Shown: positions 1 to 64,000 of the stretch, in pieces
Layout of the letters: each line of letters starts with the position of its first letter
Numbering within the stretch: position 1 is the stretch's first letter
NCBI GenBank assembly: GCA_973895155.1
Contig: OZ316893.1
Coordinates: 22,851,844 to 22,915,843 of the forward strand
Length of the DNA: 64,000 bases
DNA from: Marsupella aquatica
Lineage: Eukaryota; Plantae; Marchantiophyta
Reading direction: 5' to 3'
Made by a program: the position numbers and the translations under genes
The notes under the pieces: model-generated
Databases searched by the model: none
What the model was told of the DNA's origin: nothing
Seen by the model: the letters and a program-made list of their open reading frames with translations, nothing else

Positions 1-2934
1 CATACATGACTAACCTAACCTCAGCTAAGTCCCTAAATGTGGTTAGCCTAAACATAGTATATAACCTATGAGTCACAAGACTAAGAGCAATCCTTAACAT
101 TCTAGCCTACGGCCCCTATCCTAAAATAAATGGCAACCAGCCTCCATTTTCACAACCCCTCACCCCCATATTTGGTAGAAATGGCAGCCAGGAGAGACCT
201 CTATCTTGACCTCTATTTCCATCTAGACAGAGATTCCACCACAAGTCACAAGATTCTAGACATGCTTGAGATTTTGAACCTGTGTATGACAACACATCAA
301 TTTGGAGGGATAGAGGTTAAATAAATTAAGGGGGGACTAAATTCAATATGAGGGCTTTTGTTATTTCTAGGCCTCCAAACGATGGGCTACATTTTGAGTT
401 TGGGGGTCATTGACCCCTAACCCACTGGAGATGCTCTGTTTTCTCAAAACTACGGCAAAAGCATTATTTTCTTTCCTTAAGAGACTATTTTGTGGCAACA
501 AAAAGATTCCTGAGTTTAGTATCTCTTCTCATCCACGAGGCAGACTTTGCATTGACATCTAGCTTTGAGAAATGGTAGTAAATTATTGTTCTTTTAGGTT
601 GGTTAATTTGTTCCCTTTTGGGGGTTTTAAAAGAGGTTTGGTGCCCTGTTGGAGGATTTTGGTCCAAAGTAATTTGTGCATGACCCTTGTTGTCAATTGA
701 CTAAGTATATCTATATAGTACGAGTCCTGTTTAAAGGGCATTATAGGATACGAGCCCTATGCCAGTGTGTTGCACTGTGCAAGGAGGGCCAGCCCATATT
801 GGAGGGAGCATTTGCAAGTGGGGATTGTCCATAATGAAGGGAGGGAGGGAATTGCTAAGGTCAAGGGGATTTGCAAGGGAGGGAGGGGATGATGAGGCAC
901 AGAGGGGAGGGGTTCCATAATTAAGGCACGGAGGGGGAGGGGACAGGACGGACTGACGGAGGCATGGGGGGAGCATTCGCGAGGGAGGGAGGGAATGATG
1001 AGGCACTGAGGGGAGGGGGAATGATGAGGCATCGTGATCCCCACATTGATGACGACGCAAGGCACGTATTCGCGAGGCAATTATTTTTGAGGTAGGCATA
1101 GAGGGACCAAATGGTATTGTCGGGAGTGGAAGTCCTCGCAAGTGAATCAAACAAACACAATAAATCCACTCAAATATCTAACGGCCAGTTTTTATTGCCA
1201 TCGATATTGGATTTTGTAACGGGATGAAGGACTAAAATGGTGGGATTGTCTATTATAATTGTAGATACTGCCTCCAAAAATGAGAGCTTCAACTCAATTT
1301 TGGAGGGGCTACTATTTCTTTGGAGGGAATGTAGAGGGAATATGGTGCTAGACATTTTGAGGTACTCACATTCTTTTATGCCAAAATTACAGTTGTCACA
1401 ATTGTTTTCAAAAAGCTTCCCACTCTCATCCTTCAACATTAGGATTCATACCTTTCACTTGGGTCATTCATGAAGTGCATTAGGTATTTAAACTAATGAG
1501 TTCAGTCTATTGTGACAAACCTCTCTTTGGTCACTGGCCTAATTTATTACAATCCAGGGTCATAACTAATCAATGGCCAGAGTACTTAACAAAGTTGTGC
1601 ATTGATTTGGAAAGTCAATCTCGTCTTCTGCTGACCCTTTCCAGCTAAAGTCCAAGTCTTACAAGCTTGGACAACCCCAAATCTTGAGTAATTCAATATT
1701 TATTCCATGATCACTTCTCATTGATCTGGTCAAGGCAATGACTTTTCTTCATACAAATCACTTAAGCCGCACTGTAAAATAATCGTTCATGTCGCGGTTG
1801 GCATTCAACAGCCTTCAAGTCTTGGTTCACGTGACACATTTTCATCATAAATGGAGAGATCAGTGAGTAGGATTCTTTCGGTCCAGGTAACTGCACATCA
1901 AAATATGACATATACGGTGTACGATATTCCTCCTTACCATTATAAATCTTGTTATTTTCTTTAAATCAACTAGTGCACACCATATATATCACATTTTGAT
2001 ATGTCATTATGGGTGGGGGGATTCTTTCCAGGGGCATTTGTAAAGCTCTGCATGCACCCCCTGCACAAGATGGTGACCAACCTCCCACTAAGGATAGTCA
2101 AGCTATGCCATCTTGTATACAAGACCCGGTGTATAGTACTGTCAAGTACTGGGCCCATCCTGACCTGACCTTCTAGCCAGGCCCATTGCCCTGGCAAAGG
2201 GTTTGTGCTGGTTGGGGGGCTCGGGAAACTGAACTTGAGAGAGGTTACAGTCGACTGGGTCTAAGTGCACCATTTATAAGTGCAATACCAGATAAATTGC
2301 AGGGGACTTGACACAGTACAGTGGACCCTGTCTAAGTACACCGTTTAGCAGTGAGGCCCATGGCCAAACCCCAATGGTCACAATAGCCTATGCAATATGA
2401 TTTTGAAGATGGGGAGGAGGGGACTTGAGGGACAGTTCAGTGGACCCTGTCTAAGTACACAGTTTAACAGTGAGGCCAGTGGCCAGACCTAAGTGCAACC
2501 ACACAACATGATTTTGATTCTGCTAAGGACAATACAGTTTCACATATGTTCTGGGGCCATTTTTTTAATACAATTTCTGACAATACATTCAGGCCGCTCT
2601 CAGTACACGTGAATTGAAGTTCAGCCAATAAGTGCAATACTCTTAGATAATTGTAAGGGAGGAACTTCTTCCTTATTTTCCAAGGATATTGCACTTTTTT
2701 TTGGCACTTTCACATGACTGCACAAAGAGGCTCACCACTCCACAAATTAGAAAGTGCAATACCTCTATAAGAGTCAATTTTCTGTTCTCCATACGAGCAA
2801 AGTTCTGGAGGTGTGATGATCACATGTCTTGTGTGTCAAAGGCATTCCTGCACCAAGGACCTGACCTTTTTACTTTGGTTTCCTACACTCCGAATACGTT
2901 CATGAAACACATATCTTTCTGTATTCAATTTGTA

Positions 2935-3590
2935 AAGTAGCTGTGTGTCACCATTTGAATCATGATACCAAATTTCGAACTACATACCATCCAATGAATC
3001 ATTTGATTTAGAAAAGTTGGAATGCCTATAAATATAGAGAATTTTTACTCGGAGACATAAGATAGTCACATGACAGACATGTTAATATTGTCGAAGGATC
3101 GCAATTTATGAGTTTCACAAAAGCATTCGCTTCACCTTCCGATCCTGCGAAAAACAATCAACAACTCAATCCTGTATTCGATTTGTAGAGGTACCTGTGT
3201 ATCACCATTTGCATCATAATCACCAACTTCGAACTCCATAACATCCAATGAATCATCTCATTTAGAAAACTTGGAATGCCTACAAATATAGAGAATTTTA
3301 ACTCGGAGAAGTAAGATATTTACATGACAGAGATGTTCAATATTGCTGAAGGATCACAATTGATGAGTTTCACAAAAGCATTCGCTTCATCTTCCGATGC
3401 TGCGAAAAACAATCAATATGTCAATCTTGTATTGAATTTGTTAAGTACCTGTATGTCACCATTTGAATCATAATCACCAAATTTCGAACTACACAACATT
3501 GAATTTAGAAATTTGTAACGCCTACAAACAGAAAGAATTGTCATTCATTTCGGAGAAGAAATTTACATGACAGATGTTAAGATACGACAG
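2935..3590. repeat. ~254-bp tandem repeat (about 2.6 units) downstream of NLR copy 1
   Basis: gtaSctgtRtRtcaccatttgMatcatRat at ~2937, ~3191 and ~3445. Single related units at ~38995-39230, ~14750-14930 and ~61375-61625. Confidence 0.75.
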
Positions 3591-4238
3591 AAAATAGTAG
3601 TCTAGGTTTTCTGTGCGCTTGCAACGGAAAAAGTTTCGTTCCAAAACCCACATCGAGTGGTGCCTAATTGTCCTGAACTGGACCCAGACTAATTGAGGCA
3701 GGCTACAGCTAAACTTTTAGGAATGCAGGATATATAAAGTACAGTTTCGGTGACAACGGAGTTGTTCAGGTTTCCTTACCAAAGCATTAATAGATGAGCA
3801 TAAAATCCAGAGAGAATCTTCAGGACTAAAAGTAACTCTGATACCGGTACCTTCGATCGATCGGAACAGGAGCATGTAAATTATTGTTATTTTAGTTGGT
3901 TTGTCAGAAGGGACATAAGTTTGAAGCGACTAATACAACGGCAGGAAATAAGATACAGTATGAGCACCCATACCATGGTGATGATGCAAAGACCGGCCGG
4001 TGGAGAATTGTTCTGATTCATTTATTCAAGCGTCTTCACTTCCTAATTTCTGCCCGCGGTGACTGAACCCATCTTAGCAGCCGCTTCCCCTGTTTGAATT
4101 AATGTTCACATCTTCTTCCATGGCCAAGACACCGAGACCTTATTTTCGCAATTGAAGAGATTCAGCGGAAGCTAGAGCTCTACTCTCAGTGGGACCTGAT
4201 GGAGGAGAAATCTCAAAACTAGTGACGAGAAAACATTC

Positions 4239-6240
4239 TTAAAGTTCAAACTCCAGAAAAGCTACAGGAAAGTCGACCAAACAGTAGTAATCTTCTCTCG
4301 AATCTGATTTTTTGAGGCCAAGAGCTAAGCATCTTTCGGTATCCGTTTGCGCTCCGTCTATGTCCCCCAGTAAGAACTTCACATAGCCCCGGTGCTTCAA
4401 GCATTCATTGTCATCACCGCTCATTTCCAAGGCTACCGTTAGGTCTTCCAATGCTCCGTGGAGATTGCCTGCCATTCGCTGTAGTATTCCCCTTACTTTC
4501 ATGAAGAAAGCCCTATCATTGTAGTCACACACCCTGGCGTCGAAATCGTCCCAAATTGCAAGGGCTCCCAGAAATTCCTTCTCCTTCACTTTTTCTCTCA
4601 CTTTCGACAACGTGAAAAGATTTTCCTCCAATTGGTCCCATCCCTTCAGGCTGAACTCCAAAAATGCTACGGGCAATTGCACCACAGGATCCATTGCCAT
4701 ACATCTTTCTGCATCCTTTCGCGCTCCACCGTCATCCCCCATCAAATATTTGACATAACCCCGATGCTTGAGCAGCTCATAATCATCGTCGTCTATTTCC
4801 AAGGCTGCAGTCAGGTCTTCCAAAGCTCCATGGAGATCGCCTGCCATTTGCTTCAGTATTCCCCTTTCCTGCAAGAAGAAAACCCTATCATTATCGCCAC
4901 ACACTCTGGTGTTGAATTCGTCCCAAATTGCAAGGGCTCCCAGAAACTCCTTCTCCTTCACTTTCTCCATGACTTTCTCATGTGAGATGCTCCGAAGGTT
5001 TTCCTCACATTCTTCCCTTCCCTTCAGTCTGAACTCCAAAAATGCTACGGGCAATCCTCCCAAACAATCAGGCCCATCCACCACAGGATCCATTGCCATG
5101 CATCTTTCTGCATCCTTTCGCGCTCCACTATCATCCCCCATCAAGTATTTGACATAACCCCGATTCTTGAGCAACTCATAATTGTCGTCGTCGTCTATTT
5201 CAATGGCTGCAGTCAGGTCTTCCACAGCTCCATCGAGATCGCCAGCCATTCGCTTTAGTAACCCCCTTTCTTGTAAGAAACAAAGCCTATGATGATATCC
5301 ACCCACCCTGGCGTCGAAATCGTCCCATATTGCAAGGGCTCCCAAAAATTCCTTCTCCTTTACCTTCTCCATCACTTTCTCATGTGAGAAGCTCCAAAGA
5401 TTTTCCTCACATTGTACACTTCCGTTTAGTCTGAATTCCAAAAATGCTACGGACAATCCTCCTAAACAATTCGGATCCACCAAAGGGTCCATTGCCATGC
5501 ATCTTTTTCCATCCTTTCGCGCTCCACTGTCATCCCCCATCAAGTATTTGACATAACCCCGATGCTTGAGTAGCTCATAATTGTCGCCGACTATTTCCAA
5601 GGCTCCTGTCAGGTCTTCCAAAGCTCCATCGAGATCACCTGCTAACCGCTTCAATATTCCCCTTTCTTTCAAGAAATAAACCCGCACATATGGGGAATAC
5701 ACCCTGGCCTCAAAATCACACCAGCTTGCCAATGCCCCCTGGAAGTCTGAAACCTTCACCTTGCCCATCATTTCAGACTCTGCTGACCTCAATTGGTTCC
5801 AGTGCTCGTTGCGTTCTGTTTCTCCTGCCAGCCTGAAATCCATGTATGTTATTGTTTCTTTCCCGAAACCGGAGGCTTTAAAACGACCGCATGTGCGAAG
5901 AAGTCTTAAGGCATTTGCACCATCATCGTTTGCACTACCGAGATCCCCCAACAAGAAGTTCACGCAGCCTCGGTACCTCCAACACTCATACAGGCTGCGT
6001 TTCTCATGAAATTCTGCGTGATCAGATAATACTTCCGATGCGGCAGTGAGATCTTTCAAGGCTCCCTGGAGATCTCCCGCCTTACATCTCACTATGCCCC
6101 TCTCTTGCAACAAGAATCTCTGGGACCTTGATTCTACCACTTCGAGGTTTGCGGGACACATATCTGCCAGAGCTCCCTCATAGTCATATTCCGACACCTT
6201 CTCCATAGCACTTTTGTAGATGCTCGTGATGAGCCACTCT
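4239..6240 (-). repeat. Intragenic tandem array of ~390-400 bp units, each encoding about three TPR-like helical hairpins (5 units, the first divergent)
   Basis: Recurring EKVKEKEFLGALAIWDDFDARV / FLQERGILKRMAGDLxGALEDLTAALEI / YELLKHRGYVKYLMGDDSGARKDAERCMAMDP / VAFLEFRL. DNA-level near identity between units. Confidence 0.88.
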
Positions 6241-7538
6241 GTGTTTTTTATTTCGGACTCCTCACGAACCAAAGAGAAACCCTTATCCTGTACCTCAAAG
6301 ATCTTGCGTGATAAGGCTAGAGGGGCCGCACCAGCGTGTCCCAACCAAGTAGGCACTTCCTTGACGTATGGGAGGGCAGAGAGCTCCAAAGTGCGCAAAG
6401 ACTGCATACCTTTCATGAAGTCAGGAATGCTCCTTATAGAAAGCCCCGAAAGAACGAGATGAGTAAGCGCGGTTAGTTCGGCAAGAGACTTGGGCAGCTT
6501 CTTGATCGGAATAAGATTGGTCCTTCCAATGATTTCCAAGTTTTGTAACTGGGTGAGTTCACTAAAGGGAATCACTGAGAGGATATTCGGACCACAGTCT
6601 GTCAGCTCTAGGTGCCTCAATTTGGAGAGGTTCCCGAAGGACTTCGGAACGGTTTCAAAGGGATGTTTTGCCAACTTGAGGACTTCTAATGCTTCCATGT
6701 TTCTAAAGGAGTCGGGAAAGTGCGATTCGAGACAGTCACTGATTTCTAGATACTTCAAGGCAGACAGGTTTCCAAAGAAGTCGGGAAAGGTACGCAATCG
6801 GCCACAAGTACTGATTTCTAGGTGCTTCAATGCAGACAGGTTTCCAAACGAGTCGGGTAAGCCTTGCAATTGGTAACAATCTCGTATTTCTAGGTGCTTC
6901 AGGGCAGATAGGGATCCAAATGAATTAGATAGGGATAAGAGTCCCGTACAACCAGTGACCACAAGACGATCGAGTGCGGATAGACCCCCGAAGGTTTCAG
7001 GAAGGGAACGCAGCTCGCTGCACCGATCAAATTCAAGATCCTTTAACTTGGATAGAGCACCGAAATTCTCGGGCAGCATATGAAGAATCCGGCACCTGTT
7101 GAATTTTAGGTAGTTCAACTGGGATAGTTTGTAAAACGTCGCAGGTAAGCTTTCCATGTGGCAATAAATGAATTCCAAATGTTCCAACTGGGACAAATTG
7201 CCAAATTCATCCGGTACACTTTCCAAGTTTGAACCGATAAAGATTCTAAGAGCTGATAATTGTCCAATAGATCTGGGTAGGACTTCCACACAGTCTAGAT
7301 GCAAAACCACGAGACGGTCTTGAAGGGAAAAGTTGAAAGTATCAAGACATCCTTCCCATTTAAGTAGCACAAGCTTACTTGGGACTGAAATCTCTTCCAC
7401 ACCTCCATCCAAGAGAACCTGGGCATCAACTTCGAGGTACTGCAATTTCTTCAGTTTGTGATGGGTATGGCTTGAAATGTGAATTTCTTCGCTTGGGGAA
7501 GTACCCCAATATTTGGACAACCGCAAGGCAAAAATATC
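4239..7538 (-). CDS. NLR copy 1 exon 5: LRR domain (~7460-6340) fused to five TPR-like modules (~6240-4239)
   Basis: Uninterrupted 1095-aa ORF. About 24-aa plant-type LRRs are followed by ~130-aa repeats. Acceptor TGTAG|GAT lies 12 nt upstream of the listed ORF start. Confidence 0.92.
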   Translation of the reverse strand, partial: DIFALRLSKYWGTSPSEEIHISSHTHHKLKKLQYLEVDAQVLLDGGVEEISVPSKLVLLKWEGCLDTFNFSLQDRLVVLHLDCVEVLPRSIGQLSALRIFIGSNLESVPDEFGNLSQLEHLEFIYCHMESLPATFYKLSQLNYLKFNRCRILHMLPENFGALSKLKDLEFDRCSELRSLPETFGGLSALDRLVVTGCTGLLSLSNSFGSLSALKHLEIRDCYQLQGLPDSFGNLSALKHLEISTCGRLRTFPDFFGNLSALKYLEISDCLESHFPDSFRNMEALEVLKLAKHPFETVPKSFGNLSKLRHLELTDCGPNILSVIPFSELTQLQNLEIIGRTNLIPIKKLPKSLAELTALTHLVLSGLSIRSIPDFMKGMQSLRTLELSALPYVKEVPTWLGHAGAAPLALSRKIFEVQDKGFSLVREESEIKNTEWLITSIYKSAMEKVSEYDYEGALADMCPANLEVVESRSQRFLLQERGIVRCKAGDLQGALKDLTAASEVLSDHAEFHEKRSLYECWRYRGCVNFLLGDLGSANDDGANALRLLRTCGRFKASGFGKETITYMDFRLAGETERNEHWNQLRSAESEMMGKVKVSDFQGALASWCDFEARVYSPYVRVYFLKERGILKRLAGDLDGALEDLTGALEIVGDNYELLKHRGYVKYLMGDDSGARKDGKRCMAMDPLVDPNCLGGLSVAFLEFRLNGSVQCEENLWSFSHEKVMEKVKEKEFLGALAIWDDFDARVGGYHHRLCFLQERGLLKRMAGDLDGAVEDLTAAIEIDDDDNYELLKNRGYVKYLMGDDSGARKDAERCMAMDPVVDGPDCLGGLPVAFLEFRLKGREECEENLRSISHEKVMEKVKEKEFLGALAIWDEFNTRVCGDNDRVFFLQERGILKQMAGDLHGALEDLTAALEIDDDDYELLKHRGYVKYLMGDDGGARKDAERCMAMDPVVQLPVAFLEFSLKGWDQLEENLFTLSKVREKVKEKEFLGALAIWDDFDARVCDYNDRAFFMKVRGILQRMAGNLHGALEDLTVALEMSGDDNECLKHRGYVKFLLGDIDGAQTDTERCLALGLKKSDSREDYYCLVDFPVAFLEFEL

Positions 7539-10500
7539 CTACAATGTCATAATCAGCTCCCCAGTTAGTTCAATTCTCATCCAGTCAGCGCTAGTTCAGG
7601 ACGTCCAAAACATACAATTCACAGAAAGACTAGTGCAAACGCAACTAACTACTTGTCATTCCTGCAAACCCTCCTTTACGGCTTTGAGATACAATGCTTC
7701 GCAATGTTAGATGTGCCTCAAACGTTCGAATGGCACCTGTTCACCACAGAATTGTATCTCATCAACGTAGAGCGTACCTGATCTGCTAACTCTTCATTGT
7801 TTTCTAGTAGCTTTAAAGCCATTGTCTCATCCCATACTCTGCACCTGCCACTGTTCCTCTCAGAAGCTATCTTTCGTCCCAGACTGAGAAGTTGGTCATG
7901 TACCTTGATACTGTCATTCTCCTCCACATGATAAACAAGAGACCTGTCTACCAGGGTTTGCCACAGTAACGTCTCAAACTTGGTCCCATAAGCTTGCCTC
8001 CAAGCTGCTTTTGCCATGCGCAGTGACAACTCTTGCTTCCCATTATCCTCCGACTCACTAAAGAAAGTGGTCGCATCTAGGAACATTTCCTTGGCCACCT
8101 CGTTAAGGCCATCGTAGCTGACCCTCAACGTGGCCCACAACCTCTCTTCGAGATCTTCAACAGCCCCGGCCTCCTCCAAGGCTTCCAAAGTTTGCTTCCA
8201 GAATTCGTCATCCTCATTCAATGCTAAATAATTTCCAAGAACTTCAAGTGTGAGTGGCAGCCCACCGCACTTCTTCACTGTGGCCGTGATGGCAGGTGCC
8301 AATTCAAGCGGCACCATGGCCTGATTTGGGAAAGCATGGCTTAAGAAGAGCTCTTCGGCTAGCTTTGAGTCCAAAAATGGGACTGGATAAATTTCCCCCA
8401 AGCATTTACGAAGGTTCATACGACGAGATGTTATAATGAACCGACTTTGTGGAGAGGTACCATCCGCCAGTTCTGATAGAAGTGTGATATCACGGTCATC
8501 GTTGATGTCATCCACAACAAGGAGTAGTGTTTTTCCTATCAATGCAGACCAGTCCTCTGTGTCTTCAACCTTCTTTCCAAGGCGGTGCATATGTTGCCAC
8601 ACTATTTTCTTCACCCCTTGAGCATCATCCCCTTTTATCAACTTGATATTAGGGACAAAGCAACTGTACTCATATGCAGAACCTAGTTCATTAAAAACCG
8701 CCCTTGCAAGAGTGGTTTTCCCTAGCCCACCCATGCCCACCAAGCCCAGCGTTGTAAATTTCTGAAGCCGGCTTTTAACCTCCCGTACGAGAACGTCCAT
8801 ATTGACCAGTTGCTTTGGCAGACGTTCCAAGTTCTCACGAATAGCTGCCCTTTCAGCCAGGGCTTTCTCTTCCTATATATATTTCCAGCAATAGAGCGGG
8901 TTAGCAAAACTACAATCCTAATTCTTCGAACATGAATTTCGAGCATTCCGTGGAGAAGACAGGAAACAGGTTGTCACTGAAAAACGAAGACATGGTGCTG
9001 CGGTTGGATCAAATGCCTAGTCTAGTAACGCCCTACGCTAACGGTTTTAGTTAGGGAACCTTTGAATTGTCGCAAACGCTGCTAACGAGTGTTGTGAGGG
9101 CATTGAACCTTCTTGAGGTTTTCTTCTCTGGTCTGCACACGGAGAAATGGTCTGCGCTACTATCAAGATTGAAATTCACCCCATCTCTGGCAGAGGCTTC
9201 TGGTACTACAACAATACCTCGGAATATGCCCTGCATGACCACAGAAACGATGTCAAATTGATGTGCCGAAAAGGCAAATTGGACATCGCTTTACCACTGG
9301 TGAGTCTTCTACTCAATAACACTTCAATAGTTCAGAGACTCAAGGTACAGGCATTCATGTAAACTAGGAGATGTCTTGTACCCATATATTCATAAAAACA
9401 CAAACTCTACAAGGTAGATGAATATGCTTAGAAAAAATATTGAAGGTTTGTGCTTGGACGAGACTTCCCAGTTTAAGCTCATCCAGAACCACAGTGTCCA
9501 ATGTGCAATTGACCGGTCAAATGACTGGCCAAATTCATGACAAGACTTTCTACTATGTGAACCCACTAAAAGAAAGATAGATTATGAGATCATCTGGAAG
9601 GATAGCAGCTGTACCGTTTTCACGGGGAGCATTTCCCCCAATCCTTCGATTTTCCACTTTGGGTGACACGTGCACAAATTTTGGAAGTAGGAATTCAGCC
9701 GGCTCGTGTCTTTGCTTAGAGTGGTGAAGTAATCAAACAAAGGGCGGCTCAAGGCACTTCTTGCCCTTCCTATATCAGAACTGCCGTGATGAGGGGTACT
9801 ATAATAAAATACCCCTCTCAAGCTATCAAGGAATTTCTTTTTCTTGGCCGTATTCATGCTGGACTCGAACGTGTCGTGTGCATGATGACACAGTTCCTTG
9901 ATGACTAAACCCCCAAAAGAGTGGCCCACCAAGACCACTGGGCAGTGAGGCGTCTGACCAATGTTTGCCTGCATCAGATCACTGATCAAGTTTTCGCTAA
10001 TTATATGCATGTCAAAGTTTTCAGCAGAACCCTTTCTCAGGCCTTCAATATAAGAGACAACCAGGATGTGAGCGTCAGGGAACTCCTCCGCGAGCCAGAC
10101 CTTTGGCCAAATACAGCTTTCGTCCCCACTTATCCAGGTAGATAAGTGTGCTTCGGCGGATTCCCCGAATGGAAGCCCGTGGAAGAATAATACTTGTATG
10201 GCGGGATCACCCTTAGGCTTGTGAAGCTCGTAGAGGGAGTCATTCACCTGAGATATATCACGAAGACAGGGAGGCAAGTATTGATTAGTGGTCATCAGTC
10301 TTCATCTGGTTTCGACAGGACGCTACAATAGAAGAGAAACTCAGACATGTGAATATCAATTCTATGAGAAGCTTTCTCTGAGACCGACGGTTTGAGCAGT
10401 TTTGGATGGAATGTAAAACCAATCAACCCACTGAATGTCACTAAGGAGAGAGGGGGGACCGTATGGATGATCACCTCACGTGCTTGGAGATTCCATTCTT

Positions 10501-10648
10501 GCACCTTGCTGCGGCGTCGATTAGCTACAACGGGTCTGAGGAAGAAAAACCCAAGTAGACAGCACAAGATCACAATAGACAGTTGGGCTACTACTAGAAT
10601 CGGAGCAAATCTCGCCGAAATTACGGAAACCCAATTGATCGCCTCCAT
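4239..10648 (-). CDS. NLR copy 1 (intact): TM anchor - alpha/beta-hydrolase - NB-ARC - LRR - TPR array; exons 10648-10475, 10247-9615, 9230-9060, 8872-7778, 7538-4239; ~1790 aa
   Basis: Five collinear ORF segments join in frame through GT..AG introns (exon lengths 174, 633, 171, 1095, 3300 nt, all multiples of 3). The same splice sites recur in copies 2 and 3. Motifs: GHSFGG and ADHFSVCR (hydrolase), GMGGLGKTT, LLLVVDD, GLPL, VHD (NB-ARC), LPxxFGxLxxLxxLxIxxC (LRR), RGxxKxxxGDLxGALEDLTAALE (TPR). Confidence 0.9.
7778..8872 (-). CDS. NLR copy 1 exon 4: NB-ARC domain
   Basis: P-loop GMGGLGKTT, Walker B LLLVVDDI, RNBS-B SRFIITSR, GLPL motif CGGLPLTL, RNBS-D MFLDATTFF, MHD-equivalent VHDQLLSLGRKI. 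Confidence 0.93.
9060..9230 (-). CDS. NLR copy 1 exon 3: C-terminal part of the hydrolase with the putative catalytic His
   Basis: GIVVVPEASA...ADHFSVCRP resembles the IV..SA...DH..CK end of SERAC1-like hydrolases. The exon is 171 nt in all three copies (21692-21522, 44647-44477). Confidence 0.82.
9615..10247 (-). CDS. NLR copy 1 exon 2: alpha/beta-hydrolase (PGAP1/SERAC1/SesB-like), nucleophile-containing part
   Basis: VLFFHGL oxyanion motif, WPKVWLAEEFPDAHIL, GHSFGG nucleophile elbow, STPHHGS. Acceptor CTCAG|GTG and donor ACG|GTACAG. Confidence 0.88.
10475..10648 (-). CDS. NLR copy 1 exon 1: hydrophobic N-terminal transmembrane/signal anchor followed by a basic cluster
   Basis: MEAINWVSVISARFAPILVVAQLSIVILCCLLGFFFLRPVVANRRRSK...QARE, then donor GAG|GTGATC. 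Conserved in copies 2 (23437-23252) and 3 (45863-45678). Confidence 0.7.
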
Positions 10649-11930
10649 GGCGAGCCTCAGAAGAAAGACTTTGTTTAGTGGCCCTAACGCGATGGGCCCT
10701 GGCAGACCAAACTATGCACTTAGCCCCAGAATGAGTCAACTGGTCAGATCCATCCTCGTCGCGAGGCCAGGCGACCAATAATCATTCAAGAAGATTGAAA
10801 TTCCCTGAAGGCTGGACAATTTCCATTATAAAGTCTAGCGCCAATTGCTGATCAGGTACCTTCATAATGTTCAGCTAGTGATCTCCTATGTTTGTTGCAC
10901 CGTAAAAATAGTTCTCATACTTATCACCGGATAGATTTAGACGCGGATTAGCAAACTCGATTGAATGAGGGAAAGCACATAGTTGTGCTTTACTCGTCCT
11001 CGAACCTCTTCTCTCGCAACTACACTGAGGATGTAAGCAGGCATATCAGAATTGGAAGATAGAGCTACCGTAGTTCGTCTTGAGCGCAGCGCAGTGAAAA
11101 ATATATAAAAGCGAAAGTCAGCAGGCGACTTCAGCAACCGTAGAACCATTTCTCCGTGCTGCGCACTCATAACTAGTGAGCAGCCAAGCCATCGTTGTGG
11201 CCACATCTGACTCTAGCTAGCCGATTTACGAAGGACTGAACTCTCCTCAGCATAGTTAGAGGACATCCACGGCGACCTGACGGCAAAACAGATAGAGTGA
11301 ATCAAGGCGGAGGAGGGTTGGCAGTGCAACCCACTTCCAAAGTCTAAGTACAACAGAATCTGAAAATTTGTGATGGAATTGTGTCGGTCTCGATCAACGT
11401 AGTAAAGACTTATTTCCCGTCCTTGTGCCTTCGCTTTCCGACAACTTTGAGAGTAACTGGAACGATACCAGTCCGATTCAGGAACTTTGTGAAATTCCCC
11501 TGCCATCACGGACACATCAACGCATCGGCACATAGCGGACATACACTGCAGCTAGAGCTCACAGAAACAACGCAATTGCCTGTAATGAACCAGAGCAAAG
11601 AGAACGGTGGATGTACCTTTCTGGCTGGAAAGTAACTATGGCGGCAGTGGATCGATTCAATCTGAGGAGCCCGAGTCTCGGTCCTGCACCTCAATCTCGA
11701 CCATCTCGAGGTCCTGTGACCGAGCAATTGGCGATAACTTGTACTAGATGTTCAATTGTGAAGCACTCAGAAACGCGGCCCTGAATGGTCACTCCCTCTT
11801 CGAAACTCACCATAGCGTGTCCAGCAGAATCTGCTGCCGTGGGGGCACCACCGGTCTGGTCCTACAGAGCTTCGCCAATAATTCTTCAAGATCGAAGGAA
11901 TTTACAAAACACGTGGCAACTTTTTGCCAA
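10649..11930 (-). promoter_or_regulatory. Conserved upstream region (promoter/5' UTR) of the NLR genes
   Basis: About 1.2 kb non-coding and highly similar at 23438-24650 and 45864-47200. Shares a TATA-like TTTATAAT (~10826-10833, minus) and a W-box-like TTGACT (~10734-10739, minus). Confidence 0.4.
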
Positions 11931-13699
11931 AAGTGGTGAAGAGGTGTGATTTGGTGAAATTTTGCTACTAAATAATTTGATGTTGGGGAGTCACCATCGG
12001 GGCCACCCTGTTTCCACCATATTGTGGGCTACAATGCCCCAAAATGCCCTGGTAAAGAGGACTTAATACACTTTAATCCTTCAAACTCAAAAGAAGGGCA
12101 AATGGAAACCCCAAAATCTAGTCTAGTCTAGATAATACAGAAAAATAAAGACCTACTAGTCCATATCTAGCCTACTAACTAAGTGTAACTGGGACATGGA
12201 TGTATGGGGCAAGGGTCTTGTAAGGCACCGTAGCTAGTACCCACAGCTAGAGATCTACAGTAGTCAGATTGCTAGAGCTTCAACACTCAACAACATCACC
12301 CAAATTTGCTGACAGAAATGCCCCTTCAAAACGGATAGTGGTGATCTCGAGTTACCCGTCCTAGTGCCTCTCAAAGGAGCCCATGGAAGTGATGATGAGG
12401 GCTCTTAGATCTGTCAAACTGCTCCTCCAAGATCTGGACTGCTGACGACTGATCTGCCCTAGGATTTAGATTGGCTTGGAAGGAGTCTTTCTACTTATGT
12501 TGAAGTGCTTTATCTTTGCGTTCTTGGGTGTTTTGCCCTTGGCCCTTCTTAGGTGTTTTGCCCTTGGGCCTGCTTGGTACCCCCATCCATGGGGTTCAAG
12601 CGGAAAAAAAGACCCCCAAAAAAAGGGGAAAAAAAGAGTAGTTCTGACCATTGTAGCAGGTGGCTAAAAGAAGTCAATGACAAAATGCTAAAAGAAGACA
12701 ATTAATGACAAAATGTCCAGATAAACTAGACATGATCGATATAGCATCGAGCCTGGTGAATTGACCAAGTTCAACAATGCGTTGTTTTGGCCCCCATTCC
12801 AGCTGAACTTCCCTTTGTCTTCCGTTTAATTTTTTTGTACAGCACCCAACATATTCGCCTCTTTGCATGCAACGAGTTTTCTTTATTGCTCCAACATATG
12901 TTTTGCCTTTCCCCACAACGTATTTTTCTTTGCAATGGGACCCTGCCACTTTTTCACTCACAATCTTACTACAACTCTTGCCGTAGCTTTTGCCTCAACT
13001 CTCATCCCAACACCCTATGCATTAAAACCTTCCATCTGATACGTACTCTCCATTTGACAATCCCTGCTTTCACCTTGCAACCATCTAGCACACACTCAAT
13101 AACCGGATTTGGTGCAACTGACAACAACATTTTTGCAAGGACACACTTTCCGTGCTAATGACATTTCTGCAACACTTTCCGTGCCACGGACAATTCTGCA
13201 ACGACATCCCAGCTACAATAACAACAAGACCAGAACAACAATTGTGCAATGTACAGGCATTAGCTAGGCTAGTTTCCATTGTATAGACAACCAGCAACCA
13301 TTGTAGTACGTGAAATTGGTAATCTAAGTTGGGACAGTGATTTCATTGGGACATTTGGTTGCTGATATATTTCCACTAGGATCATATATGAGTTGGGATG
13401 GTTGGTCCATGGATCCCCCATGAAGAGCCCTGTACAAGAGTAGGAGATGAACCTTGTACACCAACGACATTCATTATACCCCTGTCCATTTTGATTGATT
13501 TCATGATTCCATGGAGTCTCACTTGGGTATATGCTCTGTATTACTTGTAGGCACCATAACTTTGTTCCCAAATTGTCAAATAATTTGTGGGGAAACTGCA
13601 ATCCAAATGATCACCAAAATTTTCACATACCCACATCTTACAAATGTCTTTTATTTTGTGAACGGGAGATAGTCCTTGAGCAACTCATGCAACTGGCTT

Positions 13700-14750
13700 G
13701 CAAGCCAAAACCCTCCATTTTCTGTATTTTTCACATAAATTCTTGATGTCTTGTTTTTTATTATCCCCTGCTCAATCAAGTATGCCAATTAGACATCAGA
13801 CATCACACTACTTGGTCTCTTTCATCAAATTAATGCCTTCCAGACCAATAAGGCCTTTCTGGCTATATCTAGAGTTCCTCATGTCGCCAGATTCATGTCT
13901 TCGATCATGATGGCAACCAATGAGAAGCTTTCCATTCGCCCCCTCTGCAACCCTCTATCTTCATGGGCTAGGAAAGGGGGACGCAAACAAGAAGTGGGCT
14001 GCTGCTAAGATGTACACTTATATTTTTCACTCCAAGGTGTCACATCCAACAGGAATCCAGGATGGTTTAGGGTGACCATTTAAAACTTAGAGGGCGAACT
14101 TGTCACCATATAGTCGTCCACAGTAATGGCATGACTGTGATAATACCTCTCACCATGATTATCAAATTCTTCTATCTAGCCAATACCTCCTGAGGCCACC
14201 TCTCTACTTGAGGATCCAAAGTTTTAATTAAGGTAATGACAGCTAAGCTAACTAAGCTTCTGGAGTTCCAATTTTCACACTTTTGAAGAAAATGTGATGC
14301 TAATACATATATGTGGAGAGTTTCCTACAAAATTCCACAATCTGAGCTTCTGACCGATACATTGTGACAGAAATTATCAAACTGCTTGCTCGTCGTCTCT
14401 AATGGGCGACGTCTTAATACAGTAGACAAAAGCTATGTGGTTCCATTCAAGACAACCACTGCCAACATGATATTCTAAGCAGAATAGTGATTCGGGAGTG
14501 GCTTTACTTGATCATCTTGCGAGTGGACCTTGTATTTGGCGTTTGCTACGCCTTTCCTCTAAGACCCAAATAAGCCTACACCACCAAATGATCGTGACCG
14601 ACTGGGCCCAAATGGGGGACACAGAATTGAGCATGGTGGTCGGCCTTGAAAGTAAACCTGCTCTTGGTTGGTTGCTTTGGCCTTTGATAGTTAATGAGCA
14701 CTGAAAGAATCTCTCTAGTCTGTCGCTAGTAGCATTGCACAGCGATACAG
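13700..14750 (-). mobile_element. Degenerate insertion absent from block B, possibly an L1 3' remnant
   Basis: Homology with block B breaks at ~13700 and resumes at ~14750. The minus frame IIWWCRLIWVLEERRSKRQIQG resembles the W-x-IW-x-ERN-x-R-x-F-x-G tail of plant LINE ORF2. Confidence 0.35.
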
Positions 14751-16472
14751 TATTCAATTTAGAAAACTTGCAAAGCCTACACACACAGAATTTTAACTCT
14801 GAGACGTAAGATATTAACATGACAGAGATGTTAAATGTTGTCGAGAGATCACAGCTTATACGATTGATAAAAGCATTTTCATCATCTTCCAATCCTGAGA
14901 AAAACAATCAAGACGTCAACACGTGTAGAGTTTGATTGGTCAAGTGGCCCTGTCTAATATCACCCTGATTCCGACGCTTTTTCAGCTGGATTTCCAATAC
15001 TACAAATGCACGCTTTTGTTTCTACATCAAAATACATATTGTCTAGGAATCTTTCCGTCCATGAAGTTTCCGGGAGGACTGCACACAAAGAGATACGGGT
15101 ACCTCAGCAAGGTTGCAGCCACAAATGACCTTTAAAAAATTACATCTCAACCGATTTTCCTATTTTCCTATGGGTTTGGCCTACTAATAAAGAATTTTAC
15201 TATAAAACACACAAAGTAACAGGCGAGTGTAGTTCGAGATCGACTATATCTGCTAACGTGCAAGAACCGTCCCTCGAATTCAATGAAGATCCAAATAGTT
15301 GCTTCAGACATAACCTTAACGAGACAATCTGATACCTTGAATAGCAACTTGGCCTTTCACCAGCGAGTCAAAACTACAGAGAATGATAGAAAAGATGACT
15401 ATTTGGATGCGGGAAGACTCGAGTGATGAGATAGTGATTTCGCTGGGAATACCTGCAGTCTGTACCTCCCGAATCATTTGCACAAGGTGAGTCTTCAGTA
15501 GAACTTCTCAAAATGGAGCTGAACAGGACTTGCATTACGTGGTCTAATGTCCTGTTCCCGTTTCTACGTTTTCAGATCCCAAACAAGTTTCACAGTCAAG
15601 TAGCTTAAACAGGAAAAGACGTAAAACTCCACATACATTTACAACATCGAACGACGTCCCGCAACCCTCAATTTCTCTCTCTTCTTCGGACCCCTGTCCG
15701 GACCCAGGGAGCTCGGGCAAGCGCAGCTACGTACTGACGTAGTTTCGCAGTGAGATCGTTGTTCCTTTGATAGAACCTGCAACAATCTATCAACGGAATT
15801 TTCTGTTGAACAGATGATAAAAGCAGTTGACCGTGACACGACAGAATCCAGGTTGTGTGCGCTTGCAAGGAGAAAGTTTCTGTAAATAATGTCGGAGGAA
15901 GAGTTTCCTCCCAAAATCGACATTGAAGGCAGCCTTATTGTCCTGAACTGGACCCACACTAATTGATCGAGGCAGGCTACAGGTGGATTCAAAGGACTGC
16001 ATGACATCGAGTAGTTTCCATGATAACGGCGTAGTTCGGGTTTCCTTACCAAGCATTCTATCAGCATAAAATACAGTAATTAAAGTCATGACTGACACTG
16101 ATACCCGTACCTTAGATCTAAACGTTGAGGAGCATGAAATTCATTGTTAAAATTACTTGACTTCTTGGAAGACAATAACTTTGAAACAGGCTAATAATAG
16201 GGCAGGAAATAAGACACAGAGTATGAGCACCCATACCATGGTGATTACACAAAGATCGGCCAGTCGAGAATTGTTCTGATTCATTTATTCAGCCTGTCTT
16301 TAGAAACCACACTCCAGCCCGCAAAGTCTGAACCCATCTTAGAAACCAAGTTCACGTAAATCTTATTCTGGCATAGGAAGAGATTCAGCGAAAGCTAGCA
16401 CTAATCTAGGTAGGAAATGATAGAGGAGAATGCTCAAAGTTAGTAGCGTGATAAAATGGGAGGGGGCAATTC

Positions 16473-19400
16473 CTAAAGTTCCAACTCCAGAAAACCTAGA
16501 GGAAAATCTCCCAAACACTGGTGTTGGCTTCTTTGAGGCCCAGAGCCAAGCATCTTTCGGCATCTTTCTGCGCTCCGTCTGTGTCCCAAGTAAGAACTTG
16601 ATATAGCCCCGGTGCTTCAACCATTCATCACCGCTAATTTCCAAGGCTGCTGTTAAGTTTTCCCATGCTCCATGGAGTTCGCCTGCCATTCGCTTCAGTA
16701 TTCCCCGTTCTTGCAAGTAGAAAACCCTGTCATAATAGCTACACACCCTGGCGTCGAAATCGTCCCACATTGCAAGGGCTCCGACAAATTTCTTCTCCTC
16801 TACCTTCCCATGACACTAAAAGATTGTCCACCCATTTTTTCCTTCCCTTCAGTCTGAACTCCAAAAACGCTACGGGCGATGCTCCCAAACAATCTGGCCC
16901 ATCCATCACAGGATCCATTGCCATGGATCTTTCTGCATCCTTTCGCGCTCCACTGTCATCCCCCATCAAGTATTTGACATAACCCCGATTCTTGAGCAAC
17001 TCATAATTGTCGTCGTGGTCTATTTCAATGGCTGCATTCAAGTCTTCCAAAGCTCCATCGAGATCGCCTGCCATTCGCTTCAATAACCCCCTTTCTTGCA
17101 AGAAGGAAATATTATGATGATAGCCACCAACCCTGGCGTCGAAATAGTCCCAAATTGCAAGCGCTCCCCGCAATTCCTTCTCCTTTACCTACTCGATCAC
17201 TTTCTCATGTGAGTATCTCCAAAGATCTTGCTCCAATCCTTCACTTCCCTTCAGTCTGAATTCCAAAAATGCTACAGACAATCTTCCCGAACAACTATGC
17301 CAATCCACCACAGGATCCATTGCCATGCATCTTTCTGCATCCTCTCGCGCTCCTCTGTCATTTCCCATCAAGTATTTGACGTAACCCCGATGCTTGAGCA
17401 CCTCATAGTTGTCGTCGTCTATTTCGAAGGCTGTTGTCAGGTCTTCCAGAGCTCCATGGAGATCGCCTGCCATTTGCTTCAGTATTCCCCTTTCTTGCAA
17501 GAAAAAAACCCTATGATGATATCCACCCACGCTGCTGTCGAAATCGTCCCAAATTGCAAGGGCTCCCAGAAATTCCTTCTCCTTTACCTTCTCCATCTTT
17601 CTCATGTGAGAACCTCCAAAGATTTTCCTGAAATGGTCCACTTCCCTTCAGTCTGAATTCCATAAATGCTACGGACAATCCTCCCAAACAATCAGGCCAA
17701 TCCACCACAGGATCCATTGCCATGCATCTTTCTGCATCCTTTCGCGCTCCACTGGCATCCCCCATCAAGTATTTAACGTAACCCCGATGCTTGAGCAGCT
17801 CATAATAGTCGTCGTTTATTTCCAAGGCTGCTGTCAGGTCTTCCAGAGCTCCATGGAGATCGCCTGCCATTCGCTTCAATATTCCCCTTTCTTGCAAGAA
17901 ATAATCTCGACGATATTGGGAATACACCTCGGCATCAAAATCACGCCAGATTGCCAATGCACCCTGGAAGTCTGAAATCCTCACCTTGTCTATCATTTCA
18001 CAATGTACTGACCACAATTTTCTCGAGTGCTCATTGCGTTCTGTTTCTCCTGCCAGCCTAAAATTCATATATGTTATTGTTTCTTTCCGGAAACCCGAGG
18101 CGAGCCACTTAGAAGGACCGTCTGCGCGATCTGTGCGAAGAAGTCTTAAGGCATTTGCACCATCATCGTTTGCAGGACCGAGATCCCCCGACAAGAAGTT
18201 CACGTAGCCTCGGTACCTCCAACACTCATACAGGCTGCGGTACTCACGAGATTCTGCGTCATCAGATGATACTTCCAATGCGGCAGTGAGATCTTCCAAG
18301 GCTCCCTGGAGATCTCCCGTCTGACATCTCATTATGCCGCTCTCTTGCAACAAGAATTTATGCCACCTCGGTTTTACCATAGCGAGGTTTGCGCAACAAA
18401 TATCTTCCAGGGCTCCCTGATAGTCATGTTCCGACACCTTCTCCATCGCGTTTCCGTGGATTCTCGTCATGAGCCACTTTGACGGTATGATTTTGGAGTC
18501 CTCATGGGTCAAGGAGAAACGCTTATCTTGCACCTTAAAGATCTTCCGTGATGTGGCGAGAGGGGCCACACCAGCGTCTCCCAACCAAGCAGGCACATCC
18601 TTGACGTATGGGAGGACCGAGAGCTCCAAAGTGTGCAAACACTGCATAATCTTCCTGAAGTCAGGAATGCTCCTTAAAGAAAGCCGCGAAAGAACGAGAC
18701 GAGTAAGCGCCTTCAGTTTGGCAAGTGACTCGGGCAGCTTCTGAATCGGAATCAGACTGTTGTATCCACTGATTTCCAAGTTTTGTAACTGCGTGAGTTC
18801 GCCGAAGGGAATGACTGAGAGGATATTCGAACGACAATCTGTCAGCTCTAGGCGCCTCAAACTGGAGAGTTTTCCAAATGAATTCACCACGGCTTCTAAT
18901 TGACATCCTTGCAACTTGAGGTCTTCTAGTCCTTCTAGATGTCCAAAGGAGTTGGGGACTCGTAAGTCGCAAGAACTACGGACTTTTAGGTGCTTCAGGG
19001 CACATAGGTGTCCAAAGGAGTGGGGCAAAGCTTGCAGTTTGTGACAATCACTGATTTCTAGGTGCTTCAGAGCAGAAAGGTTTCCAAAGGACTCGGGCAG
19101 GCCACGGAAGTCGCCACAACGACGGATTTCTAGGTGGTTCAAGGCAAGCAGGTGTCCGAAGGAGTCGGGAAAGGCTTGCAATGCATACAAGTGTGTGATT
19201 TCTAGGTGTCTCAAGGCAGACAGGTTTCCGAAGGACTCCGGCAAGGCGCGACAACCACGGAGTTCTTTCCATTGGAAAGACCTCAACGAACGCGCATCAC
19301 GCCCTGCGTTCCCGGATTCGTGCGCACCATGGATTTCTAGGTGCGTCAAGGCAGACAGGTTCCAAATGAAGTACACAGGGAGTTGAGTCTCGGACAACCA

Positions 19401-22400
19401 TTGAACACAAGACGATCAAGTGCGGATAGATTGCCGAAGGTGTCAGGAAGGGAACGTAAGTCACCACACCACTCAAATGCAAGATCTTTCAACTTGGATA
19501 GAGCACCGAAATTTTCGGGCAGGATATGAAGAGTATGGCAGTCCATGAATTGCAGGTACTGCAACTGCGATAGTTTGCAAAACGTCTCAGGCAAACTCTT
19601 TAGATCGCAATCATTGAACTCCAAATGTTCCAACCGGAATAAATTGCCGAATTCATCCGGTACACAGTGCAAGTCTGAACCGATGAAGATTCTAAGAGCT
19701 GATAATTGTCCAATAGATCTGGGTAGGACCCCCACACCGTGAACATGCAAAACTACAAGACTATCTTGAAGGGCAAAGTTGAAAGTATCAAGACCTCCAC
19801 AGCATTTGAGTAGGACAAGCTTACTCGGGAATGACCTCTCTTCCTCAACTCCATCAATGAAAAGCGGGCCATCCACTTCCAGATACAGCAATTTCTTCAG
19901 TTTCTCAAGCATATGGGTTGAAACGTGAATATCTTCAGTTGAGGAAGCATCACTTGAGGAAGCATCACTTGTGGAAGCATCCCAATCGTTGGACAACCTC
20001 AAGGCATGAATATCCTACAATGTCATAATATACTCACCATTTAGTTCAGATCTCATCAAATCAGCCGCTAGTTGAGTCCAATACATACAAAATCGACTAC
20101 TCCAAACCCTGCTAAGTAATTGTCATTCCTGAAACCCTCCATTACTGCTTTGAGGTCAAATGCTTCGCAATGTTACATATGCCTCAAACATTGAAGCCCA
20201 AAACCAACTTGACACCTCCTCACTACAGAATTTTATCGCATCAATCTAGAGCTCACCTGATTCGCCAACTCCTCATCGTTTTGTAGTAGCTTTAAGGCCA
20301 TTCTCCTTTCCCATACTCTGCACCTTCCACTGTTACTCGGCTCAGAAGCTATTTTTCGTCCCAGACTTAGAAGTTGGTCATGTATCTCAATATTCTTATT
20401 GTCCTCCACATGAATAACAAGAGACCTGTCCACCAAGGTTTGCCATTGTATGGTCTCATACTGCGTCTCATAAGCTTTCCTCCAAGCTGCTTTTGCGTCG
20501 CGCAAACACCAAGAACGCCCTTGAAAGAAAGTTGTGGCATCTAGGAACATTTGCTGCTCCGTCCCTTCAAGTCCGTCGTAGCTCACTCTCAACTTTGCCC
20601 ACAATCTCTTGTCAAGATCTCGAATATTGTCAGCCCTTATCACAGCTTGCAAAGTTTGCTGCCAAAACTTGCGATCCTGTTCGAATTTGAGGTGCTTTCC
20701 AAGAACTACAAGAGTAAGGGGCAGCCCAGAACACTTCTCCACTATAGCCACCATATCACGTTTCAAGTTTGCGGGTAAATTTGCGGGCTGTGGGAAAGCA
20801 TGGCTTAGGAACAGCTTTTCTGAATCTTTTTGGTTCAAAAATGGGACTCTAAAAATATCAACATCGTCCACGCGCTTGAGAATGTCCCAATCACGAGATG
20901 TAACAATGAACCGACTTTGTGGAGAGGGACCATCAACGAGGTGTGACAAGACGGTTATTTCAAGATCATCACTGATATTATCCAAAACAAGTAGCAGTTG
21001 CTTGTTGTTCAAAGCAGACCAGTTCTCTTTGTCTTCAACCTTCCTTCCAAGGCGGTGCATATGTTTCCACACTACCTTCTTTACCTCCTCAATGCCCCCT
21101 CCTTTCACCTTCAGATCAGGGACAAAACACCTGTACTCGTATGCGGGACTTAGTTCATTGAATACCGCCCGTGCGAGAGTGGTTTTCCCAAGCCCACCCA
21201 TGCCCACCAAGCCCAGCGTTGTAAATTTCTGAAGCCTCCTTTTAACCTCTTGTACGAGAACGTCCACATTGACCATGTGCTTTGGCAGAAATTCCCGATT
21301 TTGACGAATAGCTTGCCTTTCAACCACGGCTCTTTCTTCCTAGATTTGCAACAAGAGCAGGTTAGAAAAACAGCAATCCTAAAGTTTTGATATGAATTTT
21401 GACCTTTCATTTGAGAAGACAGGACACAGGATGTCACTGGAAAACAAGGACATGCTGTTGTTGCATGAAATGACTCGTTAATTAAAGTAACGCCCTTCGC
21501 TGAAGTTTGTTTCTGGGAAACCTTTGAATTGTCGCAAACGCTGCTGAGGAGTGTTGTGAGGGCGTTGAACCTTCTGGAGGTTTTTGTCTCTGGTCTGCAA
21601 ACGGAGAAATGGTCCGCGCTACTATCAAGATTAAAATTCACCCCACCTCTGGCAGAGGCTTCTGGTACTACAACAATACCTCGGAATATGCCCTGCGTGA
21701 CCACAGAAACGATGTCAAATTGACACGAAAAGGCAAATTGGACATCGCTTTTTTTTCTTTCTTTTTCTTTTTCAAATAAAGGAGAAATCTCTGAAACCCC
21801 ACAGAAAGTAAATAGTTTTTCTTTTTTAAATAAAGGAGAAATTTATGAAACCACACAGAAAGGGACTAGTGAGACACAATATCAGTGTCTCTATTCAAGT
21901 GAGCTACCACAAAATCAAAATCATGTCTCTATGAGTTAATTGGACATTGCTTTAGCTTTACCACTGGTGACTTTAATAATACTTCAATAGTTCAGAGACT
22001 CAAGGTACACTCAAGGTACATGCATTTATGTCAACTGAGCTACCACAAAATCATGCTTCTATGAGCTAAATTGGACATGGCTTTAGCTTTACCACTGGTG
22101 AGTTTAATAATACCTCAATAGTTCAGAGACTCAAGGTACAGGCATTTATGTCAACTACGGTAGATGTCTTGTTCCCATATATTCATAAAGAAACAAACTC
22201 TACGAGGTAGATGAATATGTTTAGAAAAGATGATGAAGTTTGTGCTTGAACGAGACTTCCTAGTTTAAGCTCATCCAGAAACCACAAGTGCCGAATGTGC
22301 ATTTGACCCGTCAAACGACTGGCCAAATTCATGACAAGGCTTTCTACTATGTGAACCGACTAAAATAAAGATAGATTATGAGATCATCTACAAGGATAGC

Positions 22401-23437
22401 AGCTGTACCGTTTTCACAGGGAGCATTTCCCCCAATCCTTCGATTTTCCACTTTGGGTAACACGTGCACAGATTTTGGAAGTAGGAATTCAGCCGGCTCG
22501 TGTCTTTGCTTAAAGTGGTGAAGTAATCAAAGAAAGGGCGGCTCAAGACACTTCTTGCTCTTCCTATATCAGAACTGCCGTGATGAGGGGTACTATAGTA
22601 AAATACCCCTCTCAAGCTATCAAGGAATTTCTTAATCATGGCCGCATTCATGCTGGACTTGAATGTGTCGTGTGCATGATGACACAGTTCCTTTATGACC
22701 AAACCCCCAAAAGAGTGGCCCACCAAGACCACTGGGCAGTGAGGCGTCTGACCAATGTTTGCCTGCATCAGATCAGTGATCAAGTTTTCGCTAATTATAT
22801 GCATGTCAAAGTTTTCAGCAGAACCCTTTCTCAGGCCTTCAATATAAGAGACAACCAGGATGTGAGCGTCAGGGAACTCCTCCGCGAGCCAGACCTTCGG
22901 CCAAATACAGCTTTCGTCCCCACTCATCCAGGTAGATAAGTGTGCTTCGGCGGATTCCCCAAATGGAAGCCCGTGGAAGAATAATACTTGTATGGTGGGA
23001 TCCACCTTCGGCTTGTGAAGCTCGTGTCATTCACCTGCGATAGCACGAACACAGTAGGGCAAGTACTGATTATTGGTTCATCCTACCTGATCTGGTTTCG
23101 ACAGAACGCTACAATAGAACAGAAACTCAGACAAATTAATATCAATTTCAGGAAAGCTTTCTCTGACGTTGACGGTTCCAGCAGTTCAGGACGGCGTGTA
23201 AAAATAGTCAATCCATAGACGAGAGAGACAAGAGACCGTATGGAAGATCACCTGACGAGCTTGCAAATTCCATTGTTGCACCCTTCTGCGGCGTCGATTA
23301 GCCACAACGGGTCGGAGCAAGAAAAAGCCAAGTAGACAGCACAAGATCACAATAGACAGTTGGCCTACTTCGTCAGTCGCCACTAGAATCGGAGCAAATA
23401 TCGCCGAGATTACGGAAACCCAATTGATCGCCTCCAT
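16473..23437 (-). pseudogene. NLR copy 2, same architecture, disabled; exons 23437-23252, 23034-22409, 21692-21522, 21339-20257, 20014-16473
   Basis: 7-nt deletion at the start of exon 2 (~23025; GTGAATGAC[TCCCTCT]ACGAG), 1-nt deletion in the LRR (~19360), 2-nt deletion at ~17597, in-frame TAG at 17189-17191, and further deletions near 16810 and 16580. Confidence 0.85.
21900..22160. repeat. ~135-bp tandem duplication expanding intron 2 of NLR copy 2
   Basis: gagctaccacaaaatc...gctttagctttaccactggtga...ttcagagactcaaggtaca occurs twice. Confidence 0.7.
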
Positions 23438-24685
23438 GGCGAGCCTCAGAAGATCGAAAGACGTTATCTTGTGGCCCTCACGCGATGGGCCCTTGCAGAC
23501 CAATTTATGCACTTAGCCCCAGAGTGAGTCAACTGGTCAGATCCATCCTCGTCGTGAGGCCAGACCACCAAAAATCATTCAAGAAGCATTGAAATTCCCT
23601 GAAGGCTGGACAGTTTCCATTATAAAGTCTAGCGTCAATTGCTGATCAGGTACCTTCATAATGTTCAGCTAGTGATCTCCTATATTTGTTGCACCGTAAA
23701 AATCGTCTCAGACTTATCACCATATAGATAGACGCGGATTAGCCAACTCGATTGAATGAGGGAAAGCACATAGTTGTGCTTTGCTCGTCCTAGAACCTTT
23801 TCTCTCGCAACTACACTGAGGACGTAAGCAGGCATATCAGAAATTGGAAGATAAAGCTACCGTAGTTCGTCTTGAGCGCAGCGCAGTGAAAAATATATGA
23901 AAACAAAAGTCAGTAGAAGACTTCAGGCAACCGTAGAACCATCATGCGTGCTGCGCACGTACTCATAACTGGTGAGCAACCAAGCCATTGTTGTGGCCAC
24001 AACTGACTCTAGCTAGCCAATTTACGAAGGACTGAACTCTCCTCAGCATATATAGTTAGAGGACATCCACGCCGACCTGACGGCAAAACAGATAGAATGA
24101 ATCAAAGCGGAGGGTTGGCAGTGCAACCCACTTCCAAAGTTTTAAGTACAACAGAATCTGAAAGTTTGTGATGGAATTGTGTCTGTCTCTATCAACGTGA
24201 TTGAGTGCCAAGTACTAAAGACTTATTTCCCGTCCTTGTGCCTTCGCTTTCCGAAAACTTTGAGAGTAACTGGAACGATACCAGTCCGATTCAGGAACCA
24301 TGTGACGTTCGCCTGCCAACACACATCAACGCATCTGTACAGAGAGGACATACACTACAGCTAGAGCTCACAGAAACAACACAATTGTCTGTACTGAACC
24401 AGAGCAAAGAGAACGGTGGAAGTACCTTTCTGGCTGGAAAGTAACAATGGCGGTAGTGGATAGATTCAATCTGGGGAGCCTCAATCTCGACCATCTCGAG
24501 GTCCATTGACTGAGCAATTGGCGATAACTTGTACTAGATGTTCAATTGTGAAGCACTCAGAAACTCGGCCCTGAATGGTCACTCCCTCGTCGAAATTCAC
24601 CAAAGCGTGTCCAGCAGAATCTGCGCCAAGAAGTCCAGATAGAAGGAATTGAGGTTTCTTTTGTCTGACTCTCGTGAGTCAAAAA

Positions 24686-24796
24686 TTGTCAAATGTGTAC
24701 AGTTTTTTAAAGTTGGTTTCACAAATGTTAATAAATTCTTTGTCAAATGTGTACAGTTTTTTAAAGTTGGTTTCACAAATGTTTACAAATTCTTTG
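24686..24796. repeat. 54-bp direct tandem duplication
   Basis: ttgtcaaatgtgtacagttttttaaagttggtttcacaaatgtt repeated twice, just outside the end of block A. Confidence 0.75.
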
Positions 24797-27226
24797 GATA
24801 GATGTACGTTAGTGTGATGTTTTTTGTCATTTAGTAAAACTTTGGACTTGAGATTCTCGTGTGTGTTTTTTTTTCACTATTAAATATTGTCTTACACATC
24901 CAAAATGGACAGGGTAGATTAGAATGTATTCATTAGAATATAATACAATGGTCATGTTACTTACAATCATGATTGCACATACCATGGGAATCATGATTGC
25001 ACATACCATGTGAAATCTTATATTGTATTGAACATTTTTTCTTTGAAAGAAAATTTCATTATTTTGGTAACCCCAACACAACCTTTTCCTCATAGCCTTA
25101 ATTTCCATTTGAACCCATGGACAAACATTTAGTTAATTTTTTGTATACTAAAAATGTATGTAATATATGCTACACATGACATGTCTGTTCTCAACCAAAT
25201 TTGGTTAAGCTTTCATGAAATATGATCAATTATACTAACTATGTTTAATAACAACTATGGTTGGGAGGTCAAGCTTCAACTATGATAATTAGTAATTAGT
25301 TCGTGGACCCCTTGGCTAATAGAATCAGGGGGAAGAGTCGACCTGAGCCGTCTCCATTTCTTATCTCCGGAAATCTTGTCTGTTCATCATAATGGCCAAT
25401 CTATGGCTCAAAAGAAAGATCTCAAATAGATCTATGGATGGGTTCTGTCCGTTTTGCAAATGGGTTAATATTTTTCAAATGAAAAATTAAACAAATCCAA
25501 GTCTTCCTAAACGTCGATTTTGTTGATTTTACGATCTTTGCCGTCCATTTTGTAACGCCTCTAGAAATCTTATTCATCCATGTTAGAAGGCGATCTAGGT
25601 GCAAAAGAAAGATCTCAATGAGATCTACGACTGGGTATTTTTTGTTTTGAGAATGAGTAAATAGTTTTGAGTATAAAATTCGATGAACTTTCAAGATTCC
25701 AGCCATTCCTCCTCCTCGATCCTGGGTTTCTATGTGCTCTTCTCAACATTAATGGCTGTACAATACGAGAGGTCCTTACATACCGGGAGTTGCGGTTTAA
25801 CAAGGAAGTTATCAAGTTAGTTATTAGTCATTATTTATTATATGAAAAATACTTTTTATAAATTTTTGAATTTAAGTTTTAAAATTGGAAATGTAACTAA
25901 AACGGTTACATAGTGATAGTTTTAACTGTCTTGCTCTTTGCATTTCCAATGTTTTTACTTTTCTTTTTACGGCACGGCGTCCCAAAATTTACACCCAAAT
26001 TGACACAAACACGAATGGAAATTATAAGTTTGATTCACAAAACTGACGAGTCTTGTTTGTTGCGGTTGTTGTTGACGTGGCACGCTGTGGTGCCAGGAAT
26101 TTTGGAAGGGACCTCTAGTGGGGTCCGTAAATATATTTAATAATAACTATGATTTCAGAACATTTCAGAATTGAAACATTATATAGTAAGTCAAAGAATA
26201 TAGACCATATCAGCCACAGAATAATGAGATTTCCTACCCTCTTTGTTAAATAAGTATCAAAGTGTCTATTTTCTTTTGTATCGGGAAAGCATTTTCAAAG
26301 TAAGGTTCAGGGAAAAATCTGGGCAAAATTTTGACTAGAAAAAATGGTAGGGGGTCAAACGCTTTTCAAAAATCAGTAGTATATCTTGTTGAGCTGAACA
26401 AAGTGAAGTCAGTAGTGTGACCATTTGTGTACAGTATGTATCTGGAAAAAAAGGGTATGTTTATACAAAATGTGTACAAAGTCTGGCAAATTAGCCAGCA
26501 GGCCTGGTATGTGCTTGTAGTCCGTGCCCACTTGAATAGGGAGGTTGGAAGGGTACCTAGGAGGCAGTGACTTTGTTCAGTCTTCGTGTAATCAATGAGC
26601 TTTTTGGCCACGGACAAGGTACTTACCACATTGTTTGATTAGAACACTCCGTGATACACAGAGTTGGTGGTTGCTAAGGTGGAGGCCTAGTCCCTTGGTT
26701 TGCCTCATTTTGTTCTTGGCAGTGTGATACATGTTGGGGAGACTCTAGAGAAAGATACAGTAGTAGTAGCTAGTAGCCAAGGGCTCCAGCCTCCAGGGTC
26801 AGTAAGCGGCAGGGCCACAACACCACTATACTCTTTGAATAGATTCACTTTTTGAGCCAAACAAACACATACAAAACTACACTGTACAGCATCCCACGGT
26901 AGTAATATTGCACTGAGATCTTGGTCGTCCATTCAAATCAAAATCTTGATTACGTTTTTATCTTTGCATCTAGCTTAAACTACAGTAGTCTGACCATTCA
27001 ATAGGCCTTGTAGGACTCAAAAGAAAGATCTCAGCGAGAATTTTAAGACTATGTTTCTCCGTTTTAGAAAATGAAGCTAAGGCAGTTTTGTTCTTGGTCC
27101 ACCCGCTGCACTGTGTGTTCCTGTACTGCTTAGTGTACGATGACGTCTTTTATAACCGGAGTCGTGGTTTAGAGAGAGAGAGAGAGAGAGAAAAAAAGAA
27201 AAAAAGAAAGAAGAAAACGTACGTTA

Positions 27227-27529
27227 CTCGGGGTCTTCACTTCTTTTTTTCCGACCCATCACACTCGAATAAGTGTAGTTTTTTTTATTGAGTTTAGTGA
27301 AATACTTTTAAATTTTTGTCGAAGAACATTAGGGTTATTTTAATCCAATTTTGAGAATTATAAGAATCATAGAGTTTTTTAAAATCAAATATTAAAATAT
27401 TCTTAGAATATTTTATTAAGTTAAGGGTTAAAAAATTCTTTAAAAAAATTATTGACTTAACTTTTAGTGTATTTATTCTCCCAAAACTTTTAGCCTGATA
27501 TGAGACACCCCTTGGATTGAGGCCCCGAG
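27227..27529. mobile_element. 303-bp MITE with 8-bp TSD (hAT-like)
   Basis: Termini CTCGGGGTCTTCA / TGAGGCCCCGAG; perfect TSD GTACGTTA (27219-27226 and 27530-27537); second copy at 38008-38313. Confidence 0.82.
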
Positions 27530-29541
27530 GTACGTTACACTTCTGTTGCTTTAATTATAACTAGTAGGCTCAGGCAGCAGTGCTGGCTCTCTGAGGATTC
27601 TGAGCAAAGAGGACTACAGTACAATATAACATCCGCCGCTCCGATTCTCTTCGATCAATTACGCACCGGTACTGTGCCGGCATAGCTGGGAATCACTCAC
27701 TCACTCGCCCTGGCTGTGCAAGCTTGGAATTACGAGCGCGCAATTACGCATGCCATGCAGCGGGAATCAACACATTCCCAGCTTCTATTATTTGCCAACA
27801 TCGACGCAAAAGCAGTAAAGTACTCGATCTCGTAAGCCCCATATGGTGAGTGTCGATCGGAGTGAGCAAGACAGTACAGTATGGGTTCGCTTGCTGTCTA
27901 TAATTCTATTGAATTGTACTGTACCAACCTTTTCTAACTAATGAGCCCGTACTCTGTGATCGAGCCAGTCGATGGAATAGAAACTCGGGGAATCATTCTG
28001 GAGCGTTGATGATTACATTTTGTCTTGTCTATCCTGTAATGTACCTCCACTGTCCCTCTTCTTCACCACGAACGAAGTCGATACGGTATTGGATACAAGC
28101 ACCAGGAAAACACAGTAAATAATGGTTTTCTATTCGAAACAGGACTTCCATTTACGCTTCAAGCTTTACTCACACAATCTAGAAGCGAGCAGATCCAGCA
28201 CCCATTCAAGCTGACAGCCATGAACCATGTAAGCACTCCCAAGAGTGTAAATGTGAAATGTTTATTCACACTAGGTAAAGTAACTGCATTTGTGCTGTTA
28301 CTAACATGAGTCCCCAAGTGTTGCTCATGAATAGATTAGGACAATCATTGAGCCGGTCTCTAGTCCCACCACCCCCAACCATACTTGTGCCCCAATAGTC
28401 ATGGTCTAGAGTCTTCACTCTAGACAATAGGCACTATCTCTAGTTTTCAATAACACTTTATTAGATAAATTTTAACTAGTCTGAATACCTGTGGGTATGC
28501 ACAGGAAGGGCTTCCCATACCCAGACTACCCTTGCCCCTTACTCACAAGCATATGAAGATTTTCTGTTACCAGGGCAATTATGGTGGATGCTTTGCTTGT
28601 ACAGAGTAGATTGCTAATTCATAGACTCCCATTGCAAAATATATCCTCACTCATCCTGTCCATCAAGTAAACTTCTCATTTTGGGTGTCAAACTGAGTGT
28701 CTTGAGGCAAGCATTGGCCTAGTATTGTAGAATAGACAATCAAGCCTTCCAATATGAAGACTCTAACCAAAGGGGTCATTGTAGCATGCAAAGAACCACT
28801 AAAACAATTCCTCGCATGAGCAAAACTTTTACTCACATGACCCATAATTTTTGTATACGCAATTGCCTCGCTAACAGTAACTTGGTTGATAACATCCATT
28901 TTGGGGACTCCTCTTTTTGCTAGCCATCTCACTAGCCATCTGGAATAATAAAAAATACACAAAAAATAAAAAATAAAAGCAAAAGAAATTTAAACCACAA
29001 GTGCCTTGCTAACAATATTCCCTTTGCTAACAAATTCTTTTTTGCTCACATTATAGAATACCTCTAACCAAAGTACTATACATTCTTCTTTCACACCAAG
29101 TACTGCACAACATGATTGTACAGAAAATAATTCTGAAGCGTATGCTTCTTTAGGCAATCAGGAGAAACTTCCTGTTTTAAAACAAACTAATTTCCTAGGC
29201 TCCTAGTGACAGATGCATGGACACAACGTTATGATTGGGTGTAAGTGGGATGCCTCTCACTGGAAAGGGAGACGCTAAGCAGTAATTGATCACTCCAAGC
29301 ACACCAATCGGATGGCTATAAAGTACTGTACTCAATATTAAGACTATCAGTAGTAAAGTACTTATTTTAGTGTTGTTACTTCAATTCAGCAAGAATGTTC
29401 ATCTTAATTATACGGTTAAATCACCGTGGTCGGTTTACATTCTGGGTTGAGTATATTCACCTTTCGCTTTACCCCTGAAACATGAAAAACCTGTTCGAAT
29501 TGCAATCACTTTTCCTCCTCTGCGAACTTTTCCTTCTTATA

Positions 29542-30829
29542 TCAAGAACTATAATACAAGGTTGCGCACTTTTCTCACTGTGTCCCCATATCCCCGACAT
29601 CACTTTTAATCCTCTGCCAACTTTTCTTTTTTATATCAAGAACTATAATACAAGGTTGTGCCCTTTTCTACCTTGGTCTTCATTCAAATATACAGTGTCC
29701 AAAAAATAGATTCCAGCAAAAGAGGAAGGAATAAATCAAAGATGAAAAAGTTTAGTGTGAATGAAAGAGTAAGAAACACTCAAAAGAGACAAAGAAAAAG
29801 GGAAATGATTATTAAATAAACTCATGCAAGCACAAGGATCAATGATGATCCCTATGCTTTCCATCAATGCGTAAGTGAGAACAAGATGTTAATAAAAAAT
29901 GTTCTATTTATATTAGGCAATTTTTGTAATAATTATCAAAAAATGTTATACACTGGCACCAATTTATACCATGGTCGCCTTTCAAAATTCCTGGGCCATT
30001 TTGGGTGAAAATATCAAAACCAGAAAAATGGAACCAATAAGACAAAAAAAAATCCAATTGGAAACTCAAGCCATCACTTGGATTGCAGTGCCGCGATGTC
30101 AGCACACGCCGCGGTGACAGCACCAAGCCATAGCAAGTCGCGACCCGCCCTGCCCAGCTCGCAGCCGCCGATGCTGGCTGGCTCCGCCCTCTGCCTCCCA
30201 GGCCCCCTTTTGCCTCCCCACTTTGCGGCCCTCCCCCCTTGCCCTCCTTTAAATTTATCCTTTTTAAAATATTTAAATTACAAAAACAATTTAAAAAATC
30301 ATTCTCATTTTTTTGTACTTTGGTGGTGGTTGTGGCCTCTCTTTGTGTCATGACATCTCCCACTTGACAAATGTTTTTTACGCAATGAGATACAGTCTAA
30401 CAAAGATATCTTTCGCACCAACATAATTTTTCAACTACATCTTTAGCACAACGTCACCTATTACACATTGATGTCTTTCTCCGAATGATATCTTTAGTAA
30501 ACTACATCTTTTGCGCAACATCTTTTGAGCAACCACATATTTTACTTAACGACATTGTTTATTTAACAACACTGTAATATAATGCGACGATGTATTTATC
30601 CAACATCTTTTGTGCAACGGAGACTTGACAACATATATCACTCACGACTTAACAACAACTTTATACTTAACAACATCTTTTTTCTTAATGATATCTTGGG
30701 CGTTGTGATATCTTTTGTCTCAACGACATCTTTTTTCTTAACGACATCTTGGGTGACACGACATCTTTTCTCTTAACGACATATTGGGCGTCACGACATC
30801 TTTTGTGCAATGCACGGGTATTGAGCTCA
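29542..30829 (+). mobile_element. Non-autonomous Helitron-like element (degenerate 3' end)
   Basis: Starts A|TCAAGAACTATAATACAAGGTTGCG and ends GTGCAATGCACGGGTATTGAGCTCA|T. Both ends and the acatcttttt repeats match the element at 35575-37429. Confidence 0.6.
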
Positions 30830-33800
30830 TTCCCAATGATGCAACGGAAGGAAGTGTGCGGAAAAATATAACTTATTATTGTAGTGGGTGCGGTGGAAGG
30901 CTACTGTAGCTACAATCTGTGATACAATAGCCCCAAACACAATTTTCATACCGTTGTCTAGTGGACTTGAGAAACTCCCAGTCACACCTACAGTGTGGCT
31001 TGACTCACGCCCCAGGAATAATTAAAAGTATGGGTGACGATGCTCATTCGCAAGCCGTGAGATCAAGATTGTGGAAAGGTGTGCTAACAAATGACATTAT
31101 TTCAAGTAATTAAGATCACTTGGAAAAGATTCACTTGATTGGGAGTTGATTGAAAAAGCACCTTTGCCATTCAAATATTTGTGGTACTTGTATTTGTAGT
31201 GGTTTTGGCCAGTGGTAAAATCTTAGTTGAAAATAGAGTTGTAAACATCGACCGTGTAGTGGACGGTCGATTGTAGTGATTTGCAAATTTGTGTAATATG
31301 CAACTCTAATTCAAGTGATCTAAGTTTTAGTGGCAAAAAAAGAAGTTGTAATCAGTGATTAAGGTAACATAGTTCTAAGTAGAGTCATAAAATGCAGATG
31401 ATTCAACCCATTAAAAAAACAATGGTTGGCACCACGTATGAGTTGTTTAGGCAAAGTAGTTGCAAGGCCTGTAGTAGTAAAACACAGGTTTTCTTCTAGT
31501 GGTAATCCTCGTCCTTGAGGTAGTCTAGTCCGCGATCAAGAACCCCACGCACGCGGACTATCTCAAGGAGCATCAGTTGAAACAGTTTGTTCATTTACCA
31601 TGGAGGACTACCGAGTAGTCCCTGGAACCTTATTCCATGATCTGGTCCAGGAATTTAGCCAAAACCTGTCGGGGGAACTAGCAACATACATCAAGCAGCA
31701 GGTCGTGCAATACTTCCAACCGGCCTTCTTCATGTTAGAGCACCAACCGCAGATGAACCACTTGGAGGATGAACTCATGGCAAAGGGAAACGAGATCTGA
31801 GATCTCCAGATGACAGTGGAGCGACTGGAGGAGGCAGCCACCGCGCGTTGTGATGAGTTAGTCCGCACCACAGAACAATAAAACGGACTAACCCAGGAGT
31901 TGCTCAAAGCTCAGGCTGACCTTAAGGAACTTGAGGCCATTGTGCTTCAACTTTGGTCCGAGTCCTTGGCTTGGGTTAACAGCCTGTCCAACCTCAACAA
32001 CCAATTCCTTCAGGCTGCCCAGCAGGTGACCGTTATCTTTGCCGAACGAGATAAATTGTTGGCGCAAAATGCACCGTAACACCATTGGCAGCTCAGTCAA
32101 GAGGGGGCACAGCTCCAAACTGAGGCCGACAAAGTCATGAACAAGGCGGAGGAGGCGATACGGGATAACAACGCCTTGCAAGACCAAATTACGCTGCTTG
32201 TAATCTAGCGAGATAGGGCAGAAACTGCCTCTAATCAAGGCGGCTCAAGGCCTCGTCCTGACAAAGGGACAACCTTGGACCAATAGCGTAACACGCGCAA
32301 GGGGTGGTTAGTGCAGGGGACGGTCAAGCACCGCACAATGCAGTTGAGAATAGTGGCATCTTTTTGGGTTAACCTTAGCGACAGAATAGCTATCAGTAGG
32401 CGCCGATTGGCAGCACGGTAGGCAGGATTAGGACAAAGTTAGTTAGGATCTTCCAGCGTAGGATAGAGTCCATCAACGAACTAAAAATGACGGACAGTAG
32501 GCTTAGACATTGGCACCACCGTCAATGACCCTTGCCACTGACAATCGACCAGTCAGTAGGAAGGCAGTCAACCATGTCAGGAGGTAGTTAGTTAGTTAGG
32601 CATTTCCCGAGGGATGTAGCAGCTCCCCCGTCCCATTCTGCATGAAGTATTTAGGCTCCCCCTTCTGCTAGGGAAGGGGAGAGACTTACGGTTCATTTGA
32701 GTAAGCAAGAACATCATGGGCGGGGAGTCCCGGCCTGAGTAAGATCAGAGAGTACTAAGGAGTGAGAGCCAGAGTCAAGCTTGTTGGGTTAGTGCAAGGC
32801 AGGGCCTTGTAGAGACTGGGCATCGACTGCTGATTGCTTAGAAGTCGAGTCAACTGTGTAAAGTGCTTCTTCTTATCTGTGTAAACCTGGTCTTTCCCTC
32901 CGATCAAATTGCAAGCAAGTTGTGTTGTGTGCAATGTGTCTTGCATTGACAAAGGCGTCATTTTAAGGGACAAATCAGGTGCGGACTAATGGTTGGGATT
33001 GTCGGGAAGTGTATGCTGCAAATTCTTGTTGCGGCAATGGCTTGAAAGTCCCCAAACCGGGAGTTAGTCCGAGTCACTAACTATGGGGTCCTTCCAGCGG
33101 CGGAAACCAAACATACCTATGATGTTTGTAATGGTTGTGTAATATTATACCGGTGCATGTATGCATATAGTCCGACTTAGACTAACCAAGGCCACCCCGG
33201 ATTCGAAATTCAGCGTCGCGCATTGAACAGAATCTGCCGTCAGGGCCACCTGTCTTGCTTAGAACGCAGCTGGTCTGGGAGGGAAGGAGCTGCGCCCAGA
33301 AGTATTCCAGATCGAAACAATAACATCAGGAAGGAATCCTGTGATGTAAAGTGACACTACAGTATTCAATGCAGAACCGAAAAGCCTAAGTTACAGTGTT
33401 TTAGCACGAACGACTCAACGAGGATAGTCGGGATGGACACTTCTCGTGGGAGCTTTGATTTTTGGTTCGAGCCCTAATCTATAGTTCGATGGCGTTCGTA
33501 CAACGCGGCGAATCCAAACTGACTTCCACTTGCGAACCTAATTAATAATGTTCTACTTCCGTCCAGGAACCCGGGCGGGAACTTCATAAGGAGGAACGAC
33601 AGTCAATGCATGTTTCCTGCTAGAGAAGTCATCAGGAGATAATTTTAAAGAGCCTACAAAATCTTACTCACGAGCAGAGCGTGGGTTTAGATGGACAATA
33701 AAAATAATGTTCTTCTGCTGGACGTCCGTGCACAGGGAATCTCCGGCGGGAGGGAGAAACTCGGGTCAACAAGGGAGAAAGCCAACCAGGTTTGTTTGGC

Positions 33801-35574
33801 CCCGATCTCCATCCTGCACTGCCTCACTAGGTTTGTCTGGAAGGGACAGTAGGAAGCTGGAAGGGAGGCCGGCCTTAGACGGTCATCGAAGGAAATAAAT
33901 GGAGTCAAGCTTCGATTAAAGTTCCAAAGTTCCACTTGATTTGCGTTTCTCAATGATGGCCTGGACATTAATGATGTGCGTTCAGATTCTGGAGAAGTAA
34001 TTTCAGGATTAGGAGAATGGTGTTCCGAATCTATCGAGGAGAGAAAATCATAGAGAGACCTTGAAAAATCGTTGTGCTCGTTTGTGAACGTACAAATCTT
34101 TCCAGCTCCACGCATTGTTGTGCATAATGACTAAGAACAAATCACATTAAATCTTACAGCAACTCAGATTTGCTATAGAATTGAAGGGCGACGCACTCTA
34201 CGGTTAAATAAATCACATGTTGGAATCCATTCAAATCATCTGAGTTCCGCTAGTGAATCTCATCCCACACACGTCCATGCTTGTCCGGATCCTCTCAAGT
34301 GAAACTAATGTACAGATATAATTCCAACATAAACCCTGTTAAATGGAAATTGACCGGAAGAAACTTCGTCTCAAAATTCATCTCAAATGACGGAGATTTC
34401 AATCTTCAATTTCCACAGAATGTAATCTGCCCTATGCTGACTTTCAGAATGGTCAGAGGAGCTTAACTAGAAGTTTCAAGTATCTTTTATGTCCAATCTG
34501 ACCAATGATGCTGCCCCCATCAATCTTGTATCCTATAAGCGCCTTGAAAAGCAAGAACATGGTGACGCTGCTACTAAGATCAAGAATAATATCCTTCCTG
34601 GATGAAATTGATCGACAAAAACAAATCTCCAAGCTCGAAGATTCTGTCCGATGCGTCGTTGTGACGACTACTGACAACTTTTCAAACTGTGCAAAAACTA
34701 GCAGCTGGAATCATGGAAGGACCGTATGGAGGACAGTAATATACATTCAACTATTAATCGCGACGCTGTTCATTGTAGCAAGGGACGTGACTTCAGGGTG
34801 GTGTAAGCTTTTCGATCAGGGGCGAATCTGGACGAGGTTTCATATTCTTAGGCAGGCGTCTTGAAGATGACGAAGAGTGAACGTGGGTCGAGCATAGCTT
34901 TAGCGATTGACAGCTCTTTGCAGAACCAGCGCACTCTAAATCAGCATTCGAGATCGCTAGTGAAGCTGCGACTTTGGCAGGAGAACCTCTGACGGCAGTG
35001 ATCTCTCCGCCATCCGTATTGGACTGGCCCTCATTAACAACAAATTCAGCATCTAGACGAGGTAGCCAGCGCTCCTAAGATTCAGTCAAAGGCAGCACTA
35101 TGCTGTTGGTAAAGAATTATGGACGAAGTTGTATTCATGTGAGCTTTCTGGGTTTGAGTCACTTTGAATAGGTGTGGTAAACCCTTGTAGAAGTCAAAGA
35201 TGATGAGCTTTTAGCAATATTTGAAATGTACACAGAAGATGACTGACCAAAGAAATCATCTGGACTATGGTACATGGGATGGCCTCTGGCAAATTCTTGA
35301 GATACTCCAAGTTCAGCCGGTCCCACCACTTCCACCATTTAATTAAATTAAAGTCAATATTGACTTTTGCTGAGTGACCCTTTTCAGCTCACAAGCTTGG
35401 ACAACACCAAATCTTGAGTAATTCAATATTTATTCCATCACTGCTCATTGATCTAATGCAATGGCTTTTCTTCATTCAAATCACTGAAGCCGCACTGTAA
35501 AATAATAGTTCAAGTTGCGGTTGGCATTCAACAGCCTTCAAGTCTCGGTTCACGTGACACATTTTCATAGTAAA

Positions 35575-37429
35575 CTAGCTCAATACCCGTGCGTTGCACA
35601 AAAGATGTCGTGTCGCCCAAGATGTTGTTAAGACAAAAAGATGTTGTGTCACCCAAGATGTCGTTAAGAAAAAATATGTTGTGTCGCCCAAGATGCCGTT
35701 AAGAAAAAAAAATGTGTTGTCGCCCAAGATGTTGTTAAGAAAGAAAATGTTGTGTCGCCCAACTGAAGATGTCATTCATGAAGAAAAAAATGTTGTGCCA
35801 CCCAATGTGTCATTAATAAAGAAAAAAGATAATGTGTCACTCAAGATGTTATTACAAAAAAAAAATGTTGTGACACCCAAGATGTACTTAAGAAAAATGA
35901 TATTGTGTCACCCAAGATGTACTTAAGACAAAAGATATCGTGTCAACCAAGATATTGTTAAGAAAAAAGATGTTGTGGCACCCGATATGTCCTTAAGAAA
36001 AGGAATGCCATGTTGCCCAAGATGTCATTAAGAGAAAAGTAGCACAAAAGATGGTGTGGTGAGAAAAAGATGTTGAGGTGAAAATAGATGTTGAGGTGAG
36101 AAAAAGAAGTTGAAGTGAGAAAAAGATGTCAAGGAGAGAAATGTTTAGGTGAGAAAAAGATGTTGAGGTGAACAAAGATGTTGATGAGAAAAAGAGATGT
36201 TGAGCTAAGAAAAAGAAGTAGATCAAAAACTATGTCAAGGAGAGAAAAGATGGCGATGTGAGAAAAATATGTGAAGATCATGAGAAAAAGATGTCAAGGG
36301 TGAGGGAAAGATGTTGTGGTGAGATAAAAATGTGAAGGTGAGAAAAAGTTCAGATGTCAAGGTGAAAACAAATGTCAATGAGAAAAAGATATGTTGAGGT
36401 GAGACAAAGAAGTCAAGGTGAAGAAAAGATGTCGAGGAGAAAAAAAACATGGCGAGGTGAGAAAAAGATGTTGAGGAGAGAAAATATGTAGAGGGTGAGG
36501 GAAAGATGTTGTGGTGAGATAAAGATGTCAAGGTGAGAAAAGATGTCGAGTCAGGTGAGAAAATTTATCGAGGAGAGAAACAAAAATCAAGGACCGAAAC
36601 GATGTTGAGGGTGAGAAAAAATTGTCATGAGATAAAGATGTCAATGTGAGAAAAAATGGCAAGTTTGAGAAAAATATGTCAAGGCAAGGTACAATTGTTG
36701 TGGTGGTGTGCAACAACTCGTGCACTGCACATAGATATCGGAGACTGAGATAATAGTCACCGCAAAATAGAGTCCAAGCACAACCAAGTGACAAAAAAAA
36801 ATGTTTTTAATTTTAATTTTTTGGAGAAATTAATATCATATATATTATTTATACTCAAGTTTTTTCAAAACTTGAAAGTTATTATCCAATTATTTAAGTC
36901 TCAATTTTAATAATTAATTTTAAATTAATTTTAAATTATTATTTTTATCTTGGTTGGGTTTGGGTAGGCTATGGGTAGCTTGGGAAGAGGTAATTGAGAT
37001 TAATAGACATATGGATGGATCCTACAGTTGCAGAAAAACAAATTTTTACTTAAGACCTAGGATTGTTCCCATTTTTTCTTGAGTTTGTAAATAATACCAT
37101 ATCCATTTTTAGAGGATATGGTATATCATGACTTATGATACTCTTGCATACAAGAGGGTTAGGTACCTTTTTTGTCTTTTGTTTCCACCACTAGATTCTT
37201 TTTTGTGTGAAAAGTGCGTACAACAAGGTTAGTTACAATTTTTGTTTTGTGTGTCCACCAATTGATTACCGTTTGTGTGAAAAGATTTCCTGTACATTTT
37301 GGTTCACTCTATATTTAATTTGCTTTTGGTTTTATCCCTTCTCTTTATTGATTAGTTCTTTTCTTGGCACTGTGTTTTTGAATGACGACCACAGCATAAA
37401 AAGACGCAACCTTGTATTATAGAAGTTAA
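35575..37429 (-). mobile_element. Non-autonomous Helitron with internal minisatellite-like repeats
   Basis: Minus-strand 3' end GTGCAACGCACGGGTATTGAGCTAG|T (hairpin + CTAG). Inserted between A and T with no TSD; the empty site is in block A at ~1851. The 5' end reads TT rather than the canonical TC. Internal ~37-bp (cccaagatgtcgttaagaaaa) and ~18-bp (gatgttgaggtgagaaaa) repeats. Confidence 0.8.
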
Positions 37430-37947
37430 TGGAGAGATCATTGAGTAGGATTCTTTTGGTCCCCGGTAACTGCACATCAAAATACAAGTGTACGACATTC
37501 CTTTATAACATGATACATCTTCTTATTTTCTTGAAATCAATGAGTGCACACCATATATTTTGATGTGTGATTACGGGCAGGGGATTCTTTCCAGGGGCAA
37601 ATTTGTGAAGCTATGCATGCACACCCTCCACAAGACTGTGTGGCCAACCTCCCACTAAGGACAGCCAAGCTCTATGCCGTCTTGTCTACAAGACCCCCTG
37701 TATAGTACTGCCAAGTACTGGGCCCATCCCAACCTGACCTTCTGGCCAGGCCCATTGCCATGGCAAAGGGTTTGTGCTGGTCGGGGGCTCGGGAAACTGA
37801 ACTTGAGAGAGGTTACAGTCAACCAGGTCTAAGTGCACCATTTTTAAGTGCAATACCAGATAAATTGCAGGGGAAACAGTACAGTGGACCCTATCTAAGT
37901 ACACCTTTTAGTAGTGAGGCCCCTGGCCAAACCTCAATGATCACAAT

Positions 37948-38430
37948 AGGGCGTGTCAAAGCAGGCCTGTAATTCAGTTACAAATCAGGACATAAATTGC
38001 TTTTATGCCCGGGGTCCTCACTTCTTTTCTTCCGACCCATCATGCGTGAATAAGTATAGGGTTTTTTTATTGGGTTTAGTGAAATACTTTTAAATTTTTG
38101 TTGAAGAACATTAGGGTTATTTTAGTCCAATTTTGAGAATTATAAGAATCAAAGGGTTTTTCTAAATCAAAATTGTAAATATTTTTGGAATATTCCATTA
38201 ACTTAGGGATAAAAAAATACTTAAACAAAATTTATTGACTTAAGTTTTAGGGTGTTTATTCCCCCAAAACTTCGCACGTGATATGGGATACCCCTTGGAT
38301 TGAGGCCCCCAAGCTTTTACGGCCAAGACAATATCACTACGGGAGACCAAAATACACACCCCATAAACATTTTACTTCCAAAAATTCACAGCTGTAAGAC
38401 TCTCCTTAAGGGAGAACTTTGACACGCCCT
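37948..38430. mobile_element. MITE with 14-bp TIR and 3-bp TSD (PIF/Harbinger-like)
   Basis: TIR AGGGCGTGTCAAAG / CTTTGACACGCCCT; TSD AAT; empty site cacaatagcc at ~2380 in block A. Confidence 0.82.
38008..38313. mobile_element. Second copy of the ~300-bp hAT-like MITE, nested in the Harbinger-like MITE
   Basis: Aligns end to end with 27227-27529; flanks CTTTTATG / CTTTTACG (8 bp, one mismatch). Confidence 0.75.
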
Positions 38431-39690
38431 AATAGCCTATGTGGTCACAACAACCTATCCAATATGATTTTGATGATAGGGACTTGAGGGACAGTTCAGT
38501 GGACCTTGTCTAAGTACACAGTTTAACAGTGAGGCCAGTGGCCAGACCTAAGTGCAACCAAACAATATGATTTTGATTATGCTAAGGACAATACAGTTTC
38601 ACATATGTTCTGAGGCCATTTTTTAATACAATTTCTGACAATACATTCAGGCCTTTCTCATTACATGTGAACTCAAGTTCAGCCAATAGGTGCAATACTT
38701 AGATAATTGTAAGGGAGGAACTTCTTCCTTATTTTCCAAGGATATTGAACATGTTTTTGGCAGTTTCACATGACTGCACAAAGAGGCTCACTACTCCACA
38801 AATTAGAAAGTGCAATACCTCTATAAGAGTCAATTTTCTGTTCTCCATACGAGCAAAGTTTTGGAGGTGTGATGATGACATGTCTTGTGTGTCAAAGGCA
38901 TTCCTGCACCAAGGACCTGACCTTTTTACTTTGGTTTCCTACACTCCGAAGACGTTCATGAAACACATATCTTTCTGTATTCAATTTGTAATTTAGCTGT
39001 GTGTCACCATTTGAATCATGATACCAAATTTCGAACTACATACCATCCAATGAATCATTTGATTTAGAAAAGTTGGAATGCCTATAAATATAGAGAATTT
39101 TTACTCGGAGACATAAGATAGTCACATGACAGACATGTTAATATTGTCGAAGGATCGCAATTTATGAGTTTCACAAAAGCATTTGCTTCATCTTCCAATC
39201 CTGCGAAAAACAATCAATAAATCAATCCTGTATTCTTACCAAAGCATTAGATGAGCATAAAATCCAGAGAGAATCTTCAGGACTTAAAGTAACTCTGATA
39301 CCGGTACCTTGGATCGATCGGAACTGGAGCATGAAAATTATTCTTATTTTAGTTTGATTTGTCAGAAGGGACTTATACAACGGCAGGAAATCAGATACAG
39401 TATGAGCACCCATACCATGGTGATGATGCAAAGACCGGCCGGTGGAGAATTGTTCTGATTCATTTATTCAAGCTGTCTTCACTTCCTAATTTCTGCCCGC
39501 GATGACTGAACACATCTTAGCAGCCGCTTCGCCTGTTTGAATTAATGTTCACATCTTCTTCCATACCCAAGACACCGAGTTCACCTGAACCTTATTTTCG
39601 GAATTGAAGAGATTCAGCGGAAGCTAGAGCTCTGCTCTCAGTGGGACCTGATGGAGGAGAAATCTCAAAACTAGTGACGAGGAAAAATTC

Positions 39691-42600
39691 TTAAAGTTCA
39701 AACTCCAGAAAAGCTACCGGAAACTGGACCAAATAGTAGTAATAATCTTCTCTCGAATCTGCTTTTTTGAGGCCCAGAGCTAAGCGTCTTTCGGCGTCCT
39801 TTTGAGCTCCATCTATGTCCCCCAGTAAGAACTTGACATAGCCCCGGTGCTTCAAACATTCATAGTCATCAGCGCTAATTTCCAAGGCTCTTGTCAGGTC
39901 TTCCAATGCTCCTTGGAGATTGCCTGCCATTCGCTGTAGTATCCCGCTTACTTGCAAGAAGAAAACCCTATCATTGTAGCCACACACGCTGGCGTCAAAA
40001 TCGTCCCAAACTGCAAGGGCTCCCAGAAATTCCTTCTCCTTAACTTTTTCTTTGATTTTCTTATGTGACGACGTGAAAAGGCTTTCCACCCAATGGTCCC
40101 TTTCTTTCAGTCTGAAAAATGCCAAGGGCAATTGCACCACAGGATCCATTGCCATGCATCTTTCTGCATCCTGTCGCGCTCCACTGTCATCCCCCATCAA
40201 GTATTTGACATAACCCCGATGCTTGAGCAGATCATAATCGTCGTCGTCTATTTCCAAGGCTGCTGTCAGGTCTTCCAAAGCTCCTTGGATATCTCCTGCC
40301 ATTCGCTTCAGTATTCCCCTTTCTTTCAGGAAGAAACGACTATCATGACAGCCACACACGCTGGCATCGAATTCATCCCAAATTGCAAGGGCTCCTAGGA
40401 ATTCCTTCTCCTCTACCTTATCCATGACTCTCCCATGTGACAACCTGAAAAGATTTCCCACCGAATGCTGCCTCCCCTTCAGTCTGAATTCCAAAAATGC
40501 TACGGGCAATCCTCCCAAACAGTTCTGCCCATCCACCTTAGGCTCCATCGCCATACATCTTTCTGCATCCCTTTGCGCTCCACTCTTATCCCCCATCAAG
40601 TATTTCACGTAACCCCGATGCTTAAGCAGCTCATAATTGTTGTCGTCTGTTTCCAAGGCAGCTGTCAGGTCTTCCAAGGCTCCATCGAGATCACCTGCCA
40701 TTCGCTTCAATAAACCCCTTTCTTTCAAGAAGAAAACCCTATGATGATAGCCACCAACCCTGGCGTCGAAATCGTCCCAAATTGCAAGGGCTCCCAGAAA
40801 TTCCTTCTCCTCTACCTTCTCCATAACTTTCTCATGTGAGGAGCTCCAAAGATGTCCCTCAACAGCTTCACTTCCCTTCAGTCTGAATTCCATAAATGCT
40901 ACGGACAATCCTCCCAAACAATCATACATCCCACGCTCCACAGCATCCATTGCCATGCATCTTTCTGCATCCTCTCGCGCTCCACTCTTATCCCCCATCA
41001 AGTATTTGACGTAACCCCGATGCTTTGAGCAGCTTATAGTTGTCGTCTATTTCGAAGGCTGTTGTCAGGTCTTCCAGAGCTCCATGGAGATCGCCTACGA
41101 TTCGCTTCAATATTCCCCTTTCTTGCAAGAAATAAACCCGCGAACATTGGGAATACACCGTGACATCAAAATCACACCAGATTGCCAATGCCCCCTGGAA
41201 GTCTGAAATCCTCACCTTGTCCATCATTTCACAATGTGCTGAGCACAAATTTGTCGAGTGCTCATTGCGTTCTGTTTTTCCTGCCAGCCTGAAATCCATG
41301 TATGTTACTGTTTCTTTCCCAAAACCGAAGGGGAGCCACCCAATAGGACCGTCTGCGCGATCTGTGCGAAGAAGTCTTAAGGCATTTGCACCATCATCAT
41401 TTGCACGACCGAGATCCCCCAACAAGAAGTTCACGTAGCCTCGGTAACTCCAACACTCATACAGGCTGCGGTACTCACGAGATTCTGCGTCATCAGATGA
41501 TACTTCCAATGCGGCAGTGAGATCTTCCAAGGCTCCCTGGAGATCTCCCATATGACATCTCATTATGCCGCTCGCTTGCAACAACAATTTATGCCACCTC
41601 GGTTTTAGCATAGCGAGGTTTGCGCAACAAATATCTTCCAGGGCTCCCTGATAGTCATGTTCCGACACCTTCTCCATCGCATTTTCGTGCATGAAGATCA
41701 TGAGCGCCTCTAACAGTATGATGTTGTCCTCATGGGCCAAGGAGAAACGCTTATCTTGCACCTTAAAGATCTTCTTTGATGTGGCGAGAGTGGCCACACC
41801 AGCGTCTCCCAACCAGGCAGGTAATTCCTGGACGTATGGGAGGACAGAGAGCTCCAAAGTGCTCAAAGACTGCATACTCTTCATGAAGTCAGGAATGCTT
41901 CTTATAGAAAGCCCCCGAAGAACGAGACTAGTAAGCGCCGTCAGTTCGGCAAGAGACTCGGGCAGCATCTTGATCGGGATAAGAGTTCTCTCTCCAATGA
42001 TTTCCAAGTTAAGTAACTGGGTGAGTTCGCCGAAGGGAATGACTGAGAGGATATTCGAACGACAATTGGTCAGCTCTAGGTGCCTCAAACTGGAGAGTTT
42101 TCCGAATGAATTCACAACAGCTTCCAATTGACATCCTTGCAACTTGAGGTCTTCTAATCCTTCTAGATGTCCAAAGGAGTCGGGGACTCGTAAGTCGCAA
42201 AAACTACGGATTTCTAGGTGCTTCAGGGCAAGCAGGTGTCCAAAGGAGTGGGGCAAAGCTTGCAGTTTGTTACAATCAGTGATTTCTAAGTGCTTCAAGG
42301 CAGACAGGTGTCCAAAGGAATCGGACAAGACTTGCAATTCGTGACAACGATGAATTTCTAGGTGCGTCAAGGCAGCCAGGGTTCCAAATGAAGTAGACAG
42401 GGAGTTGAGTCTCGGACAACCATTGAACACAAGACGATCGAGTGCGGATAGATTGCCGAAGGTGTCAGGAAGGGAACGTAAGTCACCACACCTCTCAAAT
42501 GCAAGATCTTTCAACTTGGATAGAGCACCGAACTTTTCGGGCAGGATATGAAGACGATGGCAGTACATGAATTTCAAGTACTGCAACTGCGATAGTTTGC

Positions 42601-45600
42601 AAAACGTCTCAGGCAAACTCTTTAGATCGCAATCATATAACACCAAATGTTCCAACTGGGATAAATTGCCGAATTCAGCCGGTACACAGTGCAAGATTGT
42701 ACCGATAAAGATTCTAAGAGCTGATAATTGTCCAATAGATCTGGGTAGGACCTCCACACCGTGCAGTCGCAAAACTACGAGACTACCTTGAAGGGCAAAG
42801 TTGAAAGTATCAAGACGCCCACTGCATTTGAGTAGGACAAGCTTACTCGGGAATGACCTCTCTTCCTCAACTCCGTCAATGAACAGCGGGCCATCCATTT
42901 CCAGATACAGCAATTTCTTCAGTTTCTTAAGCGTATGGCTTGGAATGTGAATATCTTCACTTGAGGAAGCATCACTTGTGGAAGCATCCCAATGGCTGGA
43001 CAACCGCAAGGCATGAATATCCTACAATGTCATAATATCCTCACCATTTAGTTCAGATCTCATCAAATCAGCGCTAGTTGAGTCCAATACATACAAACGA
43101 CTACTGCAAACCCAGCTAACTAATTGTCATTCCTGAAACCCTCCCTTACTGCTTTGAGATAAAATGCTTTGCAATGTTACATATGCCTCAAACATTTGAA
43201 GCCCAGAACAAACTTGACACCTCCTCACTACAGAATTTTATCTCATCAATCTAGAGCTCACCTGATTCGCCAACTCCTCATTGTTTTGTAGTAGCTTAAA
43301 GGCAATTCTCCCATCCCATACTCTGCACCTGCCACTGTTACTTGGCTCAGAAGCTATTTTTCGTCCCAGACTTAGAAGTTGGTCATGTATCTTAATACTC
43401 TCATTCTCCTCAACATGATAAACAAGAGACCTGTCCACCAAGGTTTGCCATTGTATGGTCTCATACTGTGTCTCATAAGCTTTCCTCCAAGCTGCTTTTG
43501 CATCGCGCAAACACCAAGAATACCCTTGAAAGAAAGTTGTGGCATAGGAACATTTGCTGCTCCACCTCGTCAAGTCCGTCGTAGCTCACTCTCAACTTTG
43601 CCCACAATCTCTTGTCAAGATCTCGAATATTGTCAGCCTTTATCACAGCTTGCAAAGTTTGCTGCCAAAACTTGCGATCCTGTCCGAATTTGAGGTGCTT
43701 TCCAAGAACTTCAAGCGTAAGGGGCAGCCCAGAACACTTCTCCACTATAGCCACCATATCATGTTTCAAGTTTGCGGATAAATTTGCGGGCTGTGGGAAA
43801 GCATGGCTTAGGAACAGCTTTTCTGAATCTTTTTGGTTCAAAAATGGGAGTTTAAAAATATCAACATCGTCCACGCGCTTGAGAATGTCCCAATCACGAG
43901 ATGTAACAATGAACCGACTTTGTGGAGAGGGACCATCAACGAGGTGTGATAACACGGTTATATCAAGATCATCAATGATATTATCCAAAACAAGTAGCAG
44001 TTGCTTGTCCTTCAAAGCAGACCAGTTCTCTTCGTCTTCATCCTTCCTTCCAAGGCGGTGCATATGTTTCCACACTACAGTCTTTACCTCAAAAACACCC
44101 CCTCCTTTCACCTCCAGATCAGGGACAAAACAACTGTACTCGTATGCGGGACTTAGTTCATTGAATACCGCCCGTGCGAGAGTGGTTTTCCCAAGCCCAC
44201 CCATGCCCACCAAGCCCAGCGTTGGAAATTTCTGAAGCCTGCTTTTAACCTCCTGTACGAGAACGTCCATATTGACCAGTTGCTTTGGCAGAAATTCCCG
44301 ATTTTGACGAATAGCTTGCCTTTCAACCACGGCTCTTTCTTCCTAGATTTGCAACAAGAGCAGGTTAGAAAAACTGCAATCCTAAAGTCCTTTGATATGA
44401 ATTTTGACCTTTCAGTTGAGAAGACAGGACACAGGATGTCACTGGAAAACAAGGACATGCTGTAGTTCTGGGCAACCTTTGAATTGTCGCAAACGCTGCT
44501 GAGGAGTGTTGTGAGGGCGTTGAACCTTCGGGAGGTTTTAGTCTCTGGTCTGCACACGGAGAAATGGTCTGCGCTACTATCAAGATTAAAATTCACCCCA
44601 TCTCTGGCAGAGCCTTCTGGTACTACAACAATACCCCGGAATACGCCCTGCATGACCACAGAAACGATGTCAAATTGATGTACCAAAAAGGCAAATTGGA
44701 AAAGTTGGCAAATTGGCACCAGACACCACAGTGCCCAATGTTCAATTGACCCGTCAAATGACTGGCCAAATTCATGACAAGACTTGCTACTAAGCGAACC
44801 GACTAAAAGAAAGATAGCCGATTAGGAAATCATCTGGAAGGACAGCAGCTGTACCGTTTTCACAGGGAGCATTTCCCCCAATCCTTCGATTTTCCACTTT
44901 GGGTAACACGTGCACAAATTTTGGAAGTAGGAATTCAGCCGGCTCGTGTCTTTGCTTAGAGTGGTGAAGTAATCAAACAAAGGGCGGCTCAAGGCACTTC
45001 TTGCTCTTCCTATATCAGAACTGCCGTGATGAGGGGTACTATAATAAAATACCCCTCTCAAGCTATCAAGGAAATTCTTTTTCTTGGCCGCATTCATGCT
45101 GGACTCAAATGTGTAGTGTGCATGATGACACAGGTCCTTGATGACCAAACCCCCAAAAGAGTGGCCCACCAAGACCACTGGGCAATGAGGCGTCTGACCA
45201 ATGTTTGCCTGCATCAGATCACTGATCAAGTTTTCGCTAATTATATGCATGTCAAAGTTTTCAGCAGAACCCTTTCTCAGGCCTTCAATATAAGAGACAA
45301 CCAGGATGTGAGCGTCAGGGAACTCCTCCGCGAGCCAAACCTTCGGCCAAATACAGCTTTCGTCCCCACTTATCCAGGTAGATAAGTGTGCTTCGGCGGA
45401 TTCCCCAAATGGAAGCCCGTGGAAGAATAATACTTGTATGGCGGGATCACCCTTAGGCTTGTGAAGCTCGTAGAGGGAGTCATTCACCTGAGATATCACG
45501 AACACAGGAAGGCAAGTATTGATTAGTGGTCATCACTCTTCATCTGGTTTCGACAGGAAGCTACAATAGAAGAGAAACTCAGACATGTGAATATCAATTG

Positions 45601-45863
45601 TATGAGAAGCTTTCTCTGAAACCAATCAACCAACTGAATGTCACTAAGGAGAGATGAGGGACCGTATGGATGATCACCTCACATGCTTGGAGATTCCATT
45701 GTTGCACCTTGCTGCGGCGTCGATTAGCTACAACGGGTCTGAGGAAGAATAAGCCAAGTAGACAGCACAAGATCACAATAGACAGTTGGGCTACTTCGTC
45801 AGTCGCCACTAGAATCGGAGCAAATCTCGCCGAAATTACGGAAACCCAATTGATTGCCTCCAT
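39691..45863 (-). pseudogene. NLR copy 3, same architecture, two frameshifts; exons 45863-45678, 45487-44855, 44647-44477, 44342-43262, 43021-39691
   Basis: 2-nt deletion in RNBS-D (~43545, ggcataggaa versus ggcatctaggaa in copy 2) and an extra T in the TPR array (~41025, tgctttgagc versus tgcttgagc). Otherwise open, so sequencing error cannot be excluded. Confidence 0.78.
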
Positions 45864-48139
45864 TGCGAGCCTCAGAAGAAAGACTTTGTCTAGTGGCCCT
45901 AACGCGATGGGCCCTTGCAGATCAAATTATGCGCTTAGCCCCAGAATGAGTCAACTGGTCAGATCCATCCTCGTCGTGAGGCCAGACCACCAATAATCAT
46001 TCAAGAAGAACTGAAATTCCCTGAAGGCTGGACAATTTCCATTATAAAGTCTAGCGCCAATTGCTGATCAGGTACCTTCATAATGTTCAACTAGTGATCG
46101 CCTATATTTGTTGCACCGTAAAAATCGTTCTCAAACTTATCACCGTGTAGATTTAGACGCGGATTAGCAAACTCGATTAAATGAGGGAAAGCACATAGTT
46201 GTGCTTTGCTCGTCCTAGAACCTTTTCTCTCGCAACTACAGTGAGGACGGAAGCAGGCATATCAGAAATTGGAAGGTAGAGCTACCGTAGTTCGTCTTGA
46301 GCGCAGCGCAGTGAAAACTATATGAAAACAAAAGTCAGTAGGAGACTTCAGCAATCGTCGAACCATCATCCGTGCTGCGCACTCATAACTAGTGAGCAGC
46401 AAAGCCATCGTTGTGGCCACATCTGACTCTAGCTAGCCGATTTACCAAGGACTGAACTCTCCTCAGCATAGTTAGAGGACATCCACGGCGACCTGACGGC
46501 AAAACAGATACAATGAATCAAAGCGGAGGGTTGGCAGTGCAACCCACTTCCAAAGTTTTAAGTACAACAGAATCTGAAAGTTTGTGATGGAATTGTGTCT
46601 GTCTCTATCAACGTGATTGAGTGCCGAGTAGTGAAGACTTATTTGCCGTCCTTGTGCCTTCGCTTCCGAAAACTTTGAGAGTAACGGGAACGATACCAGT
46701 CCGATTCAGGAACCTTGTGAAATTCCCCTGCCATCACGTACACATCAACGCATCGGCACATAGCGGACATACACTGCAGCTAGAGCTGATAGGAACAACA
46801 CAATTGCGTGCACTGAACGAGAGCAAAGAGAACGGTGGATGTACCTTTCTGGCTGGAAGGTATGGCGGTAGTGGATAGATTCAATTTGGGGAGCCTGAGT
46901 CGCGGTCCTGCACCTCAATCTCGACCATCTCGAGGTCCCGTGACCGAGCATTTGGAGATAAATTGTACTAGATGTTCAAGTGTGAAGCACTCAGAAACTC
47001 GGCCCTGAATGGTCACTCCCTCGACAAAATTCAGCATAGCGTGTCCAGCAGAATCTGCCGTGCCGGTGCGGTCAAACAGAGCTGCGCCAAGAAGTCTTCC
47101 AGATCGAAGGAATTGACGAAATAAGTGGCAAATGTTTGCCAAAAGTGGTGAAGAAGGTGGAATGAGGTGAATTTTTGCCATTAAAAAATTTGTTGTTTGG
47201 GAGAATTCCAGATGAAGTGAGGAGTCATCCTCGGGCCTCCCTGTTTCGAGCATATTGTGGGCTACAATGCCCCATAATGCCCTGGTTAAGAGGACTGTAA
47301 CACCAGAAACCTAGATACATAAATTAATAAAAGACCTAGTAGTCCACATCTAGCCAACTAACCAAGTGCAAGTGGGACATGGATGTATGCGGCAAGGGTT
47401 TGAAAGGCACTATTTGTTAGAGGCATGAATTTGAGTGGAACGAGGTTTGATAAGTCTAGACTCATCTCCTGTCCATACATGTCCACAATGCACAGTAGAT
47501 CATGACGTAAGAAGCTCCTATCTACTATCTACTATCCTTTCCAACCCACATGAATGGCTTTGTATCGAACCATGTTTTACTCCATAATGTGTACATTTGG
47601 AACTCCTCCAAATTAAGTAGCAGACCAATCATCAGTCTAGTATCTGTGTTTAGAGTCTACTCATTGGGATATCTGATCCGGCATCTGATCGAAGCAAGTT
47701 TGAGGTACCTTGCCATTATGGCTGAAATGTCTACAGCATCCTGTGTCTAGAGTCTACGCATTGGGACTTATGATCGGAGTACATTTTCACCCTTTTGAAC
47801 ATAGTAAGAATGTTGATACATTTCGTTGTGTAGTGTCCCACAAAATTCAAGAATCAAAGGTTCAGACTGATACATGGTGATACGCATCATCAAATTCCAT
47901 GCTCGTGATTCCTTAAATTTATTGGGCAATGTTTTCGTGGATAATGCCACTGTGGGTAGGGAAGGATTAAAAGATTTCCGGGACAAGATTTCAGTGCCTC
48001 TCCACATTAATTCCTGATAAAAGGTCTGAGCAATTACATATATTAATGAAAGTAGAATCAAACTAAAGTTCTGACCATTGTTGATTGAAAAGCAACTATT
48101 GACCACACCTGGCTCTTTTGGGAAACTCACTTACACATG

Positions 48140-49260
48140 TCAATTGTGGAGTGCTTGGTCAGTGTAAGGAACAACTTGGTTCTCTACCCTGGCTATGTTG
48201 CTCTCCCCAAATTAAAGGAACAACTTGGTTCTCTGCCCTGGCTCTGTTGCTCTTCCCGAACAGTGGGTGGTAGAAGATGTAGTAAGATGTCTGCAGGATT
48301 TCTATGATCTTCCAGAAAATGATTTGAGGGAGGTAATCACGACATGTGGACGATTAGGGATTCGGAAAGCTACGGATTTTGTGTCTGATGCGGAGAATGA
48401 GTGGAAGCACCTTGAGGCAAAGCTACAAAGATTAAGGGGACTCACTGGTAATATCCGTGCGCTTTGATTATCATTTTTTGATATCATTAATCAGGCTGTT
48501 TACTGAGGAAGCCATTTTGAGTCTTCTGCTAAATAGGGGGTTGGATTGATTTGGAGAGGGAGATCAAGCAATTTGGACTCCCCAACCACTGGATTTACGA
48601 GATGCTCCGCCCTAAGGGATCAGATTTTATGAGGCTAAACAGGATTTGGGAGGTTACACTTGATGAAGCGGAGTGGAGCAACATCAAGAAGATCATCTGG
48701 ACTGCTGATTTATCTACCCGCTCTAAAACATTCCTCTGGAGAATTCTGGCTCAGGGGCTTTTCTCCGGATCCAGAGCTTTGAAGATTGATGGTTTCTAGT
48801 CGCTCTGCACGGGGGAGATCGAAACCATCCCTCACATCTTTATTAAATGCAGACATGCAGAACATTGTTGTATAACTGCTCATGGATGGCTGAATGGAAC
48901 CATTTTTGGCCATGATCTGGGCCTCATCGGTCTACTCCTTACTGCCCAGGGGAAAAATCCACTAAACACATTATGGACCTCCTTGCTTTACCAAGTCCTA
49001 TGGAGTATCTGGCTTGCATGCACGAAACGGCCGGGCAAACCTTTGATCTATATAAGAAGAGAATTGTTTACCAGATTCTTATCTTTTCAGTTACCTTGGA
49101 TCACCTCAACGCAATGTTAGTTTCTGCTGGATCGACCCAGAGACAGGCTCACCTTGCTGGTGCTAGAATGCTACTAGAGCAGGGACAGATTAGGATTCTC
49201 AAGAGTGGCCCCATAAATCTTATTTTGAGTATCTTTTCCTTCCTTACTACATTCTCTGCA
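48140..49260 (+). mobile_element. L1-type LINE ORF2 3' remnant (zf-RVT region)
   Basis: LNRIWEVTLDEAEWSNIKKIIWTADLSTRSKTFLWRILAQGL followed by a C-x-x-x-x-ETIPHIF-x-x-C-like segment; contains stops and frameshifts. Confidence 0.7.
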
Positions 49261-49283
49261 ATAGTATAAATGCTACACAACTA

Positions 49284-50217
49284 CAGTGAACTCTGGATAA
49301 ACGCACCCTCTCGGGAAGACAGATCTGGCGTGCACTAAACCAGGTGTTGCATGACTTGATAAGCGCACATCCCACTAAAAGTGCTGTAATAGATAAGTGT
49401 GCTTAATTTGGGATCCTTTGTTAAATGTGTAATTATCCCGGGTCTCCAGGTGTTTGAGACCAAGTTGTGTGGGCGATGGCAGATTGAGCACTACCAAGTG
49501 AATGAACAATGATATGGACTCCAAAACTCACCATGCACATTGTAAATACTACAATATACCCAGATCACACCAACATTCAGTGAAATCAAACTTTATTTCA
49601 AAATGACAACATTATGTGTCCAATGGAGAGATTTGCTTGATCGACCCCCAAAATGAAACTTGTTACTTGATCGACCCCCTGAAGTCTATCAACGGTCCAG
49701 ATCTAAGATCGAAAGGTCCATCAACGGTCCAGATTGGGGAAAAGTATTGAGGGGGTTGATTAAACAAACTTTTTCCAGAAGGGGGTCTACTAAGCATATC
49801 TCTTGTGTCCAATGCGAGTAAAAACAAAAGTGGACTACAGTTCCTACATTGGGCCTACACAACTTCTTCAGTACCGACGGCAGTATGGACCCCGTAGTCA
49901 GCCTTGTACCTTGATCCCTGTCCTAATTCTTTGCCCAAACTCCTTAAGTGCATTATGTACTCTACTAATAATGGGCATGCCTTTATCGATAAATGACATT
50001 TCTGGAGTTTATGCATTTACATATAAGCGCATTCAATCACTTATCCAGGGTAAGCGCTTATAAAGTTGTCGTTTAGTGGAATGATTTTAGCCCTATGTGC
50101 GCTTAGAAAAAATGCTTAAAAACCGCTTATCCCGTGTAAAAAAAAGGGAAGAACAAGATGGCATGCAATAATCCAGGGTAAGCGTTTATGGAGAGTGCGT
50201 TTATCCAGAGTTCACTG
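49284..50217. mobile_element. Non-autonomous Tc1/mariner (pogo-like) element
   Basis: Perfect 23-bp TIR CAGTGAACTCTGGATAAACGCAC flanked by TA on both sides; internal gataa(g/a)cgc subterminal repeats. Confidence 0.85.
49626..49804. mobile_element. ~180-bp Mutator-like MITE nested in the mariner element
   Basis: Imperfect long TIR agagatttgcttgatcgacccc / ggggtctactaagcatatctct; ~10-bp direct flank GTGTCCAATG on both sides. Confidence 0.65.
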
Positions 50218-50592
50218 TACTTAGAAACAGAGTGGCCTCTCTTGGCTACAATAGGCACTTAGGGACACATGACAGGCTAAGCTGCCCTTGTTTGTTTCTT
50301 TGACTACTTCACACTTGATCGCTTCCGCGTAGATTAGGGCTCTTAGATCTGTCAAACAGCTCCTCCAAGATCTGGATTGCTGACGACTAATCTGCCCTAG
50401 GCTTTGATTGGCTAGGATCTGCCCTAAGATTTGGATTGGCTTGGAAAGGAGTCTTTATACTTATGTTGAATTGCTTTATCTTTGCCTTCTTGGGCTTGCT
50501 TGGTCCCACATCCGTGGGGTTCGGGCAGAATAAAGATAAAATTAAAAAGGGGAAAAAAAGTTATGATCATTGTAGCAGGTTGCTAAAAGAAG

Positions 50593-52020
50593 CTATTTTT
50601 TAGGAGTTGCGGGAGGCTGGTGGGGAGCTTGCCTCCCTCATTCCTTTTGTTCGGGCCTTCTATGGGACCCTTGCCCTTTTATTTTATCCTGATCGCCTCA
50701 GTCCTGGGTCCTACATGATGATTCTTTCTGAGTCAGGTACTCGGCAGGGGGATCCCATCGGTGGGGCTTTGTTTGCCATGGCACACTTTTGTGCTCTCCA
50801 GGCGTCTTCGCTTGCCTTTCCTAGGTGCATGTTTCAGTCCATTGCTGATGATACTCATCTGGTGAGGCCCATCTCAATCCTTGGGGATGCTTATCTCCAC
50901 TTTGTTGACCAGCTGGCGCTTCTTGGTCTTTCAATACAGTCTCAAAAGTGTGGGGTCTGGTCTTCGCATCCTCTCCCTGATTCCTTCTCCCCTCCCGTTG
51001 GTGTCCACCTTTGTGAGGAGGGCATTGGGGTCCTGGGAGTCCCATTCGGGGAGGATGCCTTTGTCCGTGAGTTTTTGCAGGTGACATTATCTCAGGATGT
51101 TCTTCACATCAACCAGTTGGTGGCGAGGTTGGTGTGGGGGTTGGTGCCTCTTGGCGACATCCAGATTGCCTTCATGATTTTGATTCAGTGCTTCGTCCGA
51201 CGCCCTTCATACCTTCTCCGGACTGTTTTGCCCACTCCCTTGTTTTTGTCCTTGCTCTCATCCTTCAACACCACTGTGATGGGGATTACCACCCATAATG
51301 ACATTTGGGACGTGGTGGCTACCATTGTCAGGGACTCTGGTTACCATGTTGCTATGGAGCAACGACATTTTCTTCTCCCTCGGGATGGTCTTCCTGACCG
51401 GTGGCGGGCGGATCTGGGGTTTGTGCTCTTGGGGATGTGGTTGTTGCTGATCCTACTAGGGGGGGAGCCATATCGCCGTTGCCGCTCATGTGCCTGGCCA
51501 TGCTGCAGCCAAGGCGGCCCGACTCAAGGAGGAGGCCTATGTAGTTCGCTACCTGGAGGATCTTTTCTACCCCTTTGCCGTTGAGGTTTTTGCGAGGGTT
51601 TTTGGTGCTCTCATCCTACCTTTGACCAGTTCCTATGGGCCCGTGCTGTTTATTGTATTGAGAGGAGGCCTTCCCCCCTGTTTCGGTCCTCACCGCCTTT
51701 TTTTTGGTAGCAGGTGTTTGTGGCTCTTCAGTGGGCCCAGGCTTTCACCTTGCTTTGTAGGGTTGAGGCAGTTAGTTTTAGGGCCTCTCGCCAGCAAGTT
51801 CCAATTTGCAAACTTCCTACTAGGCTTTTCAGTTCTCCGCTCAGTAGGGTGTTAGCCTTCATTGGTTACATTTTTGTAAGCTTTTGGTTTGGGACCCCTT
51901 GGCTTGTTTTTTCTTGGGGCCCTTTCCCCTCTTTTCCTCCCCTTCTTTGGGTTGCTTTGCCTTTCAATTGGGATCTTGTCTCCCGGTTTGGCATTTTTTG
52001 CCCTTGGCATTGTGATATAG
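50593..52020 (+). mobile_element. 5'-truncated, internally deleted non-LTR retrotransposon with RT and restriction-like endonuclease (CRE/R2-like group)
   Basis: SESGTRQGDPIGGALF, IADD, QKC and GIGVLGVPFG RT motifs, then HNDIWD...VAMEQ...RADL...DVVVADP...AARLKEEAY...FYPFAVE RLE motifs. Empty site gctaaaagaag|tcaatgacaaa at ~12673. Confidence 0.82.
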
Positions 52021-52832
52021 TCAATGACAAATGTCCAGATAAACTAGACATGATCGAGTATAGTTACAGGATGTCATTAAGGATCCCAAAGATTTCCTGA
52101 GATATAAAATACCACTAAAGTAGGCAAGTAGGGACTGTAGCACTCAAAAGTCTAAACACTAGAAGAATCCGAGCTCATCTGAGACCGCAATATGTGACTC
52201 ATTTTGGCTCATGTGACTTCATTGTGACTCAACGTGACGTGACCCAGGCTGTGACCCTTGGAGTTGCAAAAGTTGAGACCCAAAAATAGTAGTCACTATT
52301 GATACATGGAATTGCGACTTGCTTGATACCCATTTGTGACTCTTTTGTGACTCTATCATGGAGTCTAGCCTTGTTTATAAGTGACTGTAATGTGACTTTA
52401 ATTAGTCACAGGGTAAGTCACATCTGTGACTTACTTGCCATTAATAACGACTACCTTGTGGCATTTTAGTGTCACAAAATAGACCAAGGGAGACCCTGGT
52501 CCGGTCACACTATACAACCATTTGCATCTCTACATAGTCATTCTTATAACTAATAAGGTTGAGATGGAATTTAGGGAAGTTATAACCATAACTAATCCAT
52601 AACAAAACATGATATAAGCAGATCGAACATAGTATGTACTCATTCATAAGAATTGAACAGAATGACCATATTGCTGAAACATAGGCATCAATTCAATTAC
52701 AATGGAACTGTGTACATTGTCATCAAGGTAATTCAAAGAAAACAAGAACTTGTAAACTGATAATTGTTTGAAATAATTGAAAGTAAATGCATTGAATTCT
52801 AAAATCTACAAAGCATGACTCACACTACATTG

Positions 52833-54447
52833 TTATGGATCCTCTATGTACTTTCTTGGCCATAATACCAAAGAACCTGCAGCATCTCCAAGTGTCTTCT
52901 GAGGAGGATCATCATTTGTGTTTGGAATGGGAAGGACAGCTTTAGGTTTAACTAGTAATGTGATTAACACTACTAAATAACCTGGTGGGATCCTCTTGCC
53001 ATGGAACGTTGTAGAACCAACTTGCACTCTGCCAAATCCTACTCGTGTTCCACTTTCATCAATAGCTAATAAGCCACTTTGTCCCTCTGCATTAGGTGCC
53101 TTCCCTACCTCCACCTTAGATGTTTCTGCCAGCACCGATCTTGGAGGTTTGTATGAAACCTTTGACGTGGCTCTACTCCCAACAGACTTGCTTCGTGTGT
53201 GCATGCAGCTTCCTCTCTTCACAGTAGTGGAGCTAGGCTCAGTAGGTTCCTCTGTTGGGACTGTCACAGTAGCAGGTTCCTCACCTGGGAGTGCCATACC
53301 AACTAACTCTTTGGTTGGATGTATCGCAACAAGAGGCACACCTGTCATTGACAATGACACATTCTGCAAATCATTTATCTCTGCAATGGTATCAAGATCT
53401 ACATAGCACAAACCTTGCTCCACATCACATGAATCTGGCTCAATGGTATCATTGTCACGCTTGTTGATATCCTCCTTTGCCCCAACATTGATATCATCCA
53501 ATCCCTTGCCAATCTCATCCTCAACCAAACATGGTTCACTGCCCTCTGTCAAATTAGTTGCATGTACAGACTGCAACTTTGTTGCCTCTAAATTGCAGCG
53601 ACTCTTTGCCAGGTGATCATACTTCTTCTCTGTAGGACCTATCATATTCTCATTGAAAATCATCATTACCAGCATTTTCCCAATCAGGTTGAGCGGAATC
53701 TGCATGCAATGGCAGGTGGAATGAATTTCATGTTGTATGAATCCAATCTCAAACAATGTCAAACATTGCTATGCAGTCTGAAATTCACAAGTGTTACTAA
53801 TTAATAAAGAACTGACATATAGATATACTCACATCCCCAATGGTTGAGGTGGACATCTGTACCCACGAGATTGTGGGTTTGGACTTGCTCTACCTCTATT
53901 ACGGGCATAACCACTACTCTGCCCCCTGTCATAGTATTGGGCACCAGCCTGGGATCTATCGCTACAACCACCTCACCAACCTTGATCAGAGGTCAGCCCC
54001 CCTTGCTAGTATGGTGCATGCACAGGCTTTGCAGGCAAAACAGAACTCACAGGACGTTGTATCACATCACCAACTACAATGTCACAAACAAAGTATTGTA
54101 CATATGTGTAAAGGAGTCATGAAACCTCTAAAGAAGAGAATTTAACTCAGTACCTTGCTGGGAAAATTACTTACCTATTTCCTTTTGGGCTGCTCTGCAA
54201 TGTATTCATCTTCATAACCCCCATCCTCATCCATTTCCTCTGGAAAATACTCATCATCTGCATCTTCTTGTCTGGTGTCTGCACCCACCTGTGCAAGATC
54301 CATCTCATCTCCACATTCTGCCATTGTAGGTACGACCTTCTTGCTCAACCTTTCACTCCGATGCACAGGCCTAGAGATAGTGTTGGTCACCCTTCTTGCG
54401 TACTCCTTTCGTTTCTTTGAAAATTTTGTGGTTCTGCGACATTCCAA
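52833..54447 (-). CDS. CACTA ORF2/TnpA-like gene (spliced, probably degenerate); last exon within 52833-53640
   Basis: C-terminus VGFGRV...FHGKRIPPGYLVVLI...AVLPIP...TLGDAAGSLVLWPRKYI is typical of the En/Spm Tnp1-like accessory protein. An acidic exon (54175-54447) lies upstream. Confidence 0.65.
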
Positions 54448-55740
54448 TATGAGAATATAGTCATAATTTCAGTGCCACATTGAACTATTCATGTCACACA
54501 AACTCACTGCAGGATCATATTAGGATCCCCAAGAATCCCGCCATCTTGTATTGCATCATTCATTTGATCATCAAGCGATTGCGGTGATTCTTGTAGCAAG
54601 TGGCAAACCTCCTCTCTTTTTCTGCATCAACAATATTTTATTCAGGCACCAAAATGCATTGACTCCGATTCAAGTCTATACACATATCTATTGTGACTGC
54701 AAAGACATCCTTTGGCCAAATGCTGATAGTCAAGAGAAAACCATCGGCACTAAGAGCTGAATATTCAAGCATATGGAAGCCTCCAAATTCCGAAACGACA
54801 AGACCTAGGGGGGGGCAAAGAGTTTACAAAGCCGACACGGAAATAAAAGATTTCAAACAGACACAAGATATCTGAAGGAGAACTCTTTAGGATAAACAAT
54901 TACATCCATCGTAAAATACACCAAGACTGAAGAAAGACAAGCTGAATAGGCAGATTACAAGAATGTAAAAATTCACATCACAAAATGAATAATATGCAGC
55001 TGGCCATACCAACCAAAATAAGATCTCTGTGACCTCCAGAAGTCAAGGGATTAGCATTTGGGCCACATTTTCCTTTAGAAATATCTACACCTTGGTTACA
55101 CACTACATTAGTGTGCGTACAGCTTTGTAGACCGGTTTGTCAGTCCTACGAATGCCATCTAGCCCAGGAGGACTATCCAGAACATGGCCATGATGTGTCA
55201 AAGACAACTGATACCAGTTTACTCGTAATACATTTCCTCCTGTGCGGTTTCAGTTTTGCATTTGAAGATTTGTTCTAGCCGTGCTCGTTGACAATTCCAA
55301 GTGACTATTTTCTCAAGTGCCTTTTCGTACTTGGGTCAAAACATCTCAACAGCAAAGTCAGTTGGTGTTTCTTCAACAGTAGCAGCTGACACGGAACCTG
55401 GACCACAAGTGGAAGAATCTCACTTGTGGATTCACCTGATGGCTGCTTAGACGCATTGAAGGAAGGGAGCTTGAAAATATGCCATTTATCACATAATTTT
55501 CTATTTCTTATTGGCACGGTCAAAAGTGCCAGTCTATCAAAAGGAGTCCTTCCCATAAGTGGCAGCCTCCCAAGTAAGAAGCTCAAGTTTGTCCTTGCGA
55601 CATGAACCAGAATGATACATATATAGAACACTGCCAGTTGTGACCTGTCCTCACTCTTTGGAGGGTAAGTATAAGAGGAGTAGAAAAGAAAAGCAACAAA
55701 AATTGAGCATAACAATCAAATGGAAAAAGCCAAGTTCCAT

Positions 55741-55920
55741 TTGCAACAGTCAGACACCATGAAGGTAGAAATCAAAAACAAGAGGTCAGCTAAAATGTCT
55801 CCGTTGAATTTATGAGACAACAGGGTTGGGGTTTTGCAACAGTCAGACACCATGAAGTAGAAATCAAAAACAAGAGGTCTGCTAAAATGTTTCCGTTGAA
55901 TTTATGAGACACCAGGGTTA
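55741..55920. repeat. ~93-bp tandem duplication inside the CACTA element
   Basis: ttgcaacagtcagacaccatgaag...gaatttatgagaca occurs twice. Confidence 0.75.
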
Positions 55921-56868
55921 AAACCCCAACGTACATAGGCAGAAATTATTGAACACCCATCATTTCTGCTTCTTTTTCTCGGTAAGCACAAAGTATACAG
56001 GTGCACCATGGTAATGGTTTATGAGCAAAGGAACATCACCTCTTAGGTTTTCTATGCTCTGTATTATGACAAATATTTCAATGGATGAGCGGCAGTGAAA
56101 CCACGTCATCACACAGCATAAACGACTTTAGGGAAGTGACATGGTGCTCTAAAAAAGCTGAGAAACTTACCAGCTCACGTCCACCATTGGTCTTAGTCCT
56201 CTATGGTAGACATTAAAATAAGTTAAAAGGAGTGACAAACAGCTTCGTCTGCCTTGTGAAACAATACAAGGAAACGGTTCGTGACCATTCTCCAACTCAC
56301 AAACTCCATGTCAGAAGCCAAGCTTAGAGCCTGTCAACGCCTTAAAATGGGTAAGGGAGCTGTTCTTTTATTAGAGGTTTCATCCAAGGTACTTTGAATG
56401 AACGGTCAGCACGGGTCTTAGTTTGAAGCAAATTCAGTTGTCTGCGATGAACTATTTCTATGCTTTGGGGTTGAAGTTTGGAGTGTGATTATTTCCCGTG
56501 TTTATGAGAAATCGTTCTTGTAATCTGCATCACCGCAGGCAAGAAATTTTCAGCTTCATAAACATAGCCAAATATTCTATCTTCACAATTGTAAGGCAGC
56601 AACACGATTTCAATCAACATGTCGAGTGCCACGAGTGCCCCAAGTCTTGTCAAAAGACATGTCAACTCCAGAGCAATAGTTTCGATTGAAGTTGACAAGA
56701 AGAAACGAAGCAATCTCCAATCCTCCTGATTCAGCTCAATTAACTCCTCCCCTCACCGTCTGACCTAGCGCACTTAAACATCCTGCAGACCGACGGGTGA
56801 AGAATATGATGTCCACCAACGACTCTCACTATTCCATCACAAACAAAGGAAACTGAAGGAATACGAAC

Positions 56869-57265
56869 CTACATTTGGACCCTTCAGATACAGTTGCCGT
56901 AGACCTTGCTCCTCTAGGCTTGGTAGCATGTCATCCGTCTGATATATACAAAAGAAGATTTAAGACGTGCACGCTTACCAAATAGGTTTGACCCGAACTA
57001 CTCAGCCAACAACTCTGGGAATAGATACAATTATAGAGAGTCAATTTCAGTTGTAAAGCGAGAACAAGATTTGCGGCAATCATACAAACACGTCTTGTTT
57101 CAAGTTTTCTTCTCAAACAATCATACTCACTGTGTAATTGGAGCCGAACATCGCATAAGTGCCACTAACTGGTGGAGGCGGTGCCGGAGCATACTCGGGA
57201 TTGCTTGCAAAATCTTTGTACAATTTGTAGTAAGGTGGTGGTGGGGGATATGTCGAACATGCCAT
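56869..57265 (-). pseudogene. MED7: Mediator subunit 7 gene fragment (coding exons 57265-57131 and 56938-56869) inside the CACTA element
   Basis: Spliced translation MACSTYPPPPPYYKLYKDFASNPEYAPAPPPPVSGTYAMFGSNYT|TDDMLPSLEEQGLRQLYLKGPNV matches the plant MED7 N-terminus. GT-AG intron intact. No downstream HHLLNSLRPHQ exon found by eye. Confidence 0.85.
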
Positions 57266-60200
57266 TTCCGAGCTAGCAAGGGCTCTAGAGGAAAGTTCCT
57301 TCCATCCGTCCGACTGTCTGCAGGGACAAGTATTGGGTGACTTAGGGGGACAGACCAATCTAGCATGTGTGAAAGGCTTAATGTTTGATGTGAGACTCAC
57401 AAGGGGCTACGAGGTTAGGTCCGACTACGGAGCAACCCTCATTCTACGTGGACACCTCCACCACAATCTCGAGAGAAATACATCGGACCTGAATTCTACT
57501 TCTGAAGCTTACAACGAGTGTCATGGTTTCTATATCGAGGACACTGTTCACAGTCTTAAGAAAAAACACTCCCAAACCAATTTCTATGATACAATACGCC
57601 CGGCTTGACACAAATTGTAGCCACGAGATATCTATACGTTGGAATAAACCCTAGACTCCAATTGATGACAACGCCATCCGTTCGTGATCAAGCATTATTG
57701 TGACACACCATAATTCAGAAAAGCTTCTCTTGAATGACCACTTCTACTACAGGAGATACGAACACCGAAAACCCAACTGAAATGGAAAAAAGGAGGGAAC
57801 GGCACTAGACAATCCTCGACCTCTCAGAGAGCGCTCGCGATGGCCACTCCTATGTGGAATCCGTCTGCCGCGTAGAAAGAGCAGCACCGCAAATCGTAGT
57901 TGAAACCGCGGCCATCTCCAACAACAAAAAATAGCGGCTGCAACGAAAAGAGAACATAGTTGCAAATCCTGCCCTGCTGCTCTGCTCCGAATGCTGTTCT
58001 TGGCCAAATGCAAAGCCTCGTCGCTTCGCTGATTCTCTTCCTACTGGTGCAGCCTGAACCTCAGCCCAAGCAAGCACATTCGGTGGGCAGTTTCTCTCGG
58101 TCTTCTTCCTCCACCTATCGTCGACTCACTGCTCCTTACAATACACAGGGGGCTTGAAGTCCTTCTGCATAATTAGGAGTCGTAGTCCGCACCTTAAACC
58201 TTAGCCATGGGGAGGTCAATCAAGTTCCGCAATGCCTAAAAAAACACCGACCACCTGACTTACATGAAATGTGCACACTCAGCACAGCAGCCAAACCTAG
58301 CAATGTGACAGCTGCACCAGCAACTTAACTCGGACGACGGGCTGAATGACAGTTACTTTCCAAAGCTCTCGTTGTCTTCCCACGCCCTCACACCACTCAA
58401 CTGTTGAAGGGATTATAGAGCTCATTGGAAAATAGATTCAATCTTGGCATGGAAGACCAAGTGCACAGAGGAATAACTAGAAGCAAGCGCAACCGGACTA
58501 CAAAGCTAATCTTGGAATCGACAACAATCTTACAATCAACTCAATCGGGCGAAAGATGAACGACAGCAGAACTGTGAAGACATACTCTATTGACTGCATC
58601 CAAAGGACTACAATGGCGCTTCTCACGAAGCTAGTTGGAAACCGGACCTAGCAGCGCATTGGAACAGATCGCAGCACAGAAAATTAAGACACCATATTTA
58701 CATTCACTAAAACAGACCGAAGGCAATAAAGGAGACGCACAAACACAGACAATTCAACAAAGGAATATACAGGGCTATAGGCTAGATCTTACCATCAAGA
58801 ACGCTACTCCTCAACTCGAATTCTGATAATGCAGCCCGCGCATCGCTGCCCCAATCCATAGCCCTTAACATTTCCCCTCTTCTTCCTCACAAACGAAGGA
58901 CGAGCCTCACTGCCGACCTTTCTTCTCCACAGACAGAGACACGGAGCACCGGAGACAGCGAGTCAACCACGAGCAAAAGCAAGGGATGGCAACGAGCAGG
59001 AGGATCGACTCCTTCCGACTACGCCCATCCTCCATCAACTACGACTAGCTTTACAACAACCTAACTTGGCCGAATAGCTTTACGGACCCATACACCACTT
59101 ACCTTAGTTTACACAGTCTACTTACGTTTACACTTCACCTCAAAAGAGCCTAAAGACCACATAGTCTACTAAACTTTACCTCACAAACCATGCAATTACA
59201 TTATACTATAGAATAGGAGGGATGGTAACACTCTATCCTCCCAAAAGAAAGTAGGGGAGGTTTTAATGAGGTTACATCCCCCCCCAATTTCTTCTCCTTT
59301 TCATTAGGCCATATCTTAAAGATACAACAATTACACTCCACATATACGGTAGACTTGTTGGTTGCACCATAACATGTTTCCACAGTACAACCAAGGGGGA
59401 GTGTTACAACCCAAGGTTGAGTCTACCATTAACCTGGGTTAAACCTCCTCGGCCACGCAGCAAAAACCTACTTTTCCATAGCGATTGAAGCTCGCAGTCT
59501 AATGCTTTAATCTACGTCCTAAGTGAAAGTTTGCAAATCAAGCAAGGCGACCCTGTTTGAATATTAGGCGACCATCAAGCTCCACCCCTCCTTTCTCACT
59601 ACTGTTCCCCCATGTGGCCTGTCAGTCTCTTCCCGATGTTCCCCTTTATCTTACTATTTTAAAGGCATACCTCACGAGTAGAATATCCAGGTAAACTAAG
59701 AAAATGATGATATATCCCAAATGGTATGTGAGTGACTTAACAAAATTCATTCTTGTTGGCTAAACTTAGTTATAGTTGCAACTTCCACAATAGTTATAGA
59801 AATGACTTCCCAAGAATTCTCCAAAACTCAGTCCAACACTTGTAACTAAAATGACACCAACAACCTAGGAGTCACAAATTTTGGAAGGTCTCACTGGAGT
59901 CACTTAAGGCAGGGTCTCAGAATGGCCCGGTTTCTTCTAGTGAAAGTACACTGTTTTACAACCCCGGGGTCATAGGAGCCTTTTTTGGCTGTATATGTTT
60001 TGTTTCACTGGGGGAGGGGGGACAGGGAGAGGTATGGAGTAGGCTGCTAGGAGGTACATCATGAGAGAGATGTTGTGGGGGCTTTGAATTTTTGGGCTTT
60101 TTTATAACTCTTTAGTTTTGCTTTCTCCTCTCTTCTTTTCATAATGTTGGAGAGAAAGGGGGGAGGGGGGTATGTTTTGGTTTTTATGTCTCTTTTGGGG

Positions 60201-63069
60201 GTGGGGGTGAATTGATGGGGCCAACTTGAATCCCTGTGCACCCCTCCCACATTAATGCCTGCTTTTTGGAGGTTGGGTGGATTTTGTTTTTCTTTACGGG
60301 TGGGGCCAAATGTTTTTTCTTTGGTGGGGGGGGGGGGGGGGTTGGGGGGTTGGGGGCGGGGAGTGGGTGCAATAAGTGTGGCCGGTTGAATTGACCGTCA
60401 ACAATGGTTTTTTGGCCCCCATTCCAGCTGAACTTACCTTTGTCTTCCGTTTAATTTTTTGGTGCAGCACCCAACATATTCTTCTCTTTGCATGCATGCA
60501 TGGAGTTTTCTTTATTGCTCCAACATATTTTTTGCTTTTCCCCACAACATATTTTTCTTTGGAATGGGACCTGCCACTTTTTCACTCACAATCTCACTAC
60601 AACTTTTGCCCTAGCTTTTGCCTCACATCCCAACTCTCCCTATGGATTAAAACCTTCCATCTGATACTCTCAATTTGAAGTCATTTGACAATCCCTGCTT
60701 TCACCTTGCACCATCTAGCACACACTCCATAATCAGGATTTGGTGCAATTGAAAACAACATTTTGGCAAGGACACACTTTCCATGCCAATTACAATTCTG
60801 CAACGACATCTCAACTACAATAACAACAAAACCAGAACCACAATTGTGCAATGTACAAGCATCAGGCTAGTTTCCATTTTATAGACAATCAGCAACCGTT
60901 GTAGTACGTGAAATTGGCAATCCAAGCTGGGACAGTCATTTCATTGGGACATTTGGTTGCTGATATATTTCCACTAGGATCATATATGAGTTGGGATGGT
61001 TGGTCCATGGATCCCCCATGAAGAGCCCTGTACAGGAGTAGGAGATGAACCTTGTACACCAACGACATTCATTATACCCCTGTCTATTTTGATTCATGAT
61101 TCCATGCAGTCTCACTTGTATATATGCCACAGTATTACTTGTAGTAACCGTTACTTTGTGAGCAAATTGTCAAATAATTTGTGGGGAAACTGTAATCCAA
61201 ATGATTGCCAAAATTTTCACATACCCACATATTACAAAGGTTTTTTATTTTGTGAAGGGGAGATCGTCCTTGAGCAAGTCATGCAACTGGCAAAGGCAAA
61301 ACCAGAATCCATTAGGGTTCAAGTCCCATCTAGACTCAAGTCTGTGAAACACATGTTCCTGTATTCACTTTTTCAAGTAGGTGTGTATCACCGTTTAGAT
61401 CATAAGCACCAAATTTCGAACTACATAACATCGAGAGAATCATTTGATTTAGAAAACTTGGACAGCCTACACACACACACACAGAATCTCAACTGTGACA
61501 CGTAAGATTTTTACATGACAGAGATGTTAAATGTTGTCGAAGGATCACAGTTTATACGTTTGACAAAAGCATTTGCTTCATCTTCCAATCCTGAGAAAAA
61601 CAATCAAGACGTCAATACGTGTAGAGAAAGATGGGTCAAGTGGCCGTTTCTCATACCCCCTGATTCCGATGCTTTTTCAGTTCATTTCCAGTACTTCAAA
61701 TGGATCTTTGTTTTTTCCTACATCAGGATACATCTTGTCTAGGAATCTTTCCGTCCATGAAGTTTCCGGGCGTACTGCACACACAGACACACCGGTACCT
61801 CAGACACACCGGTACCTCAGTAAGGTTGCAGCCACAAAATGACCTTTACAAATCCTCATCTCAACCGATGTTCATGGTTACCCCAAAGTCTATAATTTTA
61901 ATTGAATATATAAACCTCAGTTCCTATGGGTTTGGTCTACTAAACAAGAATTTTACTATAAAACACACAAAGTAACAGGCGAGTGTAGTTTGCGATTTAC
62001 TATAGGCTAACGTGCAAGAACCAGCCCTCGAATTCAATCAAAATCCAAATAGTTACTTCAGACATAACCTTAACTTGACAATCTGATACCTTGAATAGCA
62101 ACCTGGCCTTTCACCAGCGAATTAAAACTACAGGGAATGATAGAGAAGTTGACTACTTGGGTGCGGGAAGACTCGAGTGATGCGATTGTGATTACACTGG
62201 GAATACTGCATTCTGTACCTGCCGAATCATTTGCTCAAGTTGAGTCCTCAGAAGAACTTCTCATACTCGAGCTGCACTGGACTCGCGTTACGTGGTCTAA
62301 TGTCCTGTTTCCCGTTCCTACATTTCAAATGCCAAACAAGTTTCACAGTCAAGTAACCTAAACAGGAAATGACATACATACAAAACATCAAAAGAATATG
62401 TCCCCCAACCTTCAAATTTTCCTAATTGTTTGGACCGAGGGAGCTCGGGCAAGCGAAGCTACTGTAGTTTCGCGGTGAGATCGTTGTTCCTTGATAGAAC
62501 CTGCAACAATCTAGCAACTCAAGTTTTCTATTAGACAGATGATCAAAGCCGTTCAAGAGAGAGGAGAAAGCTTGCAAGGAGAAAGTTTCCGTACATATGT
62601 CCGAGGAGTTTCCTTCCAAAATCCACATCGAAGAGGGCCTAAATGTCCTGAACTGGACCCAGACTAATTGCTCGAGGCAGGCTACAGGTGAATTCAAAGG
62701 ACTGCATGGCATACAATAGTTTTCATGATAACGGCTTTGTTCGGGTTTTCTTACCAAGCATTCTATCAGCATAAAACCCAGTAACCGAAGTCTTGATTGA
62801 CACCGATACCACCCGTACCTTCGATCTAAACGTTGAGGAGAATGAAAAATCATTCTTATAATTAATTGACTTCTTCTAAGGGACATCAACTTTGAAACAG
62901 ACTTATCAGAAGGCAGGAAAGAACATACAGAATATGAGCACCATACCATGGTGATGACACAAAGATCGGCCTGTTGAGAACTCAGCGCAAGCTGCAGCAC
63001 TAATCTCAGTGGGACCTGATGGAGAAGAATGCTCAAAACCAGCAGCGAGAAAAGATGGGACGGCAATTC

Positions 63070-64000
63070 TTAAAGTTCAAACTCCAGAAAAGCCACAGGA
63101 AATTCTCCCAAACAGCCGTAATGTGGTTCTTTGAGGCCCAGAGCCAAGCATCTTTCAGCATCTTTTCGCGCTCCGTCTATGTCCTCCAGTAAGAACTTCA
63201 CATAGCCCCGGTGCTTCAAGCATTGATAGTCATCACCGCTGATTTCCAAGGCTGCTGTTAGGTCTTCCAATGCTCCATGGAGTTCGCCTGCCATTCGCTT
63301 CAGTATTTCCCGTTCTTGCAAGACGAAAACCCTCTTATAATAGCCACACACACTGGCGCCGAAATCGTCCCACATTGCAAGGGCTCCCACAAATTCCTTC
63401 TCGTCTACCTTCTTCATGACTCTCTCATGTGAAAACATGGAAATCTTGTCTACCAATTGTTCCCTTCCCTTCAGTCTGAATTCCAAAAATGCTACGGGCA
63501 ATCCTCCCAAACAATTGCCCCCATGCACCACAGGATCCATGGCCATGCATCTTTCTGCATCCTTTCGCGCTCCACTTTTATCCCCCATCAAGTATTTGAC
63601 GTAACCCCGATGCTTGAGCAGCTCATAATTGTTGTCGTCTGTTTCCAAGGCTGCTGTTGTCAGGTCTTCCAAAGCTCCATCGAGATCGCCTGCCATTCGC
63701 TTCAGTAACCCCCTTTCTTGCAAGAAGAAAACTCTATGATGATAGCCACCAACCCTGGCGTCGAAATCGTCCCAAATTGCAAGGGCTCCCAGAAATTCCT
63801 TCTCCTTTACCTTCTCGATCACTGTCTCATGTGAGGAACTCCAAAGATCTTCCTCAAATCCTTCACTTCCCTTCAGTCTGAATTCCAAAAATGCTACAGA
63901 CAATTCTCCCAAACAATAAAACCTATCCACCACGTACAGGATCCATTGCCATGCATCTTTCTGCATCCTCTCGCGCTCCTCTGTCATTTCCCATCAAGTA
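63070..64000 (-). pseudogene. NLR copy 4, 3' TPR array only (gene continues beyond the window); 4-nt insertion frameshift near 63935
   Basis: Same TPR modules ending FPVAFLEFEL*. The sequence ccaccacGTACaggatcc, versus ccaccacaggatcc in other units, breaks the frame. Confidence 0.72.

What the first reader, a model, noticed from the sequence alone, without database searches (positions are those of the whole stretch)
4239..10648. NLR with a double sensor: TM - alpha/beta-hydrolase - NB-ARC - LRR - TPR x5 modules
Seen: one spliceable ~1790-aa frame containing all five parts, repeated in four tandem paralogs. Established: hydrolase-NB-LRR receptors occur in liverworts; plant NLRs normally end in an LRR; TPR-ended STAND proteins (plant TIR-NB-ARC-TPR, fungal and bacterial NLR-like proteins) carry TPRs instead of LRRs. 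Here a full LRR is followed by ~650 aa of TPR-like repeats in the same exon, so two different superstructure-forming repeat domains sit in series behind an enzymatic effector. Inference: a possibly undescribed NLR subclass in which the TPR array is a second ligand sensor or a large integrated domain and the output is lipase/esterase activity at a membrane. I cannot confirm novelty without a search.
Basis: partly seen in the sequence, partly recalled or inferred. Interest (0 to 1): 0.9.

Follow-up and report, generated by a model that had tools for sequence, protein, structure and literature searches.

The report
Liverwort immune receptor with extra TPR
This is a likely liverwort immune-receptor gene of the known hydrolase-NLR class that carries five extra TPR domains behind a complete LRR, a cassette shared with unrelated liverwort proteins that likely serves as a second sensing surface.

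Summary
Observation confirmed. Five minus-strand exons with four phase-0 GT-AG introns give one open 1790-aa frame: hydrophobic helix, alpha/beta-hydrolase (Ser168, His297), NB-ARC, about 17 LRRs with their C-cap, then five ~125-aa three-TPR modules in the LRR exon. Calypogeia fissa CAM6121861.1 aligns over 1529 aa at 52.6%, across all four junctions; two more C. fissa proteins share the architecture. No RNA run was found.

It belongs to the known liverwort hydrolase-NLR (HNL) class by domains, intron pattern and NB-ARC tree. Only this copy is open; paralogs 2 and 3, and the visible end of 4, are frameshifted.

The TPR module is a distinct liverwort family. It also ends ARM-repeat and NB-ARC-ARM proteins. 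LRR-linked copies form one clade (100/100) yet sit on two separate HNL lineages (AU p=5.5e-7), so the block likely moved by recombination. The module next to the LRR diversifies (omega 1.98, p=0.04 uncorrected) while the hydrolase is conserved (0.23), which favours a co-sensor role.

LRR followed by TPR is not unprecedented: two moss TIR-NB-LRR-TPR models are in a 2016 supplement. I found no description of the hydrolase version. New variant of a known kind.

The parts
4239..10648 (-). Gene 1: five-exon, 1790-aa TM-hydrolase-NB-ARC-LRR-(3TPR module)x5 NLR, open frame
   Evidence: 52.6% identity over 1529 aa to C. fissa CAM6121861.1 (P0002)
10475..10648 (-). Exon 1 (58 aa) with a hydrophobic segment at residues 17-37 (10600-10538) followed by basic residues; predicted signal anchor
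   Evidence: the donor GAG|GTGATC gives AREVNDSLYEL, identical to P0002
9615..10247 (-). Exon 2: alpha/beta-hydrolase core (SERAC1/PGAP1-like); nucleophile elbow GHSFGG with Ser168 at 9920-9918
9060..9230 (-). Exon 3: hydrolase C-terminal part, conserved His297 in ADHF (9149-9147)
   Evidence: (His in 81 of 84 aligned homologs)
7778..8872 (-). Exon 4: NB-ARC with intact P-loop GMGGLGKT (8737-8714), Walker B LLVVDD, GLPL and VHD (7903-7895)
6270..7538 (-). LRR solenoid of about 17 repeats ending in the HNL C-cap beta-hairpin (FEVQDKGF)
5829..6230 (-). TPR module 1 (LRR-proximal, most divergent; omega 1.98 among paralogs)
4242..5789 (-). TPR modules 2-5, each three TPRs plus a conserved tail LGxxPVxFLxFxL; modules 2-4 are close to each other in the module tree
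16473..23437 (-). Paralog g2: same five exons and five modules; broken by several frameshifts and an in-frame stop
39691..45863 (-). Paralog g3: same five exons and five modules; 2-bp deletion near 43545 and 1-bp insertion near 41026
63070..64000 (-). 3' end of paralog g4 (last two full modules and part of a third; frame change near 63930); the rest is outside the window

Best explanation
This is a hydrolase-NLR immune receptor gene, likely from a liverwort, whose complete LRR is followed by five copies of a liverwort three-TPR module that likely acts as an added sensing surface beside the LRR. Shown: the domain order, the intact NB-ARC motifs and hydrolase Ser/His, the same architecture in Calypogeia fissa, and the same module at the C-terminus of liverwort ARM-repeat and NB-ARC-ARM proteins. 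Inferred history: the module was joined once behind an LRR cap, duplicated, and then moved with the last LRR between two HNL lineages by recombination inside the LRR. Inferred mechanism: the receptor would rest ADP-bound. A pathogen protein would bind the LRR concave face together with the variable first TPR module, as C-JID does in ROQ1 and RPP1, or the TPR would act as a decoy for host ARM-TPR proteins. Nucleotide exchange would then oligomerise the NB-ARC. The clustered hydrolases, held at a membrane by the N-terminal helix, would cleave lipid esters and trigger cell death.
For: HNL identity: the intron pattern matches Xue 2012 (one intron in the hydrolase, one between hydrolase and NBS, both phase 0, one after the NBS), and the NB-ARC nests among liverwort HNLs. 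The closest solved NB-ARC-LRR structures to the family profile are ROQ1 and RPP1. Two Marchantia hydrolase domains cause cell death in N. benthamiana (PMC11218826 section 8). Module family: 25 of 239 matching held proteins score 93-173 bits and the rest at most 55 (9 of the 25 helped build the profile); all 23 named ones are liverwort. LRR-linked modules form one clade, 100/100. Their NB-ARCs are rejected as one clade, AU p=5.5e-7. The LRR end follows the TPR block while the LRR start follows the NB-ARC clade. Selection among the three paralogs: omega 0.23 hydrolase, 0.57 NB-ARC, 0.86 LRR, 1.98 TPR1 (p=0.042 against 1), 1.36 TPR2; LRR concave positions variable in 29 of 55 against 132 of 370 elsewhere, p=0.017. 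TPR domains occur among effector targets and integrated domains (PMC4759884).
Against: No transcript, ligand or activity data. The omega result rests on three sequences, two of them broken genes, in a region that looks mosaic (dS from 0.09 to 0.50 between regions), and p=0.042 does not survive correction for six tests. Groove-side residues of TPR2 and TPR3 and the tail are conserved across LRR- and ARM-linked copies (24-29 of 32 at seven groove positions), which fits a fixed partner or a structural cap better than a variable sensor. The nucleophile Ser is replaced in 29 of 76 scored hydrolase domains (21 Gly, 7 Cys, 1 Asp), so catalysis may not be the class output. The acid of the triad is not identified (Glu263, Glu280 and Asp296 are candidates). 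The direction of module capture rests on a weakly resolved root (39/87). Marchantia MpNBS-LRR8 has the same LRR cap and a faint remnant, so an old fusion followed by losses is also possible.
Confidence: 0.55

Rival explanations
1. The TPR block is a regulatory or docking module, not a sensor. It binds a fixed host partner (for example an ARM-TPR or NB-ARC-ARM-TPR protein, or a downstream component), or folds back to keep the receptor off, while the LRR alone senses.
For: The same module ends several unrelated STAND and ARM proteins of three liverwort genera. Its TPR2-TPR3 groove residues (Q5, E6, R12; E2, K5, H6, Y9) and tail are conserved in 24-29 of 32 copies. The fold matches co-chaperone-type three-TPR domains (UNC-45 Z 14.2, RPAP3 13.8, CHIP 13.4).
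Against: The Hsp70/90 carboxylate clamp is absent: clamp positions are H/M, E, E, H instead of K/N, N, K, R (clamp positions recalled). Module 1 diversifies among paralogs. Copy number varies from 2 to at least 5, which a one-to-one dock would not need.
Confidence: 0.27
2. The TPR block is a largely neutral passenger, captured by recombination and expanded by unequal crossing-over in an unstable NLR cluster, with no essential role.
For: Only 2 of 97 hydrolase-NB-ARC search hits carry the module, and one of them is the ARM type. Two of the three full copies in the window are broken. Omega for TPR2 is not different from 1.
Against: The block is kept in frame with conserved motifs between this species and C. 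fissa (43-47% identity) and on two distant HNL lineages. Pairwise omega for modules 3-5 is 0.18-0.51 (these modules are hard to align).
Confidence: 0.1
3. The five parts are not on one protein: alternative polyadenylation or splicing yields hydrolase-only, NB-LRR-only or TPR-only products.
For: No transcript was seen. Several C. fissa models are fragments (P0001, P0039, P0207, P0269), and MpNBS-LRR8 is annotated without a hydrolase.
Against: LRR and TPR share one stop-free exon. All introns are canonical, phase 0 and conserved in paralogs. Three C. fissa models carry the full set, and one matches across all four junctions. RACE showed joined HNL transcripts in Marchantia (PMC3352924).
Confidence: 0.08

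Closest known systems
Hydrolase-NBS-LRR (HNL / Hyd-NLR) class of liverworts (Xue 2012, PMC3352924; Chia 2024, PMC11218826)
   Same: N-terminal alpha/beta-hydrolase, TIR-related NB-ARC, LRR, and the three class intron positions (two phase 0).
   Different: An extra 5' exon with a hydrophobic anchor, and about 660 aa of TPR modules after the LRR cap. Neither paper's main text mentions TPRs on HNLs; the Chia 2024 supplement could not be read.
NLRs with integrated domains, including Physcomitrella TIR-NB-ARC-LRR-TPR models Phpat.022G003500 and Phpat.026G055100 (Sarris 2016 supplement, PMC4759884)
   Same: TPR repeats C-terminal to a full NB-ARC-LRR.
   Different: TIR rather than hydrolase output. 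Whether the moss TPRs are the same module was not tested; no moss protein appeared in the module searches.
TIR-NLRs ROQ1 and RPP1 with a post-LRR C-JID domain
   Same: Best solved matches for the NB-ARC-LRR profile; a folded domain after the LRR. That C-JID contacts the effector together with the LRR is recalled knowledge.
   Different: The post-LRR part here is helical TPR, repeated five times; the output domain is a hydrolase.
CC-NB-ARM proteins (rice RLS1) and their liverwort relatives
   Same: Liverwort NB-ARC-ARM and ARM-only proteins end in the same TPR module (for example CAM6088866.1, Mp3g10370).
   Different: Their NB-ARC is a separate clade and their main repeat is ARM. The RLS1 paper's text has no TPR mention.
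TIR-NB-ARC-TPR (TNP) and fungal or bacterial NB-TPR proteins
   Same: STAND NTPase with C-terminal TPRs.
   Different: There the TPRs replace the LRR; here they follow a complete, capped LRR.

Membership tests
HNL (Hyd-NLR) | N-terminal alpha/beta-hydrolase domain | tested here: met
   Weak Pfam Abhydrolase_6/PGAP1 hits below cut-off. GHSFGG elbow and DH motif shared with Marchantia, Riccia and Calypogeia homologs.
HNL (Hyd-NLR) | NB-ARC falling in the liverwort HNL group near TIR-type NB-ARCs | tested here: met
   Nested among Calypogeia, Marchantia and Riccia HNL-type sequences.
HNL (Hyd-NLR) | C-terminal LRR after the NB-ARC | tested here: met
   Pfam LRR_14 E 2e-35; AlphaFold solenoid with C-cap.
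HNL (Hyd-NLR) | Three conserved introns: within the hydrolase and between hydrolase and NBS (both phase 0), and after the NBS | tested here: met
   Paper section read; gene model. Exact codon positions were not compared with Marchantia genes.
HNL (Hyd-NLR) | Hydrolase domain triggers cell death | not testable with these tools
   Shown only for two Marchantia domains.
NLR with integrated domain (NLR-ID) | Non-canonical domain fused to an otherwise complete NLR | tested here: met
   The TPR block starts after the LRR cap that ends TPR-less HNLs such as P0105, P0106 and P0114.
NLR with integrated domain (NLR-ID) | The domain has homologs in other host proteins | tested here: met
   Same module in ARM-TPR and NB-ARC-ARM-TPR proteins of Marchantia, Riccia and Calypogeia.
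NLR with integrated domain (NLR-ID) | The integrated domain binds or is modified by a pathogen effector | not testable with these tools
   Only an indirect selection signal.
TIR-NB-ARC-TPR (TNP) | TIR N-terminus, and TPRs in place of an LRR | tested here: not met
   Hydrolase N-terminus and a full LRR.
Hsp70/Hsp90 co-chaperone TPR domains | Three-TPR fold with a capping element | tested here: met
   Model pLDDT 87.8, pTM 0.83; Z 13-14 to UNC-45, RPAP3 and CHIP, in the range common for helical repeats.
Hsp70/Hsp90 co-chaperone TPR domains | Carboxylate clamp (K, N, N, K, R) | tested here: not met
   Equivalent columns are mostly H, M, E, E, H in 32 modules; register checked against Tom70 and CTPR alignments; clamp definition recalled.

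The most novel reading that the evidence does not exclude
Liverworts have a lineage-specific, self-capped three-TPR cassette that has been shuffled onto the C-termini of different STAND receptors (hydrolase-NB-LRR, hydrolase-NB-ARM, helical-bundle-NB-ARM). In HNLs it was amplified into a copy-number-variable, diversifying second sensor in series with the LRR, driving a membrane-anchored lipid hydrolase resistosome. This would be an undescribed dual-sensor NLR subclass, with a testable degenerate relative (MpNBS-LRR8) and donor family (Mp3g10370) in Marchantia polymorpha.
Probability: 0.35. Interest if true: 0.8.

Novelty: new variant of a known kind. Interest (0 to 1): 0.6.

Why it matters
No ligand or activation mechanism turned up in my searches for any bryophyte hydrolase-NLR, and Chia 2024 states that pathogen-induced NLR immunity has not yet been shown in non-flowering plants. 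An HNL with a discrete, swappable, diversifying C-terminal cassette gives a bait for finding an effector and a handle for domain-swap tests. The cassette also links HNLs to NB-ARM proteins, which shows exchange of both output and sensor modules between distant plant STAND clades. This is the kind of modularity described mainly for fungal and bacterial NLRs.

Tried and rejected
No whole genome is held for this window. The RNA run search listed no RNA holder. The four runs laid cover the introns and show no splice joints, so they are DNA and say nothing on expression. A read check of the g3 frameshifts gave no answer, so they may be real or assembly errors. My first models used an exon-3 start at 9272 and an exon-1 donor at 10460 (1805 and 1795 aa). 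Both were replaced by better sites matching C. fissa; residue numbers are 5 higher than in the final model. The idea that the tail plugs the TPR groove was not established. The core-plus-tail complex job gave no verdict (score 0.02, alignment not used), which is no evidence either way. The structural alignments place the tail where a capping helix lies. The profile search of 1.84 billion representatives was swamped by generic TPR arrays: 5 of the 150 listed were module-family proteins, so it cannot show absence in mosses, ferns or seed plants. ESM Atlas gave only generic TPR clusters. The hydrolase exon had no PDB sequence match at E<=1. Earlier scan findings: nothing returned. Eleven other window ORFs and two longer ORFs had no Pfam hit. 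Literature searches without a description of Hyd-NB-LRR-TPR or of the module: (0 papers for LRR-TPR, NB-LRR-TPR or ARM-TPR together with NLR). The library lacks most subscription papers, the Chia 2024 supplement was unreadable, and bioRxiv supplements are closed; these could list this architecture.
Full report
1. Observation. The region holds a five-exon gene on the minus strand: 10648-10475, 10247-9615, 9230-9060, 8872-7778 and 7538-4239. All introns are GT-AG and phase 0, and the spliced frame is 1790 aa with one terminal stop. Pfam gives weak hydrolase hits below cut-off for exon 2, NB-ARC for exon 4 (E 9e-25), and both LRR and TPR families for the single 1099-aa ORF of exon 5. A hydrophobic segment at residues 17-37 (Kyte-Doolittle 2.78) is followed by basic residues, the pattern of a signal anchor with a cytosolic C-terminus (inference). 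Motifs are intact: GHS168FGG, ADH297F, P-loop GMGGLGKT, LLVVDD, GLPL and VHD. The TPR region is five ~125-aa modules. Contigs of two public DNA runs bridge the LRR-TPR junction and no exon indel is listed, so a chimeric assembly is unlikely, although one run may be the source sample. No RNA run was found.

2. Paralogs. Two more full-length copies (23437-16473 and 45863-39691) keep all splice sites and five modules each, but both are frameshifted; g2 also has an in-frame stop. Only the 3' end of a fourth copy is in the window, with a frame change near 63930. So the cluster is real, but only gene 1 is open. I could not test whether the g3 and g4 breaks are assembly errors.

3. Relatives. A search with the TPR region returned 31 proteins; the four best are Calypogeia fissa models. 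CAM6121861.1 (P0002) aligns over residues 1-1529 at 52.6% and runs across all four predicted junctions, with AREVNDSLYEL identical. CAM6123361.1 and CAM6103613.1 also have hydrolase, NB-ARC, LRR and TPR. These are gene predictions, not transcripts. The close relatives are liverwort proteins, so the window is probably from a liverwort (inference). A search with the hydrolase-NB-ARC part returned 97 proteins from Calypogeia, Riccia, Marchantia, Ceratodon and angiosperm TNLs. Only 2 of the 97 carry the module: P0002 itself and an ARM-type protein. That search scored a limited candidate set and missed P0004 and P0036, so it undercounts.

4. Class. Xue 2012 (PMC3352924; passages and section 8 read) defines HNLs by a hydrolase, an NBS, an LRR and three introns, two of them phase 0; gene 1 has these plus one more intron after the anchor exon. 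Its NB-ARC nests among liverwort HNL sequences. ROQ1 and RPP1 are the best solved matches to the family profile. Chia 2024 (PMC11218826; passages and section 8 read) showed cell death from two Marchantia hydrolase domains in N. benthamiana, with no catalytic test reported in that section. The nucleophile position is Ser in 47 of 76 scored hydrolase domains, Gly in 21, Cys in 7 and Asp in 1; 14 of 90 were not scorable. An N-terminal hydrophobic segment was found in 6 of 69 scorable N-termini, so the anchor is optional.

5. The TPR module. A profile of the module splits held proteins sharply: 25 of 239 matching proteins score 93-173 bits per domain, and the rest at most 55 (9 of the 25 contributed to the profile). 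The 24 database members are 17 C. fissa, 2 Riccia sorocarpa, 4 Marchantia and 1 unnamed metagenome fragment. Outside HNLs the module is the extreme C-terminus of ARM-repeat proteins (Mp3g10370, R1sor_007921, R1sor_013078), of NB-ARC-ARM proteins, and of two hydrolase-NB-ARC-ARM proteins of C. fissa. Pfam ARM hits were seen for seven of these; I grouped the others with them by their NB-ARC clade or, for the three not in that tree, by overall resemblance. AlphaFold models one module as six helices plus an ordered non-helical tail (pLDDT 87.8, pTM 0.83). The fold is a three-TPR domain like those of UNC-45, RPAP3 and CHIP, with the tail aligned where the capping helix lies (Z 13-14 is ordinary for helical repeats). 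In the whole-exon model the LRR is confident and ends in a beta-hairpin. The modules fold separately, and the links between them have pLDDT under 50. That hairpin is the normal end of TPR-less HNLs, so the block was added behind a complete LRR. The Hsp70/90 clamp is absent (clamp positions recalled).

6. History. All 22 LRR-linked or fragment modules form one clade (100/100); ARM-linked modules lie outside it with a weak root. The NB-ARCs of the LRR-TPR proteins fall in two separate HNL clades, and forcing them together is rejected (AU p=5.5e-7; 50 of 106 rows used; the group was defined by architecture, after a first FastTree tree had been seen). The last LRR and cap of gene 1 best match the other TPR-bearing proteins, while the LRR start matches its NB-ARC neighbours. 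The simplest reading is one capture followed by transfer of the LRR-end-plus-TPR block by recombination. Against a recent origin: Marchantia MpNBS-LRR8 has the same LRR end and a faint helical remnant that scores 15.9 bits, above all 2000 shuffles (maximum 8.9) and 94 other C-termini. An old fusion with decay is therefore possible.

7. Selection. Among the three paralogs, omega is 0.23 for the hydrolase, 0.57 for NB-ARC, 0.86 for the LRR, 1.98 for TPR module 1 (p=0.042 against 1) and 1.36 for module 2 (p=0.35). LRR concave positions vary in 29 of 55 sites against 132 of 370 elsewhere (p=0.017). Variation in module 1 clusters in its first helix pair, next to the LRR. This is suggestive only: three sequences, two of them broken, mosaic dS, and no survival of correction for six tests.

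8. Mechanism. Most likely (0.55) the LRR and the proximal TPR module sense together, or the TPR is a decoy for host ARM-TPR proteins. Activation would oligomerise the NB-ARC and cluster a membrane-held hydrolase that cleaves lipid esters and kills the cell. All of these steps are inferred. Rivals are a fixed docking or autoinhibitory module (0.27), a neutral passenger (0.10) and split products (0.08).

9. Novelty. HNLs are known, and TPR after NB-ARC-LRR is catalogued: Sarris 2016 (PMC4759884; passages and supplementary tables searched, four of its files not searched) lists two Physcomitrella TIR-NB-ARC-LRR-TPR models. Andolfo 2019 (PMC7145615), the fern NLR paper (PMC12512272), RefPlantNLR (PMC8559963), the RLS1 paper (PMC10030324), a 2023 review (PMC10952240), the Marchantia pangenome (PMC11906373) and the Chia preprint (10.1101/2022.10.19.512840) were read as passages. 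None of the passages describes TPRs on hydrolase-NLRs or on NB-ARM proteins. Nine library searches found no such description. The Chia 2024 supplement could not be read and subscription papers are mostly missing. Verdict: a real, conserved, apparently undescribed variant of a known class. The more original point is the shuffled liverwort TPR cassette rather than the series of two repeats. Interest 0.6.

Noticed in passing
P0012, P0016 (C. fissa CAM6088866.1, CAM6129886.1): Hydrolase-NB-ARC-ARM-TPR proteins: an HNL-type hydrolase (52-58% identical to this gene's exon 2) on an NB-ARC from the separate ARM clade, which suggests that output domains also move between clades.
   Followed up: partly
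P0172 (MpNBS-LRR8, MARPO_0044s0064), residues 976-1179: Same LRR cap followed by a faint two-copy helical remnant resembling module 1; annotated without a hydrolase.
   Followed up: partly
Riccia HNL proteins among P0139-P0173: A large group has Gly in place of the nucleophile Ser (GHGFGG) while mostly keeping the His; these are probably pseudo-hydrolases (21 of 76 scored).
   Followed up: no
window 9060-10648 versus 7778-8872: Hydrolase exons are 94-98% identical among the paralogs while the NB-ARC of gene 1 is only 77-78% identical to g2 and g3, which suggests gene conversion or exon exchange in the cluster.
   Followed up: partly
window 30648-30806 and 35600-36683: Degenerate tandem arrays of 17-19 and 35-37 bp units with strong strand skew, between g2 and g3.
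   Followed up: no
window 50604-51584 (+) and 52833-53768 (-): ORFs of 326 and 311 codons with no Pfam hit; the first lies in a T-rich, biased stretch. Possibly transposon-derived.
   Followed up: partly
P0100, P0120, P0121 and several Ceratodon hits: Other hydrolase-type NLR hits carry a ZZ zinc finger, and P0100 has an additional P-loop region, showing further domain gains in this class.
   Followed up: no
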